Origin: Candidatus Uhrbacteria bacterium RIFOXYB12_FULL_58_10
GTDB lineage: Bacteria; Patescibacteriota; Patescibacteriia; UBA9934; GWF2-40-263
DNA: 64,000 bases
Direction: 5' to 3'
Assembly: GCA_943354165.1 (NCBI GenBank)
Contig: CALRBH010000002.1
Coordinates: forward strand, 5,734-69,733
The translations under genes were made by a program, and so were the position numbers. This document shows positions 1 through 64,000 of the stretch, piece by piece. Positions within the stretch are counted from its first letter, which is position 1. Each line of letters starts with the position of its first letter. Under the pieces are notes generated by a model. The model did not search any database. It was not told the origin of the DNA and saw nothing but the letters and a program-made list of their open reading frames with translations.

Positions 1-193
1 CTTCCGCGGCACCTGCAGGAGTCGTAAAAGTGAATAGATGATTTGATGCGGCAGACGATTGCAGGCTCGTCGTGGAATCCGTAAGCGTGGTGACCGTCGC
101 TGCAAACGCCGCGAAAAACGGAAAGACGAGCGCTCCAAGGGCGCCCACGGCGAATATTCGACGGGTGAAGTTCTGCCAGATTTTCATAACGCA

Positions 194-1051
194 TTACGCG
201 TTTTTTCGGAGAGCTCGCAACCGCAGAAGCAAGCCGAGAACTAAGACGACGCAAAGCGTCGCCGCAATTCCCGCAAGTTCCTTCGGCCACACCGAGTACC
301 GGTATTCCCGGCGCTCGACTTCCCCTCCGTTCGCACTGACCTCGGCCACAACCGAGATCGGCCCAAACGCAAGGGACGTCAATTCGACATTGCCTTCATA
401 TTTTTCCGTCTGTCCGGGGAGCACCCGGTGGTCTACATCGGTGAAATCCTTCGACCATACCTCCTTCCCGAACATGTTTTGCGCCACAACGTTCACCTGT
501 GGAATGACATATGCGCTCCCCTGGTTTTGCACGTTTAAACTGAAGTGATCATTATCCGCCGCAAACGCTATGCCGAGTTTCTTGATGTTTTCTCCTGCCA
601 CATTGAGAAAAACCAAGCTCGCGACGCTCGTCGAAATTCCTCCAGATGAAGCAACGTTGCGTGGAGCGTCTGATACGACGATTGCTGCGTATTGCGCACC
701 CGCTTCAGCGTCCAGCGGAATAGCGACGCTAAACGGAACCGTTTTACGTTCTCCGGCCCTTAGCTGTATCGAAGCATTTGGAAGGGAGATCCATTCAGGG
801 AACCCGGAATGATCTTGCGTATATGGAATGAACTCCGGGGAGGAAGACTGTTCTCTCGCCGCAAATTTTAGCGTTGAGATGAAATAGGTGCGTGATCGGT
901 TCGTATCATTCGACACCGCGATCTCAGACTCGATCACTTCCCCACGGCGCCCGGCAAGATCAATGATTGCCGGAGACACTCCCATCGCAAACGCCCGCAT
1001 CGGGATGAGCGTGGCAAGTGCGACGATGATGGGAAGTAATCGGCGAATCAT
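194..1051 (-). CDS. cell-surface protein: N-terminal signal peptide, C-terminal TM anchor with basic tail (DUF916-like architecture)
   Basis: Minus-strand ORF track 194..1093, trimmed to internal Met (MIRRLLPIIVALATLIPMRAFA signal peptide). C-terminal hydrophobic segment plus LRLRALRKNA tail. Adjacent to the next secreted-protein gene (2-nt gap). Confidence 0.45.
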   Translation of the reverse strand: MIRRLLPIIVALATLIPMRAFAMGVSPAIIDLAGRRGEVIESEIAVSNDTNRSRTYFISTLKFAAREQSSSPEFIPYTQDHSGFPEWISLPNASIQLRAGERKTVPFSVAIPLDAEAGAQYAAIVVSDAPRNVASSGGISTSVASLVFLNVAGENIKKLGIAFAADNDHFSLNVQNQGSAYVIPQVNVVAQNMFGKEVWSKDFTDVDHRVLPGQTEKYEGNVELTSLAFGPISVVAEVSANGGEVERREYRYSVWPKELAGIAATLCVVLVLGLLLRLRALRKNA

Positions 1052-1052
1052 A

Positions 1053-1958
1053 TTAGTAGTTTGCGGACATGATAAAGGAGAGCGTATGTGCATATGCTGC
1101 CCCAGTTGTTGCTCCTGAAACCGATGCTTTCAACGTAACAAAGTCCCGGCTCTCAAATGAGGTGAAGGAACGACTGGTCACTTCTTGGAATCCAGTCGTG
1201 AATCCTGTGTCTGATGTATCAAACGTAGAACCTGAAAGCGTCGTGTCCGACGAACGGCCTCCGTACTCTTCTGAGCCAGTGGTTACTGCACCATCGCCGA
1301 CATCATTAATGTCATTCACACCGTTGCGCAGGTTCCCGTCATCAAAAACTTGAATGGTGTAGCCGTTATCGACTTCCGCATTCACGTCCATCCCAATGAG
1401 GGCTGTGCTTAATATCAGAGAATCCAATGTGCCAAAATCAACGGATGATCCAATAAGCACATAAAGAAAATCATTCGTGCCATTGATCGTTGGTGCAACT
1501 CCGCCATCCTTCAATTCATCCACAGTAATCGTTCCTACTCCAATGGAAATTATTTTTCCTACAGCAGAGACCTGACTAGCGCCCTTATCCTGAACCAATG
1601 CAACAAAATCCCCAACCGCTAATCCAGCGATTGAGGTGGTTATGGTCGTCCCGGCGCTGGCAGTAGCTGCTTGCTCTGTGGCGTTTGATTGTGCAGCGAC
1701 GACAAAGTTGATAACGCTATCAAAGATTCCGGCGCGGTACCCAGAAGAGAGTTGGAAGGTGGTACCGACTGAATCGCCTGGACCATTGGCTTCAGTGGAA
1801 TCGCGTAACTGGAAGCTGGCAGAAGAACTCGTATCTAGCCCACTAGAACCCACGTTATCGAAGCGAACCTCAAAATTCGAAGATGACATCTCCGCAGAGA
1901 CAACACCCACGATCAAAAACACCCCCACAATTGCAACGGCGACCGATGCAATACGCAT
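1053..1958 (-). CDS. secreted Ser/Thr/Gly/Asp-rich protein, probable surface partner of the downstream anchor protein
   Basis: ORF with clear signal peptide MRIASVAVAIVGVFLIVGVVSA. Low-complexity S/T/G/D-rich body. Operon-like arrangement with 194..1051. Confidence 0.45.
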   Translation of the reverse strand: MRIASVAVAIVGVFLIVGVVSAEMSSSNFEVRFDNVGSSGLDTSSSASFQLRDSTEANGPGDSVGTTFQLSSGYRAGIFDSVINFVVAAQSNATEQAATASAGTTITTSIAGLAVGDFVALVQDKGASQVSAVGKIISIGVGTITVDELKDGGVAPTINGTNDFLYVLIGSSVDFGTLDSLILSTALIGMDVNAEVDNGYTIQVFDDGNLRNGVNDINDVGDGAVTTGSEEYGGRSSDTTLSGSTFDTSDTGFTTGFQEVTSRSFTSFESRDFVTLKASVSGATTGAAYAHTLSFIMSANY

Positions 1959-2281
1959 AATCGTTGCTTTCGGGAAGTATTATACCTTGAATACAAGTTT
2001 GAGTCAATCATTTATTTAGCTGGGTTGAGTTATATAATCCAGTAAAAATGATCAAATTTCCTTTATTTTAGTAAAAATAGCTATAAAAATCGAATATTTT
2101 ACACCGATTCCTTATTTATTCAAATTTGGCTACACTGTTGTAGACAAACGTTGATTAAATACAGAATTTGCTTCGTGTGAAACACTGTTTCTCACAATTA
2201 ACTTCTTTCTATAATAGATAATATGTAATAGTGCGATATTCCGAGTATTGTTTTGAGTAATTATGTATTGTTATAAACAAA

Positions 2282-2310
2282 AAACTCTCTGAATATCTTA
2301 GAGAGTTTTT
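2282..2310. terminator. intrinsic terminator hairpin (bidirectional)
   Basis: aaaactctct-gaatatctta-gagagtttttt: perfect 10-bp stem flanked by A-run and T-run, immediately 3' of the minus-strand tRNA. Confidence 0.6.
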
Positions 2311-2386
2311 TGGTGGACTTGAGGAGAGTCGAATTCCTGACCTCTGTAATGCGAATGCAGCGATCTATCAACTGAGCTACAAGCCC
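2311..2386 (-). tRNA. tRNA-Ala(CGC)-like, possibly degenerate (three stem mismatches)
   Basis: The reverse complement gives a 76-nt cloverleaf: GGGCTTG acceptor with G3:U70, anticodon loop TTCGCAT (CGC), variable loop AGGTC, T-loop TTCGACT and encoded CCA. Mismatches at 11:24, 30:40 and 53:61 leave function uncertain. Confidence 0.5.
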
Positions 2387-2727
2387 GAAATGGGCCGCTT
2401 CGCTCCCTCAGGCACGAGTCTGGCCAAAATCAATTGTCGATGACCGAGCTCACGCAGGCAGAAGCAAATTTTTTTGACAGCCATACCATCCGTAAAAGAC
2501 ATGAGCGGCGAATGAGGTCTTGCAAACTTAGTTACAAGCCCATCGAATCGCCTCAAAAATTCTTATCGAATTACATTGTAATGAACTTCGTTGAACTGCA
2601 TCCTAACCATTCCTTACAAATTCCTTCCTCTGATCCACATGAAACAAACTTATGAGGATAGAGTTTTGCACAGGGGTTAACAACCTGTGTATAACTTCCG
2701 TTACAAAACGAACTTTTTTGAAATGTG

Positions 2728-2802
2728 TGGTGCCCCCAGAGGGAATTGAACCCCCATCTTGTCCTTAGGACGGACCTGCTCTATCCGTTGAGCTACGGGA
2801 GC
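2728..2802 (-). tRNA. tRNA-Arg(CCT)
   Basis: The reverse complement folds as a 75-nt cloverleaf: acceptor GCTCCCG/TGGGGGC, D-arm GCTC-AACGGATA-GAGC, anticodon loop GTCCTAA (CCT), T-arm GGGGG-TTCAATT-CCCTC, CCA encoded. Confidence 0.8.
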
Positions 2803-2940
2803 GTGATGCTTTCAATAGTCTTGAATTATTGAAACTACTCGATGACCTATGCGTCGTAAAACGAATAGATATTTTCAATAGTGCTATACTGTTCGCGCTG
2901 GTAGTTTACGAAATTTGGAACTCATCGTCAAAGCATTCAT

Positions 2941-4059
2941 ATGGAATCTGCTTATCTCATTGCAATCATTGTCATTGGAGTTGTCCTTGCAGCAATTCTC
3001 CTATTGCGATCGCGCTCCTCTTCTATAGGGTCAACGCAGGACTCCGCGCAGATCGTCAAAATCGTGAATGATATCCGTCGCGAACTTGGCGAAATTACCA
3101 ACAAATCCCGCACCGAGGTTCAGGAACGACTCGATCGCATGGATGATCGGTTGAGTGTGAACCTCAACAAGTCCGTTGAGATGCTGCAGAAGCACACAAC
3201 CCAGACATCAACGATCGTTCGCGACGTTACCGAAAAACTTACGAAGCTTGATGAGACAAATAAGCAGGTCCTTGGGTTTTCCGAACAGCTTCAGAGCCTG
3301 GAAAACATCTTGAAAAACCCAAAGCAGCGCGGAATCCTTGGTGAATATTGGTTAGAAACGCTTCTCGGCCAAGTATTGCAGCCAACCCAGTATCAGATGC
3401 AGTACGACCTGGGTGTCGACGAGGACACGAAGGCAAAGCTGATTCCTGACGCCGTTCTTTTCGTAAAAGAAATGTTGATACCTATTGACGCAAAGTTTTC
3501 TTTGGAGAATTACAATAGGATTTCCGTAGAAAATGACCCTTCGAAACGCGAGCTGTTGGAGCGTGAGTTCAAAAGCGACGTCAAAAAGCGTATCGATGAG
3601 ACCTCAAAGTACATTCATCCAGAACGCGGGACCACAAACTTCGCCTTCATGTTCGTCCCAGCCGAAGGGGTCTATCACAACCTTATCGGCTCCAATGTCG
3701 GCGCCGTACAGGTAAACTCCAGAAATCTCATCGAATATGCCTTCGAAAAAGGCGTCATGATCGTCTCTCCTACTTCCTTCTTCGCCTACCTCCAAACCGT
3801 ATTGCTTGGCCTACGCGCCCTGCAGATCGAAGACTCGGTAAAAGAGATCCAGCAACAGGCCGAACACCTCATGCGCCACCTCAAAGCTTATGAGGATTAT
3901 CACAACAAGGTAGGGAAACACTTGGAAACAACGGTAAGGGCCTTTGGAGATGCATCAGGGGAGCTTAAGAAGATTGATAAGGATATCTTCAAGATTACGG
4001 AGGGAAAGGCAGGAAAGGAGCTGAGTCCGGTTGAAATCCCACGAATCGACCTCGCATAA
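2941..4059 (+). CDS. rmuC: DNA recombination protein RmuC
   Basis: N-terminal TM helix, long coiled-coil region, and a conserved nuclease-like core (NPKQRGILGEYWLETLL, FMFVPAEGVY) typical of the RmuC family. Confidence 0.8.
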   Translation: MESAYLIAIIVIGVVLAAILLLRSRSSSIGSTQDSAQIVKIVNDIRRELGEITNKSRTEVQERLDRMDDRLSVNLNKSVEMLQKHTTQTSTIVRDVTEKLTKLDETNKQVLGFSEQLQSLENILKNPKQRGILGEYWLETLLGQVLQPTQYQMQYDLGVDEDTKAKLIPDAVLFVKEMLIPIDAKFSLENYNRISVENDPSKRELLEREFKSDVKKRIDETSKYIHPERGTTNFAFMFVPAEGVYHNLIGSNVGAVQVNSRNLIEYAFEKGVMIVSPTSFFAYLQTVLLGLRALQIEDSVKEIQQQAEHLMRHLKAYEDYHNKVGKHLETTVRAFGDASGELKKIDKDIFKITEGKAGKELSPVEIPRIDLA

Positions 4060-4205
4060 CCTTGGCTTTATTGACAAATCAGGCCATTCCGCTACACTCT
4101 GCCCACGCACCGTAATATCGATCATGCTCTCAACTGATCGATAGAACAAAAATTTGTTCCGTAATTCCGTAATTTAGTACGTTCCGTACTTCTGCAACAT
4201 CCGCT

Positions 4206-4478
4206 ATGCCAAACATGGAAAACGCCAAGAAGGCGCACCGCCAGTCCCTGAAGCGTGCCCAGCGCAACCAGATTGCAAAGGACACCATTCACTCCCTGCG
4301 CGTCGCCTTCCGCAAGGCCATCGCCGCCAAGAAGACAGATGAGGCAGCAACGCTTGCTCGCTCCATCGGAAAGTCTCTCGATAAAGCCGTCGCGAAGGGA
4401 ATCATGAAGCTCAACACGGTGTCTCGCACCAAGAGCCGCATGATGAAGAACCTCAACGCCTCAGTGAAGACGAAGTAA
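4206..4478 (+). CDS. rpsT: 30S ribosomal protein S20
   Basis: 90-aa basic protein (MPNMENAKKAHRQSLKRAQRNQ ...) with S20-like sequence and size. Confidence 0.85.
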   Translation: MPNMENAKKAHRQSLKRAQRNQIAKDTIHSLRVAFRKAIAAKKTDEAATLARSIGKSLDKAVAKGIMKLNTVSRTKSRMMKNLNASVKTK

Positions 4479-4486
4479 ACAACAAA

Positions 4487-4568
4487 CTCCAAACGACAAA
4501 GAAAGACAGAAAACGACAAAAGATAAAATCATTTGTCGTTTTTTGTTTTCCCTTTTCTTTGTCGTTTG
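4487..4568. repeat. AACGACAAA-type imperfect palindrome (long hairpin) between convergent rpsT and holA
   Basis: aaacgacaaagaaagacagaaaacgacaaaag ... tgtcgttttttgttttcccttttctttgtcgtttg. A second member of the family is at 43225..43357. Confidence 0.6.
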
Positions 4569-4609
4569 CCCCTGCCGGAGCCAGCAGGCGAGGAAAATCA
4601 GTTTGTTGT

Positions 4610-5626
4610 TTATCGAATGAGTCCTGTCACCAACAACTCTACCGCCGCATCAGGTTCCATTCCTCCACGTTTTGTTTCTCGATCAAAGTGAAATGCATCT
4701 TCGTGCAATCGTTTTAATTCTGCGGTCGAATATTTTTTTGCGTGCGCTAAAAGTTTTTGCGCAACGAACGGATGCACACCGAGAGCTTCGGCAACATCTG
4801 CCTTCGACGCTCCGGGCTGCTCGTCGAAAAGACTGCACACGGAAAGAAGTAAACGAATCTGTCGCGTGAGCATCGTGAGAAGATAATACGCATTTGATCC
4901 GGCATCGCGCTCCTGCATGAGCGCCTCAACCGCTTCACCTTTCCTGTTCGATGCGAGCGCATCCATGAACGCAAACGTGTCGCTTGTCGCCGACGGACGC
5001 ACGAGTAACTCGACCGAAGCACGATCGATCGGTGCGTCGTTCGCATACGCAACGAGCTTATCGATTTCATTCGTGAGCCGCACAATGTCGTCTCCGGCGC
5101 GCGTGCAAAGTTCACGCGTCGCATCCGGTTTGATCGATGCGTTTAATTTTTGTATTCGCTCTTTCACCCATGTTTCAAGGGCGATTCCTTCAGGAACGCG
5201 GAACGGATAGAAATGAATGTCGGTCCAAGTTTTTAGTTCCTTGCACGCGGGCTTTTTTTCAAACGCGTCTACATCGGCATCTTCCCATACGATCGCAATC
5301 GTACTTTCTGGCGTGCGACGAAGTGCTTCAAGAATTTTTTCTGCTGCATCTTTTTTTGCATCGCCGAATGCGTTCTTCAGAATCACCATTCGACGTGGAG
5401 ACAGGAAGGGAAGTGAGGTGATCGCGGTGAGCGCCTCCGACATTTTAAACTTCTCCCCACCTGCGCGAGGGAACCGGTCGACGTTAAGGCCGGTTGGATC
5501 GAACTTTTTTTTGAACGCCAATTCAAGCTCGGAGACCTTCTCCTGGGCGCGGATGGCATCAGATCCGTAGACGACGAGAACCATATTGCGGGCATCGTAC
5601 AGGCAGGGGAATGAGTTGACAAACAA
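4610..5626 (-). CDS. holA: DNA polymerase III delta subunit
   Basis: 338-aa ORF with HolA-like N-terminal AAA+-like region and length. Start uncertain (TTG at 5626 or ATG at 5584, MVLVVYGSD). Confidence 0.7.
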   Translation of the reverse strand: MFVNSFPCLYDARNMVLVVYGSDAIRAQEKVSELELAFKKKFDPTGLNVDRFPRAGGEKFKMSEALTAITSLPFLSPRRMVILKNAFGDAKKDAAEKILEALRRTPESTIAIVWEDADVDAFEKKPACKELKTWTDIHFYPFRVPEGIALETWVKERIQKLNASIKPDATRELCTRAGDDIVRLTNEIDKLVAYANDAPIDRASVELLVRPSATSDTFAFMDALASNRKGEAVEALMQERDAGSNAYYLLTMLTRQIRLLLSVCSLFDEQPGASKADVAEALGVHPFVAQKLLAHAKKYSTAELKRLHEDAFHFDRETKRGGMEPDAAVELLVTGLIR

Positions 5627-5673
5627 AGATATTCCCGATACATTTCTTCGTCATCAACAAGCGGAGGTGCCCG

Positions 5674-6363
5674 ATGACGCAGGAAAAGAGTCGTGGTCTT
5701 TACACCAGTGTCGAAGGCGGCCGTCCGGTCGGATCCGACGAGTTCAAGAAGCTCCTGACGAGCTTCATTTTGGACACGTCCACGTCCATGCGGGAGTTCG
5801 CTGACATCCCGCGCGGCGAGGTGAACCATTTCATCCGGAACCTCAAAAACTCCGGGTTCTCAAAGTACTTCTCTGTCGGTGTCATTGGGTTCGACGGCGA
5901 GATGCGGGCCCTGATGCCAACCAGCGACGTCAAGTCGTGTCCGCTGCTGGCATCCTACGACTTCCGTCGAGGATCGCATCTGTACGACACCGTCCTCCAC
6001 ACGATCGAGGACCTGCTGCCGCGGGTAGACGCGGAAGGCGAACGCGGCTGCGAGTTGCTGATCGACTTGCTTGTCATCACCGACGGAGAAGACTCCGGTT
6101 CCGCACACAAGGTGCGAGAGTCACTCAACATCGCGAGCGCGCGGGCCAAGAACGCAGGGTTCCAGCTCGTACTCGGCGGCATCGGCGTCAACGCAGCAGA
6201 AATCGCCGAGGAGATGGGGTTCCCGCCTTCCAAGGCCTATTCCATCAATCGTTCGGGATCAGGCGTCCATAAGGTGATGCGCAGCGTCACGGAGCGAAGT
6301 CGTTCCACAGTGGACCCCATTCAGCCTCCCAACCGACCCGACCTCACGAGGCGCAAGCCATGA
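5674..6363 (+). CDS. von Willebrand factor A (vWA) domain protein
   Basis: MIDAS-like DTSTSM motif near the N-terminus, ITDGEDS later. RBS gcggaggtg upstream of the ATG. Confidence 0.65.
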   Translation: MTQEKSRGLYTSVEGGRPVGSDEFKKLLTSFILDTSTSMREFADIPRGEVNHFIRNLKNSGFSKYFSVGVIGFDGEMRALMPTSDVKSCPLLASYDFRRGSHLYDTVLHTIEDLLPRVDAEGERGCELLIDLLVITDGEDSGSAHKVRESLNIASARAKNAGFQLVLGGIGVNAAEIAEEMGFPPSKAYSINRSGSGVHKVMRSVTERSRSTVDPIQPPNRPDLTRRKP

Positions 6364-6370
6364 ACGATAC

Positions 6371-6405
6371 GCAAAACCCCGCCATAACAGGCGGGGTTTT
6401 TTCTT
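6371..6405 (+). terminator. intrinsic terminator (aaaaccccgcc-ataacag-gcggggtttttt)
   Basis: GC-rich 7-bp stem plus T-run. A near-identical copy is at 7699..7733. Confidence 0.7.
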
Positions 6406-6416
6406 ATTTCATGATT

Positions 6417-6680
6417 CTAGTCGTAAACATTGTGGTCTCCGACCGCGAGCAAATATGCTTCCTGTGGTTTGGTCGATAAATACCTAAAAACGATTCGTAT
6501 CTTGTAATTGACTGAGAAGCTGAGCCGATCCTTTATGCTCCCTGAGAGTTTATGTACCTTCAATGAACGATGATTGCCTACATCCTTAAATGACTCGACT
6601 TTCTCAACAATCTCATCTTGAAGATCGGCTGGAAGATAATTATACGCCCGCACAAAGCTCGGTGAGAATGATACGAGCAT
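6417..6680 (-). CDS. parE: type II toxin, RelE/ParE superfamily
   Basis: 87-aa product from an internal Met (MLVSFSPSFVRAYNYLPADLQDEIVEKVESF ... YKIRIVFRYLSTKPQEAYLLAVGDHNVYD). C-terminal motif matches the RelE/ParE fold. 10 nt downstream of the RHH antitoxin gene. Confidence 0.7.
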   Translation of the reverse strand: MLVSFSPSFVRAYNYLPADLQDEIVEKVESFKDVGNHRSLKVHKLSGSIKDRLSFSVNYKIRIVFRYLSTKPQEAYLLAVGDHNVYD

Positions 6681-6690
6681 ACGAAATATG

Positions 6691-6912
6691 CTAACGAATC
6701 TTCTTTGCAAGTTCTCGCAAGTCTCCACGCAGGATTTTCCCTTCTCGCAACTCTTGCTCGGATCGTAAAACCGCCTCCACCGCCTGGTCCTCCGCATATC
6801 GTTGAAGCGCCTGTCGAACAACCGTAGCTTTATTCGGCGCAATCCCTCGACGAATCATGTCGCGGATAAATGTCTCGAGGCTAGCTGGGATAGGGACGGA
6901 GATGGTGGACAT
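6691..6912 (-). CDS. parD: ribbon-helix-helix antitoxin (ParD/CopG-like)
   Basis: 73 aa, MSTISVPIPASLETFIRDMIRRGIAPNKATVVRQALQRYAE is typical RHH antitoxin. Immediately upstream of the toxin on the same strand. Confidence 0.7.
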   Translation of the reverse strand: MSTISVPIPASLETFIRDMIRRGIAPNKATVVRQALQRYAEDQAVEAVLRSEQELREGKILRGDLRELAKKIR

Positions 6913-6967
6913 ATGATGATTAAGTATGAAGATATCATACGATTGTATTCACATTGATGTCAATACA

Positions 6968-6996
6968 TTGACAATCTACGGAATTTTTGCTAGATT
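6968..6996 (+). promoter_or_regulatory. sigma70-like promoter TTGACA-N17-TAGATT
   Basis: Read directly; followed by RBS aggagga and the ATG of 7014. Confidence 0.55.
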
Positions 6997-7013
6997 CGGT
7001 TTAGGAGGAACAC

Positions 7014-7517
7014 ATGGATTTATACTACAAGCCGTTCTTTGTGGAGCTTCAAAAAGCAGAGATCTCATACGTGCTGTGCGGAGGTCTGGCGATTATCCTG
7101 CATGGATACAGGAGATTTACTTCAGACATCGATGTTGCTGTATCTTTCAAGACAGAGAATATACAGTCGTTCGTCGAAGTCATGGAAAAGCTGGGATACA
7201 AGCCCCGTGCTCCAGTTCCAGCCATGGAACTCATTGATCCGGAAAAACGAAGGGAATGGAGAGAGGAGAAGAACGCACGTGTGTTCACGTTCTTTGACCC
7301 CTCGCATCCTTATCGGCAGATCGACACATTTATCGAGGAGGTCATCCCATTTGAAGATCTGCTCGCCGCAAGCATCCTGAAAGAGGACAGTGATCTAAAA
7401 ATTCGTATCGCTTCAATTGAGCATCTTTTGAAAATGAAGCGAAACATTCAACCACCACGGCCGCATGATGAGCTTGATATCATCATGCTGGAAAAGATGC
7501 TGCAAGAAAGGAAGTGA
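7014..7517 (+). CDS. nucleotidyltransferase (Pol-beta superfamily; AbiEii/MNT-like)
   Basis: N-terminal LCGGLAIILHGYRRFTSDIDVAV matches the GG/GS-x-DxD nucleotidyltransferase signature. 167 aa. Confidence 0.55.
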   Translation: MDLYYKPFFVELQKAEISYVLCGGLAIILHGYRRFTSDIDVAVSFKTENIQSFVEVMEKLGYKPRAPVPAMELIDPEKRREWREEKNARVFTFFDPSHPYRQIDTFIEEVIPFEDLLAASILKEDSDLKIRIASIEHLLKMKRNIQPPRPHDELDIIMLEKMLQERK

Positions 7518-7698
7518 CAATGAACAAGTTGGATCAACCACAAGAAGAGGAATGGACATTGTCGATGACCTTTCAATGGCTGGAAGAAGCCGCAGAGTTT
7601 CTTTGTGGAATGGGGGCGCTGAAGACGAAGGAAGACAAGTCGTCTGAGCTGAACTCCGAACCACAAGTGAACTAGAAAGCAGCGACGCGTCGATCAAC

Positions 7699-7733
7699 GC
7701 CAAACCCCGCCTTAACCAGCGGGGCTTTTTTTA
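7699..7733 (+). terminator. intrinsic terminator (aaaccccgcc-ttaacca-gcggggcttttttt)
   Basis: Near-duplicate of the 6371..6405 terminator, including the trailing ttatttc. Confidence 0.7.
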
Positions 7734-7794
7734 TTTCGTTATCAGTTTTCTGAACCTCATGGGATCCTTCGTCGCCAAGGGAGACGTGAGCTCC

Positions 7795-10419
7795 TCAGGA
7801 TGACGCCGTGAGCGGCGTCATCTCCCCCCAATTCTCCCCCACCTCCACCTCCACCGTCAACGGCACCTCGTAACTCGCCGCCCCCTCCATCAACTCCTTC
7901 ATCCCTTTCGCAACTGCCGCCACCACATTCGCATCACACTCGACGACGAGTTCGTCGTGCACAGACAGGATCAGTTTTGCGTCCCAGCCGCTGCGCTTGA
8001 GCCAGCCGTCTACAGCGATCATCGCAAGCTTGATTACGTCCGCCTGTGTCCCTTGCACCGGCATGTTGATCGCCATACGTTCGGCCTGCGCGACGAGCAT
8101 CGGGACGCCAGACGAAATCTCGGGGAAGTGTCGGCGGCGCCCGTAAAGTGTCGTGACGAATCCTTCCGCATGCGCCTTTGCGATCGTTTCATCCATGTAG
8201 AGCCGCATCGCGTGGTGGATCTGGAAGTATTTTTCGATGAACACCTTCGCTTCATCGACACTCATCTTCGTTGATCGCGCGAGTGCACGCGGACCCATCC
8301 CATACATGATGCCGAAGTTGATCGCCTTCGCGGCACGGCGCTGATCTGGCGTCACTTCAGATTCCGTTGTGCCGAACATTTCTGCGGCGGTACGCGTATG
8401 AATATCCACCCCATCTTTGAACGCGCGGAGAAAAGGTTCATCTTTCGCAATGACCGCCCCTAATCGAAGTTCGATCTGCGAATAGTCTGCGGCGACGAAG
8501 CGCTTTCCTTTGCTTGCGACGAACGCTTTGCGAATTTCATTTCCAAGATCCGTTTTAATAGGAATGTTCTGCAAATTTGGATCGATCGACGATAAGCGTC
8601 CCGTCGCCGCAACCGTCTGCGCGTACGTCGTATGAATACGTCCATCCTTTGCGATCAGCTTCGGCAGTGCGTCCGCGTACGTCGACTTCAGCTTCGACAG
8701 TTCGCGATACTCCCCGATCTTTTCGATGATGGGATGCGCACCCTCGAGCTTCTCAAGTTCTGGCGCGGCCGTGGAATATCCCGTCTGCGTTTTTTTGATT
8801 CCTTTCGTCGGCAGGGCGAGCTTCTCAAAAAGAATCGTCGCAAGCTGCGAAGGCGAGTTCACGTTGAACATCTCACCGGATACGCCCTGGATTTCACGAT
8901 CGAGTTCCTCAACACGCGTCCCAAGTTTCTTCGCGAACGCGTCGAGCGCTTTCCCGTCGACTTCGACGCCAGTCTTTTCCATGCCATAGAGCACGGGAAT
9001 GAGCGGCATCTCAATCGTGCGATAGACCGACTCTGTTCCCGTCGCGACCAATTCCTTATTCGCCGCTTCAAGCAATGAAGGGAAGAGAGCGCACGCCGTT
9101 CCAAGTTCACGCAACTCCAGTTCGGTCACGAATGACTTAGGGAGAGGAGTCTCGAGTTCATGTGAGCGTTTCTCGGCATGTAGGATGTAGTCGATCAACA
9201 TGAGGTCATCGACTTTCTCTCCAAACTCCCAGCCCGTAATGTGCATCAGAGCCTTTAAATCGTGGGCAATAACGCGTGATGCGCGGGTCAGACGTTCAAA
9301 GATGAGTTTCCGAACCGCTTCCGTCGGCTGAACGATCACGCCGGTACGCGTCCCATCGGAAAGAGCGATCGCACCAACCGTTGTTCCGAATAAATCCGGG
9401 GCCTGCATGCCGAGAAGAACACCGATGTCTCCGTCCAGTTCACGAAGAAACTTTGAGACGGCCGCTTCGTCTTTCAACATCGACATGGCCGTAGCCTTCG
9501 ACGTTCCCTTCGAGACGATCGGCGGGGCAGGGACGCCAGGATTCTTGTCCGCATGCTTTTTCAAGAGCGAGCGAAACTCATAGTTCCGCCAGAGCATGAA
9601 AAGTTTTTCCCAATCCGGTTCCGGGAGCTTCGTTGTTTTGAAATCAAACTCGAGCGGAACGTCGAGACGCACCGTAACGAGTTCGCGCATGAGCTCTGCG
9701 GTCGCTTCGTGACCCGTGAGCTTCTTTGCATACTTCGCTGGAATGTCGCCGCGCTTTAACGCGGCGAAAATCTCTGGAAGCGTTCCAAATTGTTGAAGAA
9801 GTTCCGTCGCCGTCTTTTCCCCAATGCCCGGAATGCCCGGCAAATTATCTGACGGATCGCCGCGCATGGTTTTGAAATCGATGAGCTGAACCGGATCGAG
9901 CCCATAGCGTTCCTTCACCGCCGCGATGTCATAGGTCTTGGTTTCACTCATGCCTTTTACGAAAGACACGACCTTCACATCCTCGTTTACAAGCTGCAAG
10001 GCATCCATATCACCCGTCACAATCAACGTTTCCATCCCCGCTTTCGTAGCCTCGTGCGCCATCGTTCCAATAATGTCATCCGCCTCAAACCCAACGGCTT
10101 CGATCGAGGGGATTCCGTAAAGCTTCAACATGTCCTGAATGAGAGGAATCTGATCGTAAAGCTCCTGCGCCTTCTTTTCGCGGTGTGCCTTGTATGCCTC
10201 GTACTTTTCGTGACGGAACGTGTCCCCCGGAAGGTCCCAGGCAACGGCCATGGAATCGGGTTTCAGCTGGGGAATCATCTTTTCAAGCACGTTTGCAAAG
10301 CCGTAAACGGCGTTCACAACCAGCCCTTCCGCAGTGGCGAGCGGGGGAATAGCGTGCCAGGCGCGATGGAGGAGTGCATTGCCATCCAGGACGACGAAGG
10401 TTTTTTTGGAGGGGTTCAT
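7795..10419 (-). CDS. polA: DNA polymerase I
   Basis: 874-aa ORF with 5'-3' exonuclease N-terminus (VLDGNALLHRAWHA), 3'-5' exo-like middle region, and polymerase motifs (DYSQIELR, SVHDELV). Confidence 0.95.
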   Translation of the reverse strand: MNPSKKTFVVLDGNALLHRAWHAIPPLATAEGLVVNAVYGFANVLEKMIPQLKPDSMAVAWDLPGDTFRHEKYEAYKAHREKKAQELYDQIPLIQDMLKLYGIPSIEAVGFEADDIIGTMAHEATKAGMETLIVTGDMDALQLVNEDVKVVSFVKGMSETKTYDIAAVKERYGLDPVQLIDFKTMRGDPSDNLPGIPGIGEKTATELLQQFGTLPEIFAALKRGDIPAKYAKKLTGHEATAELMRELVTVRLDVPLEFDFKTTKLPEPDWEKLFMLWRNYEFRSLLKKHADKNPGVPAPPIVSKGTSKATAMSMLKDEAAVSKFLRELDGDIGVLLGMQAPDLFGTTVGAIALSDGTRTGVIVQPTEAVRKLIFERLTRASRVIAHDLKALMHITGWEFGEKVDDLMLIDYILHAEKRSHELETPLPKSFVTELELRELGTACALFPSLLEAANKELVATGTESVYRTIEMPLIPVLYGMEKTGVEVDGKALDAFAKKLGTRVEELDREIQGVSGEMFNVNSPSQLATILFEKLALPTKGIKKTQTGYSTAAPELEKLEGAHPIIEKIGEYRELSKLKSTYADALPKLIAKDGRIHTTYAQTVAATGRLSSIDPNLQNIPIKTDLGNEIRKAFVASKGKRFVAADYSQIELRLGAVIAKDEPFLRAFKDGVDIHTRTAAEMFGTTESEVTPDQRRAAKAINFGIMYGMGPRALARSTKMSVDEAKVFIEKYFQIHHAMRLYMDETIAKAHAEGFVTTLYGRRRHFPEISSGVPMLVAQAERMAINMPVQGTQADVIKLAMIAVDGWLKRSGWDAKLILSVHDELVVECDANVVAAVAKGMKELMEGAASYEVPLTVEVEVGENWGEMTPLTASS

Positions 10420-10508
10420 GTAGCAGAAATGTAGCGTAATTGAGCGAAAAAGAAAACGCCCAGGCTTGAGGCCTGGGCAATAAACGAGCGTCGATCCGCG
10501 ACAAACCC

Positions 10509-11456
10509 TCAGAGGGTGTGTTTATGGATATCCTTGTAAAGAACCTGCATCTCGGGAGGGAGGGCGCTCGGCAACAAATGCCGGTAGCCGTCCCCGTCCA
10601 CGATCGTAACGCCAGAGGGACCAATCGCACTCGGAACCCACGGGGCCGTCACCTTCACCTTTTTGCCGTGTGCACACAGGGAAGCTCGATGCCCCTTGCG
10701 ATACAGACGGTGTGCCTGAAGGGAGAAGGACGACACAGCCGCGTTGATCGGAGACCTGGTCCCGATGAGAAACGTCCCATCTCGCCAAGGTTCGCTCACG
10801 AGGAACATGGTGGACTTCAGATCCGTCAGCTTCTGCCATCCCATGGGCGAGTTTTCCAGCGTGTGATTGCGCACATGCTGGATAGAGGTTCCGTAGATGA
10901 GCTGCGTGTCGCGCTGAAACACGATCACGGTCTCATTCACGATCACGACCATTGGCGCAGACCACTCGTTCTCCGTCATGTGCGTGAGCTGCGGGTTGGG
11001 CAGGTCGATCCATCGATGTTTGTTCCCACAGAGGGCGAACAGACCTTTGCGCGCTTCGGACCCGGCGAACTGACGGGTCGAACGTCCGAACTCGTCACCT
11101 TTCAACCGGCCGTCAGGATCGAGCAGACCGTCGCAAAGGGCGGCGGCCACCTTATGAAACGCACACCGAGACTCGGCGAACGCCATGTCCGCGATGAGCA
11201 CATGCAGATCAGGCGCAGACAGGTCCGTGCTCACCTGCGTCACGGCAAGCGCGTTCTGCAGCAACTCCGTTGAGACCTTGTCGTTCCACGCCCGGTGCCA
11301 GGCTTCAGAAACCTTATGGGGTTCAAAGCCGAGCCTAAACGCATAGCGGTCCTTAGGCACAATACTGAACGCCGCAAGCGCGCTCGCAGCGCCGTGTGAA
11401 TTGAGCATGGCTGGAACATGTTCCAGACTTGTATTGGTAACCTGCTTGAGATTCAC
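10509..11456 (-). CDS. hypothetical protein (GC-rich)
   Basis: 315-aa ORF with coding-like composition and no recognisable domain. The opposite strand carries long antisense ORFs typical of high GC. Confidence 0.5.
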   Translation of the reverse strand: MNLKQVTNTSLEHVPAMLNSHGAASALAAFSIVPKDRYAFRLGFEPHKVSEAWHRAWNDKVSTELLQNALAVTQVSTDLSAPDLHVLIADMAFAESRCAFHKVAAALCDGLLDPDGRLKGDEFGRSTRQFAGSEARKGLFALCGNKHRWIDLPNPQLTHMTENEWSAPMVVIVNETVIVFQRDTQLIYGTSIQHVRNHTLENSPMGWQKLTDLKSTMFLVSEPWRDGTFLIGTRSPINAAVSSFSLQAHRLYRKGHRASLCAHGKKVKVTAPWVPSAIGPSGVTIVDGDGYRHLLPSALPPEMQVLYKDIHKHTL

Positions 11457-11625
11457 GATAGCTCCCGTACTTGGAAAGAGAACGCTCTGGTTTTACCCAG
11501 ACCTGCCAACGGCAAGTGCGCCGAAGGATACTCGAGAATGAGTGATGGGTCAAGGGTCACGGAAAATAAAACACGCAGTCCCGAGAGGGACTGCGTGAGG
11601 AAGCGACGGGCGTGTCCCGAATGCT

Positions 11626-12948
11626 TCAGGCGGTGTTCTGCGAGTAGGTCTCGACGAACGGCTTCATGTCAGCCGCTATGCTGTCGAACGAGTGCAGGCC
11701 AACGTTGCCATCCTTGATCGCAAGCACGGTCTGGGCGACCGGGTTCACGCGGGCGATGGCACCGATCTTCGAGGGGATCGAGGAGGCCTCGATCTTGAAG
11801 GTCGGGGTCGCGATGTCCTTGGTGGTCTTCACGATCACCGAGAACGGCACGAGCTGCATCTTCTTGTTCTTGTCCACGTAGGACACGTAGCTCTTCTCGC
11901 CCTGCAGGGAAGTCTCGAGGAGGTTAATGTCCGCGATGGTCCCGGGGATCTCCGCCGACTTCTCCCAGGACAACGCGAGGCCGCCGGGGGTGAGGAAGGA
12001 GTTAATCTGCTTGGGCGTGATGCCGTACAGGTGGGTGCCGCCCACCTTGGCCTGGATGAAGACGCCGTTGACGATGGTCTGGCGGGTCTCCTCGTCGGTC
12101 GTCTCGGTGAGATGACCAAATCGTTGCTCGTTGTTCCACACGAAGATGTTGCGCTTGCCCGAGGGTGTAAGCAGCAGCATCGTGCGCGTCTGGTCTTGAA
12201 TGACGCCGGAGACGTAGCCGTCGCCATTGAACACCGAGCTGAAGAAGCTGCGAGCGATCACGTTCATCTTCTCGTCGATCACCTTGGCACCGGTGTAGGT
12301 GATGACCTTCACTGTGCCGTCGATGGACGTCGCGAGGTTGAACCAGTTGAACTTCTGGTTCAGCGCCATGGACTGGGCCGCGGCGTAAATGTTCTCGAAC
12401 GTCTCGCCCTCAAGGCTCATCGCCTCGAGGTTTTCGAAGCCCTTCAAGAAGGCCACGGCGGCGCGGGTGTTCTTTGTCGACGGCGTGAAGCCGTAGGCCG
12501 CGATCGTGCCCTTGCTTGCGATGTTCTTCCGGATGAAAGCGTCGACTGCCTTCTTGTCGCCGACGTAGAGCTGGAGCTCTTTGCCGCTCAACTGGTCGAT
12601 GATGGTCTCGTGCTGCGGCTGGCTCGCGAGCATCTTGCTCGGCGAGATCGTCGCAGCACTCGATCGCGTCGGGTTGCTGGATACAGTCTTGGTCTGGAAC
12701 TGGCCGGACTTGGCCATCTTCTTCAACTGCTCCGGCAGTGCTCCGTAGAAGACCGGGATCAAGGTGTTGGCAGTGACGGTCATGCCAACGATAATCTTCT
12801 GCGTGGTCTTGCTCTGCTGCAGCTTGGTGGACAACTGTCCCCACGGGACCATGACCTGCAAATTGCGGGAGAGCGTGCTGGAGGGATTGCGATTGTGACG
12901 CGACATGTTGCTTCTGCCTTTGCCCATTGCTGGGCGTTCAAGTTTCAC
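11626..12948 (-). CDS. hypothetical protein (GC-rich)
   Basis: 440-aa ORF with no recognisable motif. Start ambiguous (three in-frame Met within the first 15 codons). Confidence 0.5.
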   Translation of the reverse strand: MKLERPAMGKGRSNMSRHNRNPSSTLSRNLQVMVPWGQLSTKLQQSKTTQKIIVGMTVTANTLIPVFYGALPEQLKKMAKSGQFQTKTVSSNPTRSSAATISPSKMLASQPQHETIIDQLSGKELQLYVGDKKAVDAFIRKNIASKGTIAAYGFTPSTKNTRAAVAFLKGFENLEAMSLEGETFENIYAAAQSMALNQKFNWFNLATSIDGTVKVITYTGAKVIDEKMNVIARSFFSSVFNGDGYVSGVIQDQTRTMLLLTPSGKRNIFVWNNEQRFGHLTETTDEETRQTIVNGVFIQAKVGGTHLYGITPKQINSFLTPGGLALSWEKSAEIPGTIADINLLETSLQGEKSYVSYVDKNKKMQLVPFSVIVKTTKDIATPTFKIEASSIPSKIGAIARVNPVAQTVLAIKDGNVGLHSFDSIAADMKPFVETYSQNTA

Positions 12949-13095
12949 TCAGGACAAAGTATCTCTTGAGAAAATTTCTTTTGAGTTGTCCAAAGTGCGG
13001 AATCGCCTCCTCCAGTCACCATGACTTTTGAGACGGTAGCGCGGATACTATATGAGTTTTGAAAACACGTCAAGCAATCTGTTTTGAAAAATAGA

Positions 13096-13125
13096 AAACC
13101 CGCTAAGAATAGCGGGTTTTCTTCC
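13096..13125 (-). terminator. intrinsic terminator (cccgct-aagaat-agcggg with flanking A/T runs)
   Basis: Hairpin with T-run on the minus strand just 3' of 13134..14135. Confidence 0.55.
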
Positions 13126-13133
13126 TAATCATC

Positions 13134-14135
13134 TTATGGCTGTAGTGCCTCATCGACACTTCCATTCACGGAAATTTCGATATCGGACACGGTCGGGAAC
13201 TGTGCGAGCGTGTGCTCGATCTGTGCTCGTGCCGACCCCACGCGGCAGGAACCAGCGATGGTGGCGATACTGCCGGTGAAGTCTACTCGAGCCACTCCCT
13301 CATTAATGGAAAGCGAGATAATTTCCGTATAAGGAGGAATGGACGAGAAGTATCCGAGTTTTTTCTCCTCCGGAGTGGGCTCATCGAGCAACTTCATGAT
13401 TGCGGCGCGACCAACCGCGGAGGTCTTTGCGATCGTGCGTGTAACAGGGAACACCGCCGTACAATCCTTCAGCGATCCCTTCTTGCTGTTTGGATAGTAA
13501 GCCTGCACGGTAGTGGTCTCCACCGTAAGCATCTGAAGTGGAATGGAAACAAGGTTTTCTTCCTTGCCGTCCTTGGCAGAATAGTTGAACACCTCAAGGG
13601 AGATGCCTGGATCCGTTACTGCAGGAAGGACGATTTCAATCCGGAACGGTCCGAAATGCCCGGAATCCGTCGCATGGGTAAATGCATGTCCACTCGCCAC
13701 TTTCAAACCAGCCGCATCTTTAATCCTCCAGGCAAACTGCTGCTCAAACACGCGCCCAAAGCCGAATACGACAAGCGGGCTAGTCACAATGGAACCAGGA
13801 AGCGGGGAAGTGACCTGCAAGGCCGGCCCCTCGACAGAGACGATCGTCACAGGAGTTACCTCGCGCGTAGAGAACTCACGAACTCCGTCTATACGCACCA
13901 AGGATCCAATCGCTGGCACGGAAATGTCTCCAGAAAAACGGAGGGACTCGATGGATCCGTCAGGCAATCCGAGCTCGGCCGTATGCGCGGAAGGATCTAT
14001 GGAATCAATAACCCCAAACAAGCCTGAAACCAATGCGGAAGTAGGAATCACCTCTTCCTTGCCTGGAGTACGATAAAAACAGCCCATTCCTATGAGGGCA
14101 AGCGACGCGAGAATAATAGCGAGTTCTTTCTTCAT
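13134..14135 (-). CDS. lipoprotein with Gmad2-like Ig domain and C-terminal GerMN domain
   Basis: Start at MKKELAIILASLALIGMGC (lipobox). The C-terminal third resembles a GerMN module (YFSSIPPYTEIISLSINEGVARVDFTGS). The longer upstream extension in the track is probably not translated. Confidence 0.65.
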   Translation of the reverse strand: MKKELAIILASLALIGMGCFYRTPGKEEVIPTSALVSGLFGVIDSIDPSAHTAELGLPDGSIESLRFSGDISVPAIGSLVRIDGVREFSTREVTPVTIVSVEGPALQVTSPLPGSIVTSPLVVFGFGRVFEQQFAWRIKDAAGLKVASGHAFTHATDSGHFGPFRIEIVLPAVTDPGISLEVFNYSAKDGKEENLVSIPLQMLTVETTTVQAYYPNSKKGSLKDCTAVFPVTRTIAKTSAVGRAAIMKLLDEPTPEEKKLGYFSSIPPYTEIISLSINEGVARVDFTGSIATIAGSCRVGSARAQIEHTLAQFPTVSDIEISVNGSVDEALQP

Positions 14136-14178
14136 ACAGTCTGGCGGTAGAGTAACAGAGCGTGGAATGATGTAAAGT

Positions 14179-14895
14179 GTGCATACTATGACCCTATTTT
14201 TCCTTGCCATCGCCGCTGGCGCCCTCACCATCCTCGCCCCCTGCATTCTCCCGATCCTCCCCATCGTCCTCTCCGTCGGTTCAGGATCGTCAAAATGGCG
14301 TCCGCTGTTCGTCGTCATCGGCTTCATCCTCTCCTTTTCCATCCTTGGGGCGTTCTTCACGACCGCCGGGAACTTCCTTGGTGTGAGTAATGCGACATTT
14401 CGATGGATCGCTGTCGTTCTACTCATCCTGTTCGGCCTCGCCCTATTGTTCGAAGGCGTGTATCAGCGTCTCATATCGAAGTTCTCGGGCTTGATGTCTT
14501 CGGCAGGTACGGTCGTTGCTTCAAGCGGGAGCGGAAAGAGCCAAATCGTATCCGGGCTCCTTGTCGGTCTTTCCCTCGGCCTCGTCTGGACTCCATGCGC
14601 CGGCCCAATTCTTGGAACGATTATTACACTCGCCGTAACGAACGGAGATACGATCACAACAGGACTCCTCTTCGCCGCCTATGCCCTCGGCGCCGGTATC
14701 CCCATGCTCGGCATCGCCTACGGTGGCTCATGGGTCTTCACGAAATTAAAAATCGTCGGGACTCGTGCCATCCTCCTCGATAAAATTTTCGGAGTACTTG
14801 TGATCCTCACGGCACTTGCCATCGCGACAGGTATCGATCTCCAAATCCAAGCGTATCTTATCCAGTGGTATCCATCCGGTATCCTGATGCTGTAA
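14179..14895 (+). CDS. ccdA: cytochrome c-type biogenesis / thiol-disulfide transporter CcdA (DsbD family)
   Basis: Polytopic membrane protein with the two signature cysteines (LAPCILP and WTPCAGP). Confidence 0.85.
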   Translation: MHTMTLFFLAIAAGALTILAPCILPILPIVLSVGSGSSKWRPLFVVIGFILSFSILGAFFTTAGNFLGVSNATFRWIAVVLLILFGLALLFEGVYQRLISKFSGLMSSAGTVVASSGSGKSQIVSGLLVGLSLGLVWTPCAGPILGTIITLAVTNGDTITTGLLFAAYALGAGIPMLGIAYGGSWVFTKLKIVGTRAILLDKIFGVLVILTALAIATGIDLQIQAYLIQWYPSGILML

Positions 14896-14903
14896 TTAAT
14901 TTT

Positions 14904-16004
14904 ATGACACGCACACGCGCAACAATTACTGGCGTTATCTTCGGCGCTCTTCTCCTGATCGGTGCATTCATTGTCCAGCAGCGTCTTGGAGCTCAGATGG
15001 AGATCCCGAGTGCAAAACAACTTCTCAAATCTCAGCCCATGATACCGACAACCGACCTCCCGAAGCTCGGATCCATGCCGTCATTCGACGCCAACGGTCT
15101 GTGGATCAACGGATCTCCACGCACGGAAGCAGATCTTAGGGGAAAAGTCATTTTGGTGGATTTCTGGACCTATTCCTGTATTAATTGCATACGGACGTTT
15201 CCATACCTGAAGGACTGGTGGAACAAATACAAGCAGTACGACTATGTACAGATTGGCGTACACACCCCGGAGTTCGAATTTGAAAAAGAAGAAAAAAATG
15301 TTCGCCGCGCCGTGAGTGACTTTGGTCTTACCTACCCAATCATCACAGACAACGAATTCGTCACCTGGAAGAACTACACAAATCGGTTCTGGCCAGCTAC
15401 GTACATCTTCGATAAAGAAGGCCAGCTCCGCTACACACATTTTGGAGAAGGAAATTACGACCACACGGAAAAAGTGATTCAGGAACTGCTCGGGGTAACC
15501 GCACCACTCTCAACCGGTGAACAGCAGGACTTCGCGCAGATCAAAACCCCAGAGACCTACTTCGGCTACGGCCGTGCCGATCGTCTCGCAAGTCCAGAGA
15601 CGATTCTTCGAAACGCATCGAGAGCCTACTCGTTCCCCGTAGAGCTCCCCCTCAACCTATGGGCCCTGGAAGGGGACTGGATGATTGAAAAAGAATCGGT
15701 GCAATTTATGGGAGGAACAGGAAAATTCCGTTTCCATTACAGTGCAGGGGACGTCTTGCTTGTCATGGACACCGCTGATCGACACCAGTCATTCCCAACC
15801 GTTACGGTCGATGGAAAACCTGTCCCGGCAGATTCCTTGGGAAAGGATGTTCAAACCGCGGAAGATGGCCACACCTACTTTGAAATCGAATATCCAAAAG
15901 GTGTCTCACTGGTAAGCGGGCCTGCAGGGGATCATATCCTCGAACTCACCGTCAATCGACCAGGCGTAAAGATTTTCGCCATTACGTTCGGCGCAAAAAA
16001 ATAA
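14904..16004 (+). CDS. membrane-anchored thioredoxin-like (TlpA/ResA/DipZ C-terminal-like) protein
   Basis: N-terminal TM helix, redoxin CxxC (WTYSCINC), long C-terminal extension. Together with ccdA resembles a split DipZ. Confidence 0.75.
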   Translation: MTRTRATITGVIFGALLLIGAFIVQQRLGAQMEIPSAKQLLKSQPMIPTTDLPKLGSMPSFDANGLWINGSPRTEADLRGKVILVDFWTYSCINCIRTFPYLKDWWNKYKQYDYVQIGVHTPEFEFEKEEKNVRRAVSDFGLTYPIITDNEFVTWKNYTNRFWPATYIFDKEGQLRYTHFGEGNYDHTEKVIQELLGVTAPLSTGEQQDFAQIKTPETYFGYGRADRLASPETILRNASRAYSFPVELPLNLWALEGDWMIEKESVQFMGGTGKFRFHYSAGDVLLVMDTADRHQSFPTVTVDGKPVPADSLGKDVQTAEDGHTYFEIEYPKGVSLVSGPAGDHILELTVNRPGVKIFAITFGAKK

Positions 16005-16014
16005 CGGCAGAAAA

Positions 16015-16048
16015 ACAAAAACACCCTCCACACTGGAGGGTGTTTTTG
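16015..16048 (+). terminator. intrinsic terminator (aaaaacaccctcc-acact-ggagggtgttttt)
   Basis: Perfect 8-bp stem plus T-run. A near-duplicate is at 16729..16760. Confidence 0.7.
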
Positions 16049-16107
16049 ATGGGGTGCGCTGTGCGAAATTGTTAGAACCGTCATTCTTATCACGTCAAAG
16101 AAATTCA

Positions 16108-16136
16108 TTGACACGCGTTCATAAAGAAGATATATT
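16108..16136 (+). promoter_or_regulatory. sigma70-like promoter TTGACA-N17-TATATT
   Basis: Read directly, 20 nt upstream of the RHH gene. Confidence 0.55.
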
Positions 16137-16156
16137 GTTAATAACATTTCATATTT

Positions 16157-16447
16157 ATGTCTTCCACAACCACCATCATGTCCGTGTCGCTCCCGACCGC
16201 CCTCACCAAGGCAATCAATGCGCTTGCGGTGAGCACGCATCAGAATCGCAGCGAACTGGTCCGGTCGGCACTACGTGAATACATTATCGACGCCACTGAG
16301 GAACGAGAACGATTTGTGAAAGCCTATAAGACGGCGCGAAAAATGCCACTTGTAGAACTTAAGGGGCACGAGGTTAGGAGGGAGGTTGCGGCACAAGCAA
16401 AAAAGGCAAAACATACGAAAAAGTCTGAACTGGTGAATTTGCGTTAG
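16157..16447 (+). CDS. ribbon-helix-helix (CopG/RHH) antitoxin
   Basis: MSVSLPTALTKAINALAVSTHQNRSELVRSALREYI is a typical RHH fold. Basic C-terminal tail. Confidence 0.65.
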   Translation: MSSTTTIMSVSLPTALTKAINALAVSTHQNRSELVRSALREYIIDATEERERFVKAYKTARKMPLVELKGHEVRREVAAQAKKAKHTKKSELVNLR

Positions 16448-16450
16448 GCT

Positions 16451-16708
16451 ATGCCACCTGTTCACCAGATTTTAGAACAAAAAGAAATCCCGTCCTATCT
16501 GGAAGATCGCGGCCTCCTCAACCAGTACCTAAAGGCTAAACGATATTTGCTGGCTGGAAATACCCTGCAGGTAAAGTTTAAAGAACGAAATCCACAGGGA
16601 AGCGGAATATGGTATTTCCGCATAAACAGACAATTTCGTGCGCTCGGCGTTTTTAACGCAGATGGAGATCTTATTATTTTCAAGATCGACAACCATCAAT
16701 CAAAATAA
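16451..16708 (+). CDS. RelE/ParE-superfamily toxin
   Basis: 85 aa. C-terminal WYFRINRQFRALGVFNADGDLIIFKIDNHQ resembles the RelE/YoeB-type core. 3 nt after the RHH gene. Confidence 0.55.
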   Translation: MPPVHQILEQKEIPSYLEDRGLLNQYLKAKRYLLAGNTLQVKFKERNPQGSGIWYFRINRQFRALGVFNADGDLIIFKIDNHQSK

Positions 16709-16728
16709 GTGAATAGCAAAAACACCTT

Positions 16729-16760
16729 CCGAAACGGAGGGTGTTTTTGATAGTCCCACT
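16729..16760 (+). terminator. intrinsic terminator (aaaaacaccttcc-gaaac-ggagggtgttttt)
   Basis: Near-duplicate of 16015..16048. Confidence 0.65.
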
Positions 16761-16817
16761 TCGTCTGAGAACTTCGTCAGGGATCCATCCCCAACGTAGC
16801 CAGCAGGCGAAGTGGGA

Positions 16818-16893
16818 TGGGGTGCCTAAAGGGAATCGAACCCTCGTAGCCGGGACCACAACCCGGTGCACTAACCACTGTGCTATAGGCACC
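16818..16893 (-). tRNA. tRNA-His(GTG) with encoded G-1
   Basis: The reverse complement is GGTGCCTA-TA-GCAC-AGTGGTTA-GTGC-A-CCGGG-TTGTGGT-CCCGG-CTAC-GAGGG-TTCGATT-CCCTT-TAGGCAC-C-CCA. Anticodon GTG. Extra 5' G pairs with C73. Confidence 0.85.
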
Positions 16894-16965
16894 ATGGGCG
16901 GGAATGTATCACGCGATGACGGGTAAATCAAGGGTAAGAAGAGAGCCGACCCACAGAGGGTCGGC

Positions 16966-17517
16966 TTAGGGAGTAGCTTTGCGAACTTCAATCTTAAGGG
17001 GAAGTTGATACTCAGAAGCAATCAGATGTAGTTCAGTAAAGCTACGTTCGAGATGAGCACGACTCACGGAAATTTCTGTCTGCGTTTCTCTTACCACTTC
17101 CACACACTTGTCACGGATACCCGTTAACCTAGGTTCGGCGGCCGTCCCTCCTGGCAAATCAACAGAAGGATCTTCTTCGTTTAATAAAACGGCCAGATCC
17201 TCGAGTCGAATCGCTTCTTGCACCATCTCGTCGCGCACCGACTTAAGACGGGCTTGAGCGGCTAGCGTCACCTCCACGGACAACGGACGATCAGACTGAT
17301 TGCGCAGATTGAACGCTTCCGTCATGTTTTTTTCGACTTCGATGGCAAGACGACGGACATCCCTTCCTGCTTGGGTATAGGCCTTTACCTGTGTATCACG
17401 CACACGAGCGAGATCACGCGGGGACGCTACACCCTGACAGGGACCGGAGTCTTTATACAGAATGGGATTAGTACGGGCGCAGGCCGTACACGAAAGGAAC
17501 ACAAAGAAATACCGCAT
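16966..17517 (-). CDS. hypothetical lipoprotein
   Basis: Start at MRYFFVFLSCTAC (lipobox-like). Otherwise no recognisable domain. Confidence 0.45.
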   Translation of the reverse strand: MRYFFVFLSCTACARTNPILYKDSGPCQGVASPRDLARVRDTQVKAYTQAGRDVRRLAIEVEKNMTEAFNLRNQSDRPLSVEVTLAAQARLKSVRDEMVQEAIRLEDLAVLLNEEDPSVDLPGGTAAEPRLTGIRDKCVEVVRETQTEISVSRAHLERSFTELHLIASEYQLPLKIEVRKATP

Positions 17518-17580
17518 GGAGACCTCTTGAACGGCCACTTCAAACGAAAAACACCATACCGTCAAGGCATGATGTCTTTA

Positions 17581-17657
17581 TGGTGTCCCGGGAGGGACTC
17601 GAACCCCCAACCTAGAGATTAGAACTCTCCCGCTCTATCCAGTTGAGCTACCGGGAC
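17581..17657 (-). tRNA. tRNA-Arg(TCT)
   Basis: The reverse complement gives a 77-nt cloverleaf: GTCCCGG-TA-GCTC-AACTGGATA-GAGC-G-GGAGA-GTTCTAA-TCTCT-AGGTT-GGGGG-TTCGAGT-CCCTC-CCGGGAC-A-CCA. Confidence 0.85.
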
Positions 17658-18050
17658 ACAACGAAGCTACAATAGGGAAAAATATCCGTCTCGTCCATCG
17701 ATGGAAATAAAAGACGCGTCGAGGTGGACGCGTAATTTCGCAGGAGGCGAGACGGGCAGCAGGACTCAAGTGGTGACGGGATCAGACATCGGCGTGACCT
17801 TGTCAAACACGGGTCTGAACGGACGGCACAGGTCGATGTTGAACACTTCGACCATCTTTCCGAGGAACGCATCAGGGTCTGCTGCGCGAATGACAGGATG
17901 GATCTTGTCTTTCGGGTCTGGCGGGGAACGGGAGGAAGGAGCGGACTTGGCACGAAGCTCTTCGTGCCACTCATCGAGGTGCATGTTTTCTCCAGGTGAA
18001 CGAGGTGCGCCAATACTACCCGTCCCGATGAAGCATGTCAATCCTACTGC

Positions 18051-18980
18051 CTATGTATTCTCTCCCGACTTTCCATGAAACTTCTTATGCACATCGTGCA
18101 GCGTCTTGTTAGTAATGTGTGTATAAACCTGTGTCGTAGTGATCGACGCATGTCCAAGCATCGATTGCACGGAACGAATGTCGGCTCCCGATAGCAGGAG
18201 GTCAGTCGCAAACGTGTGTCGAAGCGTATGCGGAGTCACTTTCTTCGGAATCCCCGCGGCCTTCGCATAATAAATGACCAGTCGCTCAACGGATCGTGGT
18301 GTGAGCGCCCCGACTTCGCCCCGTCCAGCCTTCGCACGGTCATGCGAAACGAACATGTAGGGCGCCGCATCTTTTCGCGCCGCAAGATATTTCTTAAGCG
18401 CCACTTTCGACGCATCCGACAGAAATACCACACGCGGCTTGTCGCCTTTTCCGCGCACGGTAAACTCATCGCGATTCAAATTCACCTGCTCAATCTTCAG
18501 CGAACAGAGTTCCGACACGCGCATCCCGCTCGCAAACAACGTCTCGAGAATCGCTTTGTCGCGCAGGCCGACGAGCCCCTCCGCATGCGTGTCCGGTGCC
18601 TTCAGAATCCGCTCCAATTCCTCGATCTCCAAAAACTCCACCGTGCGGTTGCTCTGTTTCGCAAGTTCGATCTGTTCAGAGGCGAGGGAAACGACGTCAC
18701 GCTTGGCGAGAAATTTCAAAAAAGATCGCAACGCGATGAGGTGATAGTTCTGTGTGTTCTTTTTTATGGTCTCTTCCTCACGCCCAGGAACTTCACGATT
18801 GAGAAAAAGCCGATACTTTCGGACGAGGTCTTTCGAAATCTTTCCAGGAGCGACGTTTCCGGCCCATCGCGAAAATCGTCGGAGATAAAAGTCGTAATTC
18901 TTGATCGTCCGGTTCGCCCGCCCTCGCTCGACCTCAAGATATTCAAGGAAATCCGTGATGTGTTTATCGAGGGGAGACAT
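18051..18980 (-). CDS. xerC: tyrosine recombinase XerC/XerD-like
   Basis: C-terminal catalytic motifs (RHTFATDLL, LLGHASITTTQVYTH). 309 aa from MSPLDKH. Confidence 0.85.
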   Translation of the reverse strand: MSPLDKHITDFLEYLEVERGRANRTIKNYDFYLRRFSRWAGNVAPGKISKDLVRKYRLFLNREVPGREEETIKKNTQNYHLIALRSFLKFLAKRDVVSLASEQIELAKQSNRTVEFLEIEELERILKAPDTHAEGLVGLRDKAILETLFASGMRVSELCSLKIEQVNLNRDEFTVRGKGDKPRVVFLSDASKVALKKYLAARKDAAPYMFVSHDRAKAGRGEVGALTPRSVERLVIYYAKAAGIPKKVTPHTLRHTFATDLLLSGADIRSVQSMLGHASITTTQVYTHITNKTLHDVHKKFHGKSGENT

Positions 18981-19073
18981 AGTTAGTAGATAGTAGATAG
19001 TAGATAGTAGAAAAATAGTCATAGATCAGGTTTTTTGCCCTGACTACTAACTACTTACTACTGACTACTAACT
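18981..19073. repeat. TAG-rich palindromic repeat (TAGTAGATAGTAG family), locus A
   Basis: agttagtagatagtagatagtagatagtag ... ctgactactaactacttactactgactactaact: inverted arms with stop codons in all frames. Confidence 0.7.
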
Positions 19074-19505
19074 TTCAAACGATATCCACATTATACGACA
19101 CTATCTCAGAGAACGCTTGTGCTATCATGGGCGGGTTATGCGAAAGCTGGTGGGGATCTTCTTGATCGCATCTTTTTTAACCCTGGTGAGTTCCACTAAG
19201 GGGATGCCTGGCTGTGCGGCCAGCTCTTTTGTTCCAGCCTGTGCGGCTGAATCGGTCGGTATCGCAACGATCACTGCACCGGATCTCATTGCAGCGGAAC
19301 CCATCGCCTTCCTTACAAGAACATCGATCATTAACAAAGCGATCGCGTTCCCACGTCTCCTGCGCGCCCCAAAGCCTTCGACCGACGGCGCCCCCGGCAC
19401 CTGGCTCAAATCCCTCGACAAGTTCCCATCAAATCTCCTCCCCATGCACGACGCCTGATGTATTCCTCCAGATTTAATCATTTTAAAACCATTTGGGTTT
19501 GCAGA

Positions 19506-19589
19506 GTGGGCAAGGGTGGGCAGGGTGATGGAATATTTTTTTATAGAAAGATTTCCTACACCCTTGCAAACCCCGCCCACCCTTGCCCA
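19506..19589 (+). promoter_or_regulatory. long-stem hairpin (gtgggcaagggtgggc ... gcccacccttgcccac) in the dsbA-like 5' region
   Basis: A 16-bp perfect inverted repeat separated by about 45 nt of AT-rich loop, ending 17 nt before the ATG at 19606. Confidence 0.4.
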
Positions 19590-19605
19590 CCCCCTAACTT
19601 CCTTT

Positions 19606-20361
19606 ATGGACTCTCCAACATCCTCCAAAAACCTCTTCGAAATGATCGCTCCAAAGCAGGCCTTCCTGCTTGGCCTCGTCGCCGCCGTTCTCGTGCTCGG
19701 CACCGCCGGATTCATCATCCTTGGCGGCTGCATGCTCTCAGGAAAGTGTGAGCTTGGCGCAGGAAGCGGGAAAGGCTATGCCATCGCTCCAGACGTAGCC
19801 GCCCCGACCGGTGAACCTGTTCCAACCGGTGCCATCCCAGAAGTAACGTCTGATGACTGGATTCGCGGAGACAAGAACGCCCCCGTCACCATGATCGAAT
19901 ACTCAGATTTCGAGTGTCCGTTCTGCGGCCGGTTCGCTCCAACAGTTGATCAGATCATGAAGGAATACAGTGGAAAAGTCCGCTTGGTATTTCGCCACTT
20001 CCCCCTCTCCTTCCACCCAGAAGCTGAACCAGCCGCCGAAGCCGCAGAGTGCGCGGGGGAACAGGGAAAGTTCTTCGAGTATCATGACGTGCTCTTTGCA
20101 GACCAAACGAAACTCTCGGCCGCTTACTATCCGCAGGTGGCCGCCCAGCTCGGGCTCAATGCGAGCAAGTTCAAGGCCTGTATCGATTCAGACCGTGCCC
20201 TTGAAAAGATCCGCGCCCAGGCCGCCGCTGGCGGATCGGCAGGGGTAACGGGCACTCCAGGCTCCTTCATCATCGATGCTGAAGGAAATGCCACCCCAAT
20301 CAAGGGAGCCCTTCCATACGCTTCCGTGAAGGCCGCCATCGACGCCGCCCTCGCAAACTAG
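19606..20361 (+). CDS. DsbA-family thiol:disulfide oxidoreductase (membrane-anchored)
   Basis: N-terminal TM helix and thioredoxin-fold CPFC active site (YSDFECPFCGRF). Confidence 0.8.
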   Translation: MDSPTSSKNLFEMIAPKQAFLLGLVAAVLVLGTAGFIILGGCMLSGKCELGAGSGKGYAIAPDVAAPTGEPVPTGAIPEVTSDDWIRGDKNAPVTMIEYSDFECPFCGRFAPTVDQIMKEYSGKVRLVFRHFPLSFHPEAEPAAEAAECAGEQGKFFEYHDVLFADQTKLSAAYYPQVAAQLGLNASKFKACIDSDRALEKIRAQAAAGGSAGVTGTPGSFIIDAEGNATPIKGALPYASVKAAIDAALAN

Positions 20362-20414
20362 TAAGTACCGAATAAAAAACTCACCCGTTACTGGGTGAGT
20401 TTTTTATTCTTCCG

Positions 20415-21851
20415 TTAAGCAACGCGCTTATTCGGAGCGGAAACCTGTGTGGAACTGTTCGGACTCTTCAGCTTTGCCCGTAACGCCTCGATACGATTTT
20501 GCATGAGACGGCGTTCCTGCGGTGGAATAATAGCTGGAAGAAGTTTCTGTTTGTCCGCAATACGCTCGAGACTCTGAAGACTGTCCTCAAGAAGCGCATC
20601 GCGGGTGGCCTTTTCACTGATCGCAGAAATATCCGAGCTCACTAGTTTCTCCAAACTCCGAAGGTCCATGTCCATGTCATCGACCTCCTGAAGCGACAGT
20701 TCTGGTTGATATTTTTCGTTCGTGAAAACGGATTCGCCTTCCGGTTCTTCGGCGGCTACTTGTGCACTTTCCTCTTCAGGAAGAATGTCTTGTTCTTGAT
20801 AGGCAAAACTGTCGAGGTCTTTCTGGGCGCGGACCAGCACCTGCTGGATCTTCGCTTCGGCATTCTGCACGGCCTTTTTTACTTCTGGATGGACGATGTT
20901 CTCGCCGATGACTGCCCCCTCTTCCGCAGAAATGACGTCGACGGCAAGTTTATGGAGCTCGTTACCTCGAGCGATAATAGCCTCCAATACGGCCGCTCGC
21001 TCATGCATCTCCGCTTCCGTAAGAGACTGTTCGCTTAGCCGACGAACGGCGCCGTCTTTTACAATGACGTTCTCGCTATTCTCGAATCCAAAAGCCTTTC
21101 CTGCAACGTCCCAATGTTTCATTTCACGATCAAGCGCAACTGGAGAAGAAAATTCTACGCCATCTTTTGCGTCATCAGGAGCCGCTTCTTGAGATCCGAC
21201 GAGCTTCTCCACAGGAATCCTGCCGGCACGCATCTCCGTAACCCCAAGCTCCATGTCACCGTATTTCTTTTGGAACGCCTGAAACTCTTTCGCAATGCCA
21301 TCAGCAAGCGTGTCGACCTGTGCCACTTTTTCCAGGTCCTCAGCCCGGTCTTGTCGATATTCCTTGTCAGCCAATACAGGTTCACCAGGTGGTGAAGCCC
21401 CAACGACTTCCGTATTCGGTCCGGTAGGTTTTGGTAATTCCTCCTCTTTGGAAAACGAATCTTCGTCATTATTATTCATGGCTTCCTGAAGGGACCCCGC
21501 CTTTGATTGATACTCATTGATGGTTTTTTCCAATTGCTTCTTCATCAGAGCTTGAATCTCCGGAAATTTCGCGAACCTTCCGCCTTGGTCGGCAAGATTT
21601 TTCAAATCTTCCGTGTGTTTCGCCTCGGCGACTTTTATGCGTTCAACCGCCGCCTTCTGAAGCTCTTTCGGATTCTTAAATCCAGCCAGTGTGACCTCCT
21701 CATCCGAAACGCGTTCCTTACCGACCTCCGGTGTGGCCGGCGCCGTTTCTACGCTTGGAGCTCCTCCCTTAAGATCAGCAAAATCATCCTCATCTTCAGA
21801 GGAGGATAATGGCGGTTTCATCTCTGGATTTGTGCGGGATTGTTCAGACAT
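20415..21851 (-). CDS. acidic coiled-coil/low-complexity hypothetical protein
   Basis: 478 aa from MSEQSRTNPEMKPPL. Very E/D/K/A-rich, no recognisable domain. Confidence 0.55.
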   Translation of the reverse strand: MSEQSRTNPEMKPPLSSSEDEDDFADLKGGAPSVETAPATPEVGKERVSDEEVTLAGFKNPKELQKAAVERIKVAEAKHTEDLKNLADQGGRFAKFPEIQALMKKQLEKTINEYQSKAGSLQEAMNNNDEDSFSKEEELPKPTGPNTEVVGASPPGEPVLADKEYRQDRAEDLEKVAQVDTLADGIAKEFQAFQKKYGDMELGVTEMRAGRIPVEKLVGSQEAAPDDAKDGVEFSSPVALDREMKHWDVAGKAFGFENSENVIVKDGAVRRLSEQSLTEAEMHERAAVLEAIIARGNELHKLAVDVISAEEGAVIGENIVHPEVKKAVQNAEAKIQQVLVRAQKDLDSFAYQEQDILPEEESAQVAAEEPEGESVFTNEKYQPELSLQEVDDMDMDLRSLEKLVSSDISAISEKATRDALLEDSLQSLERIADKQKLLPAIIPPQERRLMQNRIEALRAKLKSPNSSTQVSAPNKRVA

Positions 21852-21902
21852 ACATGGCGTTAGTGAGAACACTGTACACCGGGAGTAACACTCTGAAAAC
21901 AA

Positions 21903-21945
21903 AAAAGCCGTGGCCCACACTTTAGCGAGTGAGGAACCACGGTTA
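21903..21945 (-). terminator. intrinsic terminator on the minus strand (aaccgtgg ... ccacggctttttt)
   Basis: Hairpin plus T-run directly 3' of 21943..22368. Confidence 0.5.
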
Positions 21946-22368
21946 CTTGCGCTGAGAGATCCGTTCACTGAATGAATCGCGTTTTGGATAGGGAAAGGTC
22001 ACGGAACCTCCCCGCTCGCTGCTGATCTTGAGGGTCACTCCCAGGGGATCGACAGGGAAGCTTATGAGTCGATCAGTGAGCTCGAGAACGAAATGCGATC
22101 TCACCCCGTCTCTGCCAACCACTCGTTGGACGCTGGAGCTTTCTCCCGTGCCCTCATACGGAACCCAGGCAATCTCGAGGCCCATGAGCCAGTGATCCTC
22201 GATCCCTTCCGAGCTCATCACAATCTCAACGAGAGGCGATGATAGATGAAAGACTGCGGCTTTGAATACGGAAAGGGGCAATAGGCTTTTAAGTATGGGA
22301 GAACGGGGACGATAGGCCTTTTGAATGCGGTGAAGGAGCAGATCGGTAGGTTCCGGACTTCGACTCAT
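21943..22368 (-). CDS. hypothetical protein
   Basis: 141-aa ORF with no confident domain assignment. Confidence 0.4.
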   Translation of the reverse strand: MSRSPEPTDLLLHRIQKAYRPRSPILKSLLPLSVFKAAVFHLSSPLVEIVMSSEGIEDHWLMGLEIAWVPYEGTGESSSVQRVVGRDGVRSHFVLELTDRLISFPVDPLGVTLKISSERGGSVTFPYPKRDSFSERISQRK

Positions 22369-22457
22369 ATACCCTCCTCTCGAAAGTGTTGGAACTCATG
22401 AGACTAAGCGAAAAACGGGCTTTTGTCAATACTTCCCACAATTAAGTCACATTTCCA

Positions 22458-22486
22458 TTGACATTTGGCTTATTTTCCCCTATATT
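22458..22486 (+). promoter_or_regulatory. sigma70-like promoter TTGACA-N17-TATATT
   Basis: Followed by RBS aggaggaag and the ATG at 22520. Confidence 0.55.
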
Positions 22487-22519
22487 AGGGCGTTCCCCCA
22501 TAACACCAGGAGGAAGGGA

Positions 22520-22882
22520 ATGATGGATACGACCGTACAAACAAAGACGCAGGAAGTCCTTCAACGATTTGTGATCGAGAATCCGGATATCCATGAGGGG
22601 TGCGGGATACGAAGGCTCTCGGCTCAGACCCAATTGCTCCTCGGCGGATGTCTCGAGATCATCGATCTCCCGCAGCGGATTCCGACCATCATCGCGGCGC
22701 GGGCCTGGATGGACCAGGATCACCTGCCGCCGGAAGAGGAATGGAACACTATACGATACCGTGACAGGAAAGATATTGAGGCCTTTATCGCCTTGTGCGA
22801 TGTCGAGACGGAAAAGCTTCGCCTCACGGACATTGTCCTGCGCCTGCTGCGAATCGCCCGATATGCAAGGAAGGCAACATGA
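22520..22882 (+). CDS. hypothetical protein (first gene of an overlapping two-gene operon)
   Basis: 120 aa with strong promoter and RBS. Stop overlaps the next start (ATGA). Confidence 0.5.
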   Translation: MMDTTVQTKTQEVLQRFVIENPDIHEGCGIRRLSAQTQLLLGGCLEIIDLPQRIPTIIAARAWMDQDHLPPEEEWNTIRYRDRKDIEAFIALCDVETEKLRLTDIVLRLLRIARYARKAT

Positions 22883-23151
22883 GCGACAAAGTGTTCACGC
22901 CAATCCAACGAGAAACGCTGCAGTGGGGGATGAAGATGCTCGAACTCCCTGCGGACGCGAAACCGACCGCATACATGGAGCAGTGCGTCGCCCACATGAC
23001 GGGCGACCAGGCGGATGAAGTGTTTCTCGTCCTCGGCGCGGCGGAAAAGTCGGGGATCATCGGCCAGGTGTTCTTCGACCTGATCAGTGAACCGCAAGGA
23101 GCGGCGGAAGCAGTCGTGCGCGAGCTCGCCGCCATCTTCCTCTCCAAATGA
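22879..23151 (+). CDS. hypothetical protein (second gene, translationally coupled)
   Basis: 91 aa from MSDKVFTPIQRETLQWG. 4-nt overlap with the upstream gene. Confidence 0.5.
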   Translation: MSDKVFTPIQRETLQWGMKMLELPADAKPTAYMEQCVAHMTGDQADEVFLVLGAAEKSGIIGQVFFDLISEPQGAAEAVVRELAAIFLSK

Positions 23152-23180
23152 ACAGACAACATCAACCTAAGAAAGGTACG

Positions 23181-23213
23181 TAAAATCCGGCTGGTTCACA
23201 GCCGGATTTACTA
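23181..23213. terminator. bidirectional intrinsic terminator (aaatccggctg-gttcaca-gccggattt)
   Basis: Sits between convergent genes 22879..23151(+) and 23225..23683(-). Confidence 0.6.
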
Positions 23214-23224
23214 TTTTCCTGGGA

Positions 23225-23683
23225 TTATACGGCACGTTTCGCATCGATAATCCCCAACTCTTGCTTGACCATTTGGAATGCCTTTGTTTTCATGATCTTC
23301 TCGGCTTCCATATTCAAGGTGGTTGCATCCTTCCCGGCTTCCAATCCTTTTCGTACAGAAGACACTGCCATATCCACGAACCTTCTAATGGCCGCCTTGG
23401 CTTCAGGAGTGTTCGCAATCTCCGGAGGAAGCGCCTCGGCGAGGTACTTTTCAACCGCCCGATCCTTATCCTCGGCGGTTTCCATGGAGGAAAAGTGATC
23501 AACGTCAGCACCGAAGGATTTTTCCGTTCCTCCAATGTCTGCTGCAGAAAACTCGCGTGGCTGTTCACGCGGATACTTCTTTTCCGGAATTTTTGCCGCC
23601 TCAGCCTTCTTTGCGGCCATTGAAGCCTCATACGAGGCCTGCATGGCACCTTCATGCGCTCCGCTCATTGATCCTTCTGGCAT
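23225..23683 (-). CDS. hypothetical protein (Ala/Glu/Lys-rich)
   Basis: 152-aa ORF with coding-like composition and no domain. Confidence 0.45.
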   Translation of the reverse strand: MPEGSMSGAHEGAMQASYEASMAAKKAEAAKIPEKKYPREQPREFSAADIGGTEKSFGADVDHFSSMETAEDKDRAVEKYLAEALPPEIANTPEAKAAIRRFVDMAVSSVRKGLEAGKDATTLNMEAEKIMKTKAFQMVKQELGIIDAKRAV

Positions 23684-23718
23684 AGGGTGAATTGATTCCT
23701 CCCTAGTTTACTGCTTCG

Positions 23719-23747
23719 TTGACATGCGTCCACCCAGATGCTAATCT
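23719..23747 (+). promoter_or_regulatory. sigma70-like promoter TTGACA-N17-TAATCT upstream of rpsO
   Basis: Read directly. Confidence 0.5.
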
Positions 23748-23825
23748 TTTTGCGTAATTAAGAGGCGGTACCTGGGCCTGGGATTGAGCCCCTTTGCTCG
23801 GATATACGCGTAAATCTCTACGGAT

Positions 23826-24089
23826 ATGCTCGACATCAAGGCTAAGCAGAAAATCATTGAAAAGTTCCGCACGCATGCGTCAGACACTGGGTCTCCGCAG
23901 GTGCAGATCGCTATCCTTTCTGAGGAGGTTGCTGAGCTTACCAAGCACTTGAAGGATCACAAGAAGGACTTCTCGAGCCGCCGCGGCCTTATCAAAAAGG
24001 TCAACGAGCGCCGACGCCTTCTGAAGTATCTTGAACGCGAGGACGCGAAAGCCGCGACCGCACTCAAGAATGCTCTTGAACTGAATTAA
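23826..24089 (+). CDS. rpsO: 30S ribosomal protein S15
   Basis: 87 aa. [48 protein letters not shown] is the S15 signature region. Confidence 0.9.
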
Positions 24090-24094
24090 TACCC

Positions 24095-24125
24095 GTGACC
24101 CCGCCTCGCGCGGGGTTACGTATTT
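24095..24125 (+). terminator. intrinsic terminator (accccgcc-tcgc-gcggggt)
   Basis: Hairpin after rpsO. Confidence 0.5.
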
Positions 24126-24138
24126 CTCGGGGGAACGT

Positions 24139-24771
24139 ATGTCCACGAAGCACACAGACCAGCGCGTCGGCATTTTCATCGACACGCAGAACCTTTACTA
24201 CAGCGCCCGTTTTCTCTTCGGTCGCAAAGTAAACTTCAAGGCGATCGTAGACACGGCTGCCTCCGGACGCAAACTCATCCGTGCGATTGCCTATGTGATC
24301 GGCACGAAGACCCAGGAAGAGAAGCCATTCTTTGAAGCGCTGCAGAAAAGCGGCATCGAAATTCGCCAGAAGGAGTTGATCGAATACATGTCCGGCCAGA
24401 AGAAAGGCGATTGGGACGTGGGTCTCACCGTGGACGCCATCCGCATGCTCGATATGCTTGATGTGGTGGTAATCGTTTCCGGTGACGGAGACTACGAACC
24501 GCTCGTCGACTTCGCGCGCAGCCGCGGACGCATCGTGGAAGTGATGAGCTTCCGAGAAACGACATCGGGCAGACTCGTCGAGGCGGTCGACGGGTACATC
24601 AACCTGTCGGAAGACAAAAAGCAGTACCTCATCGGCGGGCCGAAACGCTCGTCTAAGCCTGCACAGGAAGACGACCGCAAGCGGCTTGAACGCATGAGCG
24701 AGGATCCAACCGGGATTCCGAAAGCGGAAGACGATGCGGAGGAACGCCGGAGCCGCCGATTATCTTTCTAA
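24139..24771 (+). CDS. NYN (LabA-like PIN) domain protein
   Basis: VGIFIDTQNLYYS ... VVIVSGDGDYEPLV matches NYN/LabA-type nuclease-like domains. Acidic/basic C-terminal tail. Confidence 0.7.
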   Translation: MSTKHTDQRVGIFIDTQNLYYSARFLFGRKVNFKAIVDTAASGRKLIRAIAYVIGTKTQEEKPFFEALQKSGIEIRQKELIEYMSGQKKGDWDVGLTVDAIRMLDMLDVVVIVSGDGDYEPLVDFARSRGRIVEVMSFRETTSGRLVEAVDGYINLSEDKKQYLIGGPKRSSKPAQEDDRKRLERMSEDPTGIPKAEDDAEERRSRRLSF

Positions 24772-24775
24772 GAAT

Positions 24776-26950
24776 ATGTCAGAAATCAAAAAGTTTTCGA
24801 CGCAGTGGGCAGGAAAGACACTGACCATCACCACGGGGAAATACGCCACACAAGCGAACGGTTCCTGTCTCGTGCAGTACGGTGACACCGTACTTCTTGC
24901 GACCGCTGTCATGAGCGACAGTGTGCGCGAAGGGGGATTCGACTACTTTCCATTGATGGTGGAATACGAGGAAAAAATGTACGCCGCCGGCCGCATCAAG
25001 GGCAGCCGTTTCATCAAGAAAGAAGGTCGTCCAACGGACGAAGCCGTGCTTGTTGGCCGCTACATCGACCGCGCATTGCGCCCACTCTTTGACGACCGTA
25101 TCCGTAATGATCTCCAGGTGATCGTCACCTGTCTCGCCTTCGACGGTGAGAACGATCCAGACGTCCCAGCGCTCGTTGCCGCATCCTGTGCAATTCACAT
25201 GAGCGACATTCCATGGGACGGCCCAATCGCTGACGTCCGCGTTGGCCAGATCGGCGGGGAATGGGTGTTGAACCCAAGTTATGAAGCCCGCGCCAAGTCC
25301 GCGCTCGACCTTTCCTTCGCCGGAACGAACGAAAAAATCGTCATGGTCGAAGCAGGATGTAACGAAGTTTCAGAAGACATCGTGCTCGGCGCATTTCAGT
25401 TCGGCATGAAGCACATGAAGGAAGCGATCGATCTCATCGAAGAGGTCCGTTCTGCCGTCGGAAAACCAAAGCGCGACATCTCATCACCAGTAAATGTCCG
25501 CAAGGATGAAGTCCAAACAATCGCGCGTCCGTTCATCACCGGCGCCGTCCGCGAACTGTTCTTCGGCACTCCTCAGGCAAGCAAAGTTGAGCGTGCCAAG
25601 CAGAAAAAGGAAGTGAAGAAGCGCACCGAAGCGTTCCTTCTTGAGCAAGGCGTTCTTCCAGAAGAAATAAAATTTGGAACGTCGATCGTTGAATCTGAAA
25701 TCGAAGCCGAAGTCATGCGCGCCATTCTCGTGGATGGAAAACGCGTCGACGGCCGCGGCATCACCGACATCCGCCAACTCATCTCCGAAGTCGCCATGCT
25801 TCCTCGCGTGCATGGCAGCGGACACTTCAAGCGTGGAGACACACAGGTGCTCTCCATCGTCACCCTCGGTGCCCCAGGCGACTGCCAGACGCTCGATGGC
25901 ATGGAACATGTAGGCGAAAAGCGCTACTTCCATCACTATAACTTTCCTCCATTCTCCGTCGGCGAAGTGAAGCCGATGCGCGGCCCAGGACGCCGTGAAA
26001 CAGGCCATGGAGCCCTCGCCGAAAAGGCACTCGCTCCGATGATGCCTGAGAAGGAAGCGTTCCCTTACACGATCCGGGTGGTTTCCGAAGTGCTCGGTTC
26101 CAACGGTTCCAGCTCCATGGCTTCTACCTGTGGTTCCACCATTGCCCTTATGGACGCCGGCGTACCAATCAAGGCTCCGGTTGCTGGCATTGCAATGGGA
26201 CTTGCTACGGACGGAAAGGGAAAATGGAAGGTTATTACTGATCTTCAGGACCTCGAAGACGGAAAAGGCGGCATGGACTTCAAGATTGCGGGTTCTTCCA
26301 CGGGAATCACTGCGATTCAGATGGATACCAAAACCCAGGGTCTAACGATGGACATCATCGAAACTACCCTTAAGCAGGCATTCGAAGCTCGCATACAGAT
26401 CCTGAAAGTCATGTTGGCGGCGATTCCAACGGTTCGCCCTGAACTTTCCAAGTACGCACCACGCATCATCTCGCTGCGCATCAATCCAGAACGCATCGGC
26501 GACGTGATCGGTCCAGGTGGAAAGATTATCAACGAAATCATCGATACGACAGGTGTCACTGCCATCGACATTGATGATGACGGTCTCGTCATGATCACTT
26601 CACTTAGCGCAGAGGGAGCCGAAAAAGCTCTCAGCTGGGTAAAGAACCTCACCCGCGACGTCGTCGCAGGGGAAACCTTCACCGGAAAAGTGACCCGTCT
26701 GATGACCTTCGGTGCCTTCGTGGAAATTCTGCCGAAGAAGGAAGGGCTCGTACACGTGTCGGAAATGGCTCCTTATCGCGTTGAGCAGCCAGGAGACCTC
26801 GTAAAACCAGGTCAGAGCGTACAGGTAAAGGTCATTGAGATCGATTCGATGGGCCGCATCAATCTCTCCATGAAACAGGCGCCTGGAAATGTGTATCCAG
26901 AGAATCCACCTGTTTCTACTGGATCCTCTCGCCCACCAGCTCGTCGATAA
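24776..26950 (+). CDS. pnp: polynucleotide phosphorylase
   Basis: Two RNase PH-like domains, KH (GPGGKIINEII) and S1 (GKVTRLMTFGAFVEI) domains. 724 aa from MSEIKKF. Confidence 0.95.
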   Translation: MSEIKKFSTQWAGKTLTITTGKYATQANGSCLVQYGDTVLLATAVMSDSVREGGFDYFPLMVEYEEKMYAAGRIKGSRFIKKEGRPTDEAVLVGRYIDRALRPLFDDRIRNDLQVIVTCLAFDGENDPDVPALVAASCAIHMSDIPWDGPIADVRVGQIGGEWVLNPSYEARAKSALDLSFAGTNEKIVMVEAGCNEVSEDIVLGAFQFGMKHMKEAIDLIEEVRSAVGKPKRDISSPVNVRKDEVQTIARPFITGAVRELFFGTPQASKVERAKQKKEVKKRTEAFLLEQGVLPEEIKFGTSIVESEIEAEVMRAILVDGKRVDGRGITDIRQLISEVAMLPRVHGSGHFKRGDTQVLSIVTLGAPGDCQTLDGMEHVGEKRYFHHYNFPPFSVGEVKPMRGPGRRETGHGALAEKALAPMMPEKEAFPYTIRVVSEVLGSNGSSSMASTCGSTIALMDAGVPIKAPVAGIAMGLATDGKGKWKVITDLQDLEDGKGGMDFKIAGSSTGITAIQMDTKTQGLTMDIIETTLKQAFEARIQILKVMLAAIPTVRPELSKYAPRIISLRINPERIGDVIGPGGKIINEIIDTTGVTAIDIDDDGLVMITSLSAEGAEKALSWVKNLTRDVVAGETFTGKVTRLMTFGAFVEILPKKEGLVHVSEMAPYRVEQPGDLVKPGQSVQVKVIEIDSMGRINLSMKQAPGNVYPENPPVSTGSSRPPARR

Positions 26951-26970
26951 TCAACTTGACGATAAGAGAA

Positions 26971-27016
26971 GCCGCTGAAACACTACTGCTAACGCAGAAA
27001 TTTCAGCGGTTTTTCA
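26971..27016 (+). terminator. intrinsic terminator (gccgctgaaa ... tttcagcggttttt)
   Basis: Long hairpin plus T-run 20 nt after the pnp stop. Confidence 0.6.
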
Positions 27017-27021
27017 TTTGC

Positions 27022-28296
27022 ATGGAGCGATTATCGATCCCAATGGGAAGCAGAAACAATCCTCAGAACCGCACCCGAGTTGTTTGGGTATGGGGAATAG
27101 GACTTCTTATTGTGATTGGCTGGGCGGCAGGTCACAAAATCAATACCAGCGACCATGTAACGAATACCGTTCCTGAAGATACCGCGATAGTGGCGCAATT
27201 TTCCGTAAAACGTACAGGATGGGATCAAATCAGTAAGGCACTCGATGGAGTGACGCTGATTAGCAATCGTCCGCTTTCCATTCATGAACTTCCATGGTTC
27301 GTAGAGGGTGAATTCGCCATATTCATAAGTTCGCGCGGACACCGGACCATCTCTGTTCATTCAAGCGACAAGCGATTACCGAAATCTCTGCTTGAAAGCC
27401 GAGGTATTGTCGTTCAAAAGACAGGGGACTCCTCCTATCTACTCTCCGATCGTCGCGAAGGCACGACGGGATATTCCATGCCTAATACTAGCCTAATTTC
27501 CGCACTTCACTGGCCGCCAACACGCCTCGGAACCATTGCAATAGATGGCGTGAGCCGCGCGGGAATTATTCGTATGCTTCCAACAGGGAACATGGAATGG
27601 CGGTTTCCCCATGGATCGTCGTTCAAAAAGACGACATTACCTCCTCCACCAAAGGGAACGCTTATTTTTTTGTCCACGCCGGTGTGGACGCAGGCTCCGG
27701 CCCCACTTTTTTCCTCAACAGAGAGCATTCTTTCTTCCCTAGCCACATGGGACGAGCTCACGACAGAAACCAAACAGGCGGAATATGCTGTGTCACGTTC
27801 GGATGAAATGGACATTTTTCTATTCAAGACAAAGGCAAATATTGAACACCCAGAAGAACGAATTAAACTTTTACGACTCGCTTCTGCTGTCCGATCCCCT
27901 AAGACACGAGCCTTTCAGCTTCCAGATGGAGAAACTGTCCGAGAACTTCTTACGGACCCTTCGGCTGTGACCGTAGAATCCGTAAGCATCGCCGGCGCCC
28001 AAGCGGAACGTGTCACCTCTGGAGATCGGGATGGGGAACTCCTCTCCTTAGAGCGGGAAGGGAACTGGTACTACACCAACAGCCGAGCTTGGCTTGAAGC
28101 CGCGGTTTCCGAAACGCACCCGACCGACGGGTTATGCAAAGGCTCACTCATGGGGATGGACACGGCGGTCCTTTCTTCTGCGACCGGCTCTCCACATTCC
28201 TACTGGCCCTACCCAATCACGGATCTTACAAGCACCTACTCCGCCATCGGACTCCATCAGTCCTTCACCGCCACGATTTTCACCTTTTGCAGGTAA
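27022..28296 (+). CDS. membrane-anchored hypothetical protein
   Basis: Start at MERLSIP after the pnp terminator. Single N-terminal TM (VVWVWGIGLLIVIGWAA). No domain recognised. Confidence 0.45.
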   Translation: MERLSIPMGSRNNPQNRTRVVWVWGIGLLIVIGWAAGHKINTSDHVTNTVPEDTAIVAQFSVKRTGWDQISKALDGVTLISNRPLSIHELPWFVEGEFAIFISSRGHRTISVHSSDKRLPKSLLESRGIVVQKTGDSSYLLSDRREGTTGYSMPNTSLISALHWPPTRLGTIAIDGVSRAGIIRMLPTGNMEWRFPHGSSFKKTTLPPPPKGTLIFLSTPVWTQAPAPLFSSTESILSSLATWDELTTETKQAEYAVSRSDEMDIFLFKTKANIEHPEERIKLLRLASAVRSPKTRAFQLPDGETVRELLTDPSAVTVESVSIAGAQAERVTSGDRDGELLSLEREGNWYYTNSRAWLEAAVSETHPTDGLCKGSLMGMDTAVLSSATGSPHSYWPYPITDLTSTYSAIGLHQSFTATIFTFCR

Positions 28297-28338
28297 CACC
28301 TGCCCTGAGCGGAGATCGCAACCGGAGTCGAAGGGTTA

Positions 28339-28425
28339 TGTGGATAACATGTGTGGAAAAGACACAATGTGTGGATAAGTTGTGGGTCACAACAAGAGTT
28401 CGTCAGAGGAAATATTGTATCCACA
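28339..28425. promoter_or_regulatory. DnaA-box cluster (2 perfect TGTGGATAA, 1 GTATCCACA, 2 weaker)
   Basis: Box positions: 28339-47 tgtggataa, 28352-60 tgtggaaaa, 28370-78 tgtggataa, 28381-89 tgtgggtca, 28417-25 gtatccaca. The cluster lies roughly 9 kb from dnaA. Confidence 0.55.
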
Positions 28426-28461
28426 GTGTAAATGCGCTCAATACAAAGCTATAACGACCGT

Positions 28462-28490
28462 TTGACACATTCATTTATTCAAGGTATTAT
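28462..28490 (+). promoter_or_regulatory. consensus sigma70 promoter TTGACA-N17-TATTAT
   Basis: -35 at 28462-67, 17-nt spacer, -10 at 28485-90. Both hexamers are consensus. Confidence 0.6.
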
Positions 28491-28496
28491 ATTGAG

Positions 28497-28880
28497 GTAC
28501 CTGCAACGTTCTTTCCAACACCTCCCAGACTGTGGGAGATTTCCCGAACGACCCAACCACTAAGAGCGTCCCCACTGCTCATAGTGCTCGTCCGGGAGAC
28601 ATCCCACTTCTCTACTGTTCTCTCTCGGTCAGTCCCACCATCAGCGGTTCTCAATTTCGAGAAGCAACCGGGCACGACCAAAGACTGGTAGAGAAGTACG
28701 AGTCACTTCTGAAACGGTTACCGTGAACGTTGATATATGGACGTCGAGTCGCGTGGCGCTTTACCCTGCGCCTTGAGACCCGACGTCTGTCCACCAATCT
28801 CACACCAACCCACTCAGAGGCTCATCTTACGAAAGGCCTCACCCATCTAAAACACTTTTAGGGGTCCGAGGCCTTTTTCT
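28497..28880 (+). ncRNA. candidate structured RNA, ~380 nt (unidentified; alternatively a long cis-regulatory leader of the downstream dksA-like gene)
   Basis: Bounded by a consensus promoter and a strong extended terminator hairpin (28822-28872 plus T-run). No convincing ORF. Many internal helices, for example GGACGTCG...CGACGTCT. It did not fit my mental models of RNase P, tmRNA or SRP RNA. Confidence 0.4.
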
Positions 28881-28895
28881 ATTTCAAAATACCTA

Positions 28896-29375
28896 ATGGC
28901 TCCATATTCACTCCTTCAGGTAAGGGTGGAGAAATCGATCGTCGATGGATTGCCCGAAATCGATCAGGATGATATCGTGTATCTATTGATATATTCCGCT
29001 ATGGATCAAGCATTTTCTGACAAGATGAAGTCCCTTTTGGTTGAAGAAAAGGGCCGACTGGAGCACGAACTCTCCCAATTTGCGCACCGGAACACTCGGG
29101 CAACCTCCACCACGTACGATACGGATTTCCCAAACATTGGTGATAAAGAGGATGAAAACGCCTCTGAGGTTGCACAATTTTCTGACAATTTGTCGTTAGA
29201 AGATGAGCTGGTAAAGCAATTGAGGGATGTGGAATCCGCCATGCGCCAGTTTGAAAAAGGCGTCTATGGCATCTGCAAGTACTGCAAATTGCCGATTGAT
29301 GAACGCCGTCTTATCGCCCGACCAACTTCCAGCTCCTGTATCCAGTGCAAAAAGACGCTTACTCAAGAAATGTAG
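28896..29375 (+). CDS. DksA/TraR-family C4 zinc-finger protein
   Basis: C-terminal CxxC-x17-CxxC (GICKYCKLPIDERRLIARPTSSSCIQCKK) and an acidic coiled-coil N-terminal region. Confidence 0.7.
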   Translation: MAPYSLLQVRVEKSIVDGLPEIDQDDIVYLLIYSAMDQAFSDKMKSLLVEEKGRLEHELSQFAHRNTRATSTTYDTDFPNIGDKEDENASEVAQFSDNLSLEDELVKQLRDVESAMRQFEKGVYGICKYCKLPIDERRLIARPTSSSCIQCKKTLTQEM

Positions 29376-29379
29376 CCAT

Positions 29380-29850
29380 GTGAAGCGAAATAAGGTCGTC
29401 CTTATTGGGATCGTCGGTACCATCGTGGTCGCTGGCGATCTTTTTGTTAAGCGTTTGGCCGTCACAGGATTTCCGTCAGAGGCTTCTGTTCCGGCTGGAT
29501 CTGTTTTTGCCCTGGCGCTTCATAAAAACTTCGGAATTGCCTTCGATATTCCATTCAAATTTCCTTTAGTGGTTATCGCAACAGCGATTATTGGCTCGGT
29601 TCTCATCCATCTTGCCTATAAGAATCGCCTAGATCGTCCCGATCGCACTGCAGCCGCCTTACTGATCCTCCTCGGTGGGCTCGGAAACTTCATTGACCGT
29701 GTTTTTTATGGTTTTACCGTCGATTATCTCCTAATTCTCAATCGACTGGCAATCAATCTGAGTGATCTGCTCATCCTTGGAGGTGTTGTCTGGATGCTGT
29801 TTGGAGACGAAAAACACAAACAAGTTGACACATCGGAAAAAATCGCGTAA
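29380..29850 (+). CDS. lspA: lipoprotein signal peptidase II
   Basis: Conserved GNFIDRVFYGFTVDY and four TM helices. Start assigned to in-frame GTG at 29380, because the long ATG-initiated ORF in the track overlaps the dksA-like gene. Confidence 0.7.
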   Translation: MKRNKVVLIGIVGTIVVAGDLFVKRLAVTGFPSEASVPAGSVFALALHKNFGIAFDIPFKFPLVVIATAIIGSVLIHLAYKNRLDRPDRTAAALLILLGGLGNFIDRVFYGFTVDYLLILNRLAINLSDLLILGGVVWMLFGDEKHKQVDTSEKIA

Positions 29851-29909
29851 TATACCATTATTATCAATGACCTCTCGCATATCTGCGGGAGGTCTTTTGT
29901 TTTTATCCT

Positions 29910-31418
29910 ATGTCCATACGTTCAGCGGCGATCATCGGTATCGAAGCGCATCCCGTAGACATTGAAACGGATATTTCCTTTGGAATTCATGCATTTACGC
30001 TCGTTGGACTGCCTGACGTATCCGTCCGAGAATCTAAAGAACGCATTCGAGCAGCCCTTCGACGAGTAAACCTGCCATTTCCACGCACGCGGATCACGGT
30101 AAACCTCGCTCCAGCCAACGTGAAGAAGCAGGGACCGGTGTTTGACCTTCCAATTGCCATATCGCTCTTATGTGCCAGCGGAGAACTCCCTCAAGAAGCA
30201 TTCGCCGACACCATCATTATCGGGGAATTGTCGCTTGATGGAACCATTAGACGGGTTCCAGGAGTCCTTGCCGTCGCCCTTCTTGCCCGTAAGGCAGGAA
30301 TCACATCGATCCTTGTTCCAGAAGGGAATGCTTCGGAGGCCGCGGCCGTACGCGGAATCACGGTATTTCCTGCACGCCACCTTGCAGACGTAATCGATCA
30401 TGCACGAGGGATAAGACCCATCATTCCAAGAGAAATGAGCGCGGAGGCACGTCTGATCGGTGCGGGAGTCGATCTAAACTGCGTACGCGGGCAGGAAGCG
30501 GCCAAACGCGGTCTGGAGATTGCGGCGGCTGGATCACACAATCTCCTCCTCAAAGGCCCACCAGGGACTGGAAAAACGCTCCTGGCGCGCACCTTACCGA
30601 CGATTCTTCCACCACTTAGCGAAGATGAGTCTGTCGAAGCTACGGCCATCGCCTCCGTGGCCGGAGTTTTGCCGGAAGGCGCAGGTTTACTGACAGAACG
30701 TCCTTTCCGCAGCCCACACCACAGCGCTTCGGCCGCAGCCCTCGTCGGTGGTGGAAATCCACCGCGACCAGGCGAAGTAACCTTGGCCCATCGTGGTGTC
30801 CTATTTCTTGATGAGCTGCCTGAATTCTCAAAACATTGTCTCGATCACCTACGCCAACCACTAGAAGATGGCTCAATTACGATTTCACGAGCTTCTTCGA
30901 GTATTCGCTTCCCATCGCGCTGCATGCTAGTCGCCGCCATGAACCCATGCCCGTGCGGGTTTGCCGATGATCCAGGAAACCGCTGCACCTGTGCCGAACG
31001 ATCTCGCGCCCAATATGCCCGAAAACTTTCAGGTCCGCTCTTGGATCGCTTCGACCTCGTCATCTCCGTTCCAGCCATTGAAAGCGATAAGCTCCTCGGG
31101 ACCGATCTGCCAGAAGGGTCAGAATTTGTGCGCGCCCGCGTTCTTGCAGCGCGCATGATTCAATCAGAACGCTACAAAGGAACTCCATACCCAGCAAACG
31201 CAGATCTTCCAGCCTCCGTCCTCGAACAATTCTGCCCACTCGATCCGGAATCGAAAAATCTCCTGCGTTCCGCCCTCGACGCCGGACATCTCTCCGCCAG
31301 AGGCCTCTCCCGTATACGAAAAGTGGCCCGCACGGTTGCGGACCTCTCGGGAGAATCAATTTTACAAGTACACCATGTTGCCGAAGCGCTGCGATTCCGT
31401 GGAACGGTTATTCGTTAA
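29910..31418 (+). CDS. comM: YifB/ComM family Mg-chelatase-like AAA+ ATPase
   Basis: Lon-like N-terminal domain, Walker A LLKGPPGTGKT, ChlI-type core and C-terminal domain. Confidence 0.9.
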   Translation: MSIRSAAIIGIEAHPVDIETDISFGIHAFTLVGLPDVSVRESKERIRAALRRVNLPFPRTRITVNLAPANVKKQGPVFDLPIAISLLCASGELPQEAFADTIIIGELSLDGTIRRVPGVLAVALLARKAGITSILVPEGNASEAAAVRGITVFPARHLADVIDHARGIRPIIPREMSAEARLIGAGVDLNCVRGQEAAKRGLEIAAAGSHNLLLKGPPGTGKTLLARTLPTILPPLSEDESVEATAIASVAGVLPEGAGLLTERPFRSPHHSASAAALVGGGNPPRPGEVTLAHRGVLFLDELPEFSKHCLDHLRQPLEDGSITISRASSSIRFPSRCMLVAAMNPCPCGFADDPGNRCTCAERSRAQYARKLSGPLLDRFDLVISVPAIESDKLLGTDLPEGSEFVRARVLAARMIQSERYKGTPYPANADLPASVLEQFCPLDPESKNLLRSALDAGHLSARGLSRIRKVARTVADLSGESILQVHHVAEALRFRGTVIR

Positions 31419-31491
31419 TCATTTCGAGAGGAAAAATGATCATAAGCATGCCAATATTCAAAAACGCCCCACAGATGCGGAGCGTTTATGA

Positions 31492-32805
31492 TTATCGGAC
31501 GTAGACGAGTGGATTTTGGAATTTGCCGTTCTTAATGACTTCAAAGTGTAAGTGTGTTCCTGTGGAGCGGCCTGTTGATCCGGTTTGAGCAAGCTTCTGT
31601 CCAACCGTCACAATATCCCCAACGTTCACGAACAGTTTAGAATGGTGAGCATATCGGGTCACGATCCCATTTCCGTGGTCAATTTCAACGGTATTTCCAT
31701 ACCCATTTCGCCAGCCACTATAAATAATGACACCGTCTGATGCAGCAAAACTAAAGGTCGTATAGTCACCATCAATATCTATTCCAGTGTGCTTCCATCC
31801 ATAATACTGGGTAATCACATGCCAGTCCGTCGGCCATACCCATGTCCCAGAACCGGACGTAAATCCGGAAAGAGGAGCGGTATTGGTCGTTGGTTTCCCA
31901 GTAAGAGTCTGGCTGGAAGATGGGGTCTTCACGGCAAGAGGTCGTACGACGGGAGCCGGAACGAAAGGTGGCTCACCATCAGGCAACATGAGTGTTTCAC
32001 CGATCTTTAAGTCATTCGCACTTGCCAGCTTATTAAAGGCAATGATCTTATCTGATTCTGAACCGTAATTCTTAGTGATCTTTGAAATTGTATCGCCTTT
32101 TTTCACGGTATAAAGAACGCCGTTCACTGGGACGATCTTCATATCCTGGCCTGGTTTGATCAAGCTACGAACCGTGAGATTGTTCGCCCATAAAAGTGAA
32201 GTAAGATTTAACCCAAATTTTTGAGCGATTCCATAAAGGGTATCTCCCTCGGAAACCACATAGGTTTCGATGGAAGTCCGGTCCGCTTCAGGGGTATGTC
32301 CTTCACTGATGGAAGGAGCAGACACGGCGGTTCCTCCAACGGTAGTCGTGGCATATCCGTCTCCTTCTGAAAGCGTATCGAGATGAGCTAATGGATCGAT
32401 AGCACCATCATCATATCCATAAGAAGAAGGGCTGATAGCGACAAACTGACCGGCAGAAACCACATCAATGCTCGCGGACGGATCAGTGGCAACGAGCGCA
32501 TACAACATACTATGCGTTCCAAACGTTTCCGCACGAACATCACTGCCACCAATATTTGTTGATCCGGTCATGGTAGCGATCGCAACCACAGCCACGTGAA
32601 TAGCATAACGGTTGGAGATAAAATACGTTACGCGATTCTTTGCTGGCATGAGGATGCGCCCAAGCTGTCGCTTCAAAAAGAAAACAAGACGATACAAAGG
32701 TACGCCAATGATACGAAGCAAAATCCGTCCTACAGCCTTGGCAGGAGCGATGACGGGCTTCATGAGCCGCGGAGCATTGCGCTTAACTGCCACCAGGCCG
32801 TACAA
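31492..32805 (-). CDS. LysM-domain M23 family metallopeptidase
   Basis: Two LysM repeats (YVVSEGDTLYGIAQKFG and YTVKKGDTISKITKNYG). C-terminal M23 motifs (HTGIDI, GNTVEIDHGNGIVTRYAHH, THLHFEV). Start uncertain. Confidence 0.8.
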   Translation of the reverse strand: MYGLVAVKRNAPRLMKPVIAPAKAVGRILLRIIGVPLYRLVFFLKRQLGRILMPAKNRVTYFISNRYAIHVAVVAIATMTGSTNIGGSDVRAETFGTHSMLYALVATDPSASIDVVSAGQFVAISPSSYGYDDGAIDPLAHLDTLSEGDGYATTTVGGTAVSAPSISEGHTPEADRTSIETYVVSEGDTLYGIAQKFGLNLTSLLWANNLTVRSLIKPGQDMKIVPVNGVLYTVKKGDTISKITKNYGSESDKIIAFNKLASANDLKIGETLMLPDGEPPFVPAPVVRPLAVKTPSSSQTLTGKPTTNTAPLSGFTSGSGTWVWPTDWHVITQYYGWKHTGIDIDGDYTTFSFAASDGVIIYSGWRNGYGNTVEIDHGNGIVTRYAHHSKLFVNVGDIVTVGQKLAQTGSTGRSTGTHLHFEVIKNGKFQNPLVYVR

Positions 32806-32977
32806 GACGGAAAGGAGGAAACGAATGAAAAATTGTTTGAGGGTGAGGCGTATATTGATTCTGGATATACCGCATTATCCTCTACCTGGAAAAACCTGCT
32901 TTCTCATACCTTGGTGAGCGACACCCTATCACAAAAGACCCTATTGGTCAATGTAAAAAGGCATATATATGCCTCTA

Positions 32978-33592
32978 TTAAGCCAATTCTTGATGGAAGG
33001 TTTTGTAGCCCATTCTGTGGAGAGAACAAGGGCCGTATTTCTTTATCGCCTCTCGATGCGCGAGCGTTGCATACCCTTTATGAACCTCAAATCCATACCT
33101 CGGATGGTCGATGGCGAGCTCCTGCATGAGCTGATCCCGCTCTACTTTGGCAATAATGGATGCGGCCGCGATCGATTTCACATATCGATCACCTCGAATG
33201 ATTCCGTTTTGAGGAATAAGAATCCCAGGAATAGTCCAGGCGTCTACCAAAACGTAATCGGCCAACATGATATCTTCGACGGCTCGACGCATCGCAAGAA
33301 GAGTTGCACCGCGAATCCCAAGTTCCGTAATTTCATCAACCGTCGCCCCGGCAACGGCCCAGGCAATGCTGCGCTTCTTAATAAGAGGCGCTAATTCCTC
33401 ACGGGCCCCAGCTTGAAGGAGCTTTGAGTCCTGAATACGCCCAAGTCTGGAATCAAGCGGAAGCACGACGGCACCTGCATAAACCGGCCCGGCCAGGGCT
33501 CCAGACCCCACCTCATCGACACCAACAATCATGCGGTATCCTTGCGCGAGAAGCTCGCGTTCCCGATGGAAGGTCGGAGGAGACATATCCAT
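32978..33592 (-). CDS. rnhB: ribonuclease HII
   Basis: GVDEVGSGALAGPV catalytic DE motif, plus DSK and ASIIAKV motifs. Confidence 0.9.
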   Translation of the reverse strand: MDMSPPTFHRERELLAQGYRMIVGVDEVGSGALAGPVYAGAVVLPLDSRLGRIQDSKLLQAGAREELAPLIKKRSIAWAVAGATVDEITELGIRGATLLAMRRAVEDIMLADYVLVDAWTIPGILIPQNGIIRGDRYVKSIAAASIIAKVERDQLMQELAIDHPRYGFEVHKGYATLAHREAIKKYGPCSLHRMGYKTFHQELA

Positions 33593-33703
33593 AATCTAGC
33601 ATACGATTATGGACGACTCCATCTAAGGCCCGTATATCGTTGACGTAGAGCGGCTTTTCCCGTACGCTGCGCGGGATTCTGTAAGTATTATCGACCTAAG
33701 CCT

Positions 33704-34999
33704 ATGGCAACCGCCACCGTTGAACAGCTTCCAAAGGCCGCCATTAAACTCACTATCACCATCCCGCATGATGAGCTTTTGCCTCACCTCGAGGAAGCCG
33801 CAAAGCGCATTTCGGAAAAGGTGAAAATCGATGGCTTCCGCCCAGGACACGCCTCGCTTGAGGTCGTGAAGGAAAAAGTCGGCGAGATGGCTCTTTACGA
33901 AGAGTCCCTCGAAACCGCTATTCGTACTACTTACACGCAGGCGATTCTCCAACACAATCTCAACACCGTCGGCTCGCCAAAAATCGACCTGGTAAAACTC
34001 GCGCCAGGAAACGATGTGATCTACACCGCAGAGGTTTCGCGCCTTCCGGAAGTGAAAACGCTCGGAGATTTCCACAAACTTTCCATCAAGCCACAGGCAA
34101 AGGAAGTTCCGGAACACGACATCGACATGGCCGTGAAAGATCTTCAGCGCATGCGCACGGTTGAGAATCGAAAAGAGGCTGGAGCCGTTGCCGAAGGCAC
34201 GGACAAGGTCGTCCTCTCGGTGAACATGAAGAAAGGCGGCGTCGGGGTGGAAGGCGGACAGTCGCCCAACCACGGCGTTTACTTGGCCGAGGAATACTAC
34301 ATCCCAGGCTTCAAGGAACAGCTGACCGGCATGAAGGAAGGTGACCAGAAAACCTTCACACTCGCGTTCCCTAAGGAACACGCGCTTGCTTCACTCGCAG
34401 GTCACGATGTCGATTTCGAAGTGACCATGAAGGAGATTTTCAAACTTGAAACTCCGCCGATCGATGACGCGTTCGCTTCAAAACTCGGCATGCCAGACGT
34501 TGCTTCGCTGCGAAACCGTATCAAGGAAAACATGACGGCAGAGCACGTACAGGAAGAAGCGGCACGTCAGGAACGCGAAGCTCTTGAAGCCGTCGCAAAG
34601 GTTTCCACCTTTGAAGACATCCCAGATCTTCTCATTAATGAGGAGATCAATAAGATGATCGGCGAACTCCAGGCACGCGTTGAAGAGCAGGGTGCCGACT
34701 TCATGGGGTACCTCAAGTCCATCAACAAGACCCTCGCTCAGTTGAAAATCGAATTCACCCAGCAAGCCCTCATGCGCATCAAAGTTGCCCTCGTCCTGCG
34801 CGCGATCGGCACGCAGGAGAAGATCGAGGTAACGGATGATGAACTTGATGGAGAACTCGATAAGCTCGCCGAGCAGTATGGCAAAGATCCGGAGACAAAG
34901 AAGCGCATCTACGCCCCGGACTACCGGGAGTACATGGAAAGTGTCCTCAGCAACCGAAAAGTGGTCGCGTTGCTCTTGAAAGAGATGGTAAAAGCGTAA
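33704..34999 (+). CDS. tig: trigger factor
   Basis: 431 aa with ribosome-binding N-domain (FRPGHAS motif), FKBP-like middle domain and C-terminal arm. Confidence 0.9.
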   Translation: MATATVEQLPKAAIKLTITIPHDELLPHLEEAAKRISEKVKIDGFRPGHASLEVVKEKVGEMALYEESLETAIRTTYTQAILQHNLNTVGSPKIDLVKLAPGNDVIYTAEVSRLPEVKTLGDFHKLSIKPQAKEVPEHDIDMAVKDLQRMRTVENRKEAGAVAEGTDKVVLSVNMKKGGVGVEGGQSPNHGVYLAEEYYIPGFKEQLTGMKEGDQKTFTLAFPKEHALASLAGHDVDFEVTMKEIFKLETPPIDDAFASKLGMPDVASLRNRIKENMTAEHVQEEAARQEREALEAVAKVSTFEDIPDLLINEEINKMIGELQARVEEQGADFMGYLKSINKTLAQLKIEFTQQALMRIKVALVLRAIGTQEKIEVTDDELDGELDKLAEQYGKDPETKKRIYAPDYREYMESVLSNRKVVALLLKEMVKA

Positions 35000-35000
35000 T

Positions 35001-35082
35001 AGTTAGTAGATAGTAGTAAGTAGTTAGTAGATTTTCGTCGTCAGTCGACCCTACTAACTACTATCTACTTACTACTATCTAC
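35001..35082. repeat. TAG-rich palindromic repeat, locus B
   Basis: agttagtagatagtagtaagtagttagtag ... ctactaactactatctacttactactatctac, exactly filling the tig-nfo intergenic gap. Confidence 0.7.
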
Positions 35083-35084
35083 GT

Positions 35085-35921
35085 ATGCGATTCGGTGCCC
35101 ATGTTTCAGCTGCCGGCGGCCTATGGAACGGCCCTATCAATGCCGGCGAGATCGGCTGCGAAGTGTTCCAATTCTTCAGCCGCCCTCCGCAAGGAGGCAA
35201 TCCAGCCCCGATTACTCCTGAGGTCGTGACGAAGTTCAAGGCGGCCATGAAGGAACATGGCCAGAAGGATTGCTATATCCACGCGCCCTATTTCATCAAC
35301 CTCGCTTCAGGAACCGATCGTATTCGCAAAGGTTCCCATGCCGTTCTTCGCGAAGAGTTGGAGCGTGGATCATTGTTAGGCGTACGTGGAATGATGTTTC
35401 ACCCGGGTTCAGCAAAGGATGTCGGGCAAGAAAAAGGAATCGAAATGGTGATCGAAGGACTAAACAAAATCATGGACGGATACAAAGGCTCCTGCCAGCT
35501 CCTCGTCGAAATTTCGGCGGGCGCAGGTGAGGTTATGGGCGATACGTTCGAAGAAATCGCCGCATTTTTAAAGGGTGCCGAACGCGGAAAGGAAATCGGC
35601 GTGTGTTTCGACACTCAGCACGCCTTTGCATCGGGTTACGATCTGCGCGATGTGAAAGCCGTGACCAAAACCTTCAAGGATTTCGATAAAATCGTCGGCC
35701 TTGATCGCCTTGTCGCAAGCCATTTGAACGATTCGAAGATAGAACTCGGCGGCCATAAGGACCGACACGAGAGCATTGGGAAAGGACTGCTCGGAAAGGA
35801 AGGGATTAAGGCCGTAACGCAGCACAAACCTCTTAAACACATCGACCTTCTCCTCGAAACCCCGGTCGACGAAGAACGCGCTGGCGAACTTAATCTTCTC
35901 AAGAGCTGGAGGAAGGTATGA
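35085..35921 (+). CDS. nfo: endonuclease IV (AP endonuclease family 2)
   Basis: TIM-barrel xylose-isomerase-like fold motifs (HAPYFINLAS, MMFHPGSA, LVEISAGAG, CFDTQHAFASGYD). Confidence 0.85.
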   Translation: MRFGAHVSAAGGLWNGPINAGEIGCEVFQFFSRPPQGGNPAPITPEVVTKFKAAMKEHGQKDCYIHAPYFINLASGTDRIRKGSHAVLREELERGSLLGVRGMMFHPGSAKDVGQEKGIEMVIEGLNKIMDGYKGSCQLLVEISAGAGEVMGDTFEEIAAFLKGAERGKEIGVCFDTQHAFASGYDLRDVKAVTKTFKDFDKIVGLDRLVASHLNDSKIELGGHKDRHESIGKGLLGKEGIKAVTQHKPLKHIDLLLETPVDEERAGELNLLKSWRKV

Positions 35922-36145
35922 TCGTTACCGTTCACGCGAAGCCCGGCGCGCGAGAAACGAAAGTTGGCCCATGGCTCGATGATTCGACGGTTAAAATTAG
36001 CGTGACGGCCAGGGCGGAAGGAGGGAAGGCGAATGAGGCGGTCATCAAAGCCCTCGCGGAACACCTCAACCTCGCCCCTTCGACGCTTCGACTGGTTCGC
36101 GGGGCGACGACGAGGATGAAGCAGATTGAAGTCCCTTCGAAATAG
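35918..36145 (+). CDS. DUF167 (YggU) family protein
   Basis: 75 aa. VHAKPGARETKV ... VTARAEGGKANEAVIKALAEHL is the YggU signature. 4-nt overlap with nfo. Confidence 0.7.
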   Translation: MIVTVHAKPGARETKVGPWLDDSTVKISVTARAEGGKANEAVIKALAEHLNLAPSTLRLVRGATTRMKQIEVPSK

Positions 36146-36210
36146 ATGCAACGAACAATCTTTCAGAACGATATATAGGTGTAACTCACTAATACAAAGG
36201 GGAGTGTCCT

Positions 36211-36261
36211 ATGAACGAAGTCTGTCCTGTTTGTAAGAAAGATCCTTGTCAGTGTCCGTAG
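36211..36261 (+). CDS. 16-aa cysteine-rich peptide MNEVCPVCKKDPCQCP
   Basis: Strong SD (aaagggga) 7 nt upstream of the ATG and a dedicated intrinsic terminator 3 nt after the stop. CxxC-x4-CxC spacing. Below the ORF-track length cut-off. Confidence 0.35.
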   Translation: MNEVCPVCKKDPCQCP

Positions 36262-36263
36262 TG

Positions 36264-36296
36264 AAGAAAAACGCGCCTCCAATGGGCGCGTTTTTA
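36264..36296 (+). terminator. intrinsic terminator (aaacgcgcc-tccaatg-ggcgcgttttt)
   Basis: Read directly. Confidence 0.6.
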
Positions 36297-36533
36297 CTTT
36301 TCTGGAACCGGATCGTAGCCGCCGTCTGACCAAGGATGACACCGCATGATGCGCCGGAACGCCATCCAGGACCCTTTTATTGCCCCAAACCGCTCGATGC
36401 TGCCGTATCCGTACGTCGAACACGTCGGATGAAACTGGCAGTAGCCGTACGGATAGAACACCTTAAGCGGGCCGTGGTCTGGTGAGACGGTAACTTGATA
36501 CGCCCGTATACAAATGAGAAGAATACAACGCAT
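36294..36533 (-). CDS. yidD: membrane protein insertion efficiency factor YidD
   Basis: CQFHPTCSTYGYGSIERFGAIKGSWMAFRRIMRCHPWSDGGYDPVP is the YidD signature. Confidence 0.85.
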   Translation of the reverse strand: MRCILLICIRAYQVTVSPDHGPLKVFYPYGYCQFHPTCSTYGYGSIERFGAIKGSWMAFRRIMRCHPWSDGGYDPVPEK

Positions 36534-36541
36534 GTGTCAAT

Positions 36542-36883
36542 CTACTTCAACAGCTTAGCTTTCCTCAATAATCCCTCGGTTTGTTTAGAAACGACCTCAA
36601 ACGTAGCACGTCCAATGATCAGCTTCGGTAAGAACACGGCATCAAACCCAGGCTTAAAATGAGGCGAAAGTTTTTCAAGAACGGCACGGACCCGGCGCTT
36701 AATGCGATTACGCTCCACAGCAGACTTGGACACCTTGGTTCCCACGACCACCGTCACCCGACTCTCCGGAAGGCTGGTGAGCCGGTACTTCATGCCGATA
36801 TGAGCATCAAAGACGCTCTTGCCTTTCGCAAAGAGCGTCTTAATATCCTTATCGTTTTTGAGCCTGGATGGGGTTGGAAGCAT
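36542..36883 (-). CDS. rnpA: RNase P protein component
   Basis: 113 aa with conserved RNR basic motif (AVERNRIKRRVRAV). Position between rpmH and yidD. Confidence 0.85.
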   Translation of the reverse strand: MLPTPSRLKNDKDIKTLFAKGKSVFDAHIGMKYRLTSLPESRVTVVVGTKVSKSAVERNRIKRRVRAVLEKLSPHFKPGFDAVFLPKLIIGRATFEVVSKQTEGLLRKAKLLK

Positions 36884-36944
36884 ACCGGGATCCTTCGCTC
36901 CGACATCACGTCGGGGCTCAGGATAACTCCACCTGTCGGTGGAG

Positions 36945-37097
36945 TTACTTAAGCTTCTTTTTCTGTACGCTTACACGAGCGCGGCCACCTGCGCGGCGGC
37001 TGGCAAGCACTTTGCGTCCAGACTTCGTGCGGGAACGTACGCGAAATCCGTGTACCTTGGCCGCTCGGGCTTTCTTTGGTTGAAATGTTCGTTTCAT
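36945..37097 (-). CDS. rpmH: 50S ribosomal protein L34
   Basis: Not in the ORF track (50 aa). Translates to [50 protein letters not shown], the canonical L34. Confidence 0.85.
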
Positions 37098-37132
37098 AGA
37101 TAGATTAATCGAAGTCAGAGAAGGCTACCATG

Positions 37133-37193
37133 TTATCCACAGATTATCAACTGTCTTATCCTCCCTGTGCACACTTGCGGGGTTGTGGATATC
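37133..37193. promoter_or_regulatory. DnaA boxes in the rpmH-dnaA intergenic region
   Basis: Perfect ttatccaca at 37133-41. atatccaca (tgtggatat) at 37185-93. Weaker ttatcaac/ttatcctc in between. Confidence 0.55.
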
Positions 37194-37228
37194 TCATCTA
37201 CACTGCCTGTTGTTAAGCCTCGTCGCTG

Positions 37229-38674
37229 ATGAATTCCGACCATAAAATGGTCGGTGTACTCGTTATGACTACTCACGAGTTGTGGCAAGCCGTGTTGGGA
37301 GAACTTGAATTGTCTTTAAGCAAGGCAAATTTCACAACTTGGTTTAAGAGTACCTTCGTGGCAGAGATCGGAGCAAGTGATGCGTGCATTGGCGTCCCAA
37401 ACCTTTTCACCAAAGCCTGGCTTGAGAAGAAATATCACAAGGAAATCCTGCAGAGCCTGCAAAACCTTACAGACGAACGCGTTCGGACCGTTTCCTATCG
37501 CGTAGAAGCGCGACCGACAGGTGTACAGATCATAGATTCCATTGATCCCGCTCCACTCACAAGCACGATCACCACTCATCAGGAAGCAAACGAGATTCCA
37601 CCGTTCGCTACGGAGTCCGTGCGTATACCTTCCTTTGAGAGCGGAGAATTCACTTTGAATGGCAAGTACACATTCTCCAGCTTTATCGTTGGAAAGCAGA
37701 ATGAACTCGCCCACGCCGCGGCTCAGGCCGTTTCTGGGAACCCAGGTGGCGTCTACAACCCGCTCTTCCTCTATGGTGGGGTAGGACTCGGAAAAACCCA
37801 CCTACTTCAGGCCGTTGGAAACGAACTCCTTCGAAAGAATCCGACGATCAAAGTGCTTTATGTTACCAGTGAACGTTTCACTAACGATTATATTCAAGCT
37901 GTACGCAGCGGAAAAACTCAGGATTTCAAGAACCGTTACCGCAACATCGATCTCCTTCTTGTAGACGACATTCAATTCATCGCAGGGAAGGAAAGCACCC
38001 AAGAAGAGTTCTTCCACACCTTCAACCACTTATATCAAAGCAATAAACAGATTGTTCTCACCTCCGATCGCCCTCCAAAAGCGATCCAGCAAGTGGAACA
38101 TCGCCTCGTTTCCCGTTTCGAATGCGGAATGCTCGCCGACGTAGGAAATCCAGATTACGAAACGCGCGTCGCTATCCTTGAGTCCAAGTGTCGCGACAAA
38201 AACTATCCGCTCGACCGCGACGTCATGCACCACCTCGCCACCATCGTGCAAAGCAACGTTCGAGAACTGGAAGGAGCCCTCAATAAAATCATTGCCTTCC
38301 ACCAATTCAAAAATACGCTTCCTTCGCTCGAGAGTGTGAAGCCGATTCTCTCCAGCTTCAATACGCAGTCACAGAAAAAATCCGTCACCCCAAAAATTCT
38401 CATCAGTACAGTAGCTGTCTATTTCGACGTAGCGATCGAAGACCTGCTTGGAAAGAGTCGCGAGAAGCGTCTCGCTTTTCCGCGACAGATTGTGATGTAT
38501 CTCATGCGAGAGGAACTGAAGTCGAGCTATCCTTCAATCGGGAATGAACTCGGCGGACGTGATCACACCACAGCCATGCACGCGTACGAAAAGATTTGTA
38601 ACTGTCTTTCCCAAGATGAGAAGCTTCAGCACGATATGGAACTCATCAAGCAACGCTTATACACAGCGGCATAG
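37229..38674 (+). CDS. dnaA: chromosomal replication initiator DnaA
   Basis: AAA+ Walker A LFLYGGVGLGKTHLL and C-terminal DNA-binding domain (TAMHAYEKI). Start may be the internal Met at 37265. Confidence 0.95.
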   Translation: MNSDHKMVGVLVMTTHELWQAVLGELELSLSKANFTTWFKSTFVAEIGASDACIGVPNLFTKAWLEKKYHKEILQSLQNLTDERVRTVSYRVEARPTGVQIIDSIDPAPLTSTITTHQEANEIPPFATESVRIPSFESGEFTLNGKYTFSSFIVGKQNELAHAAAQAVSGNPGGVYNPLFLYGGVGLGKTHLLQAVGNELLRKNPTIKVLYVTSERFTNDYIQAVRSGKTQDFKNRYRNIDLLLVDDIQFIAGKESTQEEFFHTFNHLYQSNKQIVLTSDRPPKAIQQVEHRLVSRFECGMLADVGNPDYETRVAILESKCRDKNYPLDRDVMHHLATIVQSNVRELEGALNKIIAFHQFKNTLPSLESVKPILSSFNTQSQKKSVTPKILISTVAVYFDVAIEDLLGKSREKRLAFPRQIVMYLMREELKSSYPSIGNELGGRDHTTAMHAYEKICNCLSQDEKLQHDMELIKQRLYTAA

Positions 38675-38991
38675 AAACATCACACAGGATATTCACAGTT
38701 GTGCGTTGATTGAGCACAATTTGTCCACATGTTATTCCTTGTCTAAAAGGTGTGGAGAAGTGGAATATATCTGGGTATAAGACTCCTCAAATCATGTGGA
38801 TAGAAATAGGGAATAATTCATCCAACCATTCCATCCCCAGTCCACACACCTTTCCCCCACGGGTCTTTCCACATGAACACAAGAATTTTTCCCGTGAATT
38901 CATTCACTGAAATCGACTTGTCCACGCCATCCACACCCCTTATTGTTACTACTAGTATATCTACATATAAACTCTTACTAATAAGCCACCT
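38675..38991. promoter_or_regulatory. candidate oriC (dnaA-dnaN intergenic): degenerate DnaA boxes plus AT-rich unwinding stretch
   Basis: ttgtccaca at 38721-29, tgtggatag, tgtggagaa, and several xTCCACA variants. A 50-nt AT-rich tract (ttattgttactactagtatatctacatataaactcttactaataa) lies immediately before dnaN. Confidence 0.45.
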
Positions 38992-40116
38992 ATGAAACTG
39001 TCGTGTACGAGAGAAAATCTGTTCCAAGGGTTGGCGATCGCAAGTCACCTCACTTCCAAGAACGTAAACCTTCCTGTTCTTCAGAACATCCTCATCCAAG
39101 CGGAGGGAGGTACAATTCGTTTCACGACAACGAATCTTGAAATTGCCGTTCGCTGCATCGTCCGAGGAAAAGTCGATGAGCCGGGTGAAGTGACGGTTCC
39201 ATCCAAATTGTTTTACGACTATGTTTCTCTCCTTCCGAACGAAACGGTTTCCGTAGATGGAAACGCAACATCGCTCTCCGTAGTGTGTGGTGGATATAAA
39301 ACCAAAATGAACGGACTGTCCGCTTCCGAGTTTCCGCTCGTTCCAGACGTTCAAGCCGCCGTCTCTGTTTCCATTCCCGTTCCAGCCCTTCGTGAAGCGC
39401 TCTCCCGAGTTCTCTTCGCCGTCTCAACCAACGAATCCCGCCCAGAGCTCACAGGCGTCTACATGCGGTTCGAAAAGACAGAGAACAGCTACAACCTCAT
39501 CTTGGCTTCCACGGACTCGTACAGGCTCTCTGAATCCGTTATAGCGCTTGAAAAAGGGTTGGAAGACAAGCAGGTCATTATCCCTGCAAGGACACTTGGG
39601 GAAGTGAACCGCATTCTTTCGGTATTTAAAGATGATGTAGAGGCCGCCGCTCACATCGAGATGCGTTTATCCGACAATCAAGCGGTATTTCGCTTCGGAA
39701 CCGTCGAGTTGGTTTCAAGAATTATCGAAGGAAACTACCCAGATTACCGTCAGATCATCCCAAAAACCTTCGAAACCACATCGGTTATCGACCGTGACGA
39801 CTTCGTAAAGTCGGTGAAGACCGCCGCGTTGTTTTCAAAGAATGGTTTGTTCGACGTAACCCTTTCATTCGCTAAGGATGGCCTTACGGTTCGCTCCGTC
39901 GACGCCCAGCGCGGGGAAAACACCGCGATATGTCCTGCAAATGTCACAGGGAAGGACAATACCGTGACCGTAAACTATCGATATCTCCTCGATGGATTGT
40001 CCGCCTGTGCCAGCGACAACGTCATTTTCGAAATGATCGATGCAAGCAATCCGTGTGTTGTACGTCCATCGGACGCAAAAGGCTATTTATACATTGTGAT
40101 GCCGATTAAGCAGTAG
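38992..40116 (+). CDS. dnaN: DNA polymerase III beta sliding clamp
   Basis: 374 aa with three-domain clamp architecture. Position directly after dnaA. Confidence 0.9.
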   Translation: MKLSCTRENLFQGLAIASHLTSKNVNLPVLQNILIQAEGGTIRFTTTNLEIAVRCIVRGKVDEPGEVTVPSKLFYDYVSLLPNETVSVDGNATSLSVVCGGYKTKMNGLSASEFPLVPDVQAAVSVSIPVPALREALSRVLFAVSTNESRPELTGVYMRFEKTENSYNLILASTDSYRLSESVIALEKGLEDKQVIIPARTLGEVNRILSVFKDDVEAAAHIEMRLSDNQAVFRFGTVELVSRIIEGNYPDYRQIIPKTFETTSVIDRDDFVKSVKTAALFSKNGLFDVTLSFAKDGLTVRSVDAQRGENTAICPANVTGKDNTVTVNYRYLLDGLSACASDNVIFEMIDASNPCVVRPSDAKGYLYIVMPIKQ

Positions 40117-40120
40117 AACT

Positions 40121-40235
40121 GAGTCAGTAGATAGTAGTAAGTAGTTAGTAGTATAACGAAAAACCGGTCAAAGCCGTGAGGCTAAAACCGGTTTTTTAGT
40201 AAATCTACTAACTACTATCTACTCACTACTAACTA
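40121..40235. repeat. TAG-rich palindromic repeat, locus C (with embedded terminator hairpin)
   Basis: cagtagatagtagtaagtagttagtagta ... aaaaccggtc-aaagccgtgaggctaa-aaccggtttttt ... ctactaactactatctactcactactaact. The PBP1A stop codon (TAG) lies in the right arm. Confidence 0.7.
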
Positions 40236-43202
40236 TGGTGTTGCGAACGGATTCAGATTCACGTTCGGAATAACGGGTGGCAGCGTTCCTGCTGCCGGTG
40301 GAGTCGGCGGAGGGGGAGATCCAGCAGATCCAGAAACATGGACCAGGACGCCCGACGTCTCAATGGAACCACTCCCGGTATTTGGCTCCGCGACGGCTGA
40401 GAGCACCCAATCCCCACTCACCGGAACCGTCCAATCGAAGGTGATGAACGGTGAATCTGGGTTCGACTTCACCCCAATGGATTGTCGATCCCCAGCCCCG
40501 ACGGGTTTTGCGTAGGCAAGAATGCGTGCAAAAGACGTTGGGTTTTGAAGTTCGATGGCGACGGAGAAAGGCCGGCCGGTCTGTTCAATTGTCTGTCCAT
40601 TCTTTGGATCGATGATAGAGAATGTCGCGGCGGCAGCGTCTGACGAGAGGCGAATGCCGACGGTATCCGAACCCGCGTTATCGACGTCATCATACGCGAT
40701 CGCTTTCAACGTATGGAACCCGCGGCTTACTGTGTTGGGGATGCGTACTGTGAGCTCGTAGGGGTCATGCGTATCGGTTCCGAGGTAGAAGCCGTCGAGA
40801 TAGAGTTCGACACGGGAAACGCCGCGTGGGGCGCTTGCGTTCACAGCGACATGAATGTCGCGCGTGCCGAATTCTTCGTTTTCAAATGGTGTCACAATTT
40901 CGACAGATGGAAGGTTTGCAGGAAGATGGACATCATCGAATTCTGTTGGAGGAACCGCATTTGTTACCTTGATGCCCGTTCGTATTTCCTCACGGGCGAT
41001 CCAGTCTGCCACGCCTTTTTCCCATGCGGCGTACTGGGAATCCTTTGTCGGATCTTCCGGTGGCGCCCCAAGGGGATCTGATCGTTTTATGAACTGTAAT
41101 ATTTCATGGTACTGCGCAAACTTTCGTTCTTCGCGCATGGAAGGAGGGGTAAATTCCGTGGCGAGTTTTCCACTGAATGTATCGATGGTTACAGTCGTGG
41201 CGGGAAGTTGACCATCAAGGACCGGCTTCCCGGTGATCTTGATTTCAGGTTTGATAAACGACTCCACTGGTGTTTTGTCGAGTGCGCGTTTCATGAAGCC
41301 ATTCCAGATAGGTGCCGCAATCTTTGAACCATCAGCACCTTTTTTCATGGCGGTATTGGCCAGGTCCGCATTTCCCGTCCACACCCCTACCGCAAGGGAA
41401 CGTGTGTATCCCATCGTCCAGCCGTCATGATAATCGTTTGTGGTTCCTGTTTTTGCCGCAACAGGGCGTGCACCAAGTTGAACGTATGAGGTAAGTCCGA
41501 AAACGTAAGCGCGCGCGTTATTATCGGCGAGCACATCGGTAATCGTGCGCGCGACGTTAGGTTCCATGACTTTTATTCCATCTCCTGCCTTCCACTCCTC
41601 AATCACGTTTCCAGAAGCGTCTTCGATCTTAAGGATGGCAACCGTATCGTGTCGAACGCCGTCGTTCGCAAATGCGGCGTAGGCCGCGGTGTGTTCAAGA
41701 AGTTTCACTTCCGCACCACCAAGTACGATGGCAAACCCGAACCGTGAGCGGTCTCCAAATGTGGTGTAGCCAAGCCGTTCCGCAAAGGCGATAGAAGCTT
41801 CGACTCCGGCCAAATAAACCGTTTTCACGGCCGGGATGTTGAGTGATCCCTGTAGTGCCTCGCGCATGCGGATAGGTCCGCGCTCGCCGAGATCATAGTT
41901 GTTTGGAGAGTACGTTCCAGTTTCCGTAGGGAAGTCCGTCCTCACATCCCAAAGGATGGTGTTCGGTGTGTAACCCGCTTCAAATGCTTTCGCAAAAACA
42001 ATCGGTTTGAAGCTTGAACCTGGTTGGCGAGGTCGGAGCGCTACGTTTACCTTGCCGTTAATCTCATTGTTAAAATAATCCGCCGATCCGACCATGGCGA
42101 GGATGTGTCCATTCTTCGGATCGATGGCGACGAGTGCTGCATCATTAAAGCCGTATTGTTCGCCGCGTTCTTCAACGCCTTTCACCACTTCTTCTTCCGC
42201 GATGACCTGCTTATCGAAATCAAGCGAGGTAAGCACCCTGAACCCACCTTCCTCCACTTGGCGTGTCCCAAATTTTTCTGCGAGTAGCACTTTTACGTAT
42301 TCGACGAAATGAGGCGCTTTAATGTTTGAAACCCTTGATTTTACTGGGGTTTCAAAATTTTTTGCTTCCGTAGCCTCCTCGAGGGAAATAAAATCGAGAT
42401 CCGTCATTTCATCCAAAATAAAATCTCGGCGTATTTTCAACCGGTCTGGGTTATTGAGATAAAATGTAGGGAGCTGTGGAAGGGCTGCAAGAGTCGCTAT
42501 TTCTCCAAGGGTAAGGTCCTTGGTGGATTTTCCGAAGTAATTTTGTGCGGCCGCCCCGATGCCGTAAAAGGTGGAACCGTAGGGGATCTCATTGAAATAA
42601 ATCTGGAGAATTTCATCTTTTGCGTATCTGCGTTCAAGTTCGATAGAGAGAATAAGTTCTTTGACCTTGCGTGTAAGGGTGCGCTCGTTCGTAAGAATCG
42701 CATTCTTCACAAGCTGCTGGGTCAGGGTTGATCCGCCTCCGCGACTCCCGCCAAACAGGGCGGCACGAAGCAATCCCTTGTAACTGATTCCGTGATGGGA
42801 GCAAAATGCATGGTCTTCCGCGGCAATGGTTGCTTGTAGGGCACGTAAGGGGATCCCGTTTGGATCCACGTCTAGATCCGTTGCATCTTTACAAAGGCCT
42901 TCTTGAAATTTAACAAGCGTGCGATTTTCCTCACCGTAGATTTCATAAAGGAGATGCTCTCCGGTACGGTCATAAATCTTCGTCGTCTGGCTTACGGCCC
43001 GGTCCGTAAGAGAATTCGGATCCGGAAGGTCGCGGCTGACATAGGCAAACAGTCCAAGGACACCAATTGAACCGGCGGCGAGGAGGACGCCGAGAACGAG
43101 AATAGCATTCTTTACGAAGGCTTTTGGAAGACGGATGGATCCTATTTTCAGGGAAGCTTTTCGCTTCCAATCTCCAGAATGGACACGTCGTTGGTTGGAC
43201 AT
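40233..43202 (-). CDS. class A penicillin-binding protein (glycosyltransferase + transpeptidase) with C-terminal Ig-like extension
   Basis: GT51 motifs (EDHAFCSHHGISYKGL, RGGSTLTQQLVKN). Transpeptidase SxxK (PGSSFKP), SxN and KTGT. Start moved to MSNQRRV (43202), because the first 52 codons of the tracked ORF translate the AACGACAAA repeat. Confidence 0.9.
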   Translation of the reverse strand: MSNQRRVHSGDWKRKASLKIGSIRLPKAFVKNAILVLGVLLAAGSIGVLGLFAYVSRDLPDPNSLTDRAVSQTTKIYDRTGEHLLYEIYGEENRTLVKFQEGLCKDATDLDVDPNGIPLRALQATIAAEDHAFCSHHGISYKGLLRAALFGGSRGGGSTLTQQLVKNAILTNERTLTRKVKELILSIELERRYAKDEILQIYFNEIPYGSTFYGIGAAAQNYFGKSTKDLTLGEIATLAALPQLPTFYLNNPDRLKIRRDFILDEMTDLDFISLEEATEAKNFETPVKSRVSNIKAPHFVEYVKVLLAEKFGTRQVEEGGFRVLTSLDFDKQVIAEEEVVKGVEERGEQYGFNDAALVAIDPKNGHILAMVGSADYFNNEINGKVNVALRPRQPGSSFKPIVFAKAFEAGYTPNTILWDVRTDFPTETGTYSPNNYDLGERGPIRMREALQGSLNIPAVKTVYLAGVEASIAFAERLGYTTFGDRSRFGFAIVLGGAEVKLLEHTAAYAAFANDGVRHDTVAILKIEDASGNVIEEWKAGDGIKVMEPNVARTITDVLADNNARAYVFGLTSYVQLGARPVAAKTGTTNDYHDGWTMGYTRSLAVGVWTGNADLANTAMKKGADGSKIAAPIWNGFMKRALDKTPVESFIKPEIKITGKPVLDGQLPATTVTIDTFSGKLATEFTPPSMREERKFAQYHEILQFIKRSDPLGAPPEDPTKDSQYAAWEKGVADWIAREEIRTGIKVTNAVPPTEFDDVHLPANLPSVEIVTPFENEEFGTRDIHVAVNASAPRGVSRVELYLDGFYLGTDTHDPYELTVRIPNTVSRGFHTLKAIAYDDVDNAGSDTVGIRLSSDAAAATFSIIDPKNGQTIEQTGRPFSVAIELQNPTSFARILAYAKPVGAGDRQSIGVKSNPDSPFITFDWTVPVSGDWVLSAVAEPNTGSGSIETSGVLVHVSGSAGSPPPPTPPAAGTLPPVIPNVNLNPFATP

Positions 43203-43224
43203 ATGTGGGGCGAATTGTAGCGGA

Positions 43225-43357
43225 AAATGACGAAAACGACAAAAAACAAACGACAAACGACAAAGAAAAATGGAAAACGACAAACGTTTAAAATTTTCCT
43301 TCCTTTGTCGTTTCCTGCCTTTCTTTGTCGTTTGGGATTTATCGTTTGTCGTTTTCA
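43225..43357. repeat. AACGACAAA-type long imperfect palindrome, second locus
   Basis: aaaatgacgaaaacgacaaaaaacaaacgacaaacgacaaagaaaaatggaaaacgacaaacg ... ttcctttgtcgtttcctgcctttctttgtcgtttgggatttatcgtttgtcgttttcac. Sits in the divergent PBP1A / 3D-domain intergenic region. Confidence 0.65.
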
Positions 43358-43441
43358 CCCCTCAAGGTGTATCATCCCGCCACTCGTATGTGGACTGCCC
43401 TGGGTCTCTTGTCCGTCCAGGGTATGCCACATGCCTCGTCG

Positions 43442-43966
43442 ATGGTGATGGTTGTGCGCCGAATCTCACGGCGACACCCTTTGGAATGTTTTGCATTCCT
43501 TGCGGTATTTGCGATCGCGCTCCTGGTCGCGTTCCCATCGTTTGCGTATGCGGACGAGATCTCGGTAAGCGAGGAAGCGAAGGCAAAATCCGTGGCAATT
43601 CAGATCGCCGCCATGCAAAACGAACTGGTGCCGTTCGGGAAACTGCCGGACGCCCCAAAACCAACCTATCTCTGGAAGATCCGCGTACCGATCACCGCCT
43701 ACTCGTCGGAAGTTGGTCAGACTGACAGCACGCCGTTTATCACCGCAAACGGTACACATGTCCACGAAGGGACGATCGCCGCAAATTTCCTTCCGTTCGG
43801 GACGAAAGTAAAGATTCCACGCCTGTTCGGTGATCGAGTGTTCATCGTCGAAGACCGCATGAACGCGCGGTATGACAAGCGGGTCGATGTCTGGATGCCA
43901 GACACCCCCTCCGCCCGCAGGTTCGGCCTGCGGAACGCAGAGATCGAAGTGTACGGAAAAGACTAA
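43442..43966 (+). CDS. secreted 3D-domain (MltA/YabE-like) cell-wall protein
   Basis: Signal peptide MVMVVRRISRRHPLECFAFLAVFAIALLVAFPSFAYA. C-terminal 3D domain (PITAYSSEVGQTDSTPFITANG ... VDVWMPD). Confidence 0.65.
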   Translation: MVMVVRRISRRHPLECFAFLAVFAIALLVAFPSFAYADEISVSEEAKAKSVAIQIAAMQNELVPFGKLPDAPKPTYLWKIRVPITAYSSEVGQTDSTPFITANGTHVHEGTIAANFLPFGTKVKIPRLFGDRVFIVEDRMNARYDKRVDVWMPDTPSARRFGLRNAEIEVYGKD

Positions 43967-43967
43967 G

Positions 43968-44000
43968 AAAAAAGCTCCTCATTTCTGGGGAGCTTTTTTG
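43968..44000. terminator. bidirectional intrinsic terminator (aaaaaagctcc-tcatttctg-gggagctttttt)
   Basis: Sits between the 3D-domain gene and tRNA-Cys. Confidence 0.6.
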
Positions 44001-44074
44001 GAGGCCGCGACCGGAGTTGAACCGGTGCATAGCGGTTTTGCAGACCGCCGCGTTAACCACTTCGCCACGCGGCC
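43999..44074 (-). tRNA. tRNA-Cys(GCA)
   Basis: The reverse complement is GGCCGCG...GCGGT-CTGCAAA-ACCGC...ACCGG-TTCAACT-CCGGT-CGCGGCC-T-CCA. Anticodon GCA with U73 discriminator (Cys identity). Confidence 0.85.
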
Positions 44075-44115
44075 ACGGCGGGGACCTTATCAAACCCCCC
44101 GCAGTCCTTCAAGGA

Positions 44116-44559
44116 TTACATCGCTTCACGGGCAAGTGTGGCGATATCAAGCTCGTCCATGTGCGACAGGTTCTTCGGAACTTCACCTTTGATACGAGCT
44201 TGTAGATCCGTGTGAAGCGCGGCCTTAAGCTCGTTCATGTTCTGCTGTGCGTCGCACAGCACAATCGACTCGAATTCGTCGTGGCGGAAACGGCGGAGAA
44301 GATCTTCGTTAATCTTGCGATGAAGCTCTGCACGAGTGAGATCATCTCGGTTGTCGTTACTTGAGGTCGATCGAACGTCGCCAGCCCCCGTCACGGAGTT
44401 CTGATGATCGCGACCAGGCTGTTCCTCTTCCTTGGAAGAGATGAACGCGAGCACTTCGACCTCGCTATTCGCGGCGCGGAGGAACTTTGCACGCTCATTT
44501 CCGGCGACAACGATCATGGTGTTGCTATCAAATGGGCGGACGGAGGAGGGGAGGGTCAT
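44116..44559 (-). CDS. hypothetical protein, possibly host-attachment/baeRF-like
   Basis: 147 aa. N-terminal MIVVAGNERAKFLRA resembles the xVLVADGSRARIF start of Host_attach-type proteins. Weak assignment. Confidence 0.4.
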   Translation of the reverse strand: MTLPSSVRPFDSNTMIVVAGNERAKFLRAANSEVEVLAFISSKEEEQPGRDHQNSVTGAGDVRSTSSNDNRDDLTRAELHRKINEDLLRRFRHDEFESIVLCDAQQNMNELKAALHTDLQARIKGEVPKNLSHMDELDIATLAREAM

Positions 44560-44566
44560 AAAAAGG

Positions 44567-44612
44567 GTCTGTTAGGGCGGTTAGGGTTGTAAGGGCGGTA
44601 AGGGGCTAAAAA
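44567..44612. repeat. GTWAGGG 9-bp tandem repeat (4-5 units), locus 1
   Basis: gttagggcg-gttagggtt-gtaagggcg-gtaagggg, upstream of a TATAAT box and the near-leaderless ATG of 44664. Confidence 0.6.
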
Positions 44613-44663
44613 CGATATTGCGAGTATAGCAGGCAGGTCGCGGTACCGCTATAATGCTCTCGT

Positions 44664-45239
44664 ATGAAGAAAAAAGACGGTTCCTTGCGGCTTCTCGTGG
44701 TCTCAAACATCCGCGAGATCGTGTTTGGACTTGAAGATTCTCTCGTGTCCACACTCGGAGCTCTTACCGGGATCGCTGCGGGTACGCAAAACGCCTACAT
44801 CGTCATTTTGTCCGGGCTCGTGATTGTCGTCGTTGAAGCGTTGTCGATGTCCGCCGGAAGTTATCTTTCTTCTAAGTCCGCCGATGAAGCCGAAGACGCA
44901 CTTCTTGCAGAAGAAGGGGGAAGGCCAGATAAATTTCGCGTGGAATTAAGGAAGCACCCAATCCGCGCCGGAGTCGTGATGGGTGTGTTCTATATTCTTG
45001 GCGGGTGTGTGCCACTCGCTCCGTACTTTTTAATGTCGCTTCAAGATGCATTACCAGTATCGGTTGTTCTGACTGCCGTCACATTATTTGGGCTCGGTGC
45101 CTGGAGCGCACAGTTCACAAAGCGCTCGCCAGGACGGAGCGGGGTAGAGATGATGATTGTGTCCCTCACCGCCGCATTCCTCGGGTATGTGGTCGGGTAT
45201 ATCGTCCAGCTGGCGTTTGGGGTAAGCGTCGCCGCGTAG
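44664..45239 (+). CDS. VIT1/CCC1-family (DUF125) membrane protein
   Basis: N-terminal IVFGLEDSLVSTLGALTGIAAG motif and multiple TM helices. Confidence 0.7.
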   Translation: MKKKDGSLRLLVVSNIREIVFGLEDSLVSTLGALTGIAAGTQNAYIVILSGLVIVVVEALSMSAGSYLSSKSADEAEDALLAEEGGRPDKFRVELRKHPIRAGVVMGVFYILGGCVPLAPYFLMSLQDALPVSVVLTAVTLFGLGAWSAQFTKRSPGRSGVEMMIVSLTAAFLGYVVGYIVQLAFGVSVAA

Positions 45240-45283
45240 AAAGCCTTGAAATATAGGCCAGTTTCTGATACCTTCCGCTGGTT

Positions 45284-46480
45284 ATGTCCCGCCAGGTTTA
45301 CCTCGATCACGCCTCCACGACCCCGCTTGATAAGCGGGTTCTTGAGGCAATGATGCCGTATCTGACGGAGCATTATGGCAACCCATCGAGTTTCCACTCC
45401 ATTGGGAAGGAAGCGAAGGATGCCATCGATGAAGCCCGTGCCAACATCGCCAAACTTCTCGTCGTTCGCCCAGATGAAATCCTGTTCACCTCCGGCGGAA
45501 CAGAAGCAGATAACATGGCGATCCTTGGATACGCTCGTGCAAATAAGGAGAAGGGAATGCACGTCATCATTGGTGCGTTCGAGCATCACGCGGTTTTGGA
45601 ATCCGCGATGCATCTTGAGCGCAAGGAAAATTTTTCCGTGACGTATCTCACTCCTGGTCGCGATGGAAGCATCACGCCAGAACAAGTCGTCGCTGCTCTC
45701 CGTGAAGATACGATTCTCGTTTCTGTGATGATGGCGAACAACGAGATCGGAACCATCGAACCGATCGCAGAAATTGTGAAGGCGGTGAAAGCGTCCAAGG
45801 TTCCAAAGACTCCACCGGTCTTCCACACCGATGCGTGTCAGGCCGCCGGCGTGCTCGACCTCGATGTGAGCAAACTTGGTGTCGACATGCTCGCGATGAA
45901 CGGCGGAAAAATTTATGGACCAAAGGGTGCAGGGTTCCTGTATGTGAAGCGCGGCATCAAGCTTCAGCCGCTCATGTTCGGCGGAAGTCAGGAGCGCGCG
46001 ATTCGTCCTGGTACTGAGAATGTGCCCGCAATCATTGGGCTTGCCTTGGCCTTCAAACTTGCTCAAGAGGAACGTAAGGAAGAAAACGAACGTCTTACTG
46101 TCTTGCGCGATCGTCTCATCAACGGCGTGTTGAAGACAATTACGAAGACGCGCCTCAACGGCCATGCGACCGATCGTCTTCCGAACAACGCAAACCTCTC
46201 CTTCATGGATATCGAAGGCGAAGCGCTCATCCTCTATCTCGACGCCGCGGGAATTTACACATCGACAGGGAGCGCGTGCACGAGTGCCTCGCTTGATCCA
46301 AGCCACGTGATCCTCTCACTCGGTCTTCCGTATGAAGTTGCACACGGATCGATCCGTTTCACTCTCGGTCGATCAACAACACAGGAAGACATCGACTACG
46401 TTTTGGAAACGCTTCCGCCGCTCGTCGCCAAGTTGCGTTCGCTGAGTCCGGTGAACGTGGACGCTAAGTATTTTGCGTAG
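45284..46480 (+). CDS. iscS: cysteine desulfurase (IscS/NifS family)
   Basis: PLP-binding SxHK-type region and catalytic Cys motif (TSTGSACTSAS). 398 aa. Confidence 0.9.
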   Translation: MSRQVYLDHASTTPLDKRVLEAMMPYLTEHYGNPSSFHSIGKEAKDAIDEARANIAKLLVVRPDEILFTSGGTEADNMAILGYARANKEKGMHVIIGAFEHHAVLESAMHLERKENFSVTYLTPGRDGSITPEQVVAALREDTILVSVMMANNEIGTIEPIAEIVKAVKASKVPKTPPVFHTDACQAAGVLDLDVSKLGVDMLAMNGGKIYGPKGAGFLYVKRGIKLQPLMFGGSQERAIRPGTENVPAIIGLALAFKLAQEERKEENERLTVLRDRLINGVLKTITKTRLNGHATDRLPNNANLSFMDIEGEALILYLDAAGIYTSTGSACTSASLDPSHVILSLGLPYEVAHGSIRFTLGRSTTQEDIDYVLETLPPLVAKLRSLSPVNVDAKYFA

Positions 46481-46555
46481 ATAGTAGTTAGTAGATAGTA
46501 GTTAGTAGAGTTGAACTACGAAAAACCTACTAACTACTTACTACTATCTACTAAC
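46478..46555. repeat. TAG-rich palindromic repeat, locus D
   Basis: tagatagtagttagtagatagtagttagtag ... ctactaactacttactactatctactaac. Begins at the iscS stop codon. Confidence 0.7.
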
Positions 46556-46569
46556 TGCGAACCCAACAT

Positions 46570-47244
46570 ATGTCACACGCCCAACCCTCCACTCCCGGCA
46601 CCCAAGGTGATGTTGTCACCAAAGATGGGGCAAAATCATGGTTCTACACCCCCGAGGTGAAGGAGCATTTTTTTCATCCCAAAAACTTTCTCAAGGACGA
46701 TGAGGACATGGCGATGTTCAATGCTGTAGGAAAAGTCGGTTCTCCTGCCTGTGGAGATGAACTTCGGGTTTGGATGCAGGTAGACCCAACTACGGAGAAT
46801 ATCAAGGAATTCCGCTGGAAAACCTTCGGTTGCGGTAGTGCAATCGCCTCAACATCCATGGCTTCGGTGATGGTGACCGAGAACGGCGGAATGACCCTGG
46901 AACAGGCCCGTGGCCTCAAGCCACAGGACATCATGTCACGCCTCGGCGGCCTTCCGCAGCGGAAGTTCCATTGTTCCGTGCTCTGCGACAAGGCTTTGCG
47001 CGATGCCATCAACGACTACTACCGCCGCGCCGGAAAGACGGATAAGATTATCGTCGAGTCCGCCCGCGTCATCGATCCAGTGGCGAAAGTCACTGATCGT
47101 GATATCGAAGAAGCCGTCCTTGAAGGAGCTGTCACAATTGAAGCCGTTCAACAGAAAACGAAAGTCGGCATCGGAAATCCAAGTGTCCTGCCGGCCGTCG
47201 AAGAATTGATTCGCTTCTACAAAGAAAAATATTTTGGCGCCTAA
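46570..47244 (+). CDS. nifU: NifU/IscU-type Fe-S cluster scaffold with C-terminal extension
   Basis: The three scaffold cysteines sit in the contexts GSPACGD, FGCGSAIASTS and HCSVLCD. Extra roughly 90-aa C-terminal domain. Confidence 0.8.
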   Translation: MSHAQPSTPGTQGDVVTKDGAKSWFYTPEVKEHFFHPKNFLKDDEDMAMFNAVGKVGSPACGDELRVWMQVDPTTENIKEFRWKTFGCGSAIASTSMASVMVTENGGMTLEQARGLKPQDIMSRLGGLPQRKFHCSVLCDKALRDAINDYYRRAGKTDKIIVESARVIDPVAKVTDRDIEEAVLEGAVTIEAVQQKTKVGIGNPSVLPAVEELIRFYKEKYFGA

Positions 47245-47245
47245 T

Positions 47246-47512
47246 ATGAAACTCCGCGTGCTCGTCGATCCTGACCTCTGCATTGGTGCCGCCAGCTGCG
47301 TCACCATCATGCCGGAGACGTTCCAAATGAATGGAGAAAACAAAGCGTTCGTCCTCGACCACGGAAAGGAACCGGGTGGCTCCTCTTACGAGCGTTGGAT
47401 CGAAGTTTCTGATGCAGAAAAAGAAACCGTCATCCTCGCTGCGCAATCGTGTCCGACACTCGCCGTATTCATCTTTGATGAAGCCGGCGTTCAGCTCTAT
47501 CCAGAATTGTAG
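47246..47512 (+). CDS. small ferredoxin (single-cluster, CIGAASC type)
   Basis: VDPDLCIGAASCV ... AAQSCP is typical of 3Fe/4Fe single-cluster ferredoxins. 88 aa from MKLRVLV. Confidence 0.65.
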   Translation: MKLRVLVDPDLCIGAASCVTIMPETFQMNGENKAFVLDHGKEPGGSSYERWIEVSDAEKETVILAAQSCPTLAVFIFDEAGVQLYPEL

Positions 47513-47513
47513 T

Positions 47514-48617
47514 ATGCGTCTCGTCATCATCGGCGGGGGAATCGCTGGCGTAACTGCGGCTGAAGAGGTCCGCAAACTCGATTCTGACGCCGAGATCACC
47601 ATCCTGTCCGAAGAATTTCACCCGCTCTACAGCCGGGTCCTTTTACCTCATTTCATTAAAGGAAAGGTGTCTCGCGAGCGTGTTTTCCTTAAAAAGCCCG
47701 AATGGTATTCCGAGAAAAATATCGATTGGCAGCCGGGGGTCGTGGTGAAGTCTATCGATACGAACAACAAGTTTGTTCATACGTCCGAGGAACGCGAGAT
47801 CGAATACGACAAACTTCTCATCGTGACCGGCTGTGACGTCCGCACGATTGGCGAAGACGGAAGCAACGTGTCGTATTGGCGTACGCTCGATGACACCGAT
47901 CATCTTCTCAAGCTGATCGCTTCAAATCCGGCGAAGGCGACCGTCTTCGGCGGTGGATTCATGGCATGCGAATATGTGAATGCGTTCGCACATCATGGAG
48001 TGTCGACCTCCGTCCTGACACGAGGACCTTGGTTCTGGTCAAAAATTCTTTCGAAAGAATCTGGCACCCTCATCAACGCGCACCTCGCCGCGCGTGGTGT
48101 CGACGTAACTCCAAACGCCACCGAGCCAACCGTGATGGATGACAACACGATCTTCGGCATCGGCATCGGCATTCACCCAGAACTTTCGTTGATGCGCGAC
48201 GCGGGTATCGAAGTGAACGAGGGAGTGAAGACGAACGAGTATCTCGAAACGAACGTTCCCGACGTCTACGCCGCCGGCGACGTCGCTGAATTCATGGATG
48301 TGACCGCCGGCCGCCAGCGGGTCGTCGGTAACTACATGAACGCCCAAATGCAGGGTCGAGCTGTCGCTAAGATCATTTGCGGGGAAAAGGTACGGTTTGA
48401 GCTGGTTTCCTCATACGCGACCAATGCCTTGGGTCTGGAAATCATCTTTATTGGCGATACCGACCGAAATGCCGCCGATTCCGTCGAAGTTCAAGGAAGC
48501 GCCAGAGAAGGGGCGGTTTCGGAAAGGTTCTTCCGAGGAGGGAAGTTGGTGGGCGCTGTGCTCATAAATAAGAACCTGGAACGGAAGGTAATTACTGACG
48601 AAATCCGGGGAAGCTAG
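47514..48617 (+). CDS. FAD/NAD(P)-dependent pyridine-nucleotide-disulfide oxidoreductase (ferredoxin reductase-like)
   Basis: N-terminal Rossmann VIIGGGIAGVTAAEE. Second dinucleotide-binding segment. AAGDVAE near the C-terminus. Translationally adjacent to the ferredoxin gene. Confidence 0.8.
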   Translation: MRLVIIGGGIAGVTAAEEVRKLDSDAEITILSEEFHPLYSRVLLPHFIKGKVSRERVFLKKPEWYSEKNIDWQPGVVVKSIDTNNKFVHTSEEREIEYDKLLIVTGCDVRTIGEDGSNVSYWRTLDDTDHLLKLIASNPAKATVFGGGFMACEYVNAFAHHGVSTSVLTRGPWFWSKILSKESGTLINAHLAARGVDVTPNATEPTVMDDNTIFGIGIGIHPELSLMRDAGIEVNEGVKTNEYLETNVPDVYAAGDVAEFMDVTAGRQRVVGNYMNAQMQGRAVAKIICGEKVRFELVSSYATNALGLEIIFIGDTDRNAADSVEVQGSAREGAVSERFFRGGKLVGAVLINKNLERKVITDEIRGS

Positions 48618-48674
48618 GAGCTAGTATCTAGAAGCTAGATTTTCACTAGCTCCTAACTCCTAGCTTCTAGCTCC
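48613..48674. repeat. AGCTAG-type TAG-rich palindrome (variant of the TAG-repeat family), locus E
   Basis: gctaggagctagtatctagaagctag-attttca-ctagctcctaactcctagcttctagctcc. Starts in the stop codon of the oxidoreductase gene. Confidence 0.6.
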
Positions 48675-48814
48675 TATTTCCGCTATTCATAGCAAAATAA
48701 AGCGTCAACCCCCATTGACAAAGAGGGATTTTTGTGCTATAAATCTACGTTCGGAAGATTGGAATGTTTCCAGTCTTCCGCAACAATTTTCGTCAGACAA
48801 CCCAGGAGGAAGCT

Positions 48815-49951
48815 ATGGCAGGTGGACACGGACATGGAAAGAAAGATGACCATCACGCTCCGACGCCGGATCCGAAAGGTTCCAAAGGGGGTTCGAATGG
48901 ACCCAAGCAGGGCGTCTGGGGTGAAATGCTCGGAAAAATGTCTGGATGGATTGGGGCCTTGGCCCTCATCATCCCGACCGCCATCACGGCCAGGTTCGCT
49001 GCTCTGGGCAATGACAATGCCCGTGACGCGTTCACCGGCTTCGCTGGTGAGTGGTTCGAAGACAAGTCCGAGAAGCTGATCAAGAACCCGGGCTCCTGGC
49101 TCAAAAAGCACCTGCCGAAGATCAAGCCGTTCTTCAAGGATGAGAAAGTAAACGCGGCTCTCTCTGAGCTTGCAGGCTTCCTCGTCAAAGAGGGAGCAGG
49201 CAAGCACAAAGGCGCTTACTTCTTCGGCGAGATTCTCACCCGCGGCCTCAAGGGTGTGGGTGAAGGACTCAGTGAAGATGCAGAGATCGAAGCCCTCACG
49301 GCTGGTCTCACTGCGGATGGCACATTCGCGGCAGATACCAAGGTCGGTACCGGCCCCTGTTGCTACATCAAGGGTCGCCGCAGCCGCTACGCCCACTTCA
49401 ACCTGCACTGCGAAAATCTGACCGATGACATCGAGCAGATCGAGCAGCCCAAGGAGAAGACGGTCATGATCGGCACGACCCTCGGTAGAGGCAGGGATGC
49501 AATCCCCGCCATCACCACCGAGACTCACGAGGTGAAGCCGGAAGAGGCCAAGCTGGTGAAAGGTGCTTCCATTGAGGAGGCGCGGCTCGCGAAGAAGTCG
49601 TCGGGATTCTGTCCTGATTGCACACCGGAGAAGTATTTGCGCAGGCCCGATGGCACGCTTGCCGCTCCTCCCGAGACCGAGCAGAAGGAAGATCCCAAGC
49701 ACAAAGACGAGCACGCCGATCACCACGATGAACCGAAGGGGTTCGCCGGCAAGGTGAAGGCAGTCGTCACGGGCTTCCGTGAGGCGGCCGGGGTGGTGGT
49801 GGAAACCATCAACCCGAATCCGCATCGGCTCGATGAGCTCGCGAAGCTCAAGGGCAAGCGCGCGAACAACAAGATCGACATCGCTCGTCACGCCGACGAA
49901 CTGCGCAAGCAGGATCCCAACCATCCGCTGCTCGCGAAGCTCAAGGCGTAG
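48815..49951 (+). CDS. novel His/Lys-rich protein with one N-terminal TM helix and paired-Cys motifs
   Basis: Strong RBS (caggaggaagct-ATG). MAGGHGHGKKDDHH N-terminus. TM WIGALALIIPTAITARFAAL. Cys motifs GPCCY, HCEN, CPDC. His-rich C-terminal region. GC-rich. The long antisense ORF 48737..49924 was judged an artefact. Confidence 0.5.
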   Translation: MAGGHGHGKKDDHHAPTPDPKGSKGGSNGPKQGVWGEMLGKMSGWIGALALIIPTAITARFAALGNDNARDAFTGFAGEWFEDKSEKLIKNPGSWLKKHLPKIKPFFKDEKVNAALSELAGFLVKEGAGKHKGAYFFGEILTRGLKGVGEGLSEDAEIEALTAGLTADGTFAADTKVGTGPCCYIKGRRSRYAHFNLHCENLTDDIEQIEQPKEKTVMIGTTLGRGRDAIPAITTETHEVKPEEAKLVKGASIEEARLAKKSSGFCPDCTPEKYLRRPDGTLAAPPETEQKEDPKHKDEHADHHDEPKGFAGKVKAVVTGFREAAGVVVETINPNPHRLDELAKLKGKRANNKIDIARHADELRKQDPNHPLLAKLKA

Positions 49952-49973
49952 CCCAGCAAGTAGCGACCACTGG

Positions 49974-50069
49974 CTCCGCAGAGACGACGATCCTCGTCGT
50001 CTCTGCGGATGCCCCCAACCTCAATAGAGACGGCCTAATAAGCGTGCAGACGGTCATCCGTCTGTGCAC
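49974..50069 (+). other. two perfect GC-rich hairpins without T-runs (ccgcagagacgacg-atcc-tcgtcgtctctgcgg and gtgcagacgg-tcat-ccgtctgtgcac)
   Basis: Read directly. They lie between 48815..49951 and 50112..51140. Confidence 0.5.
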
Positions 50070-50111
50070 CAGTTCGGCTCTCAACGCAGCAACCAAGAAA
50101 GAAGGTACCTC

Positions 50112-51140
50112 GTGACCACTCCAGCGATCCCTCAAAACCAACCTGCTCCCGCCCTCCCGACGCCCCCGGTGGATCCCGCCGAAGCCTTGGCACAAGCCAT
50201 GGCCGAGGACAACACCGACGCGGCGGACGAAGCCGCCCTGCAAGCGCGGGTGGACAAGCACAACACCTGGTGGGGGCGTGCAAAGGCGGCGGGGATTTTC
50301 CTCGTCGTGCTGCCCCTCGTGATCGTCGCCGGCAGCCTCTGCCTTCTGGGCGGTGGCTGGCTCGCCATCCAGTTCGATTCTCCCATGGGGGGATCACTGG
50401 CGGCACTCCTCGGTGCGATCGGCATCATCGTTGCGATGGGCCCGCTCGCGTTGCTCCAGAATGTGGCGAATTTTGCCACGGCGATCTTCGACAACGTCGG
50501 ATGGCTGAAGGCCTTCAAGGACAAGGTCCCAGACCAGATCACCACGTTCGGGCGGATGTTCTCGATCTTCGCGGCGCTGATGGGACTTTTGACCATCATC
50601 CCCGCGTACCGGGCAAGTGCGCTCATCTGGCTCCACTTCCCGCTCTCGATCACACTGCTCGTAGTGTTCTACATGTTCGCCTTGAGAGAAGCGAAACGTG
50701 ATCCCGAGGACGAGCTGAGCAAAAACCTGGCAAGCAGTGGTCGCCTCATGGGCACCATCGCGAAGGTAGCGATCGTCGTGGCGGCTCTCTCAGCGATTAT
50801 CAACGTATCTCCCGAGGCGCGTGAAGTTCTGCTCGACCAGGGCGGTATCCTGCTCTTGGTCGCCATCGCTCTCATCTATGTCGCCGCAAAGACAGAGAAG
50901 ACGAAGATCACGGTCTTCTCTCTCCTCGGGGCTGCAGTGGCGTGTGGGCTCGCGGTGGTGATGGTGACTCGGGACCAGCCCAAGCACGCTCAACCCGCTG
51001 CGGTCGACTGGACCGTGATTGCCGAGCAAGCAGGGAAGTCGAAACCGCCGCGGTACGTCCCACAAGCTCCTTCCAGCACCAAACGGCCGCTCACCCGCAG
51101 TGAGTTCAAAGCGGAGTTCGACGCCATCGGCATCGAATAA
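50112..51140 (+). CDS. novel polytopic membrane protein (about 7 TM) with Pro-rich N-terminus
   Basis: GTG start after RBS gaaagaagg. Seven hydrophobic helices. GC-rich. No family recognised. Confidence 0.5.
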   Translation: MTTPAIPQNQPAPALPTPPVDPAEALAQAMAEDNTDAADEAALQARVDKHNTWWGRAKAAGIFLVVLPLVIVAGSLCLLGGGWLAIQFDSPMGGSLAALLGAIGIIVAMGPLALLQNVANFATAIFDNVGWLKAFKDKVPDQITTFGRMFSIFAALMGLLTIIPAYRASALIWLHFPLSITLLVVFYMFALREAKRDPEDELSKNLASSGRLMGTIAKVAIVVAALSAIINVSPEAREVLLDQGGILLLVAIALIYVAAKTEKTKITVFSLLGAAVACGLAVVMVTRDQPKHAQPAAVDWTVIAEQAGKSKPPRYVPQAPSSTKRPLTRSEFKAEFDAIGIE

Positions 51141-51196
51141 CGCCCACGTACGATAAACCCCCATCACATCTGTGAGTGGGGGTTTCGTCTTTTCGT

Positions 51197-51408
51197 GGGG
51201 CGGTTGGGTCTGTGGGGGCGGTAAGGGTGGTGAGGGTAGTAAGGGTTGTGAGGGCCGACTCTGCCCCTTACAGTCCATTACAGCCCTTACCGCCCTTACA
51301 ACCCATGAAACTGGCCAAAGGCCAGTTTCACTTAACTCAAGAATATGCTTAACCCAGCTATATATCGTGTCAACACCCCTTGACAAAAGTCTAAAAAAGT
51401 GGTATCTT
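51197..51408 (+). repeat. GTAAGGG/CCCTTAC palindromic repeat + small hairpin + TTGACA-N17-TATCTT promoter cassette, locus 2
   Basis: Seven GTNRGGGNN units (51197-51259) are followed by their inverted CCCTTAC units to 51307, then hairpin gaaactggcc-aaa-ggccagtttc, then a promoter at 51380-51408. A near-identical cassette lies at 63690-63884. Confidence 0.65.
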
Positions 51409-51519
51409 TATCCCGATGTCGAATGAAGCGTACGTGTGCGGATGGTGGGTATTTCTGCCATTTGCACCCGTACCGTTCCTTCGACAAGTACGTTGAAGCA
51501 ACTACAAGGAGTACGGCAG

Positions 51520-52200
51520 ATGAAAATTCTGATGATTCTCGCACTCGTTCTCACGTCGGCCTGTGCCACCGGCTTCGGCCTCGCCTTCGAGACCGATGAT
51601 CGCTACGCCGACTCCGTGAAGTCGGGCGAAGTGAAACGCGATGTGACCGGCGACACGTCCGATGGCGTCAGCACCGACACCACGCTCACCACCACGTTCA
51701 CCCCGGTCAAGGAATCCTCGCGGTGGAGCCTCTTGCTAAACACACCGGAGGGGATCGCCAAGATCTCGAACGCCGGTGCCGTGCGCGATGTCGCGCGAAA
51801 GGGTGACCCGGCCGTGAGCACCAACGACGGCGCCAACATCGCCACCAACGATGCGGCCGTCGGCGGAGGACTCTACGGCAGCGCGTACGGCGGCGGTGGA
51901 ACGAGCCGGCGTAAAGCCATGCTCCAAGCCAACGCAGCCCGCACTCTGCAGCTGCAACAACAGCAACCGTTTGTTCTCCCCACGAGCAGAATGGCTTCCC
52001 AGAAGGAAGTCGAAGTCGTGAAGGAAGACGTCGGCAAGCTGAAGAAAGGCATCAAAGTGATCGCGAAGCAGGTGGAGGAGCTGACCCCAGAAACGTCAGC
52101 CACTCCTCCCGCTCCCGCTCCGCCGCCGGCGCCCGTGACCAGCACGCCGCCGGACAAACCCAGCGGCAAACAACCGGGCGTTCCAGAAACGATCGACTAG
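51520..52200 (+). CDS. hypothetical lipoprotein (Gly/Ala/Pro-rich)
   Basis: RBS caaggag. Signal/lipobox MKILMILALVLTSAC. Pro-rich C-terminus. Confidence 0.5.
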   Translation: MKILMILALVLTSACATGFGLAFETDDRYADSVKSGEVKRDVTGDTSDGVSTDTTLTTTFTPVKESSRWSLLLNTPEGIAKISNAGAVRDVARKGDPAVSTNDGANIATNDAAVGGGLYGSAYGGGGTSRRKAMLQANAARTLQLQQQQPFVLPTSRMASQKEVEVVKEDVGKLKKGIKVIAKQVEELTPETSATPPAPAPPPAPVTSTPPDKPSGKQPGVPETID

Positions 52201-52310
52201 CTCGATCAGCGTCCATTCTCACAACTCTTTTCCCAGAGAGACTTCAATCTCTGGGCTTCCCGCAAGCTGCCGTGTATTTCGCACGGCCGCTTACGCAGAA
52301 GGACTCTCCC

Positions 52311-52793
52311 ATGAACAATCGCTTCTTTTCCCTCGTGTTCGTTCTCATCACCCTCACCTCGGCCTGCGCCAGCACCCAGAACCGCGTGCTGCAGCCCGAG
52401 TTCACCCTCCCGTCCTTCACCCTCGCGGCCTTCGCCGAAGGCTCCGACGTGCAGGCGGGGATCGGCGGCTGCACCCGCAACGGCCGCGGCCTCTGCGTGA
52501 CCTACGCAGCGAACAAGATCGACAACCATGACCTGCGCGATCTCCAGCAGATGTACCTCATCTGTGCCTACGATCCCGCTGACGGTAGCAAGATCGTGAC
52601 CGGCTCTGCCAACGGATGCATCCGGGCCTTCGACAAGATGTCCCCGATCTTCATCGACAATGTTCCATTGCGTGGTCAGGTCACCATCACTCTCGAGCAG
52701 GTCGTCTCCCTCCAGGAACCGCCCGTGATGCTCGCCCGCCGTACCTGCACGAAGGTCCCGGGTCCGTACGAGAACTTCATCAATTGCAACTAA
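52311..52793 (+). CDS. hypothetical Cys-containing lipoprotein
   Basis: Signal/lipobox MNNRFFSLVFVLITLTSAC shares the LTSAC lipobox with the preceding gene. Six further Cys residues. Confidence 0.5.
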   Translation: MNNRFFSLVFVLITLTSACASTQNRVLQPEFTLPSFTLAAFAEGSDVQAGIGGCTRNGRGLCVTYAANKIDNHDLRDLQQMYLICAYDPADGSKIVTGSANGCIRAFDKMSPIFIDNVPLRGQVTITLEQVVSLQEPPVMLARRTCTKVPGPYENFINCN

Positions 52794-52824
52794 ATGAAAA
52801 GAGGGCCAAACTGGCCCTCCACTG

Positions 52825-52856
52825 AACCTGACCACTCGGTCAGGTTTTCTGTTTGT
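52825..52856. terminator. intrinsic terminator (gaacctgacc-actcg-gtcaggttttc)
   Basis: Sits between convergent 52311..52793(+) and the pilin array(-). Confidence 0.55.
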
Positions 52857-52864
52857 ATTCTCAA

Positions 52865-53245
52865 TTAACCTGTTCCGGATGCCGTGGCCAGCGACGAAAC
52901 GACGAAGTTTGCGATGGCGTAGGCGGCGACAATGATCACGAGACCGATGATCGAGTTAGTGATGAGCTTCTTGGCCTGTTCCACCTTCTTTCCCTCACCC
53001 TGGTCTGTGAGGTAGAGGAAACCTGCGTAGACGATAATGACCACGAAGATGATCCCGAGAAGACCGAGGAAGACGTTAATAAAACGTCCGATCAGCTCTG
53101 GTAGCGATTGTGTGCCTACGTTAAGTTTTGTGGCATTAAGTGTGCCAACTGCATCATTAATACCCTGGGCGTGGGTAATAAGCGGCAGGAACGCAGCGCC
53201 TACAGCAGCAGAGACAGCACCGATACGAGCGGTAAGACGGTTCAT
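52865..53245 (-). CDS. VirB2/TrbC-like pilin paralog 1
   Basis: Signal peptide. Conserved core INVFLGLLGIIFVVIIVYAGFLYLTDQGEGKKVEQAKKLITNSIIGLVIIVAAYAIANF (TM-loop-TM with AKK motif). Confidence 0.65.
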   Translation of the reverse strand: MNRLTARIGAVSAAVGAAFLPLITHAQGINDAVGTLNATKLNVGTQSLPELIGRFINVFLGLLGIIFVVIIVYAGFLYLTDQGEGKKVEQAKKLITNSIIGLVIIVAAYAIANFVVSSLATASGTG

Positions 53246-53285
53246 AGATATGGAGATAATTAGTCGATTGGTAGTATATCACGCT

Positions 53286-53726
53286 TTAGGCGGAAGGGAG
53301 CTCATCCGGGAGTGGAGCCCCTGGCCCGGTCTGATTCTGGGAACAGACCGGATCCAGCGGATTGTCTGCACAGATTCTCGCCCGTTCGGCTTCAACCGCT
53401 CCGCGATCCTCGAAGATCCCAAAGATGAGGTTCAAGAGGATGAAGTTTGTCAGGGCGTAGGCGCTGATCACGATGACGATCCCGATGACCGCATTACTGA
53501 TCGTTCCCTTGGCTTTTTTGATCTGCTCCTCGTTTCCCTGAGAGGTAAGATACAGGAAACCCGCGTACACGAGCAAGATCACCAGGGCAAGACCCAGCAT
53601 CCCGAGGACGATGTCGATGAGATATCCGATGCTTTCGGCAATATTGGGAGCGGTGGATCCAGTTGCAAACCCGCCCGTACCTGCGGCGCTGTCCAGACTA
53701 GATTGAAACGAAGATAAGGCGCTCAT
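53286..53726 (-). CDS. VirB2/TrbC-like pilin paralog 2
   Basis: Same core (IDIVLGMLGLALVILLVYAGFLYLTSQGNEEQIKKAKGTISNAVIGIVIVISAYALTNF). Divergent N- and C-termini. Confidence 0.65.
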   Translation of the reverse strand: MSALSSFQSSLDSAAGTGGFATGSTAPNIAESIGYLIDIVLGMLGLALVILLVYAGFLYLTSQGNEEQIKKAKGTISNAVIGIVIVISAYALTNFILLNLIFGIFEDRGAVEAERARICADNPLDPVCSQNQTGPGAPLPDELPSA

Positions 53727-53735
53727 AGGGAGGGA

Positions 53736-54182
53736 TTATGAACCGGACAAGAATACCAATTGCGGAAGGAAGAATGAAACGATCGTGAAGGCGGACACGA
53801 CGATCACGATACCAATAACTGCATTTACCAACGCACCTTTTGCTTTTTTGACCCGCTCAACATCTCCCTGGGCCGTGAGGTACAGAATTCCTCCCCAAAC
53901 AAACAGGACGACGAGGATAAGTCCGGATAAGGCGAGCACAGCATTCACAATCTGACCAATAAGCGGAGCGAGTTTTTGTGGTTCACGGCCAAATCCCGCC
54001 GCATTTCCGGCGTCCTGTAGCCCACCAAGTGTACTCTGCGCCCGCGCGATGGGCGGAAACGCCAATAACCAAAGACTCACAGTCGCTATCCAGGAGGAGT
54101 TTCGCATAACGTTTAAGGGCGCCCCGAGAGGCGCCCTTATGCGCCATGCCCCCTCGCCGTCCCGATTCCCCTCCTTCGCCAA
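53736..54182 (-). CDS. VirB2/TrbC-like pilin paralog 3
   Basis: Core IVNAVLALSGLILVVLFVWGGILYLTAQGDVERVKKAKGALVNAVIGIVIVVSAF. Likely start at internal Met 54107 (MRNSSWIATVSLWLLAFPPIARA). Confidence 0.6.
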   Translation of the reverse strand: MAKEGNRDGEGAWRIRAPLGAPLNVMRNSSWIATVSLWLLAFPPIARAQSTLGGLQDAGNAAGFGREPQKLAPLIGQIVNAVLALSGLILVVLFVWGGILYLTAQGDVERVKKAKGALVNAVIGIVIVVSAFTIVSFFLPQLVFLSGS

Positions 54183-54223
54183 GGAGGGGTTAGGGGTGGT
54201 TGCCGAGAGGTTGGCCTGTCTGT

Positions 54224-54655
54224 TTAGCTGGTAGCGGTCGCAAGGCGGCCGATCACGAAGGTAGCGATGGCGAAGCTTGAGAGGATGATGGCGAGCCCGA
54301 TCACACCCGAGATCATGAGCTTCTTAGCCTGCTTGACCTTGTCGTCATTGCCGCCGGACGTCATCCAGAGGAAACCTCCGTAAAGGATGATGACCACTGC
54401 GACGATACCGAGGAAGCTGAGAGCCGTGTTGATAATGCTGGCAATGGTGGTGGTGAGTTCCTGATTGCCGAGACCCGAGGCTCCGGCAAAAGCATCTTTG
54501 CCTGATCCTGAGTCTCCGCCGAAGAAGAAGTCCAGGTCGCTGCCTGCTGCTGGTGCTGGTGTCTGTGCCTTCGCAAATGGAGCGAGGGCGAACGTGGTTG
54601 CGGTGGCGCCTGCGGTTGCTGACCAGCCGACAAGCTTGGCAATGGAGAGCTTCAT
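54224..54655 (-). CDS. VirB2/TrbC-like pilin paralog 4
   Basis: Signal peptide MKLSIAKLVGWSATAGATA. Core IINTALSFLGIVAVVIILYGGFLWMTSGGNDDKVKQAKKLMISGVIGLAIILSSFAIATF. Confidence 0.65.
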   Translation of the reverse strand: MKLSIAKLVGWSATAGATATTFALAPFAKAQTPAPAAGSDLDFFFGGDSGSGKDAFAGASGLGNQELTTTIASIINTALSFLGIVAVVIILYGGFLWMTSGGNDDKVKQAKKLMISGVIGLAIILSSFAIATFVIGRLATATS

Positions 54656-54680
54656 AAGTTATGCCCTTGTGGGCTTATGG

Positions 54681-55049
54681 TTAAACGCTGCCCGTTGTGA
54701 TGGCGCCTACCAGCGCATTCACAAGAGCGTACGCGGTGAATAATACCACAATGCCTATGGAGGCCCAAATCAACGTATCCTTTCCTTTCTGAATCATCTT
54801 CGGATTCCCCTGGGAGAGGATCCACATGAACCCGCCATAGATGAAGGCGAGCAGGGCGAGGGCCCCGGAGAAGCCGAGGAGAGCCGCTACGATCTGTCCG
54901 ATGATTACGTTGATGTCGGATGTGCCTTTTGGATTAGCGGGCGTTCCACCGATCGGATTTATGAGCGTGGCGGCATGTACGACCGCGACGAGGAGAAAAC
55001 TCGCGAGCACGGTTCCGCCAATGACGAAGTGTTTTTTAGAGATTTTCAT
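54681..55049 (-). CDS. VirB2/TrbC-like pilin paralog 5
   Basis: Start at MKISKKHFVIGGTVLASFLLVAVVHA. Core IIGQIVAALLGFSGALALLAFIYGGFMWILSQGNPKMIQKGKDTLIWASIGIVVLFTAYALVN. Confidence 0.6.
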   Translation of the reverse strand: MKISKKHFVIGGTVLASFLLVAVVHAATLINPIGGTPANPKGTSDINVIIGQIVAALLGFSGALALLAFIYGGFMWILSQGNPKMIQKGKDTLIWASIGIVVLFTAYALVNALVGAITTGSV

Positions 55050-55057
55050 AGGTCGGC

Positions 55058-55651
55058 TTATGGAGTGGGGGCAATAAGTTCTACACACTCTCCGTTCGCG
55101 TTTTTTGCGCAGAATACTCTCCTAAGCGTCGTGATGGCCGCAAAGGCGATGAAGACGATCACCAGCCCGATCGTTGCAATCCTCAACCCATCCTTTCCTT
55201 TCTTGATGTTCTCATCAAATCCGCCAGGAAGGTATGCGGCGCCAATCCATCGGACTCCGGAAATAGTGTACATGAGGAAGACGAGCGCGCCCACAATTCC
55301 GAGAATGAACACGCCGACATTGTTCACGACCGTCATGACGTCCGTCAGTTGGCAATCGCCGGTGTTGTAACACTTTGAAGCGATGTCCTGCATGAATGGA
55401 CCAACATCCGCGTGGCTGCATGTGTCCTCTTTGCAGACACCAGTGCCTTTTGGGGTAGCTGGAGTGGTTGTAGATCCTGGTGTAGTGGAGGCGGGAGCAC
55501 AAGGTGATCCTGTGTTACTACAGCATGCAAGGCATTCTTGTCGTTGTCGACTTGCATCCGGCAGAGGCGTGCAAAATTGCTGGACGCAACTTTCTGCGGA
55601 GGCGACAAATGGAGATACAAGGAAAACAAGTACGATGAACAAAGATCTCAT
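55058..55651 (-). CDS. VirB2/TrbC-like pilin paralog 6 with Cys-rich N-terminal extension
   Basis: Signal peptide MRSLFIVLVFLVSPFVASA, then about 70 aa with 12 Cys. Conserved core VFILGIVGALVFLMYTISGVRWIGA ... IKKGKDGLRIATIGLVIVFIAFAAI. Confidence 0.6.
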   Translation of the reverse strand: MRSLFIVLVFLVSPFVASAESCVQQFCTPLPDASRQRQECLACCSNTGSPCAPASTTPGSTTTPATPKGTGVCKEDTCSHADVGPFMQDIASKCYNTGDCQLTDVMTVVNNVGVFILGIVGALVFLMYTISGVRWIGAAYLPGGFDENIKKGKDGLRIATIGLVIVFIAFAAITTLRRVFCAKNANGECVELIAPTP

Positions 55652-57024
55652 AGAGTTTGAGCAACCTTATTTTGAGCGGTCCGGATGAGATCTTCTGCGA
55701 TCTGACCTGCAAGGACACCATCGATCAGGTCAAACATCGCCTGTTCCGCCACTTCGATATTGTTCCCCTTGTACCAGCTCTTGGCCGTCAGGAGCTGGCT
55801 TGAGAAGACTGTGAGGGTTTCGTTTTCTAAGCTGTTCTGGATAAGGACGCGGAGGGCTGGTGGCTTCTGAGCGAGCTTGAGATAGGTGCCTGCCTGTTCC
55901 TTGCGGGTCATGAACTGGGTGAAGTCCCAGGCCCAGTGCTGGTTTTTGCTTGCCTTCGCGACCGCAAAGGCCCAGTAGTTGGCGTAGTTTACGAGCTTGC
56001 CTCCCTCAATCTGCGGAAACGGCATGATGCCGATGTTGAGCTTAGGCGCCCGCGCCTTGATGAAGGGGAGATGGTAGGAGTAGCCAAAGAAGAAAGCGGT
56101 TTTCCCGGAAACGAACGCGTCGAAGGACGGAGGCTGCTGCGAGTTCCAGGTATAGACGTTCTTCGTAGGGTTTGCGAAATCCGCATAGAAGCGCGTGGCG
56201 TCCGCCCCGGGAATCGTGTCGTCGTCGAGTTCGGCGGCGAACGTTGGGCGTCCGCGGTCGTCCGTCATCGGCGTGCCGTTCTGCATCATGAGCGCGGAGA
56301 GGATGTCGAACGAGCGTTCCGTGTTCCGGCTGGTGCCGATGGCGGCCCCGGACTGGATGATGGCATCGTTCGGGCCAATCGAGGTGAGTGCCTTCACGGC
56401 CTCGTGGAACTGCGTCCAGGTGGCTGGGGGCTCAATGATGCCGGCGGTGTTCAGCAGATCCTTGTTGTAGTACACGCCGAGCGTATCCACGGAGAGAGGG
56501 AGGGCCCAGACGCGTTCCTCAGGCACGGCTTTTGCGTTGGCTTGGAAAGGTTTGATGAGGTCAGAGGAGACTACGTCGACGAAATCCTTGCGGACCTGTG
56601 CTGGAGTAATCGTTCGCTCCGTGCGAATGGTAGTGATCGTCTCTTTTTTGATGGTCCCTTTCGTTTCTGTGTAGGGAATGTCGAGGCTCTTCGGAAGCGG
56701 GGCCATGAGGCTCTGCTCTTCGCCGATCCAAGTGTTGTGGATCATGAAGATGTCCGGTCCGGATCCTTCCGCGAAGGCGCGAACGAGGGCTTCCTTGTAC
56801 TCTTCGACACGCAGTTCGCGGTAATTGAAGCTGACGTTGGGGTGGATGGCCTGGTAGCTGGTCATGAGGCTCTGGTAGAACTCTCGGGAATCAAACACGC
56901 CCCAGACGTTGATGGCTACGGGCTTGGCAGCGGCAATCTCGGCGGCGCTTGGACCTCCGCAGCTTTGGCCCGTGAGGACCAGCGAGGAAGCAAGGAGAAA
57001 CGCAAACAGTTTTGTAGATTTCAT
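55648..57024 (-). CDS. ABC-transporter substrate-binding lipoprotein (solute-binding family 1, sugar-type)
   Basis: Lipobox MKSTKLFAFLLASSLVLTGQSC. Periplasmic binding fold length. Its stop overlaps the start of pilin paralog 6 (4-nt overlap). Confidence 0.75.
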   Translation of the reverse strand: MKSTKLFAFLLASSLVLTGQSCGGPSAAEIAAAKPVAINVWGVFDSREFYQSLMTSYQAIHPNVSFNYRELRVEEYKEALVRAFAEGSGPDIFMIHNTWIGEEQSLMAPLPKSLDIPYTETKGTIKKETITTIRTERTITPAQVRKDFVDVVSSDLIKPFQANAKAVPEERVWALPLSVDTLGVYYNKDLLNTAGIIEPPATWTQFHEAVKALTSIGPNDAIIQSGAAIGTSRNTERSFDILSALMMQNGTPMTDDRGRPTFAAELDDDTIPGADATRFYADFANPTKNVYTWNSQQPPSFDAFVSGKTAFFFGYSYHLPFIKARAPKLNIGIMPFPQIEGGKLVNYANYWAFAVAKASKNQHWAWDFTQFMTRKEQAGTYLKLAQKPPALRVLIQNSLENETLTVFSSQLLTAKSWYKGNNIEVAEQAMFDLIDGVLAGQIAEDLIRTAQNKVAQTL

Positions 57025-57063
57025 AATAGGGTACAAACGATTTCTCGCATTGTACCCTATTTA

Positions 57064-57930
57064 CTACTTCATTGTCTTAAGATATCGCTTCAGATCCTTT
57101 CCGATTTCCGGATGTTTGAGGCCGAGTTCCACCTGCGCCTTGAGAAATCCGAGCTTATTTCCGCAGTCATACCGCGTCCCTTCGAACAAATGGCCGTAGA
57201 TGGGGCGTCCGCCGAGCAAGTACGTGGCGAACGCATCTGCCAATCGGATTTCACCGTCTTTGCCCGCGCGCTGGTCCTCGAGGATGGCGAGCATGTCCGG
57301 TGTCAGAACGTATCGGCCAATGACGATGTTGTTGCTTGGTGCCTGCGCTGGAGACGGTTTCTCAACGAATTTCGAAACTTCCCAGGTTGTGGCATCAAGT
57401 TTACGTCCGCCGATCACTCCATAGTTCGAAACGTCCTTTTTTTGCACCTGCTGCAGCGCAACGATGGGATCCTGATATTTTTCATACACGTCGAGGAGCT
57501 GCTTCATGGCCGGAACCTTGCTGTCGATGATGTCGTCGCCGAAAAGCACGGCGACCGGTTCGTGTCGATCGAGGAAGGGGAGCGCGGCGAGGATCGCGTG
57601 GCCATCGCCCATGGGTTTGTTCTGCCGCACGAACGCAAATTTGGCGAGCTTGCCGATGCGTCCCACAAGCGCGAGCTCCTTTGTCTTCTTTTTCTGCTCA
57701 AGGCGATACTCAAGCTCGAAGTTCCTATCGAAATGATCCTCGATCGCGCGCTTGCCGAGTGAGGTCACGAAGATGATTTCCTCGATCCCGCTCGCCACAG
57801 CTTCTTCCACGATGTATTGGATGACAGGCTTATCCACCACGGCTAACATTTCCTTAGGCTGAGCCTTGGAAGCGGGGAGAAACCGGGTGCCGAGCCCGGC
57901 CACGGGGATGACGGCTTTTCGAATACGCAT
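57064..57930 (-). CDS. galU: UTP-glucose-1-phosphate uridylyltransferase
   Basis: KAVIPVAGLGTRFLPASKAQPKEML N-terminal signature. 288 aa. Confidence 0.9.
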   Translation of the reverse strand: MRIRKAVIPVAGLGTRFLPASKAQPKEMLAVVDKPVIQYIVEEAVASGIEEIIFVTSLGKRAIEDHFDRNFELEYRLEQKKKTKELALVGRIGKLAKFAFVRQNKPMGDGHAILAALPFLDRHEPVAVLFGDDIIDSKVPAMKQLLDVYEKYQDPIVALQQVQKKDVSNYGVIGGRKLDATTWEVSKFVEKPSPAQAPSNNIVIGRYVLTPDMLAILEDQRAGKDGEIRLADAFATYLLGGRPIYGHLFEGTRYDCGNKLGFLKAQVELGLKHPEIGKDLKRYLKTMK

Positions 57931-57969
57931 ATAAGGAACCTTACATGCACAAGGTCTAGTTTTGCAATT

Positions 57970-58332
57970 CTAACTCTTTTTCAGCGCTTTCATCGTCTTG
58001 ATGTTCTTAATCGGAGACTTTTTCTTGTCGACGATATCCTTCGCGCAGATTTGAAGAATGTGGTGCATCTGGTCCCGGTCATCGAACCATTCTTCTGGGA
58101 TAATAAATGCGGGAATGGCCCCTGGATACGGCGATGCGGTCTTGGCCTGGTGCTCCAGCATCTCTACGGTGCGCTCCGTCATCTTGATGAACACCGTATC
58201 GTCGCAGATGAACCCAACCATGGCGCCATCATAGTAGATGCCGTATTCGCCAAACATCGACCGGACATGCACGTGCTTGTCATCGCTGATGATGTCGAGG
58301 ATGTGCTGGGCAAAGTCTTTTGAGGTGGACAC
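57970..58332 (-). CDS. TfoX/Sxy N-terminal domain protein
   Basis: 120 aa. FAQHILDII ... VRSMFGEYGIYYDGAMVGFICDDTVFIK fits the TfoX_N domain. Confidence 0.6.
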   Translation of the reverse strand: MSTSKDFAQHILDIISDDKHVHVRSMFGEYGIYYDGAMVGFICDDTVFIKMTERTVEMLEHQAKTASPYPGAIPAFIIPEEWFDDRDQMHHILQICAKDIVDKKKSPIKNIKTMKALKKS

Positions 58333-58424
58333 AGGCGTGGGGGATTAATGAGATGCAGCCTAGTATAAGCGGAGATAAAGAGCAAAGACAAAACGACCCA
58401 GGCGGGTCGTTTTGTCTTTACATG

Positions 58425-59336
58425 CTAGCGGTGCATGATCCAAGTTCCGAGAAAGATGATCCCGATGGTCGCCGCCTTCTGGACAAGATGCTTCCGCACG
58501 AGGCTCTCCGTCCCGATCTTTGGCAGGAGAACCGTGATGAGGATGCCGTAGATGAAGACGAACATCGGCTGGAATCCGTTCACGGCCCATACGAGCGCGA
58601 GCGGCGCGAGTAGGGTCGCGTACTGGAACACCAGGTTTGCGACCACGGTGATGATCTCGTTCGTCGCATTGAGCGAAAGGATTCGTGCGTTGTTTTCCTT
58701 GAGCACGTGCAGGAATTGCTGGCGGTAACTTTTCACGAACGCGAGGAAGAATAGACTCAAGACTGCGCTGCCAACGTAGCCCCAGAACGCCGTCGTCCAA
58801 TAGTCCGTAGCGACCGCCACCATCTTGAAGACCAGGAAGCTGAGCGCCATCACGAACGAGGCGAGCAGCATCAGGAAGAACACGGCGGACTTGAACTTCG
58901 GCATCTTCGTCGTGAGGTCCATGGAGAGCAGGATGCCCCCAAGCACCACGATCGCGGAGCCGACGACCTGGGTCATCGTAAGCGTCTCGTTGAGAACGAC
59001 GACGCCGAGGATGAAGGCAAAAACCGGAATCGTCTGGAACAGCGGAACCACGATCGACGCCTCGTCCCGCTGCATCGCATAGAAGTAGATAAGGATCGAG
59101 AGTACGTACAGGATTCCGCCCACCGCCTGCATCACCGCCTGCGTTGGCGTGATGGAAAGGACGTTTGGATGAATCGCGAGAATGATCGGAAGGACAAACA
59201 GTCCAATGATGGATGAGAAGATGATGAGGGCTCCAGTTCCTCCGCCCTTGAAGTACTTGCTGATCAGGTACTTGTCGAGATGATTCGTCACGCTCCACAA
59301 GGCCGGCCCTATGAGGGCGATCAGAAACCAATGCAT
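58425..59336 (-). CDS. EamA/DMT-family transporter
   Basis: 10-TM protein with duplicated EamA halves. Confidence 0.75.
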   Translation of the reverse strand: MHWFLIALIGPALWSVTNHLDKYLISKYFKGGGTGALIIFSSIIGLFVLPIILAIHPNVLSITPTQAVMQAVGGILYVLSILIYFYAMQRDEASIVVPLFQTIPVFAFILGVVVLNETLTMTQVVGSAIVVLGGILLSMDLTTKMPKFKSAVFFLMLLASFVMALSFLVFKMVAVATDYWTTAFWGYVGSAVLSLFFLAFVKSYRQQFLHVLKENNARILSLNATNEIITVVANLVFQYATLLAPLALVWAVNGFQPMFVFIYGILITVLLPKIGTESLVRKHLVQKAATIGIIFLGTWIMHR

Positions 59337-59468
59337 AAGATCCTCCGTATTAGGTTGAAGAACTCACATCCTTCGCTAGTTTAAGCGAATTTTATGGAAT
59401 AAGTCAATAGAGATTCTCGTTGACCGTCGTAGTAGTTACATGATACGTTTGCGCCGCTTCCGACCCAT

Positions 59469-59559
<91 letters not shown>

Positions 59560-59562
59560 GAA

Positions 59563-59594
59563 AAGAGACCAGCATGTGCTGGTCTCTTTTCTAT
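59563..59594. terminator. bidirectional intrinsic terminator (agagaccagc-atgt-gctggtctctttt)
   Basis: Sits between tRNA-Ser(+) and dedA(-). Confidence 0.6.
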
Positions 59595-60220
59595 TTCTTT
59601 CCCAAGCCCTTCACGAGTTCTACAATCCGTTTCCTCGATGATTCGTCTTTCAAAACGTGGTAGATCGATGGGAGCAGTGACACGACGATAATAACAATGA
59701 CGATGGGGAGGACGTATTGATCTGCCCCGGGGACCGTCTTTCCGAGAAAGTACCCAGCGAGCGTGAGTGACGTTGTCCAAAGAAATCCTCCAATCAGGTT
59801 GTAGGCGACAAACGTCCGGTACGGCATGTTGCCGACCCCAGCGAGAATCGGTGTAAACGTGCGGATGACCGGCATGAAACGGGCGAGGATCAGGGCTTTG
59901 CCCCCGTGCTTCGCAAAGAACTTCTGTGCACGCAGGAGGTGATCCTTATGAAAGAAGAGGGAATCTTCCTTCGTGAAAATCCTCGGCCCCACACGTTTTC
60001 CGAACCCATACCCGACGTTATCGCCAATGATCGCGGCGAGAAACAGGACACCGATCAGGATATCGATATGCAAATATCCCTGCGAGGCGAGAAAGCCGGC
60101 GGTGAAGAGCAGGCTGTCGCCGGGGAGGAAAAATCCAACCAGCAACCCGGACTCGGCGAAGACGATCAAAAATAGGCCGAGATAGCCCGTGGTTTTAATG
60201 AGGGGGACGAGGTCTAACAT
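59591..60220 (-). CDS. dedA: DedA/VTT-domain membrane protein
   Basis: FAESGLLVGFFLPGDSLLFTAGFLA and ARFMPVIRTFTPILAGVGNMPY signature segments. Confidence 0.85.
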   Translation of the reverse strand: MLDLVPLIKTTGYLGLFLIVFAESGLLVGFFLPGDSLLFTAGFLASQGYLHIDILIGVLFLAAIIGDNVGYGFGKRVGPRIFTKEDSLFFHKDHLLRAQKFFAKHGGKALILARFMPVIRTFTPILAGVGNMPYRTFVAYNLIGGFLWTTSLTLAGYFLGKTVPGADQYVLPIVIVIIVVSLLPSIYHVLKDESSRKRIVELVKGLGKK

Positions 60221-60247
60221 GTGGGAGAAGCATAGCAGGTTTTCCCT

Positions 60248-61099
60248 GTGCTATCATGGCCCCGTATGATTCGCTCCCTCTTTTATTGGATTCTGGGACT
60301 GAAGATTTTGGCGTTAAACAAGATTCGCTACACCATCCGCGGCTATCGCACCCCGCGCCCGTTTGCCGTGACGGACATCGATAAGGCCATTGCGTACGAT
60401 AAGGAAGTGATAGAACGATGGGAACTGGCCCTCAAGCAGGCAGGTCTGCCAGGCGTCTCCGGCACACACGTGCTGGAACTCGGCCCGGGTGCCGATCTCG
60501 GCGTCGGCCTCCTCCTGCTCGACCGCGGGGCGAAAAGTTATACCGCCGTGGACGCGAACGTTCTCATCTCGCAGACCCCCGAAGCGCTTTACGAAGGGAT
60601 CCTTCCAGGAACGTCGAAGGAAAAGATCGAAGAGAGGCTTGCGTCGATCAGATTCATCCACGATCCGAAGTTCACGCTTAAAACGATTCCTGACGCGAGC
60701 GCTGACTTCGTCGTCAGCAACGCCGCCTTCGAGCATTTCAATGACGTTCCCCACGTCCTGCGTGAACTCGGCCGCATCGTCGCCCCGGGTGGAGTCATTT
60801 GCATCCACGTCGATCTGCAAACCCACACGCGCGTAATTCGCGACCGCGACCCGCTCAACATTTATCGCTTCGCCCCGTGGCTGTATGGCCTCATGCACTT
60901 CTCCGGCATCCCAAACCGCGTGCGGCCAGCCACGTACATCGCGACACTCATCAAGGGAGGATGGAAGGACTTGAGCATTATCCCCGTCGAAATCATTCCA
61001 GACGCGGAGATGCCTCGACGTTCACGCGGCATCCATCGGTCGTTTGTGAAGGATGAAACACTGTCGGTCTTGAGCTTTATTTTGACGGCGCGAAGGTAA
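60248..61099 (+). CDS. class I SAM-dependent methyltransferase
   Basis: Motif I VLELGPGADLG. Acidic post-I residue. 283 aa. Start may be 60266. Confidence 0.7.
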   Translation: MLSWPRMIRSLFYWILGLKILALNKIRYTIRGYRTPRPFAVTDIDKAIAYDKEVIERWELALKQAGLPGVSGTHVLELGPGADLGVGLLLLDRGAKSYTAVDANVLISQTPEALYEGILPGTSKEKIEERLASIRFIHDPKFTLKTIPDASADFVVSNAAFEHFNDVPHVLRELGRIVAPGGVICIHVDLQTHTRVIRDRDPLNIYRFAPWLYGLMHFSGIPNRVRPATYIATLIKGGWKDLSIIPVEIIPDAEMPRRSRGIHRSFVKDETLSVLSFILTARR

Positions 61100-61131
61100 T
61101 TTTCCTCCTGCTGTGAGACAATGGAGGAACT

Positions 61132-63672
61132 ATGTTGCGCTACGCGGCGTTTATCACCGGATCCGACCATGCGGCGCTCGCAGCGATTTCTTCGCGCCAT
61201 GAAGGGCTGACCGATCGGGAAGCGGTGGACCGCTTCGTGAAATTCGGCAGCAATGCCGTCACGCACGAGCGGCCAAGTGCGGTAGTCATCCTCTCGCGCC
61301 AGGCGAAATCTTTTTTTGTATATCTTCTTTTGGTCGCTTCGCTCATCAACGTGAGTATCGGAGCGAAGATGGACGCGATGCTCTTGATCGGTTTTATTTT
61401 CGTCTACGTCTTCGTCGGGTTTTGGCAGGAGTACAAGGCGGAGACGGCCATCTGGAACCTGAGCTCGTACCTGGTGAAGAACGCGCGCGTGCGTCGCAAC
61501 GGAAAAGTGCAGCAGATTCCTGCCGATCAGCTCGTCCCAGGCGACATCGTCTTTCTTTCGGGTGGGGACACGGTCCCAGCCGACCTACGCGTCCTGAACG
61601 CGCGCGGACTCCTCGTCGACGAATCCATCCTCACCGGCGAATCCGTTCCGGTGAGCAAACATGGTTCACCCATAAAAGAAGGGGAGGTCGATGATGACCT
61701 GCGTACAAAAAATCTTCTCTTTTTCGGCGCGGCGATTACGGGAGGATGGGCGGAAGCGGTTGTGATCGCAACAGGGAAACATTCATATTTTTCCAGCCTG
61801 TTCGCCACGGCGACAAGTATTGAGCGTCCAAGCCTTTTTGAGCGCAACATACGCGCAATCGGAAAGCTGCTCACCGGTGTTTTCGTTGTTTTAGCTCTCG
61901 TAACGCTCGTCCTTAAAGCGACGATCGGTGGCGGGATTCATATCGATACGCTGCTGTTCCTCGTCGCGCTCATCGTGGCCGTCGTGCCGGAAGCGTTGCC
62001 CATCGTCGCAACCCTCGCCTTTTCAAAAGGCGCCCTCGCGCTCGCGAGAAAGCACGTCGTCGTGAAGCGGCTGACGGCGCTTGAGGATCTTGGAAGCGTG
62101 GATATCCTGTGTACGGACAAGACGGGAACGATCACGACGAATCACATGGCGCTCACTGCCGTGGAATCTTCGCTCGGAGAAGTCGAAGCGATCCGCTACG
62201 CGCTCATGGCCGGCCTCGCGGAGAAACACCGTGGCAAAATACACGACCCGTTCGACCAAGCCCTCGCCGAACGCGTACATAAACTGAATGTTTCCTCCGA
62301 CGCCTGCACGCTCACCGACACGATCCCGTTCGATCACGTGCGACGCATCCACTCCGTGCTCTGCGAGATGGGAGATCAAACGACGGTGATCGTCCGCGGC
62401 GCGCCGGAAGAAGTTTTGTCGCGCTCGCACACCTTTGCAGGAACGGGAGGGAAGGGTCATTCACTTTCGAGCGCCGATCGAACGCGTCTGCTCGCGTGGT
62501 TCCGTTCGCGCGGAGAAAAAGGCGAACGCGTTATCGCCGTCGCACGTCGACATGTTCCAAATGGTGTTCATGACCTCGCCAAGCTCGAATCAAGCGAGCT
62601 CGAATTCATCGGACTCCTCTCATTTGCCGATCCGCTCAAGGACACCTCACGCCCTGCGCTTAAGCTCCTCACCGAGCTCGGCATTGGCCTACGTATTATC
62701 ACAGGTGACGCCACGGAAGTGACCACTTCCATTGGCCGAGAGCTCGGTTTGCTAAAGCCAGATCAGCAGGCGATGACGGGCGAAGTGTTCGCTGAACTCG
62801 ATCGTCCAGGACGCGCGAAAGCCGTTGAACACATACATGTGTTCGCACGCACGTTGCCCGCGCATAAACTCCTGATCATCGAAGCGCTTCAGAAACATCA
62901 CGCCGTCGGATTTCTCGGCGAAGGGTACAACGACATCCCCGCGCTCAAGGCCGCGGATCTTTCTCTCGTCGTCGAACGCGCGCCGGATCTTTCTCGATCT
63001 GCGGCTGACATCGTGCTCTTGAATGAGGATCTTCTTGTCATCGCAGAGGGCGTCGAAGAAGGTCGTCGTATTTTTGCGAACACTCTCAAGTACGTCCGCA
63101 CCACGCTCGCCGCAAACGTGGGAAATTTTTTCTCGCTCGCCTTTGCCGCCGTGATCCTTCCATTCCTCCCGATCCTCCCGGTGCAGATGCTCCTCGTAAA
63201 TTTGTTGAGCGACGTCCCAATGACCACCATCTCGCTCGACAAAGTTCCGCGCGCGGAAATTGGCCGTCCGCAAAAATACGTCTTCGGAAAACTCTTCGCC
63301 TTCGTCCTCGTCTTCGGTGCCGTGAGTTCCGTCTTCGACCTCATCCTGTTCCGCTCGTTCCTCCCTTATGGGGAAGGGACGCTCCAGACCGGCTGGTTCA
63401 TGTTCAGTATTTTGACGGAGATGGTCGCCTTTATTTCGCTTCGCTCATTCCTGCCTGTCTGGAAGAGCTGGCCACCAGCGCGAGGGATTCTCCTTGTAGG
63501 AACTGGAGCGATAGCCTTCGCCGCCTTCCTGGTGTATCTGCCGTTTACCCAACACGCATTGCATTTGACCCCGCTTACAGGCATGCAGATCACGCACATG
63601 TTGAGCCTGCTAGCCGTGTATTTCGTCGCGAACGAGATCGTGAAGCGCATCGCCGCGAGACGGCTGGCGTAG
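61132..63672 (+). CDS. P-type cation-transporting ATPase (P2/P3-like)
   Basis: TGES actuator, DKTGTIT phosphorylation site, hinge GEGYNDIPALKAADL, 8-10 TM helices. 846 aa. Confidence 0.9.
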   Translation: MLRYAAFITGSDHAALAAISSRHEGLTDREAVDRFVKFGSNAVTHERPSAVVILSRQAKSFFVYLLLVASLINVSIGAKMDAMLLIGFIFVYVFVGFWQEYKAETAIWNLSSYLVKNARVRRNGKVQQIPADQLVPGDIVFLSGGDTVPADLRVLNARGLLVDESILTGESVPVSKHGSPIKEGEVDDDLRTKNLLFFGAAITGGWAEAVVIATGKHSYFSSLFATATSIERPSLFERNIRAIGKLLTGVFVVLALVTLVLKATIGGGIHIDTLLFLVALIVAVVPEALPIVATLAFSKGALALARKHVVVKRLTALEDLGSVDILCTDKTGTITTNHMALTAVESSLGEVEAIRYALMAGLAEKHRGKIHDPFDQALAERVHKLNVSSDACTLTDTIPFDHVRRIHSVLCEMGDQTTVIVRGAPEEVLSRSHTFAGTGGKGHSLSSADRTRLLAWFRSRGEKGERVIAVARRHVPNGVHDLAKLESSELEFIGLLSFADPLKDTSRPALKLLTELGIGLRIITGDATEVTTSIGRELGLLKPDQQAMTGEVFAELDRPGRAKAVEHIHVFARTLPAHKLLIIEALQKHHAVGFLGEGYNDIPALKAADLSLVVERAPDLSRSAADIVLLNEDLLVIAEGVEEGRRIFANTLKYVRTTLAANVGNFFSLAFAAVILPFLPILPVQMLLVNLLSDVPMTTISLDKVPRAEIGRPQKYVFGKLFAFVLVFGAVSSVFDLILFRSFLPYGEGTLQTGWFMFSILTEMVAFISLRSFLPVWKSWPPARGILLVGTGAIAFAAFLVYLPFTQHALHLTPLTGMQITHMLSLLAVYFVANEIVKRIAARRLA

Positions 63673-63689
63673 CCAGCCGACGAGGGGTC

Positions 63690-63884
63690 GTAAGGGCGGT
63701 AAGGGCGGTAAGGTTCGTACGGCAAGCAACTGTCTGTCCCCTTACAGTCCATTACTACCCTTACCACCCTTACAGCCCCTTGAACCGGCCAAAAGGCCGG
63801 TTTACGCGTATACGTGTTTACCGCTATATCCAGCCAAATAACTTGCCAACAACTCTTGACAAAAGGTCAAAATTGTGGTATAAA
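63690..63884 (+). repeat. GTAAGGG/CCCTTAC palindrome + hairpin + TTGACA-N17-TATAAA promoter cassette, locus 3
   Basis: gtaagggcg-gtaagggcg-gtaagg ... ccccttacagtcc-attactaccc-ttaccaccc-ttacagcccc; hairpin gaaccggcc-aaaa-ggccggttt; promoter at 63856-63884. This parallels 51197-51408. Confidence 0.65.
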
Positions 63885-63926
63885 TATGGGGCGAAAATGT
63901 TCCTTAACCCTTGCCAGGAGTCATAG

Positions 63927-64000
63927 ATGACCAGCGGTCAACCGTTCGCAGATTCTGAGCGTTCTTCTCGCGTCCGTAACATTGGCAGCGTCGTCGGACG
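63927..64000 (+). CDS. 5' fragment of a gene driven by the cassette promoter (frame uncertain, truncated by window end)
   Basis: An ATG follows the cassette. An alternative frame encodes a signal-peptide-like RSQILSVLLASVTLAASS, resembling the lipoprotein at 51520, but lacks an in-frame start. Confidence 0.2.
   Translation, partial: MTSGQPFADSERSSRVRNIGSVVG

What the first reader, a model, noticed from the sequence alone, without database searches (positions are those of the whole stretch)
51197..51408. Telomere-like GTAAGGG/CCCTTAC palindromic repeats fused to a conserved promoter, present at three loci
At 51197-51408 and 63690-63884 an almost identical composite occurs. It consists of 3-7 tandem GTNAGGGNN units followed directly by their inverted complement (giving a long hairpin, or alternatively a G-quadruplex / i-motif-prone duplex with at least 7 GGG tracts), then a short hairpin (gaaactggcc..ggccagtttc / gaaccggcc..ggccggttt), then a near-consensus promoter (cttgacaaaag..aaaa..gtggtat). 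Each cassette follows a large membrane-protein gene and drives a lipoprotein-like gene. A third partial copy (GTTAGGG x4) precedes the VIT-family gene at 44567-44612. This is a dispersed regulatory/repeat cassette that may couple termination and re-initiation. It could also mark paralogous gene duplication or recombination hot spots.
Basis: seen in the sequence. Interest (0 to 1): 0.6.

Follow-up and report, generated by a model that had tools for sequence, protein, structure and literature searches.

The report
Tandem-repeat hairpin elements between genes
The GTAAGGG "telomere-like" palindromes are real gene-less copies of a hairpin element built from short tandem repeats; the same kind of element carries a small four-helix-bundle gene in ribosomal RNA inserts and many bacterial genomes, and the promoter next to it looks like an ordinary promoter of this genome.

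Summary
Cassettes A (51197-51408) and B (63684-63884) share a long imperfect palindrome of 9-nt GGTAAGGGN units, a short GC hairpin and a TTGACA-N17-TATNNN promoter. A single-armed array lies at 44563-44605.

They are not a special telomere/G4-promoter device. The window holds ten such tandem-repeat palindromes with other units (GTAGNTA, AACGACA, GNAGCTA, GGGCAAGGGT). A third GTAAGGG-type copy lies 6.5 kb beyond the window end. Its arms are homologous to those of A and B, and its loop carries a 23S_rRNA_IVP / TIGR02436 four-helix-bundle (S23p) gene.

In 71 metagenomic loci with such genes:
- 86% have inverted flanks, against 5% of shifted controls.
- 87% of flanks are tandem arrays with periods of 7, 8 or 10 nt.
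- The 5' arm is G-rich in 51 of 55 loci.

A genuine 23S rRNA insert and cultured cyanobacteria, Gemmatirosa and Bernardetia show the same anatomy.

A and B are therefore STRR-like, IVS-like hairpin elements without the gene, probably neutral or selfish. They may act as RNase III or insulating stems. The promoter resembles the genome's generic strong sigma-70 type. The canonical G4 motif is absent from B. The flanking genes are not paralogues. Whether the RNA is processed and whether the element moves remain untested.

The parts
51156..51195 (+). Intrinsic-terminator-like hairpin plus U-rich tail ending the upstream membrane-protein gene (50064-51140). It is not part of the repeat but defines the element's position.
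   Evidence: Fold -32.8 kcal/mol, z -5.7, followed by UUUCGUCUUUU. The simple terminator scan did not call it.
51197..51256 (+). Cassette A, G-rich left arm: about 6-7 units of 9 nt (GGTAAGGGN, GGTGAGGGN and degenerate GGTTGGGTC)
   Evidence: G-C = +30 and 5 stop triplets.
51264..51304 (+). Cassette A, C-rich right arm (CCCCTTACAG TCCATTACAG CCCTTACCG CCCTTACAA CCC), complementary to the left arm
   Evidence: (I15)
51307..51329 (+). Cassette A, short GC hairpin GAAACTGGCC-AAA-GGCCAGTTTC
   Evidence: Folded. It aligns with B's hairpin and shows compensatory differences.
51380..51408 (+). Sigma-70-type promoter-like site TTGACA-17-TATCTT with TG (extended -10); probably the promoter of gene 51520-52200
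   Evidence: 10 of 12 matches, TG present
63684..63722 (+). Cassette B, G-rich left arm (GGGGTC GTAAGGGCG GTAAGGGCG GTAAGGTTC GTACGG)
63738..63779 (+). Cassette B, C-rich right arm (CCCCTTACAG TCCATTACTA CCCTTACCA CCCTTACAG CCCC)
63783..63802 (+). Cassette B, short GC hairpin AACCGGCC-AAAA-GGCCGGTT
63856..63884 (+). Promoter-like site TTGACA-17-TATAAA upstream of the gene starting at 63927
   Evidence: The stricter scan did not call it because the last base of the -10 is A.
44563..44605 (+). Single-armed array (GGGTCTG TTAGGGCG GTTAGGGTT GTAAGGGCG GTAAGGGG) between divergent genes, 4-5 nt from the start codon of the baeRF-family gene
   Evidence: No hairpin (z about 0).
4469..4563 (.). Sibling tandem-repeat palindrome, AACGACA-type units
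   Evidence: I4, I9; fold -35.3 kcal/mol, z -6.6
18981..19073 (.). Sibling palindrome, GTAGNTA 7-mers, between divergent genes
   Evidence: z -5.1
19495..19592 (.). Sibling palindrome, GGGCAAGGGT 9-10-mers
   Evidence: z -6.6
35000..35082 (.). Sibling palindrome, GTAGNTA 7-mers. It fills the whole 85-nt gap between the stop codon at 34997-34999 and the ATG at 35085.
   Evidence: z -6.1
40122..40235 (.). Sibling palindrome, GTAGNTA 7-mers, between convergent genes, with a central A5-stem-T6 hairpin
   Evidence: z -9.9
43230..43356 (.). Sibling palindrome, AACGACA 7-mers, between divergent genes
   Evidence: z -7.8
46476..46559 (.). Sibling palindrome, GTAGNTA 7-mers, between the NifS-like and NifU-like genes. 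The upstream stop codon lies in the first unit.
   Evidence: z -7.2
48610..48676 (.). Sibling palindrome, GNAGCTA 7-mers, followed by a TTGACA-17-TATAAA site at 48715-48743
   Evidence: z -5.0

Best explanation
Cassettes A and B are gene-less copies of an inverted tandem-repeat hairpin element. Each has a G/purine-rich array of short units, a loop, and the complementary C-rich array.

This is the same kind of structure as:
- the STRR hairpins of cyanobacteria;
- the inverted GGGAATC arrays of Xanthomonas;
- the stems of S23p-type intervening sequences (IVS) of 23S rRNA.

A third copy of the same GTAAGGG family lies 6.5 kb right of the window end (L114 6237-6725). Its loop carries the four-helix-bundle (S23p / 23S_rRNA_IVP) gene that typifies those elements.

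Shown:
- the anatomy of A and B;
- homology of the arms of A, B and C;
- the general association of four-helix-bundle (4HB) genes with such arms;
- the conserved G-first polarity of the arms;
- unit-number variation between near-identical copies.

Inferred:
- The elements are neutral or selfish passengers of intergenic DNA. They spread or are copied within a genome as sequence families and grow or shrink by slippage.
- When read through by RNA polymerase, each folds into a roughly 40-bp imperfect stem that brings its two flanks together. It then behaves as an IVS does in rRNA: a substrate for RNase III and/or a 3'-end stabilising, insulating hairpin.
- The G-first arm supplies stop codons to ribosomes coming from either side.

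The TTGACA-N17-TATNNN site after A and B is most simply the downstream gene's own housekeeping promoter. It may have been copied along with the element, but it is not demonstrably part of it.
For: The class in the window:
- Ten tandem-repeat palindromes in 64 kb, each folding with z between -5 and -9.9.

The third copy (C) and homology of A, B and C:
- A, B and C right arms are 77% identical, with the same unit order including the odd TCCATTAC unit, and a short hairpin with an AAA loop at the same offset. The left arms also align.
- The loop ORF of C matches PF05635 (E 3.7e-36), TIGR02436 (E 5e-34) and PDB 2GSC XCC0516 (E 5e-22).

4HB genes in metagenomes (71 loci):
- Upstream flank against reverse-complemented downstream flank scores a median 43, versus 19 for shifted controls. 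61 of 71 exceed the 95th percentile of controls.
- 124 of 142 flanks carry tandem arrays versus 36 of 216 controls; periods are 7, 8, 10 and their multiples.
- Collapsed to 24 protein clusters, 20 have inverted flanks.

Other settings with the same anatomy:
- A genuine bacterial LSU rRNA insert (L169).
- 5 of 6 annotated examples from Nostoc, Picosynechococcus, Pseudanabaena, Gemmatirosa and Bernardetia.
- All four 4HB genes in the genome-contig loci.

Polarity:
- 5' arm G>C in 51 of 55 loci, p 2e-11.
- 17 versus 3 by protein cluster, p 0.003.
- 23 of 25 with non-zero skew (one tie) among 26 gene-less palindromes from diverse genomes.
- Purine-rich left arm in 10 of 10 window palindromes.

Dynamics:
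- L162 and L166 are identical except for a 20-nt indel equal to two units.

Literature:
- Coxiella IVS: S23p ORF in the loop, a 28-bp stem cut by RNase III, and tandem GACAGAT heptamers whose number varies between strains (PMC4990558).
- STRR 7-bp hairpins between operon genes, function unknown (PMC2670836).
- Xanthomonas GGGAATC arrays, 70-75 of them as inverted pairs (PMC4692102). That paper's own supplementary table places array #15 on the start codon of XCC0516.
Against: - No transcript or cleavage data exist for this organism, so RNA folding, RNase III cutting and insulation are all inference.
- Mismatches between arms show no preference for G.U pairs on the sense strand (131 versus 118). 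There is therefore no sequence signature of selection on the RNA fold rather than on the DNA.
- A and C sit behind separate terminator-like hairpins, so they may rarely be transcribed.
- No empty site, target duplication or mobility enzyme was found. 'Derived from gene-bearing copies' cannot be told apart from 'the gene inserts into pre-existing hairpins'.
- Only about 70 kb of the genome was available. No four-helix-bundle gene with GTAGNTA or AACGACA arms was seen.
- The 71 metagenomic loci represent one subfamily of PF05635 and many are related to each other.
Confidence: 0.6

Rival explanations
1. A host-adaptive 'terminate and restart' module. The long palindrome plus the short hairpin stop or insulate transcription from the upstream gene, and the attached conserved promoter restarts it. 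The whole module has been duplicated to regulate two genes.
For: - The order gene - hairpins - promoter - gene holds at A, B, the 48610 palindrome, and the Peribacteria locus L054.
- A-B similarity runs from the arms through the short hairpin (z 8.3), and the promoter 29-mers agree at 14 of 21 free positions.
- The palindrome at 40122-40235 between convergent genes contains a bidirectional terminator-like core.
Against: - The long palindromes have no U tract, and A has its own terminator-like hairpin upstream.
- Sibling palindromes fill gaps inside likely operons with no room for a promoter (35000-35082; nifS-nifU 46476-46559), where termination would silence the downstream gene.
- Others lie between divergent genes, where there is nothing to terminate.
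- Promoter similarity is within the range of unrelated strong promoters in this window.
- Copy C has no promoter after its right arm.
Confidence: 0.15
2. A G-quadruplex / i-motif switch. The G3 tracts of the left arm, and those of the complement of the right arm, fold into four-stranded structures that pause polymerases or regulate the adjacent promoter.
For: - A's left arm, the single array at 44565-44605, and C's left arm each match G3+N1-7 repeated four times.
- Oligonucleotides of the related GGGAATC and GGGGATT repeats form G4 in vitro (PMC4692102, abstract).
Against: - B has no canonical G4 motif on either strand, even with loops of up to 12 nt.
- The complementary arm competes through a hairpin of -70 to -80 kcal/mol.
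- Sibling palindromes of identical architecture (GTAGNTA, AACGACA, GNAGCTA) and many arms around four-helix-bundle genes (GGAGTTA, CAGAAGA, GAGTACT, GTGATTA) lack G tracts.
Confidence: 0.05
3. A DNA-level (or RNA-level) protein-binding array. The repeated units are iterated binding sites, for instance for the pentameric four-helix-bundle protein itself. Binding drives copying, expansion or recombination of the element, or organises the chromosome.
For: - Units repeat at fixed periods (7, 8, 9 or 10 nt), with unit sequences specific to each lineage and co-varying with the associated gene.
- There is no G.U strand asymmetry. This fits maintenance at the DNA level.
- Single-armed arrays exist (44563-44605; L009, L023, L038).
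- By my own knowledge, not tested here, the related Avd protein is a basic pentamer that binds nucleic acid.
Against: - Most palindromes in this window have no four-helix-bundle gene nearby.
- Several unit families coexist in one genome, but only one such gene was seen in about 70 kb.
- The periods are not a fixed multiple of the helical repeat.
- No binding data exist.
Confidence: 0.12
4. A mobile promoter. The copied unit is palindrome + short hairpin + outward-facing promoter, and its spread rewires expression of unrelated downstream genes.
For: - The flanking genes of A and B are unrelated.
- About 190 nt are shared up to the -10 element, and similarity stops exactly there.
Against: - The 50 nt between the short hairpin and the -35 are barely similar (z 2.1; 97 of 2000 shuffles do as well).
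- Promoter similarity is explained by the genome's consensus.
- Copy C and the other eight palindromes carry no such promoter, apart from a generic one at 48715.
- Only two instances exist.
Confidence: 0.08

Closest known systems
S23p-type intervening sequences (IVS) of 23S rRNA (Leptospira, Coxiella burnetii; PMC4990558)
   Same: - Long terminal inverted repeats form a stem.
- The arms are made of short tandem units. Examples are Coxiella GACAGAT with copy number varying among strains, and the LSU rRNA insert L169 found here.
- The loop can carry a four-helix-bundle (PF05635) ORF, as in the sibling copy C.
- The element extends a helix and leaves the flanks juxtaposed.
   Different: - A and B lie between protein-coding genes, not in rRNA.
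- They have no ORF, and their loops are 7-15 nt.
- Their units are 9 nt.
- RNase III cutting is shown for Coxiella but is untested here.
STRR (short tandemly repeated repetitive) sequences of heterocystous cyanobacteria
   Same: - Intergenic tandem short units that form hairpins between genes of one operon (hupS-hupL). Their function is unknown; transcript stability or translational coupling has been proposed (PMC2670836).
- By title only, they are also found inside RNase P RNA (Vioque 1997, cited in PMC2858038).
- The window's 7-mer palindromes between nifS and nifU look the same.
   Different: - STRRs were described as 7-bp units in cyanobacteria.
- The organism here is probably a Patescibacteria/CPR bacterium, and the focal units are 9 nt.
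- No paper in the searchable library links STRRs to four-helix-bundle genes.
G-rich heptamer repeats GGGAATC (Xanthomonas) and GGGGA(C/T)T (Nostoc) (Rehm et al. 2015, PMC4692102)
   Same: - Abundant intergenic G-rich tandem units, typically about 4 per array.
- 70-75 arrays per Xanthomonas genome occur as convergent inverted pairs.
- They are close to stop or start codons and are mostly transcribed.
- That paper's supplementary table places one array on the start codon of XCC0516, the S23p protein of PDB 2GSC.
   Different: - The authors interpret them as G4-forming repeats and make no link to S23p genes.
- Here B lacks a canonical G4 motif, and the sibling families are not G-rich.
REP/BIME elements and MITEs
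   Same: Short, dispersed, intergenic, palindromic families within one genome. They are often found after stop codons and may stabilise mRNA 3' ends.
   Different: - REPs are single 20-40-nt palindromes of one consensus and are tied to RAYT transposases.
- MITEs have terminal inverted repeats around an unrelated core, plus target duplications.
- Here the whole arm is a tandem array whose unit differs between families. No RAYT or target duplication was seen (RAYT was not searched for systematically).
Diversity-generating retroelement accessory protein Avd
   Same: The loop ORF of copy C belongs to the same four-helix-bundle superfamily (weak PF22296 and NF033474 hits).
   Different: Scores are far below the family cut-offs (27 versus 40 and 80 bits). 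No reverse transcriptase or template/variable repeats lie in the 10.5-kb locus L114.

Membership tests
STRR-like / inverted short-tandem-repeat hairpins | Arms are head-to-tail arrays of a short unit (6-10 nt) | tested here: met
   TRF finds period 9 with 2.4-4.3 copies in each arm of A and B. The sibling palindromes have period 7.
STRR-like / inverted short-tandem-repeat hairpins | Two arrays in inverted orientation that can pair into a hairpin | tested here: met
   Folds of -69 to -82 kcal/mol with z about -7; inverted repeat I15
STRR-like / inverted short-tandem-repeat hairpins | Intergenic, many copies per genome | tested here: inconclusive
   All copies are intergenic. There are 3.5 GTAAGGG-type copies and 10-11 of all types in about 70 kb. 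The whole genome was not available.
S23p-type 23S rRNA intervening sequence | Inserted in a helix of 23S rRNA | tested here: not met
   No rRNA in the window. A and B lie between protein-coding genes.
S23p-type 23S rRNA intervening sequence | Terminal inverted repeats forming a long stem | tested here: met
S23p-type 23S rRNA intervening sequence | Loop encodes a PF05635 / TIGR02436 four-helix-bundle protein | tested here: not met
   The loops of A and B are 7 and 15 nt. No such ORF exists anywhere in the window. The feature is met only in the homologous copy C outside the window.
S23p-type 23S rRNA intervening sequence | Excised by RNase III | not testable with these tools
   Needs an RNase III assay or transcript end mapping
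Rho-independent (intrinsic) terminator | GC-rich stem-loop directly followed by a U tract | tested here: not met
   The scan finds no terminator-like site in 50900-51700, and none at the B cassette in 63300-64000 (one site lies inside the downstream gene at 63943). The long palindromes are followed by AUGAAAC and UUGAACC. The short hairpins are followed by only UUU(C/A).
Sigma-70-type promoter | TTGACA and TATAAT-like hexamers 16-18 nt apart | tested here: met
   A matches 10 of 12 positions with an extended-10 TG. B is TTGACA-17-TATAAA by regex but fails the stricter rule. The start site is not testable.
G-quadruplex-forming repeat | At least four G3 tracts separated by loops of 1-7 nt | tested here: inconclusive
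   Met in A's left arm, the 44565 array and C's left arm. Not met in B on either strand, even with loops up to 12 nt.
Telomere repeat | Array at the end of a linear replicon | tested here: not met
   All arrays are internal and flanked by genes on both sides. Sequence continues beyond B for 6.5 kb.
MITE / REP | Target-site duplication or an associated RAYT/transposase | tested here: inconclusive
   Reading the flanks of A, B and C shows no direct repeat. Transposases were not searched for systematically.
Diversity-generating retroelement | Avd with reverse transcriptase and template/variable repeats | tested here: not met
   The Avd models score 27 bits against cut-offs of 40 and 80. No RT domain is among the genes called in L114.

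The most novel reading that the evidence does not exclude
Three things described separately may be one widespread element class: STRR hairpins (1990s), G-rich heptamer 'G4' repeats of Xanthomonas and Nostoc (2015), and S23p ORF-bearing intervening sequences of 23S rRNA (1993-2016).

The class would be a hairpin of inverted short tandem repeats with a fixed G-first polarity. Its loop may carry a four-helix-bundle gene. It colonises helices of stable RNAs, gaps inside operons (including cas operons) and ordinary intergenic DNA across at least five phyla.

In this probable CPR genome, gene-less copies have multiplied to about one per 6 kb. The four-helix-bundle protein would then be the element's own factor, acting on the repeat arms for mobility, for protection, or for processing.
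Probability: 0.4. Interest if true: 0.75.

Novelty: new variant of a known kind. Interest (0 to 1): 0.6.

Why it matters
- The purpose and origin of STRR-type repeats and of the ORFs inside rRNA intervening sequences have been open for about thirty years. PF05635/TIGR02436 is a very common family whose function outside diversity-generating retroelements is unknown.
- If tandem-repeat hairpins and four-helix-bundle genes are two halves of one element, both questions become testable. One can ask whether the protein binds or processes its own arms and whether the arms are cut by RNase III. One can also ask why the G-rich arm always comes first.
- For genome annotation, the result explains a recurrent source of assembly breaks. 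It also explains 'telomere-like' or 'G4' motifs in bacterial intergenic DNA.
- It warns against reading each such hairpin as a terminator or a regulatory switch.
- For small CPR genomes, about 1.5% of the sequence spent on such hairpins is itself notable.

Tried and rejected
It was useful only for the CPR, Gemmatimonadales and Bacteroidota loci.
2. Taxonomy from cluster names or record titles failed. The only indication is that the best named ATPase homologues are Patescibacteria.
3. The five-sequence protein alignment A2 was too diverse for the search for related loci. The three-sequence alignment A3 worked.
4. The G.U versus A.C mismatch asymmetry between arms, used as a test for selection on the sense RNA fold, gave 131 versus 118, so no signal.
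5. The closest relatives found via the ATPase (about 47% identity; L195 and L196, 22 kb each) contain no tandem-repeat palindromes. No orthologous 'empty site' comparison was possible.
6. A viral-contig scan for the distinctive right arm found nothing.
7. PADLOC gave no hit for the four-helix-bundle protein.
8. Rfam has no family at gathering score. At relaxed threshold only far-sub-threshold miRNA-precursor models match, which reflects a generic long hairpin.
9. The 'conserved promoter' idea was tested against 18 other promoter-like 29-mers and rejected as evidence of common descent.
10. Paralogy of the flanking genes was rejected.
11. The G4 motif as common denominator was rejected.
Full report

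Yes. The sequence at 51197-51408 and at 63684-63884 has the described order. First comes a G-rich array of 9-nt units (GGTAAGGGN and GGTGAGGGN). Next come a short loop and the complementary C-rich array. A short GC hairpin follows (GAAACTGGCC-AAA-GGCCAGTTTC in A, AACCGGCC-AAAA-GGCCGGTT in B). About 50 nt further on lies TTGACA-17 nt-TATCTT (A) or TATAAA (B).

- GTNAGGG occurs 35 times in the window against 21.5 +/- 4.6 in shuffles. Sixteen hits lie in the three named clusters.
- The right arms of A and B differ at only 4 of 41 positions.
- Either strand folds into a long imperfect hairpin of -69 to -82 kcal/mol, with z about -7.
- The third locus (44563-44605) is a single arm of four units. 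It does not fold and lies 4-5 nt from the start codon of the divergent baeRF-family gene.
- Independent Logan contigs of the same sample reproduce A and B at 100% identity, so this is not an assembly artefact.

**2. The wider context in the window**

Tandem Repeats Finder and the inverted-repeat search show that GTAAGGG is only one of several unit types built the same way.

| Unit type | Positions |
|---|---|
| GTAGNTA 7-mers | 18981-19073, 35000-35082, 40122-40235, 46476-46559 |
| AACGACA 7-mers | 4469-4563, 43230-43356 |
| GNAGCTA 7-mers | 48610-48676 |
| GGGCAAGGGT | 19495-19592 |

All fold as long hairpins with z from -5 to -9.9. That makes ten palindromes in 64 kb.

They occur between convergent, divergent and co-directional genes. 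Some fill the whole gap between two genes of a likely operon. Examples are 35000-35082, and 46476-46559 between the NifS-like and NifU-like genes. In five cases the stop codon of the incoming gene lies in, or within 5 nt of, the first unit.

Any explanation of A and B must also fit these siblings. That already argues against G-quadruplexes, telomere-like function or a dedicated terminator-promoter device as the common principle.

**3. The link to a gene**

A Logan contig (L114) extends 6.5 kb past the window end. At L114 6237-6290 and 6682-6725 lies a third pair of GTAAGGG-type arms.

- The right arm (CCCTTACCA TCCATTACCA CCCTTACAA CCCTCACCG CCC) aligns with those of A and B at 77% identity. 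The unit order is the same, including the odd TCCATTAC unit. It is again followed by a short hairpin with an AAA loop. The left arms align too.
- Here the arms are 390 nt apart. The loop encodes, on the minus strand, a 128-aa protein that matches:
  - PF05635 23S_rRNA_IVP (E 3.7e-36);
  - TIGR02436 'four helix bundle protein' (E 5e-34);
  - the solved Xanthomonas protein XCC0516, PDB 2GSC (E 5e-22).
- No such ORF exists inside the window.

A and B are therefore gene-less members of a family that has a gene-bearing member nearby.

**4. Is the link general?**

The genome-contig loci contained four genes of this family. All four are flanked by inverted tandem arrays: Peregrinibacteria L015, Gemmatimonadales L007, Prolixibacteraceae L024 and Bacteroidia L025.

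A peptide-pattern scan of metagenome contigs gave 80 further loci. The scan takes no account of flanking DNA.

- In the 71 loci with enough flank, 230 nt upstream were aligned against the reverse complement of 240 nt downstream. The median score is 43, versus 19 for pairs shifted by 600-900 nt. 61 of 71 exceed the 95th percentile of controls.
- 124 of 142 flanks carry a tandem array against 36 of 216 control flanks. Periods are 7 (42 flanks), 8, 10 (21 flanks) and their multiples.
- Unit sequences differ from lineage to lineage: GGAGTTA, GACGGTAAGG, GGCGGCGAAG, GGACGGAA, CAGAAGA, GGTCTAGG, TAGGGTT, GAGTACT and others.
- After collapsing to 24 protein clusters at 60% identity, 20 still show inverted flanks.
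- One locus, L169, is a genuine bacterial LSU rRNA gene (Rfam 1954 bits). Its insert has exactly this anatomy.
- Five of six annotated examples from cultured organisms show it as well:
  - Nostoc punctiforme;
  - Picosynechococcus, between cas10 and cmr3;
  - Pseudanabaena, between cas6 and cas4;
  - Gemmatirosa;
  - Bernardetia.

Caveat: the sample covers one subfamily of PF05635, and many loci are related to each other.

**5. A conserved polarity**

A palindrome reads alike on both strands, but it can be 'G-arm first' or 'C-arm first'. G-first predominates everywhere:

- The arm 5' of the four-helix-bundle gene is G>C in 51 of 55 loci (p 2e-11). It is purine-rich in 46 of 54. It holds 92 stop triplets against 39 in the other arm.
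- By protein cluster the split is 17 versus 3 (p 0.003).
- Among 26 gene-less palindromes in 868 kb of diverse genomes, the left arm is G>C in 23, G<C in 2 and tied in 1.
- All ten window palindromes have a purine-rich left arm, and eight of them have G>C.

So the polarity is a property of the hairpin, not just of a ribosome-binding site for the loop gene. G-first means that a transcript from either side meets the stop-containing, purine-rich arm first. The C-rich arm then emerges when its partner is already available to pair with it.

Whether this serves to stop ribosomes, to avoid an exposed C-rich Rho-loading site, or something else is my speculation.

**6. Dynamics**

- L162 and L166 are identical over 850 nt except for a 20-nt indel equal to two units. 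This is the behaviour reported for the heptamers of the Coxiella IVS.
- Gene-less palindromes are rare around the metagenomic four-helix-bundle genes: 3 in 206 kb. They are absent from 45 kb of the nearest relatives found (about 47% ATPase identity). This window has one per 6.4 kb. The organism is therefore unusually rich in them.
- It is probably a Patescibacteria (CPR) member. The best named ATPase homologues are CPR. Very similar GTAAGGG arrays occur in Peregrinibacteria, Peribacteria and 'Altimarinota' MAGs. I could not confirm the taxon.

**7. The promoter and the short hairpin**

- The A-B similarity is strong through the arms and the short hairpin (z 8.3).
- It is weak between the hairpin and the -35 (z 2.1; 97 of 2000 shuffles do as well).
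- It is high again in the 29-nt promoter (one of 2000 shuffles does as well).
- It is absent after the -10.

However, the window has 26 TTGAC-N16-18-TANNN[T/A] sites, most of them without palindromes. They share an extended consensus: TTGACAAA, an A/T-rich spacer, and TGnTAT. Among 153 pairs of such 29-mers, A-B agree at 14 of 21 free positions. An unrelated pair reaches 15, and 48715/B reaches 13.

The promoter is therefore best read as this genome's ordinary strong promoter. Co-duplication with the element cannot be excluded, but it is not shown. The flanking genes are unrelated.

The short hairpin is present at the same offset in A, B and C with different stem sequences. It is probably part of the element.

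A and C sit directly after separate terminator-like hairpins with U-rich tails. That is the 'safe' zone between a terminator and the next promoter.

**8. How it most likely works**

Shown:
- the anatomy;
- homology of A, B and C;
- the association with four-helix-bundle genes;
- the polarity;
- unit-number variation.

Inferred by analogy with IVS elements: in Coxiella a 28-bp stem formed by the terminal inverted repeats is cut by RNase III and the S23p ORF lies in the loop (PMC4990558). When transcribed, the arms here would pair and bring the flanks together. That leaves neighbouring genes or RNA helices undisturbed. The stem would then be processed by RNase III or would serve as a stabilising, insulating 3' hairpin.

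This would explain two things. The elements are tolerated inside operons, rRNA and cas loci. And stop and start codons sit at the base of the stem.

Against an RNA-only view: arm mismatches show no excess of G.U-compatible changes on the sense strand (131 versus 118). A DNA-level role or a protein-binding role therefore stays open.

I put 0.6 on the identification (an STRR/IVS-like hairpin element, gene-less copy). I put roughly half of that on the RNase III/insulator mechanism.

**9. Comparison with what is known**

Three literatures describe parts of this:

- **STRR sequences of cyanobacteria.** These are 7-bp repeats that form hairpins between operon genes. Their function is unknown (PMC2670836). 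They also occur inside RNase P RNA (Vioque 1997, title only).
- **GGGAATC and GGGGA(C/T)T repeats of Xanthomonas and Nostoc.** They were interpreted as G4 elements, with 70-75 inverted pairs per Xanthomonas genome (PMC4692102).
- **S23p-bearing IVS of 23S rRNA** (PMC4990558).

None of the papers in the searchable library connects the repeats with the four-helix-bundle gene family. Yet the Xanthomonas paper's own supplementary table puts repeat #15 on the start codon of XCC0516.

A and B fail two defining features of an IVS: they are not in rRNA and they have no ORF. They are not cyanobacterial 7-mers either. I therefore file them as a new variant of a known kind.

The unifying reading is given in the novel case. 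It is the part that would interest specialists. The library does not cover subscription journals, so prior description cannot be excluded.

**10. Verdict**

The finding is real but re-interpreted. It is a gene-less tandem-repeat hairpin element next to an ordinary promoter, not a telomere-like or G4 regulatory cassette. Interest is 0.6. That score rests mainly on the cross-phylum association with four-helix-bundle genes and on the conserved G-first polarity that the follow-up uncovered.

Noticed in passing
window 4469-4563, 18981-19073, 19495-19592, 35000-35082, 40122-40235, 43230-43356, 46476-46559, 48610-48676: Eight further tandem-repeat palindromes with other units (GTAGNTA, AACGACA, GNAGCTA, GGGCAAGGGT). 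The 7-mer TAG-type arms put stop codons in all three frames for ribosomes arriving from either side. Several overlap or abut the stop codon of the incoming gene.
   Followed up: yes
L114 6237-6725 (6.5 kb right of the window end; L114 coordinate = window coordinate - 59529): A third GTAAGGG-type arm pair enclosing a PF05635/TIGR02436 four-helix-bundle gene on the minus strand. The ORF's last ~20 codons (QPNPLQPLPPSPPSQPKTA) are read from the repeat arm. The stop codon of the neighbouring 204-aa gene lies in the other arm.
   Followed up: yes
L199 (Pseudanabaena galeata plasmid) and L200 (Picosynechococcus PCC 7003 plasmid): Annotated four-helix-bundle genes with tandem-heptamer arms sit inside CRISPR-cas operons, between cas6 and cas4 and between cas10/cmr2 and cmr3.
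   Followed up: partly
window 43325-46506, 4581, 51165 (ends of Logan contigs L001, L197, L204): The independent Logan assembly of the same run breaks at or next to the tandem-repeat palindromes (inside 43230-43356 and 46476-46559, just after 4469-4563, just before A). These hairpins therefore fragment short-read assemblies.
   Followed up: partly
window 51409-51519: The 111-nt leader between promoter A and the ATG at 51520 folds into a strong extended hairpin (-45.7 kcal/mol, z -4.5). It has no Rfam match at gathering score and may be a regulatory leader.
   Followed up: partly
window 44651-44664: A perfect TATAAT lies only 7 nt before the ATG of the VIT-family gene (44664-45239). This suggests a leaderless or nearly leaderless mRNA.
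   Followed up: no
window 52206-55651 (minus strand; L204 1701-4036): A run of six small paralogous genes carries PF18895 T4SS_pilin / weak TrbC hits, immediately downstream of the gene served by promoter A.
   Followed up: no
window 44116-44559 (minus strand): This gene belongs to the bacterial archaeo-eukaryotic release factor family 12 / Host_attach (PF18856, E 4e-17). Its start codon abuts the single-armed GTTAGGG array. Several CPR MAG loci (L009, L023, L038, L015) likewise have a gene start directly beside a G-rich array.
   Followed up: partly
L162 versus L166 (metagenome contigs): The two loci are 100% identical over 850 nt except for a 20-nt indel equal to two GGTAAGGGGC units in the upstream arm. 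This is direct evidence of unit-number change.
   Followed up: yes
window 16711-16817: Two adjacent non-tandem inverted repeats (16711-16755 and 16754-16817) lie directly next to tRNA-His (16818-16892). Their nature was not examined.
   Followed up: no
L084, L070, L090, L022, L081, L082 (Gemmatimonadales MAGs): These loci hold many gene-less GGCGGTAAG/GTAAGGGCG 9-mer palindromes very like those of the window. L084 3311-3399 even aligns to cassette B at 78% identity, in a phylum unrelated to CPR.
   Followed up: partly

What the first reader, a model, noticed from the sequence alone, without database searches (positions are those of the whole stretch)
52865..57024. Tandem array of six divergent VirB2/TrbC-like pilin paralogs co-transcribed with an orphan solute-binding lipoprotein
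Six consecutive minus-strand genes encode 120-200-aa proteins. They share one conserved TM-loop-TM core (...LG.LG...V.I.L.Y.GF.Y.T.QG......KKAK......IG.VI...A.A..NF) but have hypervariable N-terminal and C-terminal regions. The most upstream member carries a 12-Cys extension. The upstream sugar-type ABC substrate-binding protein gene overlaps the first pilin start by 4 nt, which implies a single transcript. No permease, ABC ATPase or VirB4/VirD4 ATPase is present in the window. Such diversified pilin arrays are characteristic of ultra-small episymbiotic bacteria, where they are thought to mediate host contact. Diversification across tandem copies suggests selection for surface variation.
Basis: partly seen in the sequence, partly recalled or inferred. 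Interest (0 to 1): 0.75.

Follow-up and report, generated by a model that had tools for sequence, protein, structure and literature searches.

The report
Sugar-binding lipoprotein plus ordered pilin operon
Six small membrane proteins of the kind that build conjugation-type pili sit in one operon with a sugar-binding lipoprotein in an ultra-small (Patescibacteria) bacterium; such pilin arrays are already known, but the fixed gene order and the constant sugar-binding partner, seen in dozens of species, appear not to have been described.

Summary
Six minus-strand genes (52865-55651) all match Pfam PF18895 (T4SS_pilin) above its threshold. The first has 12 cysteines, and its ATG overlaps the stop of a family-1 solute-binding lipoprotein gene by 4 nt. 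The window holds no ABC permease or ATPase and no VirB4/VirD4.

The pilin reading is supported, but it is not new. VirB2-like pilin arrays of 2-11 genes were reported in 383 Patescibacteria assemblies (Quinonero-Coronel 2025), and one array is essential in a cultivated species (Wang 2023).

Two points appear to be new:
- **The binding protein is a constant partner.** In 37 of 37 informative species loci found through it (30-62% identity), a pilin array follows directly on the same strand. None has an ABC ATPase or VirB4 nearby.
- **The array is ordered and old.** The pilins fall into three classes, A-B(1-2)-C(2-6), in the same order in 23 of 24 genomes. A and B are usually Cys-rich; C is small and mostly Cys-free. 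Of 143 pilins, 111 resemble a pilin in another genome more than any paralogue of their own.

This weakens the reading of recent diversification for surface variation and fits major and minor pilins better. The function of the binding protein is only inferred.

The parts
57049..57078 (-). Promoter-like site (AAGACA, 18-nt spacer, TACAAT) between the galU stop and the binding-protein start
   Evidence: Consensus scan, and sequence read. This is a prediction only. The whole region had 5 such sites against 3.7 expected by chance.
55648..57024 (-). Family-1 (oligosaccharide-type) solute-binding lipoprotein, 458 aa. An alternative TTG start lies at 57036.
   Evidence: Pfam SBP_bac_1 at 110 bits and SBP_bac_8. 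The AF2 model has pLDDT 89.7. Its best Foldseek PDB matches are GacH, CbpB, the sophoro-oligosaccharide binding protein and cyclo/maltodextrin-binding proteins, at E about 1e-22. The lipobox LTGQSC was identified by inspection. The same 458-aa protein is in public gene calls.
55058..55651 (-). Class A pilin, 197 aa. It has a signal-peptide-like N-terminus and 12 Cys, with the conserved motif C-x-N-x-G-D-C-x-L-x-D-V-M just before the first helix.
   Evidence: PF18895 at 31.9 bits. ATGA overlap with the binding-protein stop. It clusters only with first-position pilins of other genomes. Orthologue alignment.
54681..55049 (-). Class B pilin, 122 aa from the ATG. A GTG at 55088 would give 135 aa.
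   Evidence: PF18895 at 45.5 bits, and TrbC PF04956 at 30.2 bits, above its gathering score of 27.9. Class assignment. Public gene call of 122 aa.
54224..54655 (-). Class C pilin, first of four ('C1'), 143 aa. It is the most conserved member across species.
   Evidence: PF18895 at 40.1 bits. Its best match is the first class-C gene in 20 of 23 other genomes. Median core identity to those is 0.60, against 0.50 to its closest own paralogue.
53736..54107 (-). Class C pilin, 123 aa from the ATG. A TTG at 54182 would give 148 aa.
   Evidence: PF18895 at 56.6 bits and TrbC at 25.2 bits. NF045849 at 41.9 bits, above its cut-off of 40. The exact 123-aa protein is in a public assembly. The AF2 model shows a helical hairpin, residues 46-78 and 83-122.
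53286..53726 (-). Class C pilin, 146 aa. It has no N-terminal hydrophobic signal segment and carries a 46-aa C-terminal tail with 2 Cys.
   Evidence: PF18895 at 43.3 bits. NF045849 at 43.9 bits. Hydropathy.
52865..53245 (-). Class C pilin, 126 aa, last gene of the operon
   Evidence: PF18895 at 46.3 bits. NF045849 at 43.2 bits.
52800..52820 (-). Terminator-like hairpin (9 pairs, 6 of them G-C) followed by TTTTCATTT. It lies 45 nt after the last pilin stop and is preceded by a second hairpin at 52824-52847.
   Evidence: and sequence read. Prediction only.
57064..57930 (-). galU-type nucleotidyltransferase, directly upstream on the same strand. It is a frequent but not universal neighbour of the module.
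   Evidence: Pfam NTP_transferase. A homologue lies directly upstream of the binding-protein gene in 21 of 39 species loci. It is 86% identical in the syntenic genome GCA_004297215.1.

Best explanation
**What it is.** This is one operon of a Patescibacteria (Uhrbacteria-like) chromosome. It encodes a lipid-anchored, oligosaccharide-type solute-binding protein followed by six VirB2-like pilins of three old classes (A, B, then four C).

**Shown here**
- Family membership of all seven proteins.
- The two-helix hairpin with a basic loop.
- The conserved gene order.
- The conserved binding-protein/pilin adjacency.

**Inferred mechanism**
- The genes are transcribed together.
- The pilins enter the membrane through Sec, with the KKAK loop on the cytoplasmic side and both termini outside.
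- A T4SS encoded elsewhere extracts them and polymerises them into a surface filament.
- The small Cys-free class C proteins, above all the conserved C1, form the shaft.
- The classes that carry disulfide-rich outer domains in most genomes act as minor or tip subunits that contact the host. Here only class A is Cys-rich.
- The binding protein does not feed a neighbouring ABC importer. It works with the filament as its glycan receptor or sensor at the epibiont-host interface.
For: **Family**
- All six pilins match PF18895 above threshold, and one also passes TrbC/VirB2.
- 124 of 124 pilins of related arrays match PF18895, and 24 match TrbC.
- Five of six hit NF045849, the Mycoplasma ICE pilin-like conjugal transfer protein. 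Three are above its cut-off.

**Shape**
- The AF2 model shows a helical hairpin with core pLDDT of about 90.
- Hydropathy and the basic loop fit that topology.

**Operon**
- ATGA overlap, short gaps, one promoter-like site upstream and one terminator at the end.

**Partner**
- In 37 of 37 informative species loci found through the binding protein, 2-8 pilin genes follow on the same strand.
- The first pilin ATG lies -4 to +27 nt from the binding-protein stop in 31 of 37 loci.
- From the pilin side, 23 of 38 informative metagenome loci carry the binding protein directly upstream.
- No ABC-ATPase motif pair occurs in about 550 kb of flanks.

**Order and age**
- Classes follow the order A-B-C in 23 of 24 genomes.
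- 111 of 143 pilins are closest to a pilin of another genome.
- Median Cys counts are 12 (A), 7.5 (B) and 0 (C).
- No long DNA repeats occur among the six genes.

**Supporting context**
- DsbD-, thioredoxin- and DsbA-like genes and LspA are in the window.
- Pilin arrays are essential in a cultivated Saccharibacterium, and a pilus is proposed there.
Against: - No VirB4, VirB6 or VirD4 lies in the window or within 8-10 kb in any of about 40 related loci. The link to a T4SS therefore rests on family membership alone.
- Foldseek found no significant match of the pilin model to solved pilins.
- A profile comparison with Agrobacterium VirB2 gave only 18% probability.
- No expression, protein or imaging data were available.
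- Promoter and terminator are consensus matches only.
- The binding protein has an ordinary ABC-receptor fold, so it could still serve a transporter encoded elsewhere.
- 15 of 38 pilin-seeded loci lack the binding protein. Six of these have hisS followed by a giant pilin-core protein. The partner is therefore not needed by every array.
- In this window the class B pilin has no Cys.
Confidence: 0.55

Rival explanations
1. The six copies are a diversifying set kept for surface or antigenic variation or for host-range breadth. Each paralogue would be an interchangeable major pilin.
For: - Paralogues are only 20-50% identical, and their termini cannot be aligned.
- The number of class C genes varies from 2 to 6 between genomes.
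- The literature draws the analogy with Bartonella and Anaplasma VirB2 paralogues.
Against: - Class order A-B-C is the same in 23 of 24 genomes.
- First-position pilins cluster only with first-position pilins.
- 111 of 143 pilins have a closer relative in another genome than in their own.
- C1 keeps a median core identity of 0.60 across species.
- No duplication or gene-conversion tracts are present.
- The classes differ systematically in size and Cys content. That pattern indicates different roles.
Confidence: 0.15
2. The binding protein is an ordinary receptor of an ABC sugar importer whose permease and ATPase genes lie elsewhere. It shares an operon with the pilins only because both are needed when a host is contacted, and the two do not interact physically.
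For: - The fold is a confident MalE-like oligosaccharide-binding fold with no unusual domains.
- Orphan binding-protein genes are common in bacteria (general knowledge).
- The beta-hairpin insertion found in the close relatives is missing in the distant pilin-linked homologues, so no universal extra interface is evident.
Against: - Adjacency holds in 37 of 37 informative loci as identity falls to 30%. That spans many named candidate phyla.
- Spacing is typically -4 to +27 nt.
- None of about 40 loci has an ABC ATPase motif pair within 8-10 kb.
- Linkage this stable is unusual for genes that are only co-regulated.
Confidence: 0.2
3. The two-helix proteins are not filament subunits. They would be membrane anchors or a membrane-embedded oligomer that displays outer domains, and possibly docks the binding protein, independently of any T4SS.
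For: - No T4SS gene lies near the module in any locus examined.
- Relatives carry very large outer domains on the same core: 1316 aa with 69 Cys in L032, and proteins over 1000-2000 aa next to hisS.
- One relative carries a peptidoglycan-binding domain.
- Many library proteins hold 2-16 cores in one chain.
- The fold search returns only generic helical hairpins, such as ATP synthase subunit c.
Against: - Family models built on conjugation pilins match.
- In Saccharibacteria the same family lies inside the essential T4SS cluster.
- Pilin genes were found near virB4 in 1135 of 1948 assemblies.
- In type IV pili, a different pilus system, minor pilins with large modules are known. This comes from my own knowledge and was not checked.
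Confidence: 0.25

Closest known systems
VirB2-like pilin arrays of Patescibacteria (Quinonero-Coronel et al. 2025, PMC12102498; essential array of Ca. Southlakia epibionticum ML1, Wang et al. 2023, PMC10633639)
   Same: - The Pfam family is the same (PF18895, with weaker PF04956 matches).
- The genes are in tandem in a Patescibacteria chromosome. The ML1 array also has six.
- Identity within the array is low. The paper reports a mean of 25% and a maximum of 54%; here it is 20-50%.
- The array lies near the replication origin, 15-20 kb from dnaA.
   Different: - The array is not in or near a virB4 cluster.
- It is preceded by, and translationally coupled to, a family-1 solute-binding lipoprotein. 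The paper's text does not contain 'solute', 'ABC' or 'sugar'.
- It has a fixed A-B-C class order shared by many species.
- The paper found arrays most abundant in Microgenomatia and Saccharimonadia. These loci carry Uhrbacteria-, Falkowbacteria-, Moranbacteria- and Paceibacteria-type names.
TrbC/VirB2 conjugative pilins of diderm T4SS (Pfam PF04956; Agrobacterium VirB2, RP4 TrbC)
   Same: - They are small proteins with a long signal peptide, two hydrophobic helices and a short basic loop.
- The AxA-Q junction resembles the AAA-QSAGGG site of VirB2 (by inspection).
- The tail after the second helix is short and rich in Gly, Ser and Thr.
- One of six passes the PF04956 threshold.
   Different: - Five of six fall below the PF04956 threshold.
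- The profile comparison with VirB2 was weak.
- No virB3 or virB4 lies next to them.
- The host is a monoderm.
- There are several specialised paralogues instead of one major pilin.
- Some carry Cys-rich outer domains.
NCBIfam NF045849, Mbov_0395 family pilin-like conjugal transfer protein of Mycoplasma integrative conjugative elements
   Same: - It has the same 80-residue two-helix core.
- Three of the six score above the curated cut-off and two more just below.
- The host is also a monoderm. The Patescibacteria T4SS is reported to share ancestry with the MPF-FATA class, which is found in conjugative elements of Tenericutes among other groups.
   Different: - These genes are chromosomal and not visibly in a conjugative element.
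- They form an array of six.
- A binding-protein partner is present.
- The class A member does not match this model.
Orphan binding proteins that serve T4SS regulation: PrgZ/TraC of enterococcal pheromone plasmids and ChvE of Agrobacterium (from my own knowledge, not checked here)
   Same: A solute-binding protein without its own transporter genes is functionally tied to a conjugation-type system. PrgZ is also a lipoprotein encoded beside a monoderm T4SS.
   Different: - PrgZ is a peptide-binding, family-5 protein, and ChvE belongs to another binding-protein family.
- Both act on gene regulation.
- Neither is translationally coupled to pilin genes.
- This is an analogy only; no membership is claimed.

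Membership tests
Pfam PF18895 T4SS_pilin | Score above the curated gathering threshold (26.6 bits) | tested here: met
   All six pass, at 31.9-56.6 bits. 124 of 124 pilins of related arrays match at E <= 1e-3.
Pfam PF18895 T4SS_pilin | Two hydrophobic helices joined by a short basic loop | tested here: met
   Hydropathy segments, alignment, and AF2 helices 46-78 and 83-122 with pLDDT of about 90.
TrbC/VirB2 pilins (PF04956) | Score above the gathering threshold (27.9 bits) | tested here: inconclusive
   One of six passes (30.2 bits). The others score 15.7-25.2 bits or do not match. 24 of 124 relatives match at E <= 1e-3, best 3e-9.
TrbC/VirB2 pilins (PF04956) | Detectable homology to Agrobacterium VirB2, or structural match to solved pilins | tested here: inconclusive
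   hhalign gave 18% probability, E 1.3e-3, over 39 columns in the expected register. Foldseek against the PDB gave nothing below E 0.9. A profile search of PDB sequences gave only spurious matches.
TrbC/VirB2 pilins (PF04956) | Encoded in a T4SS gene cluster with virB3, virB4 and virB6 | tested here: not met
   None in the 64-kb window nor within 8-10 kb in about 40 related loci. The rest of the genome could not be searched.
TrbC/VirB2 pilins (PF04956) | Signal-peptide removal, C-terminal processing or cyclisation, and polymerisation into a lipid-bound pilus | not testable with these tools
   By inspection only, five of six have a signal-peptide-like N-terminus, three of them ending in AxA-Q.
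NCBIfam NF045849 (Mbov_0395 pilin-like conjugal transfer protein) | Score above the curated cut-off (40 bits) | tested here: inconclusive
   Three pass (41.9, 43.9 and 43.2 bits), two fall below (39.0 and 30.3), and class A has no hit.
Patescibacteria VirB2 arrays (Quinonero-Coronel 2025) | Two or more PF18895/PF04956 genes in tandem in a Patescibacteria genome, with low identity within the array | tested here: met
   Six genes with gaps of 8-41 nt and 20-50% identity. The closest homologues of the flanking genes are all Patescibacteria or Uhrbacteria.
ABC transporter solute-binding protein, family 1 (PF01547) | Family HMM and two-lobed binding-protein fold | tested here: met
   110 bits. AF2 pLDDT 89.7. 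Foldseek E about 1e-22 to oligosaccharide-binding proteins, TM-score 0.65 on the query and 0.76 on the target.
ABC transporter solute-binding protein, family 1 (PF01547) | Encoded with its cognate permease and ATPase genes | tested here: not met
   None in the window. No ORF with Walker A plus LSGGQ in the window or in 41 loci. A transporter elsewhere in the genome is not excluded.
ABC transporter solute-binding protein, family 1 (PF01547) | Binds a defined sugar ligand | not testable with these tools
   The nearest solved structures bind malto-, cello- and sophoro-oligosaccharides at 14-19% identity. Pocket residues were not mapped.

The most novel reading that the evidence does not exclude
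The sugar-binding lipoprotein is a built-in component of a Patescibacteria pilus system. It would capture a host-derived oligosaccharide and either gate pilus assembly or pass the sugar to the pilus/T4SS conduit for uptake. That would be the first conjugation-type pilus with its own solute receptor. It would also give direct genetic support to the published speculation that these pili import molecules from the host.
Probability: 0.12. Interest if true: 0.85.

Novelty: new variant of a known kind. Interest (0 to 1): 0.5.

Why it matters
The role of the Patescibacteria T4SS and its pilin arrays is an open question. They are essential in the one species tested, yet relaxases are missing from most of these clusters, and reviews can only speculate about signalling or uptake from the host.

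- **A candidate partner.** A sugar-binding lipoprotein that is translationally coupled to the pilins in dozens of species can be expressed, screened for ligands and tested for pilin binding.
- **A prediction about subunits.** The conserved A-B-C order suggests which subunits form the shaft (C1 and the other class C genes) and which form the host-contacting end (Cys-rich A and B). This replaces a vague 'variation' hypothesis with a structural one.
- **A point on origins.** The match to a Mycoplasma ICE pilin-like family suggests that such pilins may be native to monoderm T4SS and not borrowed from diderm systems. The 2025 survey left this open.

Tried and rejected
- **Pilin fold search.** Foldseek of the pilin model against the PDB returned only generic helical hairpins, with no E below 0.9. 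It cannot decide the fold for a two-helix protein.
- **Pilin profile against PDB sequences.** The only hits were to designed 'Pizza' repeat proteins, with no stretch passing on its own. I treated them as spurious.
- **hhalign against Agrobacterium VirB2.** The VirB2 sequence came from memory and was verified as 100% identical to annotated virB2. The comparison gave a weak result in the right register, which is inconclusive.
- **Search for VirB4 near related arrays.** The 600-aa Walker-A ORFs in L024, L025 and L040 are FtsH, and the one in L033 is an AAA ATPase. The 1026-aa protein in L041 has no Pfam match.
- **ORFs of 450-500 aa upstream of arrays without the binding protein.** I suspected divergent binding proteins, but six of them are histidyl-tRNA synthetases.
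- **The four unknown plus-strand genes next to the array (48764-52793).** I considered them as T4SS parts. They have no family match and are not conserved in any related locus.
- **The beta-hairpin insertion of the binding protein.** I considered it as a universal pilin-docking arm. It is absent from the distant pilin-linked homologues.
- **L036 and L037.** I first counted them as exceptions to the linkage. Both contigs end inside the gene that follows the binding-protein gene.
- **dN/dS among paralogues.** Not attempted. At 20-50% amino-acid identity, synonymous sites are saturated.
- **Literature.** Searches for a described binding-protein/pilin link, for 'PamT' and for Mbov_0395 found nothing useful. 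The library holds open-access papers only.

Full report
**1. What is in the sequence**

Six consecutive minus-strand ORFs lie between 52865 and 55651, with a 462-aa ORF directly upstream at 55648-57036. All six small proteins match Pfam PF18895 (T4SS_pilin) above its gathering score, at 31.9-56.6 bits against 26.6. Every other family scores below its own threshold, except TrbC/VirB2 (PF04956) for the second gene, at 30.2 bits against 27.9.

The upstream protein matches SBP_bac_1 (110 bits) and SBP_bac_8.

The six align over a core of two hydrophobic helices joined by a basic loop (QGxxxxVKKAK). They are 20-50% identical, and their termini cannot be aligned.

The gene next to the binding-protein gene has 12 Cys. 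All of them lie in segments predicted to face outward.

The binding-protein stop and the first pilin start overlap as ATGA.

Public gene calls for the same genome (a Logan contig) support shorter forms of two genes: 54681-55049 and 53736-54107. Those calls also shorten the Cys-rich gene to 111 aa. I keep the 197-aa form for three reasons:
- It starts with a signal-peptide-like sequence.
- The protein sequence upstream of Met87 is conserved in orthologues.
- The call in a syntenic genome gives a 193-aa first pilin with the same 4-nt overlap.

**2. Surroundings**

Pfam and NCBIfam scans of the window's larger ORFs show an ordinary small-genome chromosome.
- Replication genes: dnaA at 37229-38674 and dnaN at 38992-40116. 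The array therefore lies 15-20 kb from dnaA.
- Housekeeping genes: PolA, PNPase, PBP1, IscS-NifU, a P-type ATPase and others.
- Envelope-maturation genes: DsbD-, thioredoxin- and DsbA-like genes, and LspA.
- Absent: ABC permease, ABC ATPase, VirB4 and VirD4. A motif screen also found no ORF with both Walker A and LSGGQ.

Directly upstream on the same strand are galU and a TfoX_N gene. Downstream, four convergent genes (48764-52793, GC about 0.60) have no family match.

The consensus scan places these sites:
- A promoter-like site at 57078-57049, just before the binding-protein gene.
- A strong terminator after the EamA gene.
- A terminator at 52820-52800, right after the last pilin (sequence).
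- Nothing convincing between the binding-protein gene and the pilins.

These are predictions only.

**3. Origin**

The binding protein's closest relatives are all Patescibacteria, and Uhrbacteria is the closest named group at about 62% identity. An 842-kb contig (GCA_004297215.1) is syntenic: galU, binding protein, five pilins, unknown genes, Pyr_redox, NifU, IscS. Its GalU is 86% identical and its NifU 81%.

**4. What is already known**

Quinonero-Coronel et al. 2025 searched 3,035 Patescibacteria genomes with PF04956 and PF18895. They reported 441 arrays of 2-11 pilin genes in 383 assemblies, with a mean identity of 25% within arrays, and suggested adaptation to different host strains. Wang et al. 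2023 showed that the pilin series inside the T4SS cluster of Ca. Southlakia epibionticum is essential. A 2025 review calls it an array of six sequence-divergent VirB2-like pilins and speculates on a pilus used for signalling or uptake. The family is very large: a profile of these pilins finds 83,000 cluster representatives at E <= 1e-3. The array as such is therefore a new member of a known kind.

**5. The binding protein is a constant partner**

*Sampling from the binding-protein side.* A scan of one genome per GTDB species returned 39 loci at 30-62% identity. Their record titles name Uhrbacteria, Falkowbacteria, Veblenbacteria, Yanofskybacteria, Moranbacteria, Azambacteria, Portnoybacteria and Paceibacteria-type organisms.
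- An HMM of the window's six cores finds 2-8 pilin ORFs directly downstream on the same strand in 37 of them.
- In the other two, the contig ends inside the next gene.
- The first in-frame ATG of the first pilin lies -4 to +27 nt from the binding-protein stop in 31 of 37 loci. Three loci show the same ATGA overlap as the window, and so does L041.
- None of the loci has an ABC-ATPase motif pair or a VirB4 within 8-10 kb.
- galU lies directly upstream in 21 of 39.

*Sampling from the pilin side.* A metagenome scan gave 38 loci with at least 1.5 kb upstream of the array.
- In 23, the binding-protein gene lies directly or closely upstream.
- In 6, hisS is followed by a very large protein that carries a pilin core.
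- The link is therefore the majority pattern for relatives of this pilin, but it is not universal.

*Literature.* The 2025 paper does not contain the words solute, ABC or sugar. No paper in the searchable library combines Patescibacteria or CPR, pilin or VirB2, and solute- or substrate-binding protein. That library covers open-access papers only.

**6. The array is ordered and old**

I clustered the 77-column core of 143 pilins from 24 genomes.
- First-position pilins cluster only with first-position pilins (24 of 24).
- A second class holds positions 2 and, in about half of the genomes, 3.
- A third class holds all distal genes.

The resulting architectures are ABBCCC (11 genomes), ABCCCC (7, including the window), ABCCC (3) and three singletons. 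Only one of the 24 departs from A-B-C order.

| Class | Median length (aa) | Median Cys | Note |
|---|---|---|---|
| A | 226 | 12 | 22 of 24 have at least 4 Cys |
| B | 210 | 7.5 | 23 of 36 have at least 4 Cys |
| C | 135 | 0 | 53 of 83 have no Cys |

Lengths are approximate, because starts were set at the first Met.

Further points:
- 111 of 143 pilins are closer to a pilin in another genome than to any paralogue of their own.
- The window's third gene (54224-54655) finds the first class-C gene as its best match in 20 of 23 other genomes. Its median core identity to those is 0.60, against 0.50 to its closest own paralogue.
- Class A orthologues share a Cys pair just before the first helix, C-x-N-x-G-[DN]-C-x-L-x-D-[IV]-M.
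- At DNA level the six genes share only short 65-85% stretches in the core. This rules out recent duplication or gene conversion.

This pattern is what subunits with different roles would show. It is not what interchangeable variants would show. The variable number of class C genes leaves some room for variation.

**7. Tests of family membership**

- 124 of 124 pilins of binding-protein-linked arrays match PF18895, and 24 also match TrbC.
- Five of the window's six hit NCBIfam NF045849, a pilin-like conjugal transfer protein of Mycoplasma ICEs. Three are above its cut-off. The Patescibacteria T4SS is reported to share ancestry with the monoderm MPF-FATA class, which that paper says lacks VirB2 homologues, so this match bears on where the pilins came from.
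- The AF2 model of one class C pilin is a helical hairpin (pLDDT 76 overall, about 90 in the core).
- Foldseek and PDB sequence searches were uninformative.
- hhalign against Agrobacterium VirB2 was weak, at 18% probability over 39 columns in register.
- The binding-protein model is confident (pLDDT 89.7). It matches oligosaccharide-binding proteins (GacH, CbpB, the sophoro-oligosaccharide binding protein and cyclo/maltodextrin-binding proteins) at E about 1e-22 and 14-19% identity.
- A roughly 25-residue beta-hairpin insertion is present only in the closer relatives.

**8. Most likely mechanism**

Shown here:
- Family membership.
- Hairpin topology.
- Operon-like packing.
- Conserved order and partner.

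Inferred:
- Co-transcription.
- Sec-dependent insertion, with the basic loop inside the cell and both termini outside.
- Disulfide formation in the outward-facing segments of the Cys-rich pilins, using the Dsb-like genes of the window.
- Extraction and polymerisation by a T4SS encoded elsewhere.
- Class C subunits as the shaft, and the classes that carry Cys-rich outer domains in most genomes as minor or tip subunits. Here only class A is Cys-rich.
- The lipoprotein as the system's glycan receptor or sensor.

The weakest step is the link to a T4SS, because no VirB4 lies near any of these modules. The role of the binding protein is inferred from linkage alone. The rivals are recent diversification for variation, an importer receptor that is only co-regulated, and membrane anchors instead of filaments. 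Their evidence is given in the Rival explanations section.

**9. Verdict**

The array itself is a known feature of Patescibacteria. The constant binding-protein partner, the fixed A-B-C order and the separation from virB4 make it a new variant of a known kind. Interest is moderate, mainly because these features turn an open question about these pili into concrete experiments.

Noticed in passing
window 37229-40116: dnaA and dnaN lie 15-20 kb from the pilin operon, and the cumulative GC skew is lowest at 38-40 kb. This fits the reported origin-proximal placement of T4SS genes in some Patescibacteria. dnaA or dnaN also appear in 3 pilin-seeded metagenome loci.
   Followed up: partly
window 57970-58332: A protein consisting only of a TfoX_N domain is encoded just upstream of galU and the binding-protein gene on the same strand. 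It has its own promoter-like site and follows a strong terminator. It is not conserved in the related loci.
   Followed up: partly
window 14179-16004 and 19516-20361: DsbD-type membrane protein, thioredoxin-like protein and DsbA-like protein genes. They would provide an extracytoplasmic disulfide system, which fits the Cys-rich pilin ectodomains.
   Followed up: no
window 48764-52793 (+ strand): Four convergent genes with raised GC (about 0.60) and no family match. One is a 7-helix membrane protein, and two have an LTSAC lipobox-like motif. None has a homologue in any related locus. This may be a lineage-specific insertion.
   Followed up: partly
window 53286-53726: This class C pilin has no N-terminal hydrophobic signal segment, unlike its five neighbours. 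It carries a 46-aa C-terminal tail with two Cys.
   Followed up: no
window 194-1958 (- strand): Two adjacent secreted-protein genes. The one at 1053-1958 has a weak N-terminal match to NCBIfam 'CPR-type pilus protein PamT' (34.6 bits against a cut-off of 240). No paper on PamT was found.
   Followed up: partly
window 44116-44559: A small protein that matches baeRF_family12 and Host_attach ('protein required for attachment to host cells'), next to tRNA-Cys.
   Followed up: no
window 16818-19022 and 7014-7517: A tyrosine recombinase gene (18051-19022) lies beside tRNA-Arg and tRNA-His genes. An AbiEii-type toxin nucleotidyltransferase fragment lies at 7014-7517. These may be remnants of a mobile element.
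   Followed up: no
L032:9160-13110; L054, L061, L086, L094, L107, L117 (downstream of hisS): Very large proteins carry a single pilin core: 1316 aa with 69 Cys in L032, and over 1000-2000 aa in the metagenome loci. In the latter set they follow a histidyl-tRNA synthetase gene, not the binding-protein gene.
   Followed up: partly
P0136, P0137, P0166 and others: Many library proteins hold 2-16 pilin cores in one chain, for example 6 in 552 aa and 16 in 1775 aa. These may be true poly-pilin proteins, or arrays fused by gene calling under the wrong genetic code.
   Followed up: no
window 55648-57024, protein residues about 113-137: A beta-hairpin of about 25 residues is inserted relative to E. coli MalE (sequence recalled from memory). 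It is conserved in the Uhrbacteria-like relatives and absent from the distant pilin-linked homologues.
   Followed up: partly
alignment A4 (one member): One pilin of a binding-protein-linked array carries a PG_binding_1 peptidoglycan-binding domain (E 2e-9).
   Followed up: no
window 55936-57762 (+) and 53037-53717 (+): Long ORFs (608 and 226 aa) run antisense to the binding-protein, galU and pilin genes. They are by-products of the GC-rich coding strand and are not genes.
   Followed up: no
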